NCBI GenBank assembly: GCA_036867785.1
Contig: CP145423.1
Coordinates: forward strand, 372,001-436,000
Length of the DNA stretch: 64,000 bases
Direction of reading: 5' to 3'
Source of the DNA: Plasmodiophora brassicae
Taxonomy: Eukaryota
Shown here: piece by piece, positions 1-64,000 of the stretch
Layout: each line of letters starts with the position of its first letter
Position numbering within the stretch: the first letter of the stretch is position 1
Program-made: the position numbers and the translations under genes
The notes under the pieces: model-generated
Told to the model about the DNA's origin: nothing
Databases searched by the model: none
The model's input: the letters and a program-made list of their open reading frames with translations, nothing else

Positions 1-514
1 CCGTGAACACCAGCTGCATGCCGGACGCGTACACTTCGTACGGGCGCTTGAACGACTTTGCGAGGTGCGAACGGCCGTCCCTGCATATCCAGATCATCTT
101 GTCGGCTTGGATAAACCGGCCGATGGCCTCTGGGACGTGACCCTGTTGAAGGCTGCGAAGGAACAGGTCGGCGTTCTTGATCATGTCCATCAGATCCAGG
201 TTCATGTACGCGAAACCGAGGCTACGAGGGATTGGCATGTTCGTCATCGGTGACGACAGGGTGTCCTTGTCCCAGGACCTGGTGTACACTTCGTCCACGT
301 CGTACGTGATGCCGTCCGCCAGCGTAATCATCATGTTCGCGACCCGGCCTGTCAACGGACATCGGAACCATGTCACGTTGGCGGCGTTCAGCAACGCGTC
401 GGCATGGCGTGCCCGTTCAGGCGCCAACATCAGCGGGTCCGACGGGTACACAGGCACGAATACTCCCACCGCACAGCGCGCGACCACAATCGCTACGAGC
501 GACGACGTCCACAT
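1..514 (-). CDS. Putative secreted U-box protein (runs off the window start; absent from the ORF track)
   Basis: Manual minus-strand translation from ATG 514 is open to base 1: MWTSSLVAIVVARCAVG (signal-like)...WFRCPLTGRVANMMITLADGITYD...SSPMTNMPIP...NLDLMDMI, matching the U-box pattern CPLT..DG.TY..SP.T..N..L..I. Confidence 0.75.
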   Translation of the reverse strand, partial: MWTSSLVAIVVARCAVGVFVPVYPSDPLMLAPERARHADALLNAANVTWFRCPLTGRVANMMITLADGITYDVDEVYTRSWDKDTLSSPMTNMPIPRSLGFAYMNLDLMDMIKNADLFLRSLQQGHVPEAIGRFIQADKMIWICRDGRSHLAKSFKRPYEVYASGMQLVFT

Positions 515-821
515 CGTGTTGTCCAACAGCAAGTTTCGATGGTGAAGGCGTGCAGTTTGACAAGTGTCGGTCTTGCGGAGACGGCCGACGGTCGTGGACC
601 GCGCCTCCACTGGCATGCGACCAAATATAGACCTGTCAAACATGTCACACGACTCATCTCAGTGGACGCGCTGTCGCTGGCGCGACTCACGAACTGCGTG
701 GCGGGGCACAGAAGCTGCTGGGTCCGTTCACGCCGAAGTTCGCTGGCTCTGCGTTTATTTCCGCGCGTTCCGGCCACCTGCTACGCCTGCATTGCGTTTC
801 GTGTGAAACGGTACCCCCCGT

Positions 822-2168
822 TTATGTATCCAGTGTGAACCTGGAGTCGTTGTCGGTATACCTTGGCGCCGTCTTGCGGATGGGATTGGAGGATATAGCA
901 CCAACGTGCTGGACGATGGACGGGGTGATTTCGAGTACGTCCCAGTCGTCCGAGCCCTGCATCCAGTCGAACATGTCGATGTCAATGGGGTCCAACTGGT
1001 CAACAGGCTTGCAAAGGCGCTGTTCCAGGTGCAGTTTCAAGGCGGTCGCTGAGCTTCTGGTGAAGACGTTCGCAACGTTGCCCGCTGACTCAGTGCATGG
1101 TTCAAGGTGTGGATCTCGTCTTTCAAACATCTCAACGATTTGCTGTCGCCCAAGGATCATCATTACGGCGATCGTAGTCCCGAAGACGGCGCATACGAAT
1201 TTGGCACCGGCCTTGAAGGTTCCAGTTTCAACAAGCAATGGTTCATAGTCACTTGAAAGCTCCATTATCATGAAGCGAGCCCGTCTGCAGAAGCATTTTG
1301 GGGCAATCCCAAGTATTGCAATGCAAACTGAAACAATGGCAGGAAACACAGTTAGCTCGAATAGCGTTCGAAATGTTATTCCGAACCCATTCAGGAAGTC
1401 ACCAACGTACGCCTTCAGCATAAGATGTTTTCGGCGGGGTTCCGGACGCTGTTCAAGCATCGCTCTCAGTCTCACCAGGAATGCTCTTGACAGCATGGCA
1501 TCCTCCTCGCAGATAATGCACCACGGTGCCTTCGAATCGAGACACGCGCGAAGCGCCTCGACGTAGCCGACGTATTGGTCCTGGATCCAACCGAAGACGT
1601 CCTCCGCCCCCGTCCGTGCTGTACCCGACCGCAACGAAGCACTAGTATTCTCCAGGTCTCTTGCCGTTATCGATTTCCGTTGAGCTGACTGTCGACCGTA
1701 AATGTCGCGGACCGTCACCCCGGGTACGTCCCGGAACCTGTCCAAACCTGGGTCGACCTGGCTCGGTTCGTTCGTGTTAATGAGAGCAACACGAACGGAT
1801 TTGAGGTCGCCTGCCGTGCTTCCCGTTATCAGCGACCAGAAGAAGACGTTCAGGTACGGGACGGGGCGCTTCGTCGTCATCACGACGAATGTGAAGTCAG
1901 GCGGGTCGGTTTCCGTTCCGAACGAAGCGGAAGACGGCTGAAAGGTGGACATAAACGCCGCAGTGGTCGCAATGACGTGATCGTGGACCGCGCGCGCATC
2001 ACGCGTAGCTAACACGTTCACTGGTGATCGTGGGTGTCTCCACCCCATCATGAACGTCATCACGATAACGACTGCGCAAATGCGCCAGACACGCGACACG
2101 AGAGCCGATCGCCGCATCGGCATGGTGGGTTTCGTGGCCGGTTTGGCATGTAGTTGTTCCTGCCGCAT
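822..2168 (-). CDS. PGAP4/TMEM246-like GT-A glycosyltransferase, copy 1
   Basis: Intronless ORF with an N-terminal TM, CIICEEDA acidic motif, two internal TM segments and C-terminal PSIVQHVG. ATG 2168 is shared with the paralog; an alternative ATG lies at 2189. Confidence 0.7.
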   Translation of the reverse strand: MRQEQLHAKPATKPTMPMRRSALVSRVWRICAVVIVMTFMMGWRHPRSPVNVLATRDARAVHDHVIATTAAFMSTFQPSSASFGTETDPPDFTFVVMTTKRPVPYLNVFFWSLITGSTAGDLKSVRVALINTNEPSQVDPGLDRFRDVPGVTVRDIYGRQSAQRKSITARDLENTSASLRSGTARTGAEDVFGWIQDQYVGYVEALRACLDSKAPWCIICEEDAMLSRAFLVRLRAMLEQRPEPRRKHLMLKAYVGDFLNGFGITFRTLFELTVFPAIVSVCIAILGIAPKCFCRRARFMIMELSSDYEPLLVETGTFKAGAKFVCAVFGTTIAVMMILGRQQIVEMFERRDPHLEPCTESAGNVANVFTRSSATALKLHLEQRLCKPVDQLDPIDIDMFDWMQGSDDWDVLEITPSIVQHVGAISSNPIRKTAPRYTDNDSRFTLDT

Positions 2169-2699
2169 GGTGTTCTTCGTCTGCAACATGTGGTTCCTTG
2201 CCGAATTCTCAACGCAAGAACGAATGAATCATTGTCTTCGAGTCCCGCGGTCACGCCTTTAGTCATGCGTAATGGTCGCGCGCGTGCCCCTGTGCGGGAG
2301 GATCTGGAAGCGGATGCAAGGTGAACCACCTCGTAACCGCATGGGAAAACCCGGTGGACATCCGTTTACGGACACCCGCGTCTGAGCATCATCCACATGT
2401 ACAAACACATTTCAACAATACTGTAGCCATCGACGGCATTGGCAATGGTGCGCGCGACACGTAGGTGGAGCCGGTTCCATAGAAGGGGGCTAGGTGCCAG
2501 AGGGTGAGTGACGTGAGTCATGGCGATGGAGAGAGCACGCGCACTGTCCACCACTGAACCCATATAACGGTGCGTCTCCCGTAGAGTGCACCACGAGAAA
2601 ACAGAACGTTCAGGATCGTCTCGCTTCTTCCGATGCGGTGTTGCCCTCTGATGATGTGGTCGTTTCGGTGTCCATATTAGTTGTCGTATTGCGTCAGTG

Positions 2700-3020
2700 C
2701 GTGCGTTGCATGATAGTCGAGCCGGCTCCCAGTTAGCTGCTCTAGACACGTCGAAGCCAGACCATGAAACCTTAATCTGCTGCTCATAGGTTTCGCGATC
2801 AAGACGCCATTCGAGCAATCATCAAAGAGGAGTACAGTATGATCTCGGTCGTGATGTTGACGTTGGCGTCAGCATAACGTCGGATTCGCTGTGTGTGCGC
2901 TAGGAAGCGTCGTATCGTCAGTGGGTCCCCGAGTTCACACACCTGATCATTGATGCGTTGAACGACCCTGTACGGGCCGTTTCGCTTTCAAGCCGTAGTC
3001 GCCCGGGATGAACGTTTCGT
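2700..3020 (-). mobile_element. Degenerate Ty3/Gypsy (chromovirus-type) integrase C-terminus remnant
   Basis: Frameshifted minus-strand pieces in the expected order: TFIPGDY, GPYRVVQRINDQVCEL...HTQRIRRYADANVNIT (GPY/F module), LEWRLDRETYEQQIKVSWSGFDVSRAANWEP (chromodomain). Confidence 0.7.
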
Positions 3021-3433
3021 AGTGACGTCCAACTAGGCATCAGCGAGTTAACGACATCCTGGGTCGTCGCCAACCGCCTCCTGCGGTCATCTACGTCGAC
3101 AAAGATGACCAACGTAACCGGTGTATGTTGTCAAGGACATCCTGGGTTCCCGACTCTACCGACGGCAGTTACCGTACCTGGTGAACTGGGAAGGTTCCAC
3201 GACCACGGAGCGATCCTGGGAACCTGCTCGGAATTTCGGGGAGTATTCGCCGACACTTCGTATGCTGACCCTCGACTTCCACTAGCAAGTACCCAAACAA
3301 GCGAGGACCCGGCCTTGAGAGGGTGACCATGTAACGCGCAGATCCGGACTGCCTGTCCTGCTCTGCGTTTGGTTTCGCGCGTTCGGGCCGCCTGCTACGA
3401 CTGCCCCGTTTCGTGTGCAACGGTAACCCCCGT

Positions 3434-4771
3434 TTATGTATCCAGTGTGAACCTGGAGTCGTTGTCGGTATACTTTGGGGTTTTGCAGCTGGGGTTGGAG
3501 GACATTGCACCCATGTGCTGGACGATGGACGGGGTGACCTCGAGTAGGTCCCAGTCGCCCGAGTCCTGCATCCACTCGAACATGTCGAGATCAATGGGCT
3601 TCAACTGGTCGACAGCCTTGTAAAGGCGCTGTTCCAGGTGCAATTTCAAGGCGATCGCTGAGCTTCTGGTGAAGACGTTCGCAACATTGCCCGCTGCCTC
3701 GGTGCATGGACCAAGGTGTGGATCTCGTCTTTCAAACATTTCGACGACTTGCTGTCGCCCAAGGATCATCATTACCGTGATCGTCGTCCCGAAGACGACG
3801 CATGCGAGTATGGCACCGGTCTTGAAGGTGCCAGTTACAACAAGCAATGGTTCATAGTCCCTTGTACGTCCCATTGTCATGAAGCGAGCCCGCCTGCAGA
3901 GCTGTGGGTTCATTGCAAGTACTGCAATGCACAATGAAACAATGGCAGGCAACAGAATTAGCTCGAATAGCGTCCGGAATGAGTATTCGAACCCTGTCAG
4001 GAAGTCACCGACGTACGCCTTCAGCATAAGATGTTTTCGCCGGGGCTCTGGGCGCTGTTCAAGCAACGCTCTTAGTCTCACCAGGAACGCTCTTGACAGC
4101 ATGGCATCCTCCTCGCAGATAATGCACCACGGTGCCTTCGAATCGAGGCACGCGAGAAGCGCCTCGACGTAGCCGACGTACTGGTCCCGAAACCATTCCT
4201 TGACCTTCTTCCTCGTCTGCGATTTACCCGACCGCAACGAGGCGATTGTTTTCTCCAGGTCTCTTGTCGTTTCCGATTTCCGTTGACCTGACTGTCCACC
4301 GTGAACGTCGCGGACCGTCACCCCTGGTACGTCCCGGAATCTGTCCAAACCTGGGTCGACCTGGCTCGGTTCGTTCGTGTTAATGAGAGCGACGCGGACG
4401 GATTTGAGGTCGCCCGCCGTACTTCCCGTTATCAGCGACCAGAAGAAAACGTTCAGGTACGTGACGGGGCGCTTCGTCGTCATCACGACGAATGTGAAGT
4501 CAGGCGGGTCGGTTTCCGTTCCAAAGGAAACCGAAGACGGCTGAAATGTGGTCATGAACGCCGAGGAGACCGCGACGACATGATCGTGGACCCGATGAGC
4601 GTCACGCGTAGCGAACACATTCAGCGGTGATCGTGGATGTCTCCATCCGATCAGGATGGTCATCACGATAACGACCGCGCTAATGCGGCAGACACGCGAC
4701 ACGAGAGCGCATTGCCGCATCGACATGATGGGTTTCCTGGCCGGTTTGACACGTTTTGGATCCTGCCGCAT
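3434..4771 (-). CDS. PGAP4/TMEM246-like GT-A glycosyltransferase, copy 2 (tandem paralog)
   Basis: Aligns end to end with 822-2168, with long identical blocks; ~70 nt beyond the stop is also similar. Confidence 0.7.
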   Translation of the reverse strand: MRQDPKRVKPARKPIMSMRQCALVSRVCRISAVVIVMTILIGWRHPRSPLNVFATRDAHRVHDHVVAVSSAFMTTFQPSSVSFGTETDPPDFTFVVMTTKRPVTYLNVFFWSLITGSTAGDLKSVRVALINTNEPSQVDPGLDRFRDVPGVTVRDVHGGQSGQRKSETTRDLEKTIASLRSGKSQTRKKVKEWFRDQYVGYVEALLACLDSKAPWCIICEEDAMLSRAFLVRLRALLEQRPEPRRKHLMLKAYVGDFLTGFEYSFRTLFELILLPAIVSLCIAVLAMNPQLCRRARFMTMGRTRDYEPLLVVTGTFKTGAILACVVFGTTITVMMILGRQQVVEMFERRDPHLGPCTEAAGNVANVFTRSSAIALKLHLEQRLYKAVDQLKPIDLDMFEWMQDSGDWDLLEVTPSIVQHMGAMSSNPSCKTPKYTDNDSRFTLDT

Positions 4772-4787
4772 TGTGTTCTTCGACTGT

Positions 4788-4941
4788 GACACGACAACGC
4801 GGGAACGAGGGATCGGCGCTACTACGCGTATCGAATCTGGATCCGCTAGTGGAGGCAGCGTGCCGGAAGCTGGGTCGGCTGCCTAGGTGACGTCACGGTG
4901 CGTGACGTCACGCTCATGAATCACGACCGCGAGGCCGTGAC
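4788..4941. repeat. Diverged fragment related to the internal sequence of the MITE at 31647-32126; two TGACGTCA motifs
   Basis: gggatcggcgctactacgcgtatc..gatccgctag and gccggaagctggg..ggtgacgtcacg..atcacgaccgcgaggccgtgaca match ~31703-31747 and ~32000-32066. Confidence 0.7.
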
Positions 4942-5003
4942 AGTCTGCAACACCACTGTCCTACTCCCGTTGCCACTTCCGGGTCAGACCATGCCTCACT
5001 GCC

Positions 5004-5330
5004 TTATATTAGGTCCATCATGGCCGACGGCGCTCGGGTGCGTGCCGTGTGCCGGACGTCCACGTCGACGAACGGCTCCGGTTCGCTCGTTGTCAATCGT
5101 CGGGACACGCTGGACCCGTAGGCGGGCGTTGTTCGGATGACGTGCGCAAAGTCGCGCTCGAGCAGGGTCTTCACGGAGTCCTGGTGCAGTTCGCGACGGG
5201 CGCAGGCGATCACGCACACGCTGCAGATGATCACGACGAGCAGCACGACGATCAGGACCAGCATGACCAGGTTCGGCGTCGATGATGTAATCTCCTGGAA
5301 GCCGTCCCGTATCCAGTCGCCGGACGACAT
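5004..5330 (-). CDS. Small single-pass membrane protein (hypothetical)
   Basis: ATG 5330; strong TM LVMLVLIVVLLVVIICSVCVIAC followed by RR; GC3-rich codons. Confidence 0.6.
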   Translation of the reverse strand: MSSGDWIRDGFQEITSSTPNLVMLVLIVVLLVVIICSVCVIACARRELHQDSVKTLLERDFAHVIRTTPAYGSSVSRRLTTSEPEPFVDVDVRHTARTRAPSAMMDLI

Positions 5331-5465
5331 CGCTGGCCTGCCTACCCAGCTGAAACGAATGCCACGTGGCTCGGCTATTTCCGGCGCTTGCCCCAATTTG
5401 GCAATCGAACGTCCGATTCCGATGTTCGTGTAGTCTATTCACACAGTCATATGGTACAATGGGGA

Positions 5466-6196
5466 TTACTCGAGCATGAATATGCGATTGGAGACGTCCT
5501 CGACGAGCCAGTTCATCGCGTCGACGAGGCCGTCACCGGTGATGGCAGATACGGCGACGATCTGCCAGTGATGGGACACGATCTTGTCGAGTTGCAGAAC
5601 GCGACCGATCTCCTCGCACGTCAGCGACCCGTCCAGGTCCTGTTTGTTCGCCAGCACCAGAAGCGACGCGCCTTCGAGTCTCTTCGCCAAACGACAATCA
5701 GGAGCCGTGCACAGAAAGGCAATTCGATATCGCGGACCTCTTCCCGTAGGACGTCGTGGAGGTGTGCCCTGCATTCCTTCAACCGTCGAATATCAGCGGA
5801 ATCGACGACCCAGATCAGCCCGTCGGTCCTCTCGAAATAATTCCTCCAGTACGACCGGATCGTCGTCTGCCCGCCAACGTCCCATATATTCAGAGAATAC
5901 CTGCCAACGGCTATAGTTAACCATACGAACCATAAACTCGACAAGACGGTCGCTTTTACCCCCTGTAATCAAACGTCGATATTTGAAAGCCGAGAGTCGG
6001 GCTGATCTGTGCGAACGGTCAGCGAGATGGAGACGGGCGGCGTGCGCGCGCGCGCGCGACAACGCACCTCGTTGACGTCCTCGCCCGAGAACTGCTTGAC
6101 GACCGTCGTCTTGCCGGCGTTGTCCAACCCGAGCATCAGGATGCGCATCTGTTTCTCCTTGCGCTTGATCTTGCGCAGGACGCCCAGCAGGCCCAT
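5466..6196 (-). CDS. ARL2: ADP-ribosylation factor-like GTPase 2, 4 exons
   Basis: [74 protein letters not shown]. Three GT-AG introns join these in frame. Confidence 0.95.
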
Positions 6197-6632
6197 CGCA
6201 GCGGCACGGTGTGCTGCGCCGCCGACGCACCACCTCCGCCCACTGGTCCGTCACATTTTCCAGCCGCGCCTATAACCACTGGAACCCGAATACTCCCGGT
6301 CAAACTATGCTACAGACGGTCAATACACCTGCATGAAAGCGTCACCAGGCATTCGATCCTGGGCGTTCTTGTGCCCGGTTGCCCGCCAGGTAATACGTGG
6401 AATGACCAGCGTCGGTGTACATAGGTGGGGAGCGCGCCTGCGGACACACCGGGTGGGCGCCGACGTCGGTGACGTTATTTTTGGGACCGTGTCCCTGTGG
6501 CACGGAGGCGGGGCCGACGGTATTATCAATCATTTTCCCACCCGCGTCTTGGATTGCGCCCGCCCAGTGAACGAATAATTATTCGGCAGCGCGATTGGAC
6601 TTGGTGTCATTTGCGATTTTGACGGGGCCGGG

Positions 6633-7928
6633 ATGGGGTGGACGGCGCCCCGGGCGATGCTGGGCCAGGCGCTGGCCCAGGACGTCTGCGTCGTGGCGCT
6701 GGCGACGCTGCACGGCCGACGGTCACTGCTGGACGTCCCGGACCACGTCGTCCTGGCCATCATGGAGATGCTCGACGCGGATGACATTTGCCGGCTTCGC
6801 GCCGTTTGCGCGCGCCTGCTCGAGCTCGCTGACGATGTCGCGTTCGTGCAGCGGGTGCTCAGGAGGGATTTCGGCGATGTCGACGCGGAATCGGATGATG
6901 GCCTGCATGAGCACTCGGTGGCCGATTGGAGGTCGTACCAAGCGCATTACGGCGCCGTGCAGGGACGGAGGCGCATGCGCGTCATGAGGAAACATCACCA
7001 GGAAGCGATGGAACGTCGAGAGCGGCTGCAACGCCTGGCGATCCATTACTTCACCTTCTTCCACGATCGCGTCGTGTCGGTCGCGTTGCCGCTGTTGGCA
7101 CTGGTCGGTGTGATCTGCATCGGGCTCAAGCTGGACGGGTCGATCTCCTGGGCGTGGTCCACCGTCCTGTGGCCCTGGTTCGTGATGGCCGCCGTGATCT
7201 GGATCGGCGTTTCGACACTCGTCTCGGTGTCTGTGAAGCAACATCACTGGCTGTTCGACCATATCGTCACTTCGGAGTGGTCGGGATGCCTGTCCGGCCT
7301 ATCACGCGACATCGTTCGCGGGGGCGTATTCGCCAATGCAGTCGCGCTCCTGATGTGTCTCTGCTTGACTCTGCAAATCATTCTGATCGCACTGAGGCTT
7401 GACGCGATCGTCCTGGCCCCATGGTCGGTCATCCTGCTGCCGCTCTGGATCACGTACACATTGGTCTGCGTGGCTCCATGTTCTGGTTGGGTGCTTCATT
7501 CGGAACGGTTGTTGTTCTTCGGGCTGCTCTGGGCGGCCGCCCTTACGTGGTTCTTTGTGTTCACCATTCTTCTAACTATACACCTCGACCAGGGGATTCT
7601 GTCCTTATCGCACGTCTTCATCCCACTGTGGATAGTCGACGGCATCTTTATTGCTGTGGCGTTCATCGTCGTACTGAGCGCGTTCCTTGACTTCCTGTCC
7701 CCATGCTCTATCTTCGGGTGCACTTTGAACGACGTTCTCTACGTTTCCGCATACCTCGGCGTCGCCATCGTCGTGTTCGCTCCTCTTGCCGTTGTGAAAA
7801 GCCTCATCATCTACAAGATCATTTCTGCACCCGTATCTCTATCGTATATCGCGGTCCTGTCCCCACTGATCATCTGGTTCGGCCTCGCTGCGTGCTGCTC
7901 GTTCACTGTTACATTGGTGGTGGAGTGA
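6633..7928 (+). CDS. F-box + multi-pass TMEM185 (Fragile-X-F)-like membrane protein; ends uncertain
   Basis: F-box LLDVPDHVVLAIMEMLDADDICRLRAVC; repeated TMEM185-type motifs LKLDGSISWAWSTVLWPW, LRLDAIVLAPWSVILLPLWI, VFIPLWI. Confidence 0.75.
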   Translation: MGWTAPRAMLGQALAQDVCVVALATLHGRRSLLDVPDHVVLAIMEMLDADDICRLRAVCARLLELADDVAFVQRVLRRDFGDVDAESDDGLHEHSVADWRSYQAHYGAVQGRRRMRVMRKHHQEAMERRERLQRLAIHYFTFFHDRVVSVALPLLALVGVICIGLKLDGSISWAWSTVLWPWFVMAAVIWIGVSTLVSVSVKQHHWLFDHIVTSEWSGCLSGLSRDIVRGGVFANAVALLMCLCLTLQIILIALRLDAIVLAPWSVILLPLWITYTLVCVAPCSGWVLHSERLLFFGLLWAAALTWFFVFTILLTIHLDQGILSLSHVFIPLWIVDGIFIAVAFIVVLSAFLDFLSPCSIFGCTLNDVLYVSAYLGVAIVVFAPLAVVKSLIIYKIISAPVSLSYIAVLSPLIIWFGLAACCSFTVTLVVE

Positions 7929-8171
7929 CGCCCAACGATGAAGTGCCTCGCGGCCTGGCGCACGTCCACACTCTAATATTCGTTGACAATGAACGCAGGT
8001 TGTTTTTTCTCTAAACCGCATTGACGTTCTCAGGTACGGCTGGGGGAATGTCACACCAGGCATGGATTATTACACACACTTGGCAGGTCGAGGTGGAGCC
8101 ACCTGTGCTCTCGGTCACAGCGTAATGAGGGGCAGCGCCTGATATTTGCTGTGAGCGGCGGACACTTGCCG

Positions 8172-9119
8172 ATGAGCGCCAGGATTGATCGACCAGCATC
8201 GTCAGCTGCGCTTCCCGAGCTTCGTCGGCCGTTCTTTTCCGATGCAGAGATCCGCGCCGCCTTCCAGACGCTTGACGTCGACGGCAACGGGTTCATATCG
8301 TCGACTGAGCTTCGCGTCGTGCTGGATGCGTGCGGTAAGGCTGTTACTGACGAGGAAATCGACCAGATGATGAGGGTTGTGGATGCGGACGGCGATGGGC
8401 AGTTATCGTTTAAAGAGTTTGGCAACATGGTCAAGCGGGAGATCATGGGATTGCAGTCGGTCGAGATGGGCGACATGGCGGCGGAAGAGTCGAAGCCGGC
8501 CGAGGCGTCCAAGATGAGCTCGATCGACAAGATGAAGAACCGGATCAAGAAGCAGAGCGAGATCTTCGAGTTCGTGTCCAGCCTGGCCCTGGACCTCGGG
8601 CAGCTCGAGGATCTGTTCTTCCAAAAGGTCCAGCGCCTGCCGTCCCGGTACATCCGGTACGATCAGTTCTGCAACATCTTCCGGTGCCCACAATCGCGTT
8701 CGGCTGAGAACGTGTTCACCGTCTATGGCAACGGCAAGGACGGCGAGGTGGACGCCCGCATCTTGATCATGGCCATGTCCGCCGTTCTGCCCGTTAACCA
8801 GCTGAAGAAGGCGAAGTTCTCGTTCCGCCTGTTTGACCACCAGCAGTCCGGAAAGATCGACAGGGACGCCCTGATCGACATTCTCAAGGCGAACCACCTG
8901 ACCATCCTGCCCGAGGAAGTCGACAAGAAGGCCGACTTGATCATGTCGGCGGCTGCCACGCCCGATCAACCCGACGACATCAAGTTCGACAGTAAGCGAT
9001 ACAATCGCATTCAGACAGTGTTTCCAAACTGACAATTCGTCCTCAATGCAGATTTCGTGGAGGTCATCAAACGATTCCCGAATATCGTCTTCCCGGCTTT
9101 CAAACTCAATCAACAATAG
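8172..9119 (+). CDS. Multi-EF-hand Ca2+-binding protein (calmodulin-like lobe + calcineurin-B-like region)
   Basis: EF loops DVDGNGFISSTE and DADGDGQLSFKE; KAKFSFRLFDHQQSGKID. Intron ~8992-9050 gives the C-terminus FVEVIKRFPNIVFPAFKLNQQ*. Confidence 0.85.
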
Positions 9120-9599
9120 TGACGTTTTTAATGCCTCCTCATGCCTTACCTTGCAATACGAGCGCCTTCGGCAGGTGAACACTCTCAGAACGCCTTCTGG
9201 CAGCGAATCCTGGTGTCGATCAGGAGCTCGTCCGTCCAAGGTCATCTAACAATGTTCTGGGCGTTTTCGTCGACTACGAACGCACGGAGATGTTTGCTCC
9301 AAGCTCGCCGTGCTACCGTACCCGTTTATGTCCAGATGACACCTTCTGTCGCCTTTGCCCTGAATAGGCCAGCTTGGTCCGACGTTCGGCGGATCTAACC
9401 GTTAGCATTAACGTTGGACCCGGAAACCTATCAGGTGTTGTCACCATGCAAACGGTTTAGTGATGGTGCTGCTGGTACGACGACGCGTTGACTAACGCTT
9501 CGGCACGATTGGCGAACACGTTCATCCTGAACTTAGGTAGTCCAGCTGGCCATCACCCAGCAGTCAAGCACTTACGCGACCGACGTCCAGAAAGTCGCG

Positions 9600-9767
9600 C
9601 TTGTGGGACAACTGTGCGTCCGTCACCAGGCTCTGGAACTCAGTCGCGAACCTGGCGAGGGTGCCCCTGCTTTGGTAGAGACTTTGAAGCTTCCGGGCAA
9701 CCGTCTCGGCCGGGTTCGGGTTGCCGAATCAGGCCTTGAGCGCATTCGTGAATGCGCTGAAATGCAT
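9600..9767 (-). mobile_element. Degenerate Ty3/Gypsy gag remnant
   Basis: FSAFTNALKA*FGNPNPAETVARKLQSLYQSRGTLARFATEFQSLVTDA fits the Retrotrans_gag pattern; in-frame TGA at 9729-9731. Confidence 0.65.
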
Positions 9768-9848
9768 CAGGGTGACCTTACTGGTTAGGTTCCTATTTGA
9801 CGGGGTGCGGTGGTTGTATTACGTAATTGTTGCCGTCACCGCTCTTGT

Positions 9849-9876
9849 GGTTGCTGTTGTTGTTGTTGTTGTTGTT
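9849..9876 (+). repeat. (GTT)n microsatellite
   Basis: ggttgctgttgttgttgttgttgttgtt seen directly. Confidence 0.9.
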
Positions 9877-10082
9877 ATTCTCTGTCTCAAACGTTGTAGA
9901 ATATGTACTGCGTGGTCCGTAGCACGCACGATGGCTGCTTCACCGGAATTTGCGACGCCCGTTTGATCACGGACTCACGGTGTCCGAAGGCTGTTCCAGT
10001 ATTAGGGCGCATATCCTATACGTCGCGGTGCGCGTTCGGACCGCACGGTGTCCGTGGCGGACTTGCTCTTGCAATCAGTTGT

Positions 10083-10116
10083 GCAATTCGCGAGCGTTGC
10101 AACGCTCGCGAATTGC
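10083..10116. repeat. Perfect 34-bp palindrome
   Basis: gcaattcgcgagcgttg|caacgctcgcgaattgc is its own reverse complement. Confidence 0.95.
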
Positions 10117-32925: not shown

Positions 32926-33522
32926 ATGATGCCAGGGATGAACAGCGGTTCGAGCGCCAGCGCCGGCGGGCACCTGTACCGGTGCGTCGTCTGCACCAAG
33001 GAGTTCGAGGCCGCCTCCAAGCTGACCATCCACATGCGGTCGCACACGCAGGAGAAGCCGTTCGCGTGCGACCTGTGCCAGCGCCGGTTCAGCGTCGAAT
33101 CCAACCTGAAGCGGCACCGCAAGACGGTGCACTCGCCCGAGAAGCTGTTCCACTGCTCCATCTGCGGCAAGGCGTTCAACCAGAAGTGCAACGTCAAACG
33201 CCACGAACTCGTGCACCGGGACACCGACCCGGCCATCACCGCGGCGGCCGTCGCCCTAATCGCACCCGCTCGTCAAAGCAAGCCAGAGAGTCCCGTACCG
33301 CAGCCACGACGAGGCAACGCGTTCCTGCATCCGCACGTTGTCGTGCCGCGTGCAAGGCGCCCGGTGCCCGCCAAGCTGCTGATCACGCCATGGGCGCCGT
33401 CTCCGCTCCTGTACCCGTCCGTACCGATGGAGTACGCCCAACGGCACTGGGCCATCACAGGCCAGGCCCTGCTGAACGAATCGGCGCTGAGGAACCCGTG
33501 CCGGTCGCCGTGCGCCCACTGA
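32926..33522 (+). CDS. C2H2 zinc-finger protein (3 fingers)
   Basis: CVVC..HMRSH, linker TQEKPF, CDLC..HRKTVH, CSIC..HELVH. Confidence 0.92.
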   Translation: MMPGMNSGSSASAGGHLYRCVVCTKEFEAASKLTIHMRSHTQEKPFACDLCQRRFSVESNLKRHRKTVHSPEKLFHCSICGKAFNQKCNVKRHELVHRDTDPAITAAAVALIAPARQSKPESPVPQPRRGNAFLHPHVVVPRARRPVPAKLLITPWAPSPLLYPSVPMEYAQRHWAITGQALLNESALRNPCRSPCAH

Positions 33523-33579
33523 TCAGCATCAACTATTTTAATCATGGATACACTTGTTTGAACGTTTGAGCCTGCAACG

Positions 33580-36500
33580 TCACTTCTTGCCCTTGCTGCT
33601 GTCGAACGATTCCTTGCTGTTGCCGAGGTAGTTCAGCTTCTGCAGCAGCTCGAGCGATTTGATCCAGGCGCGGGCGGTGTCGCCGTTCGGCGCCTCGACG
33701 CTTATCGGCTTCTGTGGGCGACGCCGATCGAAGATGGCGAAGCTGGCGGCAGGGTCGGCTTGCTTCCCGATCAGCGGTTTCCCTTGCAGGGCGGGCGTGC
33801 AGGCGCCCGGGCGCACCTCCATGACGTGGCACAGCGCCAGCGAGCCCGCTTTCGTCTTGGCCAGGTCCTGCCAGACCAGGTACTGGCAGTCCTCCGACAC
33901 CGACAGCAACTTGGACGACCCGCCCGGCATCTTGCGGACGATGACGCCCGCCGTCATCATGTTCAGGACGTCCTTCGGGACGCGATCGCGGATGCTGCCG
34001 ATGTGCGAATCCATGGCGGCCAGCTCGTCCATGCGCGCGATAAACGCCTGGCACGCCTTCAGCGTCGCGCGATTCGACGTATGCCTCGTCGCCAGCTCTT
34101 TCACCAGGCGGCCCGCCTTCTCGCGTACCAGCACCGAGTACGACGCCAGCTCGACGGTGACCTATTCGGGTGCGTTAGCGAACGGCGTCGGCGCGTGCGC
34201 GCCCACGCACCATGTTCAGCATGGCGCGAACGAACTTCTCGACGACGACGGCGGCGTCAGAGTGCTCCGTCAGGGCGGTCAGCATGTCGGGGATGCATCC
34301 TTTGTCGAGCATCTGCCGGGTGCCGTACGGGTGCAGGGCGAGGCGCGACCAGAGGACGGCGCTGTTCTTCACGAACTGGACGTTGTGCGTGAACCGGGTC
34401 AGGCCCTCGGCGACCAGCTTGATGAACGGGTCCGTGTTCCTCGTGACGTTGGCCGGCGCGCACGCCAGCGCCGTCAGCGCCTTGACGCATTCCGACCACA
34501 GCTCGACGTTGTCGGGCGCGCGGATCATCAACGATTCCGGCCAGCGTAGCGCGCCTTGCTCGGCGACCTGCTTGCAGATCGCCGACGTCGATGACGCCAG
34601 AATCCCGATCAGCGCCAGCGCCGGTTTGACGATGCCCATCGACAGCTGGTGTTTCTCGGCGCACGCGATCACCTTGACGACGACGTTCTGGTTCGTGATG
34701 ACGCCGCAGATCGTCTCGTTCAAGGCCAGGTCGGCGTACAGCAGGAGGGCGACCTCCGCCAGCGTCGGGCGCGCCAGCAGCGCGTCGTTCTGCTGCAGGA
34801 GGATCTCCAGACCGCGCAGCTTGCATATCAGGGCCGGGATGGCGCCCGTCGTCGTCTGCGTCGACGCGCACAGCTGGTGCAGGCACCGAAGCACGGCGTC
34901 GACGACGACAACGTTCGACGGGTGCGCCTCCCATAACGAAATGCACAGTTGCACGCCGCGCTGCTTCACGATCGCCTCCTTCTGCTGCTCGCGGCATCCC
35001 GACAGGTTCTGCAGTGTCTGGGCGGCCTGGGACTCGATTAGGGCGCGCGCTCATCCATCTGCCGTGGACGAGGGGATATACCTGCTCGGCCAGGACGACG
35101 TGGTCGGCATGCTTCTTGATGGCGTTGTTGATGAGTTTGACGACATTGTCGTCGACCAGGGCGTTGGCGTTCTCCTCGACGGTCGCAAGCGCCGCAACGC
35201 ATCGCATCGCAACCTGGAAAGCGCGGTGAGTTTGGGGGAGATGCCGACGGGAGCAGGCAATGGGTTGACCTGAAGGGCGAGCGTGTTCTCAGCGACGGTA
35301 CTACGATCGAGGACCTGGGCCGCGGCACGGCCGCCGCCTTTCGCCACGATCTCAACCTTGTTCCGGTTGTTCATGTAGCCGACATTCGTCAAGGCGACAA
35401 GGACGTTGATGGTCAGGTCGACCGGCTCCTCGCCTCGATCGATCAGGCCGACCAGCAGGGGGATGCCGTTATCTGCGCCAGCGCATCAACGTAATGGGAC
35501 CCGGGGATGTTCGACAGTTCGCCAGTACCTTTGACAATCTCGGCAATGTTGGCCGGATTACGGTACGCGACGAGCGCCACCGTCTCGACGCACGACTGGC
35601 GAAGTTCGTCGGCCATCTGACCGACTTTGCTGTAGGCGCGAACCACGTTGAAGATGGCCGGGATGCCGCCGTGTATCCCGATCAGCGATTTCAGCTGGTC
35701 GTCCTCGCTCAACAACGCCAGGATCCTGGTCAGCCTGCACAGATAACAACGACGTCAGCCATGCGCAGATGGGGAGCGTCAGTCGACCGATGCGAACCAG
35801 ATGAGGACTGTCGGGTTCTTGATGTGCACACCGAGGGCGCGAATGATGGCCACGATCCCAGTGCCTCTCCAGACCTGAGGCGCTAATTCGTAAGCATGCA
35901 ACGCCGCTGGTGCCTGGCCTGTCTGTACCGTTCGACGGTCCTTCTGTGGCATTGCGTTGGCAAGCCTCCAGATGCCAGTCGCGATCGCTATCGATAGGTC
36001 CATGTCGTCCGGGAACCTGGTTCGCCTGTCAGAGCACGTACGCAGCGGGCGAACCAGTTGCCGGCCTCACTTGTTGATTGCTTCCAGAAGACGATAGAGC
36101 TGGTCTGTGGCGAGCTTCCCATCGGGGACTTTGGACACGTCTTCGCAAACGGATGCCACGGTGGCCTGATAGTGGTCGATAGGTTCAGTCCAGGGTTGGT
36201 ACCTGACCGGGAATGTACGTACCGCCGAGTCGTTGTACGTCTTGACGTTGGTTGTGGGCATTCCCGCGTCCTATTGCGCAACGTTCACGTTTCCAGCATT
36301 CGTGAGCTAACCACTACGGCCTGACCATGACACGGTCGAGGACTTTCAGCGCCAGAGGCGCTAGTGTCTTATCATTTGCCCATTGCGTCTGCAAGAGGAA
36401 CCTGGACAGCGTCAACCAGGGGTTACATCTCGAATCCGAAGCCGAACGCTGACCTGAGGTTCGACTCGAGGTCGTCGGCTTCCAGAAACCCAGATTCGGC

Positions 36501-39500
36501 CTCTTCCATCCTAACACGCTGCTGGTTAGAATGGGGACGATTTGCACGTTATGGGATACGTTCTGACATCTTCAAGCTCAGCATCGCGATTTTCGTGTTG
36601 CCCGGGTTGGCTCGCATAGTCGAGATGAGGAAACTGGCATCCTGGTCCACGAGCGTTTGCCTCAACCTCTGGAGAACACCATCCCGGATGTTATATGCAC
36701 GTCGAATCAAGAGGGGACGATCGTGCACGCACCTCTTCGTCAACGGATTCCCTGTACTTGGCAATCGCCGTTCGAATCTTCGCCGCAAGGCCCGACAGCT
36801 CACCGTCGCCCATCCAATTCGACTTCAGCAACAGCCTATGCAAGGACATGAGCCTTGCAGACGGACGGACGGCGCACGCGATAGACGCACTCCAGATCCT
36901 CGTCCAAGTGGGATACGACTGCTGCATCCGCTTCGCTCAACCTGGGAAAGAGCGGTGGCCGTCAGGAACCAGCTATCGTTGTCAAGAAATAGGCCCATGT
37001 CGTACAGTTTCAGGCAGGCAACAGCAATGCGTTTGTCATTCGGGTGCGCTCGCAATGCCGACAGGATGACGTCGACTTCCTGGCCACATGCCATGGGAAG
37101 CACCTGACCGCAGACCTGTCGCCTGGTCGCATTCCTCAGGTTGGCCAGGAGGAACACCGATTCCCCGCTGCCGTCCTTCTGCGACAACGTTGCCATCGGG
37201 ATCGCAGCCTCCGCCTTCACCAACATGGACATCAGCTTCATGCCTACACGCTTGCGTTAAATCTGTTGTCCATCGCGCGGAGAAGGTGTACGAACCATCG
37301 GCACAGAGGTCGGCATCGGTTGCGTGTTGGATGACGGCGCTCATGATGGCGCGTTGTAGGTCCGCGTTCGTGCAGAACCCTTGCAGAAGCGATACGTGCT
37401 GGGCCATGGCCAGCAATGTGCCGAACGCAGCACGCATCACATCGATTTCGTTTGCGTGCATCACCATGCATCGCACGACGAACTGGACGACGTCGGGTGT
37501 TAGTGCGGGCAGGATCGACTTCGACGGCGACGACAAGATCAGCTGCAACGCTGACAATGCGATTTCAACCGCCTCTTTTTCGTAGTCCAGCAGGACCGGG
37601 GCCGTCGTCAGACATTGTACAACGCCATGCTCGACGCCCCTGAAACGGTATAACGTCAAACACACGTCCGTTTTGTTCATAGCACCAACTTGGCGCCTTT
37701 ACCTTGGGATGAGGTCAGACCGCACCGCCCCCTGCTTGGCAAACGAGTGGCAAGTCTTCAGAGCTTGTAAGATTATCTCATCACATGCCTAGTCGTTTGT
37801 GGTTAGCATTCGTGCCAGTGCAGAAGGGCAGGAGCCGGACCAACCACGCGCTCGTGGAGGACAGCGTGAATGGCGCTGATCAGGCCCTGTTCGTCTAAAG
37901 CGGCGGCGGCGGCGCCACTCGAATCTTCGTTGATCATCGTGTTCAGCACAGGGATCACCTTGACGCTGAACCCTTCATAGTAGGAGAACCGATGCAGGAG
38001 CTGGATCTGGATTGACGACAACGACGCCGAGTTGCCGGCGAAGAGTGGAGCCATGGCAACTAGAGCGCTCTGGTGTGCCGCGCTCTCATCGGCAACAGCA
38101 GCCGCCTGCCTTGATCGTCAGTACGCGGTGCACGTGCAGTGGGGTGTGATACGAACCTCTAACGCGTCCTTCAGAACTTTGGTGACTCCACCTTCTTTCA
38201 TGATTTGACGGGCGCGGGGATTCTGTTGCTGGAGGCCAGTCAGGAGCTGCGACGATGCCCGGATCTCGCTGAGCAGGGCCTCCTCTTTGACAAGGACGGC
38301 GCGTGATCGTACGGCGGCTCCGACTGGAACCATGCTCGCCGCAGCGGGCAACGGCGGTGGCTGTTGCAGCAGCTGACGTAACGCGTTGGCGTTGTTGCTG
38401 ACCTGTTCGAGTGCCGCCTGCAAGTTGGAAATGTTGTCAGGTATAGGCGTGCGTTGAGCATGTGGACAATAAAACTGACCTTGACGAGGACTGGAAGGTT
38501 CTTGTCGACGTCGAATTTCGCGGTGGAAATCGGGACGCTTTTGGCGGCCGTGCTCAGCAGGAACGCTTCCGACTGAGAGAACAGCATCGATAGAATCGTC
38601 ACCGCATTGGCACTGGCCTCCGACTTCTCGTCGAATGCCGAGAACGCTCCTTGTACCTACCAGAGTGAACACATTAAGCATCGAACGTCGTCGTCGATGG
38701 TACGGCATTGTGATTACCGAATCGGCGAGTGCCTGCTGGCGAGCCTCACCAATACGAGGTTTGCTGTCGACGAGGAGACGCGCGAACGCAATCAGCGCTG
38801 CCTGTTCAGGTGAGTTCGCCACCGCCTGATTAATCAAAGGCGGCAGAACAGCAAGTGCAGCATCGCCGTCGACAAGCGCGACATGCACCTGAAGAGCTGC
38901 AGGTGAGGCGCCGCACAGTATTAGGGCGTCCGTCATATAGTACCGTAAGGAACGGGAGCGCTTCGAGAAGGTGCGCTGTGTCAAGGACCGGCAGCGCTTC
39001 GGTGATGGCGCTGACCCAGGCGGTGTTGACGGCGGATGGCGGGGCGCGCGTGATGCAGCGGACAGCGGCGTTGGCGACTCGTCCATCGCGTCGTATAGCA
39101 TCGCGGAACGTTGCCATCGAGGCGATCCCGGCGATAGAATCCGGGTCGAAGCGGACAAAGTCTAAGTAGGCCTCGAACAGGTTCGCGTTCTGGTGCACGG
39201 CTAGTTTAGCGATCGCCATCCCGTTCAGTTTCGCCTGCGTAAAGTTCAGCGGACGATTCATGGAAGCGAGACTTTCGCCAGGGTACCATTTGAGGGAGGA
39301 CGTCAGGCGATCTTGCGAGGACATGTGCCAGACAACGCAGGGCGTTTACCGGGACAGCGCTCCCGCTACTGACGTCCGTCGCTTTCTGCTGTAGCACGGA
39401 AAGAAGTTTCGCAATTCCATTGTCATCCAAGATCGTCTTGCAATGTGACTCGGAGTTGGATGCCAGCGCGAGGACGCTCGTGTTGAAGATGAGGGACAGC

Positions 39501-42500
39501 GAGTCCGGCGATGATGACGTCGCATCCATGATGGCACGTTGCACTTCATTGAGAATGCCGCGGATCCTTTCGGGCGTGATCATCAGCTCACCAATCGCGA
39601 TGACGTCGTCCTGGATTTCTGGGGCACCATAGTGTTGAATAGCACAAAAAGCTATCGCAGCTAGGCCATTCTCATTGTCGATGGCCTCAAGAGCGGTCTT
39701 CATGTCAGCGCGGATCTAGCACCAAAGTCAGATGTCGGGATGGGATATCACAGCGTTCGAGTTACGCACCAAAGCACGAAGGCTTGAAATGGTGGCCGAG
39801 ACCGCGGTCAGCGACTCGGGGAACTGTCGCAGCCCTCGAATGCATGAGACCACAGCATTGTACTGCTGCGTACCATTCGTGTTTGCGTTTAGGTCCAGCT
39901 GGTACTTTAACGCTGCCGCCCAGCTCGCTAGGCTCTCTGCAGTGCATTGCGTTACCATCGCGAAAACCTGGGATAGGCGCATAACTGACCAACCTGCGTT
40001 GGCCAGAGTGCCTTGCTGTGCGAGGACTTCCTCGAGTTTGTCGGCGAGGGTAGGATCCCATCGCACGATTTCGACGAGTAACGGGTGGACGAACGACGCC
40101 GAAGCCGGATTCGTGCTAAGGGTTTGCAGGAGGAAGGGCAGCAGCCCTTCGCGGACGTTGAGCCGATCGATGACACCCGGGACGGGAAGTAAAGCCGTAA
40201 TGAGGTCAGCGGCTTCTCTCCCGACGCTCACTTCATTTGGAAGGCGGGCCCACGCCGACAGGCATGCTTCGACAGCTCCGCATGCCACGAGGCTCTAAGC
40301 CAGCAAGCGTTAACTCTGCACGGTGACAGTCGAGATGGTCGGTGCACCTCGACATGGTGCTTGTTCTTGGATAGCTGGACAAGGCACCGAAGCAGGTACT
40401 GGATCTGTGCCGAGAACTTATTCGTGCGGTTCAGCTCGGACACCAGTTGCAAGATTGTGCTCGAATCCCGTCCGACCGCAGCGGTGCACGGTTTTCCTCG
40501 GCCCATCAACTTCGACAGCCTGAACAAGTCGGCGATCCGTCACGACCACATGCGCTTACATCACCGTAATGGAACTCACACGGCAGCAGCGTCTGATTGT
40601 ACCGGAATGGCACTGTTGATCGCTGCCAGGCCATCGTTGCGGAACACGACACCGGCATCAGGAGCAAACTCAACGATGCGATCTAAGAACGCAACCGATT
40701 CGTTCGTGCCCTGAATCGCTTGTCGAAGCAGATCGTAGTCAGGTCTGCGTCATGGTTTAAGTCAAACATCATGTGCAAATCCTCGAGGACGGCGACGCAC
40801 CGCCTCGTGATAATGCCTGCGAAATGCTCATTTGCTATCATGCCGACCAAGACGCGGATCAAAGCGCTCTTCTGCGTCGGAGATGATTTTCCGGACAGAA
40901 TTGCGTCGATGATGATGTCGGCGCCACCGCATTCGAAAATGGCTTGAACGTTACGCGTGCTGGCCTGCCACATTACATGTTAGAAGCCGTCGAATAACAC
41001 TGACACGCTCGGGTAGACCTTGATAAAGAATTGCAACTTCTCGGCCGAATGTGGCAGTTCAATTTTCTGCAAGGCGTACCGGATCTGCATGCGATAATCT
41101 GCAGACAGACCGGTTGGGTTATGGGAGCGCCTCACAAAGACACGCCGCACCGACCTGTTTTGGCAATGTACGCGGCGCAGGCCGCATGCAGGACCACGAT
41201 CGCCTCGCGTAATGTCTTCACAAACCGTCTTGTGTTCCGGCCGCGAACGTGTGCCTGAATATGGGTGGCAGCATGTGCCTACACATACCAATTTATCAGC
41301 GAGACATGAAGCAGTAAGAACATTTATCGTCTCCAAACCTTTGTCTCGAATCGGCGACGTTCCAGGCTTTCGAAGGCGTCGGCCTTGATGAAGATCTTGG
41401 AGGCGCCCAGGGCGATACCACTCGATTCTTCCGGCTTCAACTGCTCGAGGAGAATTTCCAGGTTCGGTTTCTTCCCGCGCAGATGCAATGGCATAACACA
41501 CCAGTACCGCTCCAAGAACGTATCTGTTATCCGCATCCTCACTTTCCGACAAACGTACACCAGGTATCACACCAACCTGCTGTTCGACGTTGGGCGTATC
41601 CTTCTCTCCGGATCCGGATCGTCTCCAGCGCCCCAATGTATCTGGGAGGTTGGTGATGTTAGGGCGAAATCCGAGCTCGACGTCTGTCCAGAGGTACCGA
41701 AGCTGGCGATTGACGAGTGGCGCGTCGAACACGTCCGGACGGCAGGCGTCGTTTGACTTGATACATCGGATGAAGTTGGATTGGGTGGTAGCGAGTTTGT
41801 CGCAGAGGTTGACCAGAGAGGTGCGGAACTCGAGAGCCACCGTCGACTTTGTCGCCGTCTTCAGCCGTTTGCCATCCTCGACAACAGCGTCAGCCTCGAT
41901 CGCCGACGCGAATATTGTCTTGAGGAAGTCGTTGTATGAGTTCGCGATCAAGCGCAGCAAGTCTTTCGAAAATCGCTCGCGGTTCTTGGACAGGAAGCCA
42001 GAAACTTCGTACTTCACTTTGCCTGAAGCGCACGTTCACCATCGGGAATGGCAAATCCGAAGAAACAATACCGACCTGCATAGTGCTTGATGTGGAATGC
42101 CGAACCTTTGAAGCGGTCAGGTTCGAGGTATGTCGAATTCGCATGCGTTGTGACGATCTTCTGCAAAAGGGTCTGGTCGGTTCCCTTCGGGAAATGCGCC
42201 TCTTCATTGATGAGGAAGAGTATCCCAACAGGCGGCTATGACGTCGAGTCAAACAGCCGATCCAAGCAAGCGCTAAACGGTAGGCGTGGCGTACGAGATC
42301 AACAAGATCGATGCAACCCTGGTTGTCGGTGAAGGCGACGTGTTCGACTTGAATGCCTTCGGCGGCGTATTCGCGTTGCTCCAACCGAAACACGTACTCA
42401 TTGAACTGTAGTTGCAAACGTTCGTTTGCATAATTGATACACAGCTGCTCGAACGAGTTTCTGGTGAAAATTTCAAAGCCGAACACGTCCAACAGCAGGA

Positions 42501-44347
42501 CGCGGCCGCCATCTGAATTCGTTGGCGTTGTCATCTAATAGGGTTGGCCTAATAAGTTCGTTGGTGCATAACGATGTCCGGTCGTACTTACCGAAACGTT
42601 CAGTTTGTCGACGATCCAGTGGAATACTTTAGCATACAGATGCTGGGCTAGAGTATCGCAGGTATCGACCGACTGGAACTGGTCCAGTGGGACGAAAAAT
42701 GTTTCACCTGGTGACCATCAACCGTATCAGCGTTTGCCGTCTATTTGATGCGCACGAACGCACCTTTGATTACGTTGGTTCGTGAGGTCAGGGTCGTTGC
42801 CAAGCCGGCGGGATCGCATCCCAACAGGTATGCCGCCCAGTTGAGGACTTTGGCATAGACAGTCAATCGAATGCCATCGGCAAGGTTCGCCAAAGCAGGC
42901 TTACCATCGGTATTCTCAACGGCGGAAGATTCCGCTTTGCTGAAGGAGAGGTTCCCTAGCCACAGGATCGCAGCCAGAATGTTGAACACGTTGGCCTGAT
43001 CGGCGGCATTGAACCCGGCCACTGTCATCGATGCCTACACATACTACGAGTCACAAACACATCAGGCCGTTGCGATACGCGCTGAAGACAACCTTCAGCT
43101 TCGCCAGTTCGACCGCGGCGTCTTCACCAGAGATTTCAACGCCCACCGTGTTTTTCAAGTACCTGTAATCGGCCGGTCCTCCCAGCTGCCACATCTCTGT
43201 GTTCCATGTTCAGGCTCCATTTACGTCGGCTCCCATCTGGTGTTGACATACGCCGTTCCGATGGGTCGACGGTCGCCAGCAGGTAGTAGAACGAATGGAA
43301 ATTGCGTTCATCCGGGTTCTGCTTCGTCACACGAAGCTTCTCGAGCAGATCTGTTCGGTTGGTTCAGCGACGCAACCTTTGTCGTTGGACGAAACCTACA
43401 CGTTTCGAACAGCGCGCCGGACACGAATCCATCCCCTTGCAATTGTATCTCCAGGAGCTTCCCGAATCGGCTGGAGTTATTGTTGCGGATGGTCTTCGCG
43501 TTGCCGAACGCTTCCAGGATTGGATTTGTAGCTAGAATCCGCTCGTGGACGGGAAACGACGCTTGAACCATTCCTGGCTTTTGGGCACCAGTCTTAGACG
43601 CCACCTCTGCGATGTACTGGAGAACGATTTTGGCGGCTTCGGTCTTGCCAGCCCCACTCTCGCCACTGATCGCGGTTGTCAACCAAAAGGCGATTACGAA
43701 CATGAAATCCACCGACCTGATAACGATCGACTGGTCACCATCGCCGCGTAACAGGGCACGATAGACGGCATCGGCAGTGGCATAAATGTGTGGCGCATGA
43801 TCGTGCATGTTGGATTCTCTGTAGAGATTGACGGCCTCGGGAGTGTAAAGGTCAATGGGTTTGAACGGGTTCACCGACACTAGGATGCCCCCCATGTATG
43901 TGTAGATGATGTCCTGTTCGAACCGCAAACGCAGATTGTACAGGATCGACGCCGTATGCAACGACTCCATCTCGATCATGTCGTGGTAACCTGTTCACGA
44001 ATTAACGCGTTGACGAGCGTCGGTCTCGACGGGCCCAGTACCGAATTCCGGGTAGGACGGCACGTTTAGACAATCACTGATGGGGAAGATCGATTCCGGA
44101 TGGCCTTCGACGCCGTCTCCGACGACCACCATGTTATCAATCGTCCTCACAATATTCATCTGGAACGGGTCGGTATCGTTCGTGGGGAAACGGCAGCCAC
44201 CTCACCTCCCGGTAGACGAGTTCGGGGTCGGGGACGTAGATCGACCCGACATCCAGCGACATCATCAGCGTCTTCGCCTGGTCGGCACCGACCTTGCCGG
44301 CGCCGTCGCCGTCGGCTTTCGCATCGCCGACGACGTCGATATCCATG
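33580..44347 (-). CDS. Large multi-exon unconventional myosin: motor + IQ + long ARM-like tail + C-terminal PH-like domain
   Basis: [68 protein letters not shown]-like exons continue without an intergenic gap to a PH-like end (YLVWQD..RAWIKSL). The motor call is near certain; single-gene continuity is less so. Confidence 0.8.
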
Positions 44348-44522
44348 ATCGCCTTTATCACTGCGCCGTACGACGCGATCGCCCGCTAATATCTCCTCCG
44401 TCATCAGCATCATCGTCACCAACTCATCATTAAAAGGCGGAACTTGTCGCCCCCCTGTAACCGCGGAATGTGTAGAAGACGCGGCCGCACTCCTCCACGG
44501 CAGTCCCGGCAACGTTACAGGC

Positions 44523-47270
44523 ATGCGGTCGACTGGGGCCATTGCAGTTCGTTTTCGTCATTGTCGTCGGCGGTTGCTATCGGCGGCGGCGGCAGGTGAG
44601 GAGGCGGCGGTCGACAACGCGGCGCTGCTCGACAAGTTCCTGCTGGCGCCCGGCGTGCGAACCGCGATCCGGATCCTGAGGCAGGATAGCGATGCGGACC
44701 GGGGCTGGACCGTGTTCCAGTACGTGCTGGACCGGCTGCGACCGAGGATCCCGTTCTTCCAGGTGATGATGATGTTCTGCAGGCAGCACGCGCCGGCGAA
44801 AGCGCCTGATGTGATGCGCGCTGCGCTGACGCATTCGATCGTGCCGAACGATACCCTGTTCTGCACCATGATCGCTGCGTGCCAGACCGTGCAGCCGCCG
44901 TTGATGGACGAGGTCCGCGATCTCTATCACCGGTGTGGACCGCGTTCCATGAACGTCATATTCGCTGTTGCAAATCTGTGCCGACGGGCAAAGCACCCGG
45001 AGGCGGCGCTGTCTCTTGTATCGGACGCTGCCAAGGGCGGCGTTATCTTCGAAGAGAGGCTCGTAACCCTGCTCTCTGCGTGCTGTGCTGAGGCGAACTG
45101 CCCAGCGGCCGCCGATACGGCGGAACAACTTCTCGCCTTGATCGGATCCGGGCGTATTCGTGCGTATCCGCATCAACCTGCAAATTACGGCAATCTGGTC
45201 AAGGCGTTGATCAACGACGGCAGGATACAGAAAGCGGTGGACACCCTTGAACTGATGAAGAGCATTGGCGTCCAACCGTCGCACCGAATCTACACTCATG
45301 TGCTGTCGGCGTTGTCCAAGCCTGATACTATCCTGCAGGCCATGAGGATGTTCCACATCATGGTTGAAAGCGGTTTTCCTGCCGAGGGTCGCGTGCTGGC
45401 CACGCTTATCTCCGCCTGTGGTCGCGCGAAAGAGCGCCCAGCTTTGCACAGGCTGCATCGCTATGCTGGCGACCAGGACCTCCTGCTGAACGACTACGTC
45501 GTCAGTGGGCTCGTTTCAGCGTTCGCTCAGTGCAATGAGCTCAGCCGAGCAGAATCAATCTTCCAGCGACGCTGTGATGCTTCTACCCCGGACTCTGCCA
45601 TGTTCAACGCGATGATATCGGCATACGTCCATCATAACCAACTTGCCAATGCGATCACGGTTTTCGAAAAGTTACAAGGCGAGGGGCTGTCTGCACCGGC
45701 GACCACGTACACGACCATGATGTACGCGTACGTGAACGAGAATCGGACTTCGGGCGCGATGCAACTGTTTCGTTCGATGATCGACCAAGGCATTCCTGTC
45801 GATACGCCTGCTCTTCGATCACTGATCGCTGCCTGTGGGCGTTGCTCCGACCTCGATGCGGTGCGCGCTCTTCACGAATACGCGTCCAGTCGGACGTCCC
45901 TGGTGGCCGACGTTATCGTGAGTTCGCTTGTGTCAGCGTACGCCGGATGTGGCGAGCTCGGCGCCGCCGAGCGACTGTTTCGAGACAAATGCGAGTTCAA
46001 AGCCGTGTCCACGCTGACGTTCAACGCCATCATCGAGGCGTACGCGAAGAAAAATCGCCTTCGCGACGCGATGGACGTGGTCCAGGTTGCTGTGAAACGT
46101 AATGCTCGCTTATTGGGACATGCGTTCCTATCGTTGGTATCTGCGAGCGATCACTGCTGCGATTTTTCTGCATTGACGGCTCTGTACCAGCACGCACGCG
46201 TTCGTGATCGATCGTTGCTGGTTGATGATGCTGTCACCAGTGCGTTTATTTCCGCTTATGGTCGCGTATGCCACCTTGATGTCTGCGAAGATATTTTCCG
46301 CAGCGTTCAGGTCGCCGTTCCTTCTGGGACTCAACTCCCACAAACGCTCTCTGCGGTCATGCGAGTGTATTCCGACTATGCAATGCTGCCTGTCACTGTG
46401 AAAATCTTCGAGCAGTACAAGGCTGCTGGTCTGCGCCCAACCAAATCTATACTTCGATCTCTGCTGGCTGCCTGCTGTCGCGTTGGCGACATGGACCACG
46501 CGAATATGTTCGCCAAGGAGTTTGCAGACACTTGGCATGTGCCGCTTGATTCGACTCACCAGAAATTCTTGATCGATCTGCACGGACGGTCTGGCAATTT
46601 AGAGGCCGCCGTGTCGATCGCTGCTGACAGCAACGATATTGTCTGTTGGTTGGCTGTCCTGCGCGCCTGCCACAACTTCAAGGACGTCCCACGTGCTAAA
46701 GACGCGCTGGCGAGAATCCTATCACTGCCTTACGTCTCCTCGCACGACTTGACGAACGCGTACCTGTTAGTGTCTTACGTGCTGGCGGACACTGGCCTGT
46801 CTGCAGAGGCGGATGCCGTGGTTGACGAGATGAAGCGCAGAGGCTTGTCGGCGAAGCGTCCCAGTAGGACATCTGTCATCCTATCGGATCGCAGCGTGCA
46901 CTTTCAGTCGGATGACCAGCAATTCTACTCCGATGGGAAACTGATCGACCTGCATTGTGACCTCGTTCAGCGTCTCGAAAGGGCAGGCTACGAGCCAAGC
47001 ATGGCCGTAGTCAGGAATGCGGCGGCCGTCGGCGAGCGCTGTGCCAGACACAGTGTGCTGCTTCACAGCGAGAAGATTGCAATTGCATACGCGCTGAAAG
47101 ACACGGAGCTTCTTCCCGGTCCGATTCGGCTTGTCAAGAACGCGCCCATGTGTCCAGACTGTCATGACTTCGCGAAGCGGGTGTCGTACGTGCTCGAGAA
47201 GCCCGTTCTTGTCCGCGATAGCTTACGACAGCACGCCTTTCAAGGCGGTGCTTGCTCATGTGGCGCTTAA
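44523..47270 (+). CDS. PPR protein with C-terminal DYW-type cytidine-deaminase domain, probable mitochondrial presequence
   Basis: Intronless 915 aa; many PPR motifs (FNAMISAYVHHNQLANAITVFEKL); AGYEP, HSEKIAIAYAL, IRLVKN..CPDCHDFAK, VRD..HAFQGGACSC. Confidence 0.93.
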   Translation: MRSTGAIAVRFRHCRRRLLSAAAAGEEAAVDNAALLDKFLLAPGVRTAIRILRQDSDADRGWTVFQYVLDRLRPRIPFFQVMMMFCRQHAPAKAPDVMRAALTHSIVPNDTLFCTMIAACQTVQPPLMDEVRDLYHRCGPRSMNVIFAVANLCRRAKHPEAALSLVSDAAKGGVIFEERLVTLLSACCAEANCPAAADTAEQLLALIGSGRIRAYPHQPANYGNLVKALINDGRIQKAVDTLELMKSIGVQPSHRIYTHVLSALSKPDTILQAMRMFHIMVESGFPAEGRVLATLISACGRAKERPALHRLHRYAGDQDLLLNDYVVSGLVSAFAQCNELSRAESIFQRRCDASTPDSAMFNAMISAYVHHNQLANAITVFEKLQGEGLSAPATTYTTMMYAYVNENRTSGAMQLFRSMIDQGIPVDTPALRSLIAACGRCSDLDAVRALHEYASSRTSLVADVIVSSLVSAYAGCGELGAAERLFRDKCEFKAVSTLTFNAIIEAYAKKNRLRDAMDVVQVAVKRNARLLGHAFLSLVSASDHCCDFSALTALYQHARVRDRSLLVDDAVTSAFISAYGRVCHLDVCEDIFRSVQVAVPSGTQLPQTLSAVMRVYSDYAMLPVTVKIFEQYKAAGLRPTKSILRSLLAACCRVGDMDHANMFAKEFADTWHVPLDSTHQKFLIDLHGRSGNLEAAVSIAADSNDIVCWLAVLRACHNFKDVPRAKDALARILSLPYVSSHDLTNAYLLVSYVLADTGLSAEADAVVDEMKRRGLSAKRPSRTSVILSDRSVHFQSDDQQFYSDGKLIDLHCDLVQRLERAGYEPSMAVVRNAAAVGERCARHSVLLHSEKIAIAYALKDTELLPGPIRLVKNAPMCPDCHDFAKRVSYVLEKPVLVRDSLRQHAFQGGACSCGA

Positions 47271-47319
47271 TATTACATAGTGTGTTAATGATTCCGACGT
47301 CTTTATACGATTCATTGCT

Positions 47320-47997
47320 CTAGGGTGCAGGTTCAGTCTGTTGAGGATGCGGTTGGCAGTACAGCAGGCCCGACGTCGAATGGGCCAAGCGCTGCGAGAT
47401 AATGGCGCTGTTGTCATACGCCCAGAGCATGAACCTGGCTTGTTGCTCGGCTTTGACGAGCTGACGTACGTCTTCGATCGATGATCGCATACGCTCCCCA
47501 TGCAGATGAAACAGGTCTTTCGCCTCGAGTAAGGCCTGGCGTGCAGAGCGGATCTCCTCTAGGCACTCAGCGTTGTCCAGGACAGTACCGTTTAGTTGCA
47601 GGGTCGCCAGCAGACAGCCGATGTGATGATCTACTGCGTTCTGCACACCATGGCCGACGACTGATGACCCGGTTAGTAACTGGACAATGAGCTTGCGGAT
47701 GGATGACGTCTTGGATTTGCTGGGACGCTCCTGAAGCGCTTCAGTCAGCTCGTCGACGACGAGCTTATCCAACGACGGCGACTCGCGACCGTTATTCGGC
47801 CAACTCATCGCTCTCAGCAACCTATTCTCTAACCGCAACCGGCTGATCTTCAGCTCCATCCGATGCCGATCCACCTTGGCCCGCTTGCGCGCCAGGACCG
47901 AACTGCGCCGGTTCCGTTCCCGACGCGACAGCATTGACATCGACGACGCCGTCCCATCGGATCCCCAGTCAACTGCCGGGTCGTCTGGATGCGTCAT
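47320..47997 (-). CDS. bZIP transcription factor (may contain in-frame introns)
   Basis: Basic region RRERNRRSSVLARKRAK followed by the heptad MELKISRLRLENRLLR. Confidence 0.8.
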   Translation of the reverse strand: MTHPDDPAVDWGSDGTASSMSMLSRRERNRRSSVLARKRAKVDRHRMELKISRLRLENRLLRAMSWPNNGRESPSLDKLVVDELTEALQERPSKSKTSSIRKLIVQLLTGSSVVGHGVQNAVDHHIGCLLATLQLNGTVLDNAECLEEIRSARQALLEAKDLFHLHGERMRSSIEDVRQLVKAEQQARFMLWAYDNSAIISQRLAHSTSGLLYCQPHPQQTEPAP

Positions 47998-48046
47998 CTG
48001 GTGCTATACCATCCGGACACGACCCTCCTGGGTGATCGACACAGAC

Positions 48047-48086
48047 GACCCCCCGAGCACGTGATCGGTCACGTGCTCGGGGGGTC
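48047..48086. promoter_or_regulatory. Perfect 18-bp inverted repeat with two CACGTG boxes upstream of the bZIP gene
   Basis: gaccccccgagcacgtga-tcgg-tcacgtgctcggggggtc. The structure is certain; the regulatory role is inferred. Confidence 0.55.
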
Positions 48087-48490
48087 ATTACTGCACAGAC
48101 GTGTCCAGTAAGGCGAAAACCCTGTCTCACGGTCGTTGCTGAAGATCTCGACTCCCGCTGTACATCATGGGAGTTGGTTGACCCCAGGGTTTCAGTTCAC
48201 CTACAGCGGCCTCATCAGCGCGATATCGTTGCAGTCCAAATTTACGTCCTGCAAGCGGTCGTCAAGCGACGAACCCGTGCAGTCGTGCTGCCTGCGCATC
48301 GTCCAATTCATTTCCCTTGCGTGCCAGCGTGCGTGCTTCGTGGTTCTAAAAATGGCAACTGCGTAGCCTGGCCTGGGCAGATTATTTTTGAGGCGTGTCC
48401 ACTCGTCAGCTCAGCCACAAGTCAGATCGCGCAGCGTGGCGGTTGTGCTCGTAGGCGGGGCAGGGGCGGCGCCGACCACTGCGTGCGGCG

Positions 48491-51400
48491 ATGCGGTCGA
48501 CGCGATCGAGTCCATCGCGCCTGCTGCCGTCCGGGCATCTGCCGATCGGGGCTGAGGCGTTCGAGCTGGACGACCAGAGCAGTGGGTCGGATATCGGCGC
48601 GAACGTGCATCCGGATCGCGTGCCGCTTCTCCAGGGCACGATCGACAAGGTGCGTCTGCTACTGTCAAACGTCTGGCAGGTCAGCGGACCTGCTTTTCAT
48701 GTGCGAATTTGTTGAATCCGCTTATCGACCGCTGCTGCGTAGGCGTCGACGAACTGGTGGTGCTTCCGGAAAGATTCGCCCAGTGCACGATCGTTGATAT
48801 TCTGCGGGAACGGCTGCGCCTATACGCAGCCGGCACTATCGTTCCCACCCAATCGCGTTCGCAACCAGAAGTATTCCCTGATCTCGTTTCTGCCCCTGGT
48901 TCTGTACGACCAGTTCCGGTTCTTCTTCAACCTCTACTTCCTCATCGTCGCTATCAGCCAGTTCATCCCGGAACTGCAAGTTGGCGTTCTGTTCACCTAC
49001 GTTGCTCCCCTTGTGTTCGTCCTGACCGTTACCATATCGAAAGAGGTATCGTCACCGTTGGCTTGCGTCCATTAGGGGCTTCACCTGACGTGACATTCTC
49101 ACAGGCATATGATGACTTTCAACGATATCGCCGTGACAAAGAGGCAAACTCTGCGATGTACGAAGTTATTGAGAATGGGATTATCAAATCGGTTTGTGAT
49201 GCGCGCCTCGTACGTGTATCCACCGAATCTGATCGTCTTCGATAGGTCCCCTCATCCAGCTTGCGAGTAGGCGACCTTGTAATCGTGCACAAAGATGAGC
49301 GCGTTCCTGCCGATATGGTCTTGCTAAAGACCAGGGAGGAGAATGGCGAAATATTTATTCGGACGGACCAGCTTGATGGAGAAACCGATTGGAAGTTGCG
49401 CCATGCTGTCCATTCGACCCAGCAACAGTTTGCATGGGAGGACGTGTACAAATTGCAGGGACGAATGGAAGTTGAGGCTCCTCGTAAAGCAATCTACGAC
49501 TTCGTGGGAGCGTTCACTACAAACCGCGATTCACCGTCTGCATCGTCGCACGAACGCAATCCTGATGATGCGAACCCTGCTGTCGAGGGCCTTGACCTCG
49601 AACACACCGTATGGGCGAACACCGTTATAGCAACTGGGTCAGGTTAGTTGTTTGTCAACCAGCTTGCTAGCGTTTTGTCTAAGTGCTAATGTGCGAACGC
49701 GTTCATTGCAGTGGTTGGGTGTGTTATTTATACCGGAGACGAGACACGTTCGGTTATGAATGCGAACACTCCTGCGACAAAGATGGGCTTGGTCGACCTT
49801 GAACTGAACTCGATATCGAAGCTCTTGTTTGCCATGACTGTTCTTCTAGCGTTCGTAATGGTTGCAATGAAAGGTACGTGCCAAGCCAGTTGTTGTGATT
49901 GGTGTCCTGAGGTTGAGCTAGGACTGTATGGGCAATGGCCCCTCTTATTCTTCCGATTCCTGCTTCTTTTTTCGGCCATCATCCCGATATCACTGCGCGT
50001 CAACCTTGATATGGCGAAGACTTTATATTCATTCCAGATCATGAGGGGTAACGCGCTGTATATGAAAGAAAAGACGCCGCAGTCCAGACTTACCGTTTGA
50101 ACAGATCCAAAGATTGAAATGACCATCGTACGAACGTCGACAATTCCCGAGGAACTTGGACGGATATCTTATTTGTTCTCGGATAAGACGGGAACGTTGA
50201 CCCAGAACGGTGGCGTGCAGTTCGTGCATTTGCCCATTCGCACTCGCTCACTAACGTCCGGATGTAGTAATGATATTCAAAAAGCTTCAGTTACGCCCGC
50301 CTATGGCGCACCATCCGGAAACCCTTTCAGCAACACGAGAATCACTCAAGCGATCATTTGAAATGGACGATCTTGGGGCGATGTTAGATGAGGTGCGTTG
50401 CATTGCCTGAAAACACGCTAGCAATCTTATGTAGCGTTTTCCAGGTTTCCAGGTACGAAAGGCGTAAACGGGCCGATGCCGACTCTGCTCTCCAATCCTG
50501 CGTAATGGCGATTGCACTCTGCCACAACGTTACTCCAGTTGTCGATATGGACACCGGAAATCGCACACTTCAAGCGTCTTCACCAGACGAGGTCTGGATG
50601 TTGTTAGCGTAGGTGTCTATTGGTCGTTTACATCATCTGTCTCCTAGGTCGCGCTTGTCCGCTTTGTTGAGTCGGTCGATGTCATCCTGGAGTCCAGATC
50701 GCCTCGTCAGATAACATTGCGGCTTCCGAACGGCGATCTCAGCGAATACGAAGTCCTTAACATTTTCCCTTTCACTTCGGAAACGAAACGGATGGGAATC
50801 GTCGTCCGATGTTTGGTTTCTGGTGTCATTCGATTCTATCTGAAGGGCGCTGAGGTATGGCCTTGTATTCACTTCGTGTTTCGGACAGGGCTCATATTTG
50901 ATTGCCATCCAGTCCGTTATGAGAACGCGTGTCGAACAGACGGACTGGCTGGATGAAGAAGTCGAGCAGCTCGCACGTGAAGGATTGCGAACCCTTGTCT
51001 TCGGCGGCAAGGAACTCCCTGCTGCTGAATATGAATCGTGGTCGCAAAAGTACGCTGTTGCTCGCAGCCAGCTTCAAGGACGGGATGCTGCCGTGCGTGC
51101 CGTTGTAGAACTGCTTGAGGTCAACCTGTCACTTCTAGGCGTTACAGGAGTCGAGGATAAACTCCAACCAGGCAAGTTGACTAATGCACGCTTGTTGCGC
51201 GCGCCTAAACGTGTGCGGTGCAGGAGTTAAAACGGCGCTCGAGACGTTGCGGAACGCAGGCATTAGGGTTTGGATGCTGACTGGCGACAAGGCTGAGACC
51301 GCGGAATGTATCGGCAGGTCGGCTCGTCTCGTTGATAGGAACCAGCAGGTCCGTACCGAATGCAAGGTCCATTGTTGCCCATTGCCTCAGCCTGAACGTA

Positions 51401-52442
51401 GGTCTTCCACATTGTTGCGCATACGAAAAGGGAAGCGTGTCGGCGATTGGATCAGTTCGGTACACGTTCACAGTCCGCGGTTTTAATCGATGGGACTTCG
51501 CTCGCGTTGCTGCTCGAATGGGCACCGAAACAATTCATCGAGTTGGCGTGCCAAGCGCCAGCCGTCATCTGCTGTCGGTGTTCGCCGACGCAGAAGGCCC
51601 AGGTTGTACACCTGGTTGCCGAGCACACCAAGAAGCGTTGTGCGGCCATCGGCGACGGTGGCAATGATGTGTCGATGATCCAGGCCGCTCACGTCGGTAT
51701 CGGTATTGTCGGGCGTGAAGGGAAGCAGGCGTCTCTCGCTGCAGATTTCTCCGTTCAGCAATTCTCCCATACGCAAAGGCTCGTTCTGTGGCACGGCCGC
51801 AATTCCTATTATCGCACGGCGCGGATGAGCCAGTTCGTTATGCACCGAGGTATCATCATCTCGGTGATACAGGCCGTCTTCTCATCGCTCTTCTACTGGG
51901 TCACTATACCAATCTACACGGGCTGGCTCTATGTTGGGTATGCAACGGTGTTTACCCAGCTGCCTGTTTGTGCCCTAGTCCTTGACCAGGACGTGGACGA
52001 ATCGGTCGTCAATTTGTACCCGGAATTGTACCAAGAGCTCCAACGAAGCCGGCCCCTGTCGCATAAGACCTTTCTGATCTGGGTCTTGAAATCTGTCTAT
52101 CAGGGGTCCGTCATCATGATGCTGGGCATGCTTCTGTTCGAGTACAAGTTCATCAATGTCGTCGCCATCACATTCACGTCCCTGATTCTGGCCGAACTGC
52201 TCAACGTCGCCTTTGAGATTCACAAGTGGACCTGGACCATGGTCCTGTGCGAACTTGTATCGCTGTTGCTCTACCTCGTTTCCCTCACGATGCTGAAGGA
52301 TCAGATCGACATCGTATTCGTCATGAGCAGCGATTTTCTGTGGAAGGTCACGGTCATTACGTGCACAGCTACGTTGCCCGTCAGCATTGCGAAGTACCTT
52401 CAAAGCAAGATATCACCAACAACAGCATCGAAAGTTCATTGA
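48491..52442 (+). CDS. NEO1: P4-ATPase phospholipid flippase, NEO1/ATP9 class, multi-exon
   Basis: [88 protein letters not shown]. Confidence 0.95.
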
Positions 52443-52509
52443 TAATTTTATATACGATAACAACTCCAGGCCACGTATGACAGCTGTGTGCTTGAGCTAT
52501 GGATCTGTC

Positions 52510-53470
52510 CTACGACGTGCCTTGTTGATCGGGATCTTCGTCTTGGGGCGCCTGGCTCACGTCCGGCATGTCTGGCGATGGCGAGGCCGATGTGCCGGGC
52601 CCACGATGCGCACTGTCCATTGGGACAGCCTGCCCGAAACAATGATGGATGATTGTGAGAACGATGTTGAACAGCGCAACAGACTGGTGATTCGATGGGT
52701 CCTGCAACACAAGGATGTCAACGAGGTTTGTCGCAGAATACCATGGGCTGATCATACCGCGTTAGCACGCCTCGTTGCGATTGACCTGTACAACTCGCGA
52801 AGAGTCGCTGCCGTATCAGGGAGCAGCGGCTTATCCAACCGTAGGAGGGCGGACCAGATCCAGATCACAACGGGTTCCGGTACAGCAGCGCAGGTGGAGG
52901 ACGTGTCGCATCGCACAACGCCCGCCAGGTGTCGAAGAATGCTTCGCGTTCGCACCTACGGTACTGCACGGTCAGCAGACATAACCGAAGTGCACGTCTC
53001 TATCTGACCTGGTCCAGGGCGGCAATTTCCGAGAGCGATGGAAGCCTGGATTCGTCAACGAAACGGGCACGCCATGCACTGGCATTGTTGCTATGAGGCA
53101 ATCCCTCAGCGTGCTCTTCGATCCCGAATCGGGCAATGACACGCGCCAAGCTCTGACGCAGTTCAGCGAAACGGACCGCGAACCGTACCGCCCAGTCCGG
53201 GCGCGGCATCGACGCGCTGGGCGACATTGGCACACAACGGGGGACGACCCGCACCCCAGCCTTGACCTTCACGTCCGCCGGAACGGGCTTCGACACCACA
53301 AACGGGATCCGCCGCGCCTCCATGCGCACTCGCAACAGGTACTCGTCGGCAGAGGCCGGAGGCGCATCGCCCGTCGTCCGCACCACCTGCGTCTCGTCAA
53401 TGGGCAGCGCCGCCTTGCCAGGTCGCGTTTGCGTCGCCCTGGCGCGTTTCCTGCTGCCGCTGCTGGACAT
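52510..53470 (-). CDS. GEMIN2: Gemin2/SIP1 (SMN complex), multi-exon
   Basis: PPASADEYLLRVRMEARRIP; LRLDKPLLPDTAATLRELYR; NIVLTIIHHCFGQ. Confidence 0.85.
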
Positions 53471-53537
53471 CGGCAGTCTCCCAGCCACGCACTTCCCGAT
53501 ACCGCAGCTGTTCCCCGTCACGGGCGGCAACGGCATT

Positions 53538-53642
53538 CGCCGTTCCCAGTGATGAGCTGCAATTATGCAACCGGCCCGTTCCAGTGCTGAGCTGCAGTCA
53601 GGTAACAGGCCCGTTCCAGTGCTGAGCTGCAATTAGGGAACA
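53538..53642 (+). repeat. Three tandem 35-bp units
   Basis: Core ggcccgttccagtgctgagctgca plus a more variable 11 nt. Confidence 0.85.
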
Positions 53643-53692
53643 CGGGCGCCACGGCGACCATCCGTGTAACAGTCGACATGCGTGCGGTAGGT

Positions 53693-54888
53693 TTATTCCG
53701 ATTTCTTCTCGGCGGCGGCGACCTGGGCCATGCGCTTCGCCTGGTACTTGGTGTAGATGTTGAGGCCGAGGCCGGCGAAGACGAGGGCGACCCCGACCCA
53801 CTGCGGGGTATTGACGCGGTTGCCGAACCAGAGGACGGAAAACAGGATGGTGAAGAATTTCCGGGTCGTTGTAACCGTCTTGTGCAGTGGAGTCAGTAAC
53901 GTACAGTGGCAACCGATGCGGAGCGTCACGCATACGGTTAGAACGAGCGAATCGAATCGGAACATGGTGAGGAAGATGAAGTTCTGGCCGACAGCGCTGA
54001 AGATGCAGAATTCCAGGATGTCGCGAAGGATGTCCGGATGCCGCTGCGTGAACGATACGGCCTCCCAGAACGACCCTTGTGCGAACATGACGGCGAGACA
54101 GATCGGGATGGCGTACGCGTTCGTGCCGAACATCATCTCATGCATCGACGGGCGATGGCGTGCAATGATGCGTTCCTGGGGGGCAAACCGCGCTCCTCCG
54201 TTAGGAACGAATTCGAACACGAACACGGAGCGTTCGGCACCTGGAGAGGACCGGTGAACCCGTCCAGCGCCAGCGACAGCAGAAGCAGGGCGACGCCTTC
54301 CAGTCGCTGCACGCTTTCATGCTTTGACCCCGATGATTGCTGGAATCCCATGAACACTGAAATCCCAAACGTGATCAGCGCGACCTGCACGTATTCTTGC
54401 TTCTTGTACCGTTTGCCGTTGATACAAATGCCCTGGACAAGACGTGACCGCCCCCCGTCAAATCATGGTCGCACGCGTTCGCAGACCAAACGGAACACTA
54501 CCATCAACATGACCGGGATCATCTTGCACGATTTGCCGAGGACCTGGGTCGGGTAGTTGACATACCGCAGCGCCTGATTGCTGCACAGCATGGCCCCGAT
54601 GTAGGCGGCCGCCACCATGGCATACTGCTTGGCGGGAACACGCGACCTGCCTTCGACGGGCGATGCCCCTCCCAGGACGACCCTGCAGACGAGCGCCGTG
54701 ACCGTGTTGCAGACGCACTGGCAGAACACGAGGAAGACCGTGTACGTGAACAGGGCGCCGTCCGCCCCGTGCCTCGTCTTGTACAGCTTCTCCTGGACCC
54801 AGCCGAACGACAGGAAGCACAGGTAGATGCCGGCCGTGCACCCCGCCAGGTGCAGCACGTCCTGCGCATGGCTGTACGACCGACCCAT
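53693..54888 (-). CDS. SLC35B1: UAA-family nucleotide-sugar/ATP transporter (SLC35B1/HUT1-like), multi-exon
   Basis: ALRYVNYPTQVLGKSCKMIPVM; SLALDGFTGPLQ; SAVGQNFIF; TTTRKFFTILFSV; C-terminal KKSE ER-retrieval motif. Confidence 0.9.
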
Positions 54889-55100
54889 GTCTTCGTGCCC
54901 CGGCTGGCCACGTCAGCACGCGCCGCGATAGATTTAAACCCCGCCGCACCGCACCACCCCCGGCCGACCAACCCCAGACGCCGCACGCCGTCTCTCTAAA
55001 TATATCGCCGCTATCTGCAAACGCCGCGAAAACCCAATTCCTATTCTGTTTAAAAGCCCGCTGCTGTCCGCCGGTGTCGCTGATCCGGCAGACCCGAGAT

Positions 55101-55328
55101 TCACTTGGTACTGGGGGGCGCGTTGCTCTTGAAGGCCTTGTCGACTTTGCTCTTGACGGTGGCGAACCCCGAATGCGCACTGGACATCTTCTGTTTCATT
55201 TCCTTCTTCTTGCCGGCGAGCTTGGACGCCTCCTCCGGCAGCTGGCTGCCCGTGATTAGCGACTGCGACGTCGCCACGCTAACGAGGACGAACGCGAGGA
55301 TGAATAGAACGACGAGGACGACCTTCAT
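55101..55328 (-). CDS. Small secreted Lys-rich peptide (75 aa)
   Basis: Signal MKVVLVVLFILAFVLVSVATS followed by a basic mature region. Confidence 0.65.
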   Translation of the reverse strand: MKVVLVVLFILAFVLVSVATSQSLITGSQLPEEASKLAGKKKEMKQKMSSAHSGFATVKSKVDKAFKSNAPPSTK

Positions 55329-55472
55329 TGCTGATCGGAAACGTAATTTGTTCAATGGGATTGCGGCGTCGTGACGCCATCCCCAGAATCTCCACGCCGT
55401 GAATCACGCTTGCCTGGACAGTGGGCGGCGCGTGAGCTCAATACACCTCGTGCTTCCGGTTCCCGCGGCATC

Positions 55473-56091
55473 AATGCCTTTCCGCGTCGATGGACGACGC
55501 CGATGTTCGTTGCCCCGCTGCCGGCGAAGCATCATCGTTGTCGTGATCCTATATTTAGTCACCGCCTTCTCGTGGTTGGTCGAGGGTGGTTCGCTGCTCA
55601 CCACTGCCACTTCCGGTGTGCGACTCCCCATGCCGCCATGGGCATTCGTCTTCGCTGCTGTTAGCCGTATTCTGGCGGCCCCAGAGCATCCCGTAATCGT
55701 CATCGGTATCGGGGCTTGCGCGTTTGCAAGGTTGCCCTTGTCGGCTGCGGAGAACGATGCCGACGCTAAGCTGGACAGCGTTGGGAACGATGTCGACCAG
55801 AACTATGCCTCTGCAGTCATCCAGTACGTCCTGTTTGGCGCCCTCTGTATGTTATCGGCCTACCAGACGGCCTACCTACTTGTGGAGATCTGCATGAACC
55901 CGAGACGGGATGTCGTCTACCGTCCCAGACCTGAGTGGGTCTGGGGGAACCATGCCGGTCTCACCGACGAGGACTTCACTCCTCGGGACGGATGGCCTCG
56001 TCCAGACCAGCCTGTCTCGACATCCGGAAGAATCCAAGCCCTGAACCATGTAGTACCTAATAGGAGCGGACGGTCACTTCATGCCCAATGA
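55473..56091 (+). CDS. Hypothetical membrane protein
   Basis: ORF with several hydrophobic stretches; no recognised motif. Confidence 0.35.
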
Positions 56092-56984
56092 CTAACTGAC
56101 ATTAACAACAACCTGCATTGTCAACTCTGTAAACCCCACTGTGGGAATTGGCTCGCTGGGCATGTAACCGCAACGTTCGCGCATTCTGCAATATCTCAAT
56201 CTTTCGACGTAGGAGTCCCATGGACTCCTCCTGCTTTTTGTCTTAGGCCTGCCTGGCCAGGTCAAAGTTTAATCGCAGCTTTGTACCGAATGCCCACACC
56301 GTTCGCCGATGTGCTCAACATGGTCGTCGATCTGGAGACGCGCCTCGCGCGGTAGTCAGCTTCATGGTGATCGTCCATTACACGTGATCAACACCCGGTC
56401 GCACGCGTGCCCACCTTGCCGGTCGTCTTGGCGACCACGTCCTGCATTGCTTCGAGACTTACTGCCGGAACAATGCCGACCAGCCTCCGATACCCGTTCT
56501 TCCTTGGGCGATCTCACGCCTGAACACCTGACCGGCCAGGCACAGCTCCTCATGCTTGGCCGCGATCCGTCTTTGGTTCGCGCGTTTGCCGAACTAGGCG
56601 TACATGGTTGACGACATGTGACTCTCGGGCGCGCAATGGACGATCGCATTCTGCAGGCCTATACGCCCGTTCGTACCCGATTACGTCGATGTATCGACCA
56701 TATGGCGAGAGTCGCCCGTCAGGTTCGGGAGTTTGTGTCAACACAGTCACGTTTGTCAGTGGGGTGGCGGTCCAGCGAGACCGTTTGACGTTTATGGGAA
56801 ATGGCTCGTACGCGCTGGCTGGGAGGTCGATGCCATTGCACCTTCGACAGCGCCAGGACGACTAGAAAGGACAGTGTGCACATTGCCGCTGAAACACAGA
56901 ATGGACTCGCAGGGTCGTCGAACACACGACACCAAGCGGGGCTGCAGGAACACATATTGGAAGCTGTTTACCGTTCGTAAGGCG

Positions 56985-58467
56985 TTACTGAATGCGTCGT
57001 CCCGGCGGCCGCATCACTGTTGACGAATTGACGACCGGGTGCGTTCGACATGGACGAACGGGCCGGAACATGACGACGCGGAACGCGCTGTCGAGGGCGC
57101 GCCCTGTGAGGAACATGGCCCAGGACAGGGTCCACCCGGCCGGGCTCCACAGGAACGAATGCGAGATGCTCATCAGGGCGAACGCAGTGGACACCATCAG
57201 CATCGACGAGCCGAGGCCCAGCGTGCATCGCGACAGCCGCTGCTGGATGTCTTTGGATGAGGCGGGCCGCTCCGGTTCGTTGTTGAGCCGGGCCGCCAGG
57301 TAGTAGAAACGCAGGGCGCTGACGACGAGGTGCGTGCCGGTGACGATCTGCAGAACGAGGAGGACGCCGGCGGCCACCGTCTGGAACGTGAAATTGTCGT
57401 CGCCCATCGACAGCATCGTCGACAGGACCGTGTCGATGACGACGGCCACGGCGCAGAGGAAGGCGACCAGCGACGGGTACTCGCCGCAGAGCGCCCGGGT
57501 CGCCCAGGACGGCGACGAGCGCAGCGAGACGTGCAGGAAGGTCCTGTTCCAGGTGATGGCCGACATGGTCGAGCAGACGAACCCCCAACCCGTCAGGCAC
57601 GTCGTGAAGAAGTACTGGACGGGGCCGGCCACGTTCGACGTCGAATACCACCCGCCGGCGCAGACGATGCCGCCGACCAGCGTCGCTGTGACCGACTCGA
57701 CGAACAGCGTCGCCACCGGGTAGTCGACGCGTTGCAGGAGGAACCCGACCCGGCGCCGGACCCCTCGGGAACCCCATGGGACGGCCGCCTCGTACTCCGC
57801 TTGGGCAATCGCCAGGTGCCCGTGCAGGAACACGACCGCCGACACGCCCGTGACGACCAGGATCGCCCCGGGAATGCCTCGGACGAACACCTGGTAGTAC
57901 CAGGACGCGAACACGTCCACCCAGACGTTCGCGTCCGGCGACGCCGTCGCTGTGGCGTTCGCCGACCGGATCAGGTCGGCGTAGACAGGTTCGGCCATGC
58001 CGACCTCCAGGAACAGGCCGCCCTGTGGGTGCGCCGCGTTCAGGAACAGGTTCGTCTGCGTGCCCGGGACGCCATGCGCGCGTATTCCTGTCAGGCAGGG
58101 TCAGCGCGGACGCAGGGAGGCACACACCGGCGACGTCGACCGTACGCAGGACAGCGGAGGCGCCACCCTTGACGATGTTGAGGTAGGCGTGCGACATCAG
58201 GCAGAAGCCGTAGCCGTTGGCGCCAAGGACGACGATCTTGCCGGTGAACTCGTCCCGGGCGCTCAGGCCCGGGTCGCAATAGTCGCCGGTGACGAACGCC
58301 AGCCGCCCTGACACCGTCGCCGACGCCGGGTCACCCGGTTGCGGCCCCAGGAACCTGTTCACCGGCGGGCTGTAGAACGTCAGGTTGCGGTCGCCGACCT
58401 GAACCGTGACGGACGCATGGGCGAACGTTGCCCCGAGGCACCACCACAGCGGGACCCAGCGCCGCAT
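56985..58467 (-). CDS. Signal peptide + PA-like ectodomain + multi-pass (GPCR-like) membrane protein, 2 exons
   Basis: MRRWVPLWWCLGATFAHA; GDYCDP..FTGKIVVL..GGASAVL; intron ~58126-58088 joins to the 56985-57998 frame with about 7 TMs. Confidence 0.75.
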
Positions 58468-58735
58468 CACGAAACTGGCCAAGGTACGGGTGACGATCAT
58501 GGGCAGGTCACGAGGACACATGTGGAGGAGATATGTCGGGCCAGCATCGTCGTGCGTTCGCTGATTCCCAAAGACGTCATCTTCAAGGAGGCGTGTGCCA
58601 GTGCTGGAGTGAACAGGTCCCTGACCGCTGTTATGTGAATGCAGATGACGAAACCATCGTGAGTCATGTCGCAGGCAGTGATTCACTGCTGGCCGGATCC
58701 GGTGGCGATCAAACGCCAAGAAATACGTCCGGACC

Positions 58736-59248
58736 ATGTCGTCGTCGTTCCTGATCGTTGTGCTCGTTGCTTCTCTGATGTCCGCCTCGTGTGTGGTAAA
58801 TTCGCAAGCGGTACAGGAGGAACAGGTTGGGACACCGGCGCCGGTGCAGAACGCGCCCATCAGGCAGACCGCCCAGCAGCAGCAGAGTACGGCCAGCCTG
58901 GGCCAGAGGCGGAACTCGCAGACGCACACGACCAGCGTGCTGACGCAGAACAAACAGGTCCAGGCCGAGAATTCCAACGACACAGCCGCCCAGCGACAAG
59001 AGCAGCAGGCCGCCCAACAGCAGGCGGTCGCCCAGGCCAAACAGAAGCGGAGCGATATCCTGGCGACGACGCAAACGATCAAGGCCCAGAGCCCACAGCG
59101 CCCAGGTGGCCAGCTGACACGTCCGGCACCAGCGCCAACGACGCAACCAATGGTCAACATAACGACCGCGCAGACGATTCGAACGCGGGCGGACACCCTT
59201 CGCAAGCGAATGCAATCGCCAATGACATCGTCAATGTTCTGGAAATAA
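58736..59248 (+). CDS. Secreted Gln/Thr-rich protein
   Basis: Signal MSSSFLIVVLVASLMSASC followed by a Q-rich body. Confidence 0.7.
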   Translation: MSSSFLIVVLVASLMSASCVVNSQAVQEEQVGTPAPVQNAPIRQTAQQQQSTASLGQRRNSQTHTTSVLTQNKQVQAENSNDTAAQRQEQQAAQQQAVAQAKQKRSDILATTQTIKAQSPQRPGGQLTRPAPAPTTQPMVNITTAQTIRTRADTLRKRMQSPMTSSMFWK

Positions 59249-59309
59249 ACACACCGACGGGATCAACTGGAGTAGTATAATCAAATACGCTAACCGGAGG
59301 GCGTACGCG

Positions 59310-61943
59310 CTATGAGATCGGCGGTGCCGAATGCAGACGAACGCCCTTCTCGCCCATGAGCGTAACGAGCTCGAGCAGCGCGATCGACGACAGGTGCTGG
59401 CTGCTGCCGGGAGCGGCCAGCATGGGCGGGATCGTATCAATCCAGATCGTACGCGACCACGGGCAATGTGCAAACGCGCGGTACAGAACCTTCTTCGCAG
59501 ACAGCACGTCGCCTCGCACCAACTCGAACGCGATATCTGCCAGAAACAGGTACCGTGTTAGTGCATGCAGGCCCACAGGGACAGGAATCGCCGACGTACA
59601 TATTCGCCATAGAAGGACAATGCCTCGACCGGGTCCGGACAGGCCCTGCTCGAGAAGTCGGTGGACACGCGCCGCCGCCCCCGCTGATGGACGGGCGATC
59701 TCGAACGCGATCGCGTACAGGAGAACGCGAACGGGGCCGTCGTAGAGCCCATCGCCCGCCATCCGAGCAATGTGCGTGTCGAACACGCCCCGCATGACGT
59801 TCGTCTGGGGGACGCAGCTGGCCAGCGCCTGCCAGAGCGTTTGCGACAGCGGGCAGGCCGCGAGGGCCCGATCCAGTACGGGACGGAGAGTTCGCGGAGG
59901 GGCCTTGATAGACGTCAGGAGCCGGACAATGCATGCCCAGGCATACTCCCGCTGTGGGCCACCAGGCGGCGGGAGGATCGGTTCCAGAACGCCGGTGATC
60001 CAGGCGACCATGTCGTCGACGCTGTTCGCGCAGATGGCCTCCAGGTGCATGGCGCCGAGCGAAACGCTCAGACCCGGACTGCACGGGTAGATCGAGGCCA
60101 CAGGACGATGCCACCACCCGGAGTCGTCGCCGAGTCGTCCCATGAGCTTGGTGAACTCCTTCCGAGCCCGGGCGAGTTGGACGGAGGTGACGTCGCCCGA
60201 TGACGGCGGGGGCGCGTACCGGCCGTCGGCGATGCAACACAGAAGATGACGAGGGTCGCCGGAACGCGCGATCTGATGTTCCGCAGCAGCCCAGGCAAGC
60301 GAATACGTGGAGAACGTCCATGGGCTGTCCGACATTTGTAGCAGGACGGCGCTGTACACGGCGTCGGCTCCAGACGGATTCGCCAGCCCTTGCAGGTCGG
60401 CCAGCGCCTTGCACAGCTCGACGCTGTCTCGGTTGGCCTTCAGCAACTGCTTCGCAGACCGGGCAGCGGCCTTGACACCGCGCTCGGCGCATTCAATCGC
60501 GAGCCGAGTGATGCGAAGCGCATCGCTGATGTCGCCGGGCAGCCCGACAGACAAGACGGCGTCGATTGCAGATAAAGCAAAGGCGCACCTTGCAGAACGC
60601 GAACTGGATGGTACGGGATCGTTGCGGAACCCCTCGGGAGCGGTAGACCCGGTGGAACGGTCGAAGACGGGGCGCTCAGTGTCGAACAGCTGTCGGAAAT
60701 CGCAGAGCCGGAAATCGTCGCTTCGAGGAACGATACGGGACCGAGTCAGCAGCCGCTCGTCGATCCCGACCGCCAGCAGCAGCTCATCGACGAGGTGGAC
60801 GGCGCATTCGACCGGCGGGCAGTCGAACAGGACGAAGCGGAGGTCGTCAAAGACGACAATGCGGTCCAGCATGGACTCGTCGTCGGTGTCGGCGTGGCGG
60901 ACCGGGAGCCACCGTTCCGTTCCGAGCCGGGATTCCACCTCAAACCATTCGGCGAGCGTAGACGATGCCGACGGCAACCGCGCGCCGTCGTCAGCGACGC
61001 TGTCGGCGTTGTCCGCCTGCGATTCGAACCATCGGGACCACGTCGGCGCATTCGGTTCGCCGACTCGAGGGACCTCGCTTTCCCAGAACCGTTCGAACGC
61101 GTCGGTGCGGTCGCGAAGGGGCGCGCTTCGAAGCGGCGCGGGGCAGAACAGACTGAACTCGATGGCGGCCTGGCAGAACGCGGTCGAGCGCTCCGTGTAC
61201 CCAGCGCCCCGTTCGACCCATGTCCACAGCGACAGCAGGTGCAGCATGGGCGCATGGTCGGCGAGGCGCTCGAGGAGGCCGGCCAGGTATTCCCTCAGGC
61301 CGTTCATCGTGAACGTCGAGAACGACCCGATCATCGAACGAACGTGCTGCTCCTGGAGCAGCGCGGACGGCGCCGCCTGCAGCGCCTCCTGCCAGACCCG
61401 GTCGACATCGCCGCCCGGCAGGTGCTGAGCGCTCGAGCGAATCAGCGCCAGCCAGAGGACGTCGGACGCGGGATTGGCGCGAACCGCTTCCGTCAGGATC
61501 GACGTCTTCTTCTCCACCCGTGCGGCTCGCGTGCAACCGGTCACGGCGTCTTGGAGTTTCACCAGCTCCCACCACGCGCCAATGTTGTCCGGTTCGCGAC
61601 GAAGCGTCGCGTTCAGCTCACGCGATTTCTCCATCCAATCCCGTTCTTCGTCGTCGACGCCATCGTCGTCGTCGTGATCCGCCCCCGCAACCGGAATGAA
61701 ATCGTCCCTGCCGGCATCGACCGGGCGCCGGCGCCGCTTGCCGACGCTCTTCGGCAGCGCCGTGAAGTACCGGCGCAGCGGCGCGGCGTCGTCCCGCGCG
61801 CCGACCCGTCCACCACGATCGGCACGTGCGCCGCCCCGATACCGGGCGTGCACCGTGTACGCCGGCGTCGACGCGCGATCCGACTGCTGGAGCTCGGCAT
61901 TTTCCGGGTCGCCGCGCACGTCGACGATGAAGGCGTCCGCCAT
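59310..61943 (-). CDS. NRDE2: NRDE2-like HAT-repeat nuclear RNA factor
   Basis: DVRGDPENA; ELNATLRREPDNIGAWWELVKLQD; GYTERSTAFCQAAIEF; FERFWESEVPRVGEPNAPTW; LYRAFAHCPWSRTIW; LMGEKGVRL. Confidence 0.9.
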   Translation of the reverse strand: MADAFIVDVRGDPENAELQQSDRASTPAYTVHARYRGGARADRGGRVGARDDAAPLRRYFTALPKSVGKRRRRPVDAGRDDFIPVAGADHDDDDGVDDEERDWMEKSRELNATLRREPDNIGAWWELVKLQDAVTGCTRAARVEKKTSILTEAVRANPASDVLWLALIRSSAQHLPGGDVDRVWQEALQAAPSALLQEQHVRSMIGSFSTFTMNGLREYLAGLLERLADHAPMLHLLSLWTWVERGAGYTERSTAFCQAAIEFSLFCPAPLRSAPLRDRTDAFERFWESEVPRVGEPNAPTWSRWFESQADNADSVADDGARLPSASSTLAEWFEVESRLGTERWLPVRHADTDDESMLDRIVVFDDLRFVLFDCPPVECAVHLVDELLLAVGIDERLLTRSRIVPRSDDFRLCDFRQLFDTERPVFDRSTGSTAPEGFRNDPVPSSSRSARCAFALSAIDAVLSVGLPGDISDALRITRLAIECAERGVKAAARSAKQLLKANRDSVELCKALADLQGLANPSGADAVYSAVLLQMSDSPWTFSTYSLAWAAAEHQIARSGDPRHLLCCIADGRYAPPPSSGDVTSVQLARARKEFTKLMGRLGDDSGWWHRPVASIYPCSPGLSVSLGAMHLEAICANSVDDMVAWITGVLEPILPPPGGPQREYAWACIVRLLTSIKAPPRTLRPVLDRALAACPLSQTLWQALASCVPQTNVMRGVFDTHIARMAGDGLYDGPVRVLLYAIAFEIARPSAGAAARVHRLLEQGLSGPGRGIVLLWRICTSAIPVPVGLHALTRYLFLADIAFELVRGDVLSAKKVLYRAFAHCPWSRTIWIDTIPPMLAAPGSSQHLSSIALLELVTLMGEKGVRLHSAPPIS

Positions 61944-62019
61944 CGACGCCCGCCGCGACTGCGCGGAGCTGCAGCAACGATGTCCGAACGACAGGTCAAC
62001 GGTCGCCGTTGTGTGGGTT

Positions 62020-62910
62020 TTAGGTCACCCGTTTCTTCATTTTGTATTGGGGATGTGATTGCGAACGTTCGCGCCCGTGCTGGAGGACCGCGTCGACGAC
62101 GAGGTCGGCGCCCTCGACCCAATATAATAGTTTGGCGTACCACGGGACATCGTGCAGGCCTCTGGAGATCGGGTACTCGTTCTGGATGATGACCCAGGTG
62201 AGGCCGTAGATGGCGGCCGTCATCAGCGACAGCATGAAGGCGAGTACGACGTCGACCGTGTAGTGCAGACGGGTGGCGACGAAGAAGACGACGCAGACGA
62301 GCAGGACGACGGTGCCGGTGACCTTGATGGACCAGTGGACGCGGTCGTGCGTGATCCACACGGCCCAGAGCGAGACGACGGTGGCGGTGTGCCCCGAGAA
62401 GATCATATCGGTGCAGGCGCCGTCCATCGACGCCACCATCCGCATCGCCGCGATAATCATCGACCCCCTCTGGATGTACCGCAGGTCGCATTTCGGGTCG
62501 GACGGCGGCAAACGGGTGCCCAACAGCGTCAACGTCCTCATGACGTACAGCGCGATCTGGAGAACCGAGAACCGTCTCACCAATCGCAAGCGGTCGGCCG
62601 GGTCAACCATGGCGGAGATCGCCGTCGTCATGGCCAGCAGCAGCCAGAGCGGGGCATCCGCGAAACTGACCGGCAGCTCGGTCGGCAGCGACGCGTGGCC
62701 CAGGTCGTGCAGCGGACGTCGATACGGCGTCTGCGTGTCCCGCGACTGTACATACGCGAGGAAGTCGGCGTCGGAATCGACCTGGACCAAGGCCATGACA
62801 AAGACGACAACGACGGTGACGGCGAACAGCGCCAGGGTGCGCAGGCTCCGCGATCTGATCGGGAGCGACGCCGTCGCGCGCAACGATTCGCGCGTCGTAC
62901 CGGGCGCCAT
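62020..62910 (-). CDS. Sphingomyelin/IPC synthase family (PAP2_C); start may be upstream
   Basis: PLHDLGH, CTDMIFSGHT and RLHYTVDVVLA catalytic motifs. Confidence 0.9.
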   Translation of the reverse strand: MAPGTTRESLRATASLPIRSRSLRTLALFAVTVVVVFVMALVQVDSDADFLAYVQSRDTQTPYRRPLHDLGHASLPTELPVSFADAPLWLLLAMTTAISAMVDPADRLRLVRRFSVLQIALYVMRTLTLLGTRLPPSDPKCDLRYIQRGSMIIAAMRMVASMDGACTDMIFSGHTATVVSLWAVWITHDRVHWSIKVTGTVVLLVCVVFFVATRLHYTVDVVLAFMLSLMTAAIYGLTWVIIQNEYPISRGLHDVPWYAKLLYWVEGADLVVDAVLQHGRERSQSHPQYKMKKRVT

Positions 62911-63138
62911 GATCGCGCCTGCGAGCCCTGTGACGGCGGACGGCAGCGCCGCCTGAAACAATCGACGTCGTTTCAAAAACGACATCAATTTTCGGGGGCG
63001 CGCTACGATGGGATTGGACACGGTCACCACGCGCGCGCTGCGCAGTCGCCAGATCGGGACCCCGCGCAAGACTGATACAGCTCACAAGGTCGCGCGCACG
63101 TATGATCGTCATCGTCCCCCGTGACATTATTACGAACC

Positions 63139-64000
63139 TCATTCATGATGTACAATGCGTTCAACGCAGGCAGGGTGGGTGGAGTGGCAGACGAAGCCGA
63201 TGACGCAGAGGTCCTCGATGGCCTGGACGAATCGCGCCTTGACCTCGTCCGGGCTGCCGTGCTGCATGACCTTGAACTTGGAGAAGAGCTGGCCCATGTG
63301 GACGGTGATGGCGTGCGCCTCGCGGATGAACCCCCAGACGACGGCGATGTCGCTGTCGGGACATGCTCTGAACTTGGCGAGCGCGTTCCGCTCCAGGCTA
63401 CCTGGGAACAGCTACAGATAGCAACAGATCAGACGCCAATCGCGAGGGCAGCGTCACCCTGCCGGACCTGCTGAAATGCGGAGACGTCGTCGAAGAAGAA
63501 CCGGTTATGGAACTGCTTGCAGGCCTCAGGTATCGGTCGCAGTCGCTCAGCGATCATGTTCTTCAGCAGGCCGACGACGCGAACGGCCTCGCGTTTCACC
63601 GACTCCTGTTTCAGCAAGCTGCTGCCCAGCGACGACTGCGTCGTGAACAACCTCCTAATACAGAACGCACGTGTTAGAGGGTAGTGCCATTGAGAGGCAG
63701 ATGAGCACGCGCAACGCTGACTTTGACTGTCGCCCGAACTTCTGGGACATCCGGCCAACTAGATCGGCATCGGCTTGCCCGTCCGTGCCCGGGTTCTCCA
63801 CCCGGAACAGGACTTGCTGAAGTTGATCGGCCAGGTCGACTGTCTCCGGAGCGATCGCCAACAGCTCCGTCCAGGGCCTCACAATGGTCGTCAACCGCAG
63901 GGCCTTGTCGACCGATTCCACAGACTTGAAGAACGAGTCCAGAATAGGAGTGCTTGCCGACCCATTGGCAAGCTCGCCGTACAGGTCCAGGAGCAATGAC
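63139..64000 (-). CDS. ORC3: Origin recognition complex subunit 3, 3' part
   Basis: Manual last-exon translation PDSDIAVVWGFIRE..KARFVQAIEDLCVIGFV..CVERI fits the ORC3 winged helix; upstream FHNRFFFDD. Confidence 0.75.

What the first reader, a model, noticed from the sequence alone, without database searches (positions are those of the whole stretch)
33580..44347. Myosin motor fused to a giant ARM + PH tail resembling the apicomplexan glideosome connector GAC
Seen: intact motor motifs and an IQ motif. I traced in-frame GT-AG splicing from the IQ exon (~41270) through ~40580 into helical-repeat exons. Similar exons continue with no intergenic gap for ~7 kb to a PH-like end; not every junction was checked. 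Known: GAC is a large armadillo-repeat protein with a C-terminal PH domain linking F-actin, adhesins and phosphatidic acid, and is separate from myosin. Inference: motor and membrane connector in one polypeptide, a possibly undescribed motility or invasion module.
Basis: partly seen in the sequence, partly recalled or inferred. Interest (0 to 1): 0.8.

Follow-up and report, generated by a model that had tools for sequence, protein, structure and literature searches.

The report
Plasmodiophorid myosin with armadillo-PH tail
This is one real, expressed 44-exon gene of the clubroot organism that joins a working-looking myosin motor to a very long armadillo-repeat tail ending in a lipid-binding PH domain; it resembles the apicomplexan connector GAC in layout only, not by any specific sequence or fold signal.

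Summary
On the minus strand, ATG 44346 to stop 33580, lies one gene of 44 exons and 43 GT-AG introns (46-64 nt). It encodes 2790 aa, identical to a public protein named only 'Myosin motor domain-containing protein [Plasmodiophora brassicae]'. Intron-free contigs in three runs carry the 3' tail exon and motor exon 1 in one record, and their lengths fit the model to the base. A Spongospora transcriptome protein is colinear over its whole length (46.5% identity).

Layout: full myosin head with intact P-loop and switches I and II, one IQ, about 1900 aa of armadillo repeats, then a C-terminal PH domain.

The tail aligns end to end with a stand-alone ARM+PH family, named members mostly Rhizaria (hhalign 100%, E 4.5e-70).

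Specific GAC kinship is not shown. TgGAC tops the family's PDB hits, but with a per-repeat score like any ARM protein. The tail alone finds nothing in PDB. The PH domain is phospholipase-C-like, and GAC's PH is not hit. Fold searches rank beta-catenin and designed ARM proteins above GAC.

The organism is a rhizarian, not an apicomplexan. Most likely this is a lineage-specific, membrane-anchored unconventional myosin made by gene fusion. Its myosin class and function are untested.

The parts
33580..44346 (-). Coding sequence of one myosin heavy-chain gene: 44 exons, 43 GT-AG introns (46-64 nt, sum 2394 nt), 2790 aa, stop codon at 33582-33580
   Evidence: Model built. The intron sum and four segment sums equal the arithmetic of the spliced contigs. 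The translation is identical to P0024 when intron 20 is 39993-39937.
32960..44414 (-). Approximate extent of the spliced contig. The 5' end near 44414 is by arithmetic from X12 record 4 (9062 nt). The 3' end lies at 32924-32960, and the 3' UTR overlaps a convergent zinc-finger ORF.
   Evidence: table 8. The X12 end is inferred from record length and offsets and was not printed. Contigs cannot show true RNA ends.
41384..43985 (-). Myosin motor domain (aa 89-754; exons 3-14), with P-loop, switch I, switch II and SH1 helix motifs intact
   Evidence: Pfam PF00063, E 1.5e-210, profile positions 2-679 of 679. Motifs. Best solved relatives are myosin X, XV, VIIa, Va and II.
43666..43716 (-). 51-nt in-frame intron that splits the P-loop region (QSIVI | SGESGAGKT)
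   Evidence: A gap of 17 residues against the Spongospora ortholog. It is one of 2 GT..AG candidates of 51 nt in the scanned range, the other cutting through the P-loop codons. It is needed for the 592-nt segment sum.
41228..41260 (-). Single canonical IQ motif ([11 protein letters not shown], aa 776-786) in exon 15
   Evidence: Regex match. The consensus used is recalled. It is conserved in position in P0001.
33622..40817 (-). Tail (aa 887-2777), colinear end to end with a stand-alone ARM+PH protein family. It consists of armadillo-type three-helix repeats.
   Evidence: hhalign 100%, E 4.5e-70, 1696 columns, tail 50-1940 against family 13-1838 of 1845. hmmsearch 326 bits in three colinear stretches. 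AF2 of aa 1965-2790 has mean pLDDT 84.6. Z 26-29 to designed ARM proteins and beta-catenin.
33622..33945 (-). C-terminal PH domain (aa about 2670-2777) of phospholipase-C type
   Evidence: AF2 models. Profile A3 against PDB: PLC-delta1 1MAI at E 2.7e-12, PLC-gamma at 2e-08, ELMO1 at 5e-04. Foldseek places PLC-gamma and PLC-delta first. Pfam PH_12 is weak at E 0.0027.
39937..39993 (-). Intron 20 as in the public models. My own scoring preferred 39955-39899, also 57 nt, which changes 13 residues (aa 1105-1117).

Best explanation
This is a lineage-specific unconventional myosin heavy chain of plasmodiophorids, about 305 kDa by my estimate from its 2790 aa. It arose by fusing a catalytically intact-looking motor plus a one-IQ neck to a complete copy of an 'armadillo solenoid + C-terminal PH' protein. 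That protein occurs on its own mostly in Rhizaria among the named sources. Shown: one spliced contig and one ORF; an intact motor; an ARM tail; a PH fold; end-to-end homology of the tail to the stand-alone family; and the same fusion in Spongospora. Inferred: the PLC-type PH domain anchors the tail on an acidic-lipid (phosphoinositide) membrane. The long ARM superhelix serves as an extended scaffold for cargo or partner binding. The head pulls on F-actin. The protein would then move or tension a membrane relative to actin, in the manner of membrane-bound myosins I and X, and not as a passive actin-adhesin bridge like GAC. No coiled coil is apparent by eye between the neck and the repeats (not computed), so a monomer is my guess.
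For: One gene: X6 record 14 holds window 32924-34159 at record positions 1-1236 and 44206-46000 at 8889-10683. The 8888 nt between them equal genomic length minus my 43 introns. X12 record 4 (9062 nt) and X1 record 2 (8021 nt) show the same joints. X15, which holds 0.99 of the sampled words, keeps the introns: 0 of the 15 printed joints appear in it. Identity to P0024, and colinearity with the Spongospora protein P0001 at 46.5% identity over the whole length. The Schwelm et al. passages say the Spongospora transcripts were de novo assembled (PMC4471660); that P0001 itself comes from that assembly is my inference. Motor. Tail family. Of the 12 hits scanned with Pfam, 9 are ARM+PH proteins of 1309-2275 aa without a myosin head and 1 (P0001) has the head. 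In one search, 0 of 30 family hits carry PF00063. In one search, 2 of 3 hits do (the two plasmodiophorid proteins). PH. The residues aligned to PLC-delta1 K30 and R40 are basic in the window protein (K77 and K84 of exon 44); the PLC-delta1 numbering is recalled. In the tree the tails group with the stand-alone proteins P0021 (Cercozoa sp. MAG) and P0013, with support 1.0.
Against: No function has been tested. The runs with spliced contigs are only guessed to be RNA, and contigs cannot show transcript ends or isoforms. X1 retains intron 35027-35081. The equivalents of PLC-delta1 K32 and R56 are P and A in the window protein, so phosphoinositide binding may be weak or of different specificity. 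The myosin class was not determined because no reference class set was available. Only two species with the fusion were found, and the word-based searches scored only about 8000 candidates each. Whether the organism also keeps a stand-alone ARM+PH gene could not be checked, because no genome is held.
Confidence: 0.78

Rival explanations
1. The tail, and the stand-alone ARM+PH family as a whole, is a true homologue of apicomplexan GAC. On this view plasmodiophorids welded an ancestral SAR connector to a motor, and the protein links F-actin, membrane and adhesins as GAC does.
For: The family profile A1 finds TgGAC (8bt6, 8c4a) first of 219 PDB matches, at 343 and 334 bits. The stretches are colinear (profile 11-576 to GAC 17-592; 270-1478 to 919-2275; 1497-1711 to 2363-2582). 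8C4A is TgGAC by the paper's own data statement (PMC10125020). The order is the same: giant ARM array, then a C-terminal PH. In Foldseek, 8bt6 gives the longest alignment and the highest TM-score normalised to the query, for both models (0.51; 0.53).
Against: By my arithmetic the score per repeat for GAC (about 343 bits over 53 repeats) equals that for beta-catenin (about 73 bits over 12; the repeat number is recalled). The N-terminal profile A4 gives GAC 139 bits, spread over internal repeats, against 128 for a designed ARM protein, and its N-terminus-to-N-terminus stretch scores only 7 bits. The tail alone gives 0 PDB hits at E<=1, and single exons give none to GAC. The PH profile has 31 hits at E<=10, none of them GAC, with PLC-delta1 best. 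Beta-catenin ranks above GAC (rank 10) for the ARM model, and PLC PH domains rank above GAC (rank 29) for the PH model. A genome survey calls GAC apicomplexan-specific and absent from chromerids (PMC9250747, passages).
Confidence: 0.17
2. Two neighbouring genes (a short myosin and an ARM+PH gene) are wrongly joined by annotation or by contig assembly.
For: Contigs can merge neighbouring genes: X6 record 14 also runs on into the + strand PPR gene. The runs are not on record as RNA.
Against: The frame stays open across all 43 spliced junctions, with no stop between the IQ and the repeats. There is no unspliced gap between exons 14 and 20. Three runs show the same joints. The Spongospora protein has the same fused order.
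Confidence: 0.03
3. The tail is a generic ARM scaffold with no membrane role, for example a cargo adaptor or regulatory auto-inhibitory module, and the PH fold serves protein binding.
For: Two of the recalled PLC-delta1 ligand-binding positions are not basic in the window protein (and 64 alignments). ELMO1's PH, a protein-binding PH domain, is also hit at E 5e-04. Only generic ARM clusters come up in the Atlas.
Against: The strongest sequence and fold matches are to lipid-binding PLC PH domains. K77 is invariant across the 15 aligned sequences, and position 84 is basic (R in at least 90% of rows, K in the window).
Confidence: 0.15

Closest known systems
Stand-alone ARM+PH proteins, named members mostly Rhizaria (unnamed family; e.g. 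Paulinella chromatophora, Euglypha rotunda, Cercozoa sp. M6MM MAG, Lapot gusevi; also one Ploeotia transcriptome and many metagenome proteins)
   Same: The whole tail (aa 887-2777) aligns end to end with them, including the C-terminal PH domain and its G/K/D/G/E/W invariant columns. Size matches: about 1800-2275 aa against about 1900 aa.
   Different: They have no myosin head (0 of 30; 9 of the 12 scanned are ARM+PH only). The plasmodiophorid tails sit on a long branch and are about 20% identical to them.
[quoted passage not shown]
   Same: A giant armadillo-type solenoid followed by a C-terminal PH domain. GAC is the top PDB hit of the related family's profile.
   Different: GAC is separate from its motor and reported as apicomplexan-specific (PMC9250747). 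No similarity beyond generic ARM repeats could be shown. The PH here is PLC-like. In this protein actin is engaged by a motor head, whereas GAC binds F-actin passively through its N-terminal repeats (recalled from the GAC papers; I saw abstracts and passages only).
Membrane-binding unconventional myosins (myosin X with PH domains; myosin I with a lipid-binding tail)
   Same: A motor plus short neck plus a lipid-binding PH-type module. Myosin X, XV and VIIa are the best-scoring solved motors (542, 509 and 505 bits).
   Different: There are no MyTH4-FERM, TH1 or coiled-coil modules. Instead there is an ARM array of about 1800 aa. Class membership was not tested by phylogeny.
Armadillo-repeat kinesins of plants (ARK/KINUA; recalled, not examined here)
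   Same: A cytoskeletal motor fused to armadillo repeats.
   Different: They are microtubule motors with a short ARM region and no PH domain. This is an analogy only.

Membership tests
Myosin superfamily (Pfam PF00063) | Full-length motor domain | tested here: met
   E 1.5e-210, profile positions 2-679 of 679, residues 89-754.
Myosin superfamily (Pfam PF00063) | Nucleotide-binding motifs: P-loop GESGAGKT, switch I NxNSSRFGK, switch II DxxGFE (consensus forms recalled) | tested here: met
   Found at residues 179, 239 and 460.
Myosin superfamily (Pfam PF00063) | Light-chain-binding IQ neck | tested here: met
   One match, [11 protein letters not shown], at 776. No second canonical IQ was found by the same regex.
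Named myosin class (I-XXXVII of Sebe-Pedros/Krabberod; 1-79 of Kollmar) | Motor groups with that class in a phylogeny of reference motors | not testable with these tools
   No reference class set could be obtained. Only a ranking against solved motors was possible. The main texts of PMC3942036 and PMC5583752 hold no 'armadillo' or 'ARM'. Figures and supplements were not seen (closed).
Class XIV (apicomplexan glideosome motor) | Closest relatives are class XIV motors | tested here: inconclusive
   The 60 best of 150 PDB matches are myosins X, XV, VIIa, Va, Vc, II and Ic and muscle myosins, plus two chains named only 'Motor domain of myosin' and 'Unconventional myosin heavy chain'. No chain named as class XIV is listed. 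Absence from a top-60 list does not exclude the class.
GAC (glideosome-associated connector) | Giant armadillo/HEAT-type solenoid | tested here: met
   The AF2 model of aa 1965-2790 shows three-helix repeats. Z 26-29 to ARM proteins. The rest of the tail is assigned by profile only.
GAC (glideosome-associated connector) | C-terminal PH domain | tested here: met
   PH fold in both models.
GAC (glideosome-associated connector) | Sequence homology to GAC orthologues beyond generic ARM repeats | tested here: not met
   The tail gives 0 PDB hits at E<=1. For family profile A1 the per-repeat score equals that of generic ARM proteins. For N-terminal profile A4 the matching N-terminal stretch scores 7 bits, and a designed ARM protein scores 128 against 139 for GAC.
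GAC (glideosome-associated connector) | GAC-type PH domain | tested here: not met
   GAC is not among the 31 hits at E<=10 of PH profile A3, and PLC-delta1 is best. By fold, 8bt6 is rank 29, behind PLC PH domains.
GAC (glideosome-associated connector) | Separate polypeptide; binds F-actin, adhesin tails and phosphatidic acid | not testable with these tools
   Here the module is fused to a motor. Binding activities need experiments.
Rhizaria-centred stand-alone ARM+PH family (alignment A1) | End-to-end colinear profile match, including the PH domain | tested here: met
   hhalign 100%, E 4.5e-70, 1696 aligned columns. hmmsearch gives 326 bits (window protein) and 334 bits (Spongospora).
Rhizaria-centred stand-alone ARM+PH family (alignment A1) | No other domain N-terminal of the ARM array | tested here: not met
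   The window protein carries a motor and IQ in front.
Phospholipase-C-type PH domain | Profile and fold match to the PLC-delta/gamma N-terminal PH | tested here: met
   1MAI at E 2.7e-12 and PLC-gamma at 2e-08. PLC-gamma and PLC-delta are the top Foldseek hits at E 9e-07 to 1e-05.
Phospholipase-C-type PH domain | Basic inositol-phosphate-binding residues (K30, K32, R40, R56, K57 of PLC-delta1; numbering recalled) | tested here: inconclusive
   By the and 63 alignments the window protein keeps the K30, R40 (as K) and K57 equivalents, and has P and A at the K32 and R56 equivalents.

The most novel reading that the evidence does not exclude
The stand-alone ARM+PH family and this myosin's tail are the long-missing non-apicomplexan relatives of GAC. 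An actin-membrane connector would then predate Apicomplexa within SAR. Plasmodiophorids would have fused it to a motor, giving a one-polypeptide force-transmission unit used in zoospore or plasmodial motility or in host-cell entry.
Probability: 0.15. Interest if true: 0.75.

Novelty: new variant of a known kind. Interest (0 to 1): 0.42.

Why it matters
Myosin tails decide where a motor works. No paper returned by my searches describes a tail of about 1900 residues made of armadillo repeats with a PLC-type PH end. It is shared by two genera of crop-pathogenic plasmodiophorids, whose cell motility and host entry are poorly understood. The finding also brings out a stand-alone ARM+PH family, mostly rhizarian among the named sources, with the same layout as GAC. 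The paper I read treats GAC as apicomplexan-specific. Convergence or deep homology would both be informative about how cells couple actin to membranes. For annotation, it corrects an older public model that keeps two in-frame introns.

Tried and rejected
- No RNA holder is listed for the stretch. The kind of X1, X6 and X12 is a guess. I rely only on what their contigs bridge.
- No whole genome is held, so paralogues and a stand-alone ARM+PH gene in the same organism could not be sought.
- The first word-based search with exon 43 and 'longer' found nothing. It searched only proteins of 511-2000 aa.
Exon 43 alone gave only generic ARM clusters.
- The first DP gene model was wrong at 7 junctions. 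It was corrected with length constraints and the orthologue.
- VIA second look: GAC is not among the 50 rows shown, and 82 of 1000 chains were not aligned. I take this as inconclusive, not as absence.
- The profile search A1 for apicomplexan GAC sequences returned none (7998 candidates scored), so no reciprocal search from GAC was possible.
- Pseudogene reading rejected: the ORF is intact, is spliced in the contigs, and is conserved across genera.
- Literature searches returned no paper on a myosin with an ARM+PH tail, on GAC relatives in Rhizaria, or naming the accessions. The library lacks most subscription journals.
Full report
**What is in the sequence**

Stop-to-stop ORFs on the minus strand between 44385 and 33580 form a chain of short coding pieces. 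The pieces from 43994 to 40980 hit Pfam Myosin_head. The last piece (34161-33580) weakly hits PH_12 at E 0.0027. The pieces in between hit nothing at E<=0.01, apart from one chance-level ScpB match.

**Transcript evidence**

Nineteen of the 24 listed public runs hold at least half of the sampled words of 34400-44390, and 18 of the 19 hold 0.59-0.64 of them. The other five hold next to none. One run (X15) holds 0.99. None of the runs is on record as RNA, so their kind is a guess.

I laid four runs on 32000-46000.
- X15 covers the stretch with unspliced contigs.
- X1, X6 and X12 each have a long contig that skips short segments ending CT..AC on the + strand, which is GT..AG on the minus strand.
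- 44 joints were reported. 15 were printed, and all 15 are absent from X15.
- X6 record 14 (12116 nt) places window 32924-34159 at record positions 1-1236 and 44206-46000 at positions 8889-10683. One record therefore holds both the last tail exon and motor exon 1.
- That record runs on into the neighbouring + strand gene, so contigs can merge neighbours. X12 breaks between the two genes (record 4 of 9062 nt; record 5 starts at 44486).

**Gene model**

I learned splice-site weights and codon usage from the 17 introns readable and ran a dynamic programme. I then constrained it with intron-length sums derived from the contig coordinates: 627, 400, 559 and 592 nt for four segments.

The last segment needed help from the Spongospora orthologue (tblastn) and from reading the sequence. 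This showed a 51-nt in-frame intron in the P-loop region and a 55-nt intron at 43251-43197.

The final model has 44 exons and 43 GT-AG introns of 46-64 nt, which sum to 2394 nt. That equals what X6 record 14 requires to the base, and all four segment sums are met. It encodes 2790 aa from ATG 44346, the first ATG after an in-frame stop, to the stop at 33582-33580.

The model differs from database protein P0024 only in 13 residues, caused by two alternative 57-nt placements of intron 20. With 39993-39937 the window translates to P0024 exactly.

An older public model (P0069, 2828 aa) keeps two in-frame 57-nt introns. One of them, 36222-36166, is skipped in the contigs.

Introns of about 60 bp are typical of this organism according to its genome paper, which reports an average of 4 per gene (PMC4471660, passage). 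This gene has 43.

**Identity**

The sources name P0024 'Myosin motor domain-containing protein [Plasmodiophora brassicae]'.

A full HMMER scan of 1.8 billion representatives with exon 43 gave 22 hits at E<=0.001. The best is P0001 at E 8.6e-73, a 2666-aa Spongospora subterranea protein. It has a full myosin head followed by ARM matches. It aligns with the window protein over its whole length at 46.5% identity. Identity is highest in the motor and in the last 800 residues.

The genome paper states that the Spongospora transcripts were assembled de novo. I take P0001 to derive from that assembly, and therefore count the fusion as seen at transcript level in a second genus.

**Motor**

Pfam covers the whole head, and the P-loop, switch I, switch II and SH1 helix motifs are intact. 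One canonical IQ follows at residue 776.

Against solved structures the motor scores best with myosin X (542 bits), then XV, VIIa, Va and Dictyostelium II. No chain named as class XIV is among the 60 shown.

I could not assign a class. Their main texts mention no armadillo domain. The rhizarian classes XXXV-XXXVII are described there without tail details that I could read.

**Tail**

Nine of the 12 further hits I scanned are proteins of 1309-2275 aa with many ARM-type matches and a C-terminal PH domain, but no motor. By their source names they come from Paulinella, Euglypha, a Cercozoa MAG, Lapot, one Ploeotia transcriptome and metagenomes.
- A profile of ten of them (A1) scores the window protein at 326 bits, in three colinear stretches that run to the C-terminus.
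- hhalign of the two plasmodiophorid tails against A1 gives 100% probability, E 4.5e-70 and 1696 aligned columns: tail 50-1940 against family 13-1838 of 1845.
- The tail is therefore a complete copy of such a protein.
- None of the 30 family members found with the profile carries a myosin head.
- In a FastTree of 22 sequences and 782 columns, rooted at midpoint without an outgroup, the two tails sit on a long branch next to P0021 and P0013 with support 1.0.

**Is it GAC-like?**

For:
- A1's best PDB matches are 8bt6 and 8c4a (343 and 334 bits), in colinear order.
- 8C4A is TgGAC.

Against:
- The tail alone finds nothing in PDB at E<=1. Exon 43 finds only weak importin-alpha and designed-ARM matches (E 0.04 or worse), the PH exon only one chance-level match (E 0.94), and neither finds GAC.
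- GAC has 53 repeats (the passage names 'AHR53'). Its score per repeat is about that of beta-catenin (my arithmetic).
- A profile of the family's N-terminal 260 positions (A4) matches GAC mostly at internal repeats. It gives 139 bits in total, against 128 for a designed ARM protein. The N-terminus-to-N-terminus stretch scores 7 bits.
- A PH-only profile (A3) finds PLC-delta1 (E 2.7e-12), PLC-gamma, ELMO1 and pleckstrin. GAC is not among its 31 hits at E<=10.
- The AF2 model of aa 1965-2790 (pLDDT 84.6) is a regular ARM solenoid plus PH. Foldseek ranks beta-catenin first and 8bt6 tenth. VIA gives Z 26-29 to designed ARM proteins and beta-catenin.
- For the PH model (pLDDT 83.1), PLC-gamma and PLC-delta rank first and 8bt6 ranks 29th.

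I conclude that the resemblance to GAC is one of layout. Deep homology is neither shown nor excluded.

**Mechanism**

Shown: motor, neck, ARM array and PH fold in one polypeptide.

Inferred: the PH domain binds an acidic lipid. The residues aligned to PLC-delta1 K30, R40 and K57 are basic, and those aligned to K32 and R56 are not (the numbering is recalled). The ARM array would act as a long scaffold, and the head works on F-actin. This is the logic of membrane-bound myosins and not that of GAC, which bridges actin passively.

**Novelty**

The gene is in public databases under an uninformative name. My searches found no paper naming its accessions. They found none describing a myosin with an ARM+PH tail, or GAC relatives in Rhizaria. 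One survey calls GAC apicomplexan-specific.

I rate it a new variant of a known kind: a myosin with a new tail, made by fusion with a family that otherwise occurs on its own and is mostly rhizarian among the named sources.

Noticed in passing
window 44349-47270 (+): An intron-free 973-aa ORF with many PPR repeats and a C-terminal DYW nucleic-acid deaminase domain (PF14432, E 3.4e-18). It lies head to head with the myosin gene; the contigs of the two genes end about 70 nt apart (about 44414 and 44486). From recall, DYW-type PPR proteins are the plant organellar C-to-U editing factors and are rare in protists.
   Followed up: partly
window 32872-33522 (+): A C2H2 zinc-finger ORF (PF00096, E 7.4e-15), convergent with the myosin gene. 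It lies inside what the contigs show as the myosin's 3' untranslated stretch (32960-33579), so that 3' extension may belong to this gene.
   Followed up: partly
window about 32026-32130: A short high-copy element. Depth in the DNA-like run is about 12356 at 32110, against about 82 nearby. Contigs of all four runs break here with many different loose ends. The ORF over 31114-32013 carries a repeated peptide.
   Followed up: no
window 35027-35081 (-): The contig of run X1 keeps this 55-nt intron (piece 34209-35211 is continuous), while X6 and X12 skip it. Retention would shift the frame shortly before the last 465 residues.
   Followed up: no
window 42848-42904 and 36166-36222 (-): The older public model of this gene (P0069, 2828 aa) reads two in-frame 57-nt introns as coding. 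The second is skipped in the spliced contigs. The first is needed as an intron for the length arithmetic, and is absent from the Spongospora orthologue.
   Followed up: yes
proteins P0003-P0036 (not in the window): A family of stand-alone proteins of about 1800 aa, named members mostly Rhizaria, with an ARM array and a PLC-delta-like PH domain (conserved ...GRCTPQLQRK... segment). One member carries the evidently wrong source name 'intracellular sulfur oxidation DsrE/DsrF family protein'. Longer stramenopile relatives carry a WW domain instead.
   Followed up: partly

Follow-up and report, generated by a model that had tools for sequence, protein, structure and literature searches.

The stretch of DNA analysed here (64,000 nucleotides of contig CP145423.1, hereafter the window) carries a nuclear gene that encodes, in the clubroot parasite Plasmodiophora brassicae, a PPR-DYW protein of the PLS class with a land-plant-type layout, an identity that is fully supported by the sequence comparisons described below. 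Judged from its domains, the protein probably edits or processes mitochondrial RNA, and C-to-U editing in the mitochondrion is its most likely function. Its architecture, its intact catalytic and structural zinc ligands, its predicted fold, its expression, its single exon and its place in a lineage-specific family are supported directly.

Architecture of the PPR-DYW Protein

The protein starts with a module of five hairpins, followed by the order P-P-L-S-P-P-L-S-P-L-S-P2-L2-S2-E1-E2-DYW. The features along the gene are the following:

44486..47338, + strand: transcript, approximate extent (combined span of the two RNA contigs with no gene other than PPR-DYW)
44523..47270, + strand: coding sequence for the 915 residues of the PPR-DYW protein, in one exon with the TAA stop included (intact open reading frame)
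44523..44597, + strand: residues 1-25, which may form a mitochondrial presequence (net charge +6, from 6 Arg and no Asp/Glu)
44655..45176, + strand: residues 45-218, five degenerate PPR-like helical hairpins forming the family-specific N-terminal module (predicted helices)
45177..46637, + strand: residues 219-705, 14 PPR motifs, P-P-L-S-P-P-L-S-P-L-S-P2-L2-S2 (parsed on the model, in the register of 9kfx)
46638..46859, + strand: residues 706-779, E1 and E2 motifs (aligned to E1-E2 of 9kfx)
46860..47267, + strand: residues 780-915, DYW cytidine-deaminase domain minus the D-Y-W tripeptide (Pfam PF14432)
47064..47072, + strand: H848-S-E850, catalytic zinc ligand and proton-shuttle glutamate (alignment)
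47151..47165, + strand: C877-P-D-C-H881, two catalytic zinc ligands and the first His of the second zinc site (alignment)
47253..47270, + strand: C911-S-C913-G-A-stop, CxC of the second zinc site and the early end that replaces xDYW (sequence)

A preliminary description of this DNA had proposed a plant-type PPR-DYW protein with a long PPR array in a protist-like genome, and the protein type and the array were borne out by Pfam domains and by sequence and fold matches to 9kfx. The Pfam families PPR (PF01535) and PPR_2 (PF13041) matched above their cut-offs, with E values of 9.7e-35 and 4.8e-34, respectively, the 14 motifs follow the PLS order, and the AF2 model of the protein contains 21 helical hairpins. 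The register of the motifs was checked against 9kfx, a synthetic plant consensus PPR-DYW protein bound to RNA, with the motif numbering taken from PMC13324415. This was the best solved relative by sequence (E 1.8e-59), in such a way that residues 394-519 align in register to its P1-L1-S1 motifs, residues 626-705 to P2-L2-S2, and one stretch (residues 626-914) spans P2-L2-S2-E1-E2-DYW. The E1-E2 residues 706-779 align within a stretch of i-Evalue 5.5e-32. The Pfam E_motif (PF20431) had no match in the protein at E ≤0.1, and it is annotated for the paralogues P0003 and P0006. When the full-length AF2 model was used in a fold search, 9kfx was again the top match (E 1.3e-23).

The S-like motifs are 34-37 residues long, compared with 31 in plants. 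Around 3 of the 14 pairs of fifth and last residues fit the canonical plant PPR code (T/D, N/N and perhaps S/D), so the RNA target is not predictable from them.

The N-Terminus and the Probable Location

The N-terminal sequence of the protein is MRSTGAIAVRFRHCRRRLLS, and it is indeed Arg-rich and acid-free, as had been noticed at the outset, with the composition given above for its first 25 residues. Residues 1-30 were modelled as disordered (pLDDT <50 in the AF2 model), and the most amphipathic window of 11 residues in this region lies at the 91st percentile within the protein. Among 11 family members examined, acid-free N-terminal stretches of 14-71 residues, with net charges of +3 to +13, were found in the nine members with complete N-termini, and P0004 and P0008 have no such presequence-like start. 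No signal peptide was recognisable at the N-terminus of the PPR-DYW protein, its first 25 residues having six Arg and no long hydrophobic core. To our knowledge, P. brassicae has no plastid, and the mitochondrion is its sole genome-bearing organelle. A mitochondrial location would fit both this N-terminus and the organism.

The DYW Deaminase Domain

The Pfam family DYW_deaminase (PF14432) matched residues 822-914 with an E value of 3.1e-18 and 65.8 bits, against a cut-off of 24. The match covers positions 1-90 of the 93 in the profile, and it ends there because the protein stops at CSCGA, without D-Y-W. All the motifs first reported for this domain (HSE, CPDC and a second zinc set of CH, H.F and CSC) were found, in such a way that the signature HxE(x)nCxxC is intact (H848-S-E850, C877-P-D-C880), the motif H904-A-F is present, and H881, H904, C911 and C913 occupy, in the alignment, the positions of H924, H947, C954 and C956, the ligands of OTP86 named in PMC7611903; the roles of the ligands in the CPDCH-type motif also follow that work.

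Two parts of the domain depart from the plant type. The C-terminal tripeptide D-Y-W (or xxW) is absent, the last residues before the stop codon being CSCGA. In a set of 161 DYW-bearing proteins, exactly four residues follow the CxC in 139 (135 of these ending in W), and two residues in just 4. The PG box, defined as PGxSWIEVxGxxHxF in PMC4202320, is degenerate: its sequence is RPSRTSVILSDRSVHFQ, with Gly changed to Ser and SWIEV to TSVIL, and KRPSRTSVIL stands where a paralogue has KVPGQTSLLL. Despite this degeneration the β-hairpin of the PG box is still predicted (E782-786 and E791-795 in the AF2 model). Residues 770-915 were modelled with a pLDDT of 93.2, and a Foldseek search with the DYW-only model matched 9kfx_A with a TMq of 0.84 and an rmsd of 1.8 Å, and the OTP86 DYW structures 7o4e/7o4f with a TMq of about 0.70, the range over OTP86 and DYW1 being 0.66-0.71. 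In the ESM Atlas the DYW part led to generic streptophyte DYW clusters only, and the N-terminal module to generic PPR clusters only.

In plant PPR-DYW proteins the domain is stabilised by the D and the W, and editing drops substantially when they are replaced by alanine (PMC13324415). The missing D-Y-W and the degenerate PG box make it less likely that this protein works as a deaminase on its own, and it may be a weak deaminase or a partner of a canonical paralogue. Two such canonical P. brassicae paralogues, P0003 and P0008, have CSCGDYW ends and an intact HSE..CxDCH.

The Gene and Its Expression

PBRA_006760 of P. brassicae and the encoded protein share 97% identity. The gene is spanned end to end, without a joint, by spliced RNA contigs of four runs from four studies, which were taken as RNA from their spliced form, the run records carrying no RNA label. 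A contig of 2809 nt from run X10 maps to 44486-47294 and one of 2759 nt from run X8 to 44581-47338, both without a joint or a differing letter, and contigs of X1 and X3 cover 44206-47433 and 44206-47298, respectively. The allele of the window is identical in all four runs. As spliced contigs run through the whole gene without a joint, it is expressed and intronless.

The preliminary description had gone further, presenting the gene as intronless among intron-rich neighbours. The adjacent myosin gene, which begins around 180 bp upstream on the opposite strand, is interrupted by at least 14 introns, each 49-60 nt long, but the contrast does not extend to the whole window, where there are other long uninterrupted reading frames, for example that of an NRDE-2 homologue (904 residues, 59313-62024, - strand). 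The neighbours are ordinary eukaryotic nuclear genes, and myosin and PPR-DYW share one RNA contig in runs X1 and X3. The contig had been held unlikely to be a contaminant, and these spliced flanking genes reject contamination. The GC content of the gene (0.595, against 0.53-0.67 across the window) shows no compositional anomaly, and no poly-A remnant was found 3' of the stop codon.

A Lineage-Specific Family

When residues 36-215 were used as a phmmer query, 40 of 172 proteins matched at E ≤2.8e-21, and the next match stood at 1.7e-7. In a tree of DYW domains the family was split from the remaining rows (37 vs 94) with a UFBoot of 100 and an SH-aLRT of 99, in a run whose bootstrap had not settled and with a non-family side that carries no species labels, heterolobosean sequences not being placeable among its rows. 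The protein has the five-hairpin module, and its DYW domain groups with the family in this split, the two features by which we define here a phytomyxid-type PPR-DYW family. A profile search from 33 members added one further protein, and a homologue search with the DYW region alone found only the orthologue (1 of 211 candidates). The closest proteins with a named organism are P. brassicae paralogues at 35-39% identity, and named plant proteins reach 20-25%.

On this sequence evidence the DYW domain is part of a separate family, deep and diversified, and is not a recent host-derived copy. The idea that the gene had been horizontally acquired or retroposed found no direct support, given this deep family, the unremarkable composition and the lack of a poly-A remnant.

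The signature HxE(x)nCxxC is not intact in 12 of the 34 DYW-bearing members, so non-catalytic roles clearly exist in the family. The members without a DYW domain have C-termini at scattered positions, with unrelated tails, a pattern that would suit shortened gene models as well as genuine E-type proteins.

Between the PPR-DYW protein and that of strain e3 there are 22 substitutions and one indel over 915 residues, with 8 of the 22 falling in E1-E2, a stretch of 74 residues (Fisher p 1.6e-4). Conservation between the two P. brassicae strains is highest in the DYW domain, where one of 136 residues differs, and the N-terminal module is nearly invariant. The frame of 915/916 codons is open in both strains with the same shortened C-terminus, which is thus not a recent lesion.

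A Proposed Mitochondrial RNA-Editing Factor and the Alternatives

The explanation that we favour is that this nuclear PLS-class protein would be imported into the mitochondrion, where its 14 PPR motifs together with E1-E2 would bind one strand of a mitochondrial transcript with sequence specificity. In this way a cytidine located a few nucleotides downstream would be held in the zinc-dependent site of the DYW deaminase domain and converted there to uridine. We consider this whole scheme, from import to editing by this protein, to have slightly better than an even chance of being right. In Naegleria and Acrasis, PPR-DYW proteins co-occur with mitochondrial C-to-U editing (PMC4202320). The available part of the paper on the P. 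brassicae mtDNA, which includes mapped transcriptome data, makes no mention of RNA editing, and the nine non-ATG starts that it reports (TTA/TTG, ATC/ATT, GTG) count against editing, as they are not of the ACG type that a C-to-U change would repair (PMC6823432).

A non-catalytic mitochondrial RNA-binding factor, attached to one particular mitochondrial transcript and aiding the splicing of group II introns, end processing or stabilisation, with its DYW domain as a structural or docking module, is a possibility of some substance, although we hold it to be clearly below even chances. Such a factor could find work in a mitochondrial genome for which 54 introns with unusual splice boundaries are reported (PMC6823432), and roles in cleavage or splicing were suggested in the Acrasis paper for surplus DYW proteins, Naegleria and Acrasis having 11-12 of them for just two known editing sites (PMC4202320). 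The lost tripeptide and the degenerate PG box point the same way, as do the 12 family members that keep the domain without the catalytic signature. However, all the zinc ligands and the catalytic glutamate, lost in many relatives, are kept in this protein, and its DYW domain is the part that changes least between strains, a pattern expected if the active site is still used.

The editing scheme can be extended to the family, a conjecture that we regard as rather unlikely: P. brassicae, and probably other phytomyxids, would have plant-like mitochondrial editing by their own expanded PPR-DYW family, with catalysis by the members with a canonical DYW domain and with the tail-less members, this protein among them, and the signature-less members (the latter 12 of 34) serving mainly to recognise sites and borrowing a deaminase in trans. 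If this division of labour were true, flowering plants and a crop parasite with no published report of mitochondrial RNA editing would have invented the split E+/DYW editosome independently.

That the gene is a decaying paralogue, still transcribed, without a selected function and heading for loss, is improbable. The lost tail, the P-S that replaces P-G in the PG box, and the substitutions relative to strain e3 with their excess in E1-E2, which lines the RNA tunnel in plant PPR-DYW proteins (PMC13324415), could be read as signs of decay. The open frame in both strains, the near invariance of the N-terminal module and the DYW domain, and the four RNA runs that carry the allele of the window without difference argue against it.

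Still less probable, to the point of being very doubtful, is an effector delivered to the plant cell, where it would reach host mitochondria or plastids and alter host RNA editing. In its layout the protein resembles the editing factors of the host itself, its Arg-rich presequence could perhaps function in plant cells too, and a transcriptome paper on clubroot, in which host PLS-class PPR genes were up at night, proposed the manipulation of host organellar editing (PMC13247141). Against this, the first residues are not those of a recognisable signal peptide, the presequence-like ends shared by the nine members with complete N-termini are expected for housekeeping import, and no data point to secretion.

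Contamination of the assembly with plant DNA, or a gene acquired very recently from the Brassica host, suggested by the plant-like architecture and by the life of P. brassicae inside plant cells, is in practice refuted by the GC content of the gene, which matches that of its surroundings, by the intron-rich myosin gene next to it on the same RNA contigs, by the greater identity to P. brassicae paralogues than to named plant proteins, and by the position of the DYW domain in its own well-supported family split.

Significance

PPR-DYW proteins are already published from plants, a few protists and Rhizaria, and the P. brassicae gene adds a further member. For another rhizarian group, PPR-DYW proteins together with mitochondrial C-to-U editing had appeared in print in 2025, and a survey of 2026 counted 31 DYW domains in Rhizaria (PMC13386178). 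Should the P. brassicae proteins be active, the sequence in which a major crop pathogen reads its mitochondrial genes differs from that of the DNA. This would have consequences for annotating a mitochondrial genome that has been called difficult in that respect (PMC6823432), and P. brassicae would represent, after the paradinids, a second rhizarian lineage with plant-type editing. The family is also a collection of natural DYW variants, tail-less and signature-less, that could reveal what the editing machinery can do without.

Comparison with Known Systems

The PLS-class PPR-DYW proteins of land plants (9kfx; OTP86, 7o4e/7o4f; DYW1, 7w86) have the same order of P-L-S triplets, P2-L2-S2, E1, E2 and DYW. 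The P. brassicae protein shares with them the HxE(x)nCxxC signature, the H, H and CxC ligands of a second zinc site, a nuclear single-exon gene, a putative organelle-type N-terminus and a predicted DYW fold close to that of 9kfx. It differs from them in the absence of D-Y-W, in a PG box with PS..TSVIL instead of PG.SWIE, in its longer S-like motifs, in the extra conserved five-hairpin module at the N-terminus, in fifth and last residues that are mostly non-canonical, and in an identity of 23-32% to the plant consensus.

The heteroloboseans Naegleria gruberi and Acrasis kona have nuclear families of about a dozen PLS/E/DYW proteins, expanded within the lineage and linked to mitochondrial C-to-U editing, and the PG box, degenerate in the P. 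brassicae protein, is reported as conserved in the 12 Acrasis ORFs (PMC4202320). The DYW domains of the P. brassicae family likewise lie on one side of a single branch and are diversified. Editing was demonstrated in the heteroloboseans, at two sites each, whereas in P. brassicae we infer it.

Rhizaria is the supergroup that P. brassicae shares with the paradinids, and Phytomyxea are placed in Endomyxa. The paradinids belong to Ascetosporea, also placed in Endomyxa, and have nuclear PPR-DYW proteins with the conserved H, E and two C, together with mitochondrial C-to-U and A-to-I editing (PMC11946409, 2025; Plasmodiophora is named 0 times in its available text). Paradinid and fungal DYW domains share a deletion of two residues between HxE and CxxC, at alignment positions 43-44 (PMC11946409). 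Compared by this published description, the P. brassicae protein does not have the deletion, since H848 and C877 are spaced 29 residues apart, whereas this distance is 28 residues in both the plant-like row P0018 and the paralogue P0003. Paradinids have 1-3 PPR-DYW proteins (PMC11946409), and the P. brassicae-type family is larger.

PPRD1 of diplonemids is another mitochondrial deaminase of the DYW family in a protist, joined to an array of helical repeats (preprint 10.64898/2026.09.04.749523). It is single-copy, with an atypical PPR array and more than 100 sites, whereas the P. brassicae protein belongs to an expanded family and carries a plant-like PLS array.

A transcribed single-exon gene

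A reading frame of 915 uninterrupted codons at positions 44523..47270 of the forward strand encodes the PPR-DYW protein. Its top database match was "hypothetical protein PBRA_006760 [Plasmodiophora brassicae]", the orthologue from strain e3 (916 aa, 97% identity over the full length), and the following matches were P. brassicae paralogues with 35–39% identity. The GC content near the gene is 0.595, the range in the window being 0.53–0.67. Of 102 stop-to-stop ORFs with a length of 170 aa or more, all but the PPR ORF itself were scanned with Pfam, and the matches were those of an ordinary set of nuclear genes in a eukaryote (F-box, EF-hand, ankyrin, ABC transporter, EGF, C2H2 zinc finger, myosin head, P4-ATPase, SIP1, UAA transporter, NRDE-2 and PAP2), with no second PPR-DYW gene among these 101. 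The features relevant here are:

41098-44346, minus strand: myosin gene with at least 14 GT..AG introns of 49-60 nt, all spliced out in four runs
44523-47270, plus strand: PPR-DYW gene
47323-48003, minus strand: 225-aa ORF, no Pfam match, convergent with the PPR-DYW gene at its 3' end
56971-59262, minus strand: uninterrupted frame of 764 aa, no Pfam match
59313-62024, minus strand: NRDE-2 homologue, uninterrupted frame of 904 aa (E 1.1e-55)

For expression, contigs of X1, X3, X8 and X10 (four sequencing runs from four studies) were mapped onto positions 41000-49000; the stretch is carried by 19 runs from 7 studies, none recorded as RNA. Between 41098 and 44040, the contigs of each run lack at least 14 segments of 49–60 nt, whose CT..AC ends correspond to GT..AG on the minus strand; another GT..AG segment is skipped at 48677-48741. 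Since the skipped segments are present in the DNA of the window, the contigs represent spliced RNA. The PPR-DYW gene was spanned end to end, with no joint and zero differing letters, in X1 (44206-47433), X3 (44206-47298), X8 (44581-47338) and X10 (a 2809-nt contig, 44486-47294), which shows that it is transcribed and consists of a single exon. The preliminary description had considered it intronless among intron-rich neighbours: the single exon and the contrast with the myosin gene stand, but the statement is not general, as single exons of such length are nothing exceptional in this region (frames of 904 and 764 aa). Its suggestion of retroposition found no direct backing: no poly-A remnant was detected 3' of the stop codon, so nothing indicates a recent event.

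By our own reading of the sequence, the myosin gene starts around 180 bp upstream of the PPR-DYW start codon, on the opposite strand, and a bidirectional promoter may serve both; a single contig of X1, and likewise of X3, spans the two. The 225-aa ORF lies around 50 bp from the PPR-DYW stop codon, and short separate RNA contigs cover it in X1, X3 and X8. An extra contig in X1, X3 and X10 matches just the 40 nt at 44766-44806 (90–95% alike), with sequence on both flanks unlike the window, and is probably the transcript of a paralogue with the same conserved N-terminal module.

Architecture and fold of the protein

The coordinates and all the motifs quoted in the preliminary description were recovered: MRSTGAIAVRFRHCRRRLLS at the N-terminus, H848-S-E850, C877-P-D-C-H881, H904-A-F and C911-S-C913. 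Pfam detected PPR (E 9.7e-35), PPR_2 (4.8e-34) and further PPR models, as well as DYW_deaminase at residues 822-914 (E 3.1e-18; score 65.8 bits, cut-off 24). Residues 1-25 contain six Arg and no acidic residue. In nine of 11 family members compared, the N-terminus is complete and has 14–71 acid-free residues with a net charge of +3 to +13, an end that P0004 and P0008 do not have.

A full-length AlphaFold2 model, with a 17-sequence family alignment as input, reached a mean pLDDT of 84, with residues 1-30 below 50. Its helices form 21 hairpins, of which five degenerate ones (residues 45-218, the N-terminal module) are followed by 14 PPR motifs and by E1 and E2, in the order P-P-L-S-P-P-L-S-P-L-S-P2-L2-S2-E1-E2-DYW. 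The motif register was confirmed by HMMER alignment to 9kfx, a synthetic consensus plant PPR-DYW structure whose motif numbering is reported in PMC13324415: residues 394-519 match a P1-L1-S1 triplet, and residues 626-914 align in one stretch with P2-L2-S2-E1-E2-DYW (i-Evalue 5.5e-32). The same structure ranked first in a Foldseek search with the full-length model (E 1.3e-23). A separate model of the DYW domain (residues 770-915, 38-row alignment) had a pLDDT of 93.2 and superposed on 9kfx_A with a TMq of 0.84 and an rmsd of 1.8 Å over 139 columns, with values of about 0.70 for the DYW of plant OTP86 (7o4e, 7o4f) and 0.66 for plant DYW1 (7w86).

Most fifth/last-residue pairs of the 14 PPR motifs are non-canonical, so the target prediction proposed from the PPR code is not possible. 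Only T/D, N/N and perhaps S/D are familiar from the plant code.

The protein ends in ...GGACSCGA followed by TAA, and the absent D-Y-W had been overlooked in the preliminary description. Paralogues end in CSCGDYW or similar. Across the 161 proteins that match the DYW profile, the CxC is followed by exactly four residues in 139 (W is the last one in 135) and by two residues in only four, all of one family (the PPR-DYW protein and its orthologue in e3, together with P0043 and P0016). In the plant tripeptide, D and W are reported to lend stability to the domain, and Ala in place of D or W is reported to cause a substantial drop in editing (PMC13324415). The second, structural zinc is described as held by four ligands, two His and the CxC (PMC7611903), and all four are retained here. 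The PG box, PGxSWIEV in plants (PMC4202320), is degenerate (RPSRTSVIL; VPGQTSLLL in a paralogue).

Compared with the e3 orthologue, 22 substitutions and one indel were found. E1-E2 (46638-46859), 74 residues long, holds eight of these substitutions (Fisher p 1.6e-4), L2 (46443-46550) another three, and the DYW domain, 136 residues long, a single one. The clustering may reflect relaxed or diversifying selection. Plant E1-E2 are reported to touch target nucleotides -3 to +2 (PMC13324415). The protein divergence of 2.5%, a figure from this protein alone, looks high for isolates of one species.

A family with its own N-terminal module

An exhaustive HMMER search of residues 770-915 against 1.84 billion representatives returned 1534 matches at E <= 1e-3 and 351 at E <= 1e-10, and only the orthologue at E <= 1e-30. 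Residues 36-215 matched 40 of 172 collected proteins at E <= 2.8e-21, the next match being at 1.7e-7; this module is the mark of a distinct family. Trees were built from 131 of the 161 proteins, those whose DYW match spans the domain (30 partial ones were dropped), as a quick tree and a careful IQ-TREE run (149 columns, LG+G4). In both, one branch parts 33 module-bearing rows from other 94 rows, and four short fragments without N-terminus group on the side of the 33. This branch had an SH-aLRT of 99 in the quick tree; in the careful one it reached UFBoot 100/SH-aLRT 99, with a bootstrap that had not settled. The closest relative of the PPR-DYW protein is P0031 (100/83), which still ends in CSCGDYW, so the loss of the tail postdates their split.

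Plasmodiophora brassicae is the sole organism named for family members, with at least nine clusters and at least five with a DYW Pfam match (P0002, P0003, P0007, P0008 and P0009), both lower bounds from about 8000 candidates scored by word-index searches. The HxE(x)nCxxC signature is intact in 22 of the 34 members with a DYW match, including the PPR-DYW protein, and not intact in 12 (P0004, P0007, P0013, P0016, P0027, P0034, P0041, P0045, P0047, P0052, P0083 and P0099). In eight of the latter the glutamate is substituted (V, D, V, P, P, C, T, T), in three Cys or His ligands are gone, and one is ambiguous. Most of the 12 have the catalytic Glu swapped and the remainder of the domain retained, usually with the DYW tail, a pattern that suggests pseudo-deaminases under continued constraint.

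Function of the protein

The architecture, fold, intact active site, presequence-like N-terminus and expression make it very likely that this is a sequence-specific RNA-binding protein, putatively mitochondrial. That it carries out C-to-U editing, possibly weak or aided by a partner, seems to us somewhat the better guess, judging by the role of the family in plants, by the canonical paralogues in the same genome and by other protists: Naegleria and Acrasis (PMC4202320), as well as paradinid Rhizaria (PMC11946409), are reported to combine PPR-DYW proteins with C-to-U editing in their mitochondria. Against editing stand the lost tripeptide and the degeneration of the PG box, the number of family members whose catalytic signature is not intact, and the small count of sites reported for Naegleria and Acrasis, two known per organism beside 11–12 proteins (PMC4202320). 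The paper on the mitochondrial genome of P. brassicae also weighs against editing: its authors mapped transcriptome data, and RNA editing appears, in the text available, in a cited title only (PMC6823432). It reports 54 introns, unusual splice boundaries and nine starts other than ATG, of types not repairable by C-to-U editing. Participation in RNA processing or splicing without catalysis is a tentative second choice, with the same losses on its side and the intact active site on the other.

A decaying paralogue is improbable: the tail is gone, yet the frame is open in both strains, the gene is transcribed and its DYW domain is almost unchanged from strain to strain. A host-directed effector, set beside the presequence-like N-terminus, is more improbable still. 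Contamination or recent transfer from the host, with spliced nuclear genes around and P. brassicae paralogues among the closest matches, is scarcely credible.

Origin and comparison with known systems

A recent copy from the Brassica host was ruled out by the branch between the family and the remaining rows (about 0.5 changes per column) and by the identity of the DYW domain, 40–49% to most family members and about 28–45% to others.

Judged by titles, the literature pairing Plasmodiophora with DYW deals with host plants, and in the accessible text on P. brassicae mitochondrial genomes the term RNA editing is confined to reference lists. Two parasite PPR genes were reported as differentially expressed, with DYW unmentioned in the part available (PMC8298192), and PMC13247141 has host PPR genes as its subject. 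The literature searched did not yield any account of the PPR-DYW family in P. brassicae or its N-terminal module, of its tail-less or signature-lacking members, or of any editing test in this organism.

PPR-DYW proteins are a known kind, and their occurrence in Rhizaria is already in print: in the paradinid paper, whose authors state that there was no earlier report of C-to-U editing for rhizarians (PMC11946409), in a 2026 survey giving "31 DYW in Rhizaria" (PMC13386178), and in a public database entry for one paralogue, "DYW domain-containing protein [Plasmodiophora brassicae]". The nearest relatives outside the family are streptophyte DYW proteins (ESM Atlas and named matches). Paradinids and fungi are reported to have a common two-residue deletion (PMC11946409), whereas the protein described here does not have it, its H-to-C spacing being 29 and that of plant-like rows 28, which is indirect evidence against shared ancestry with the paradinid/fungal clade.
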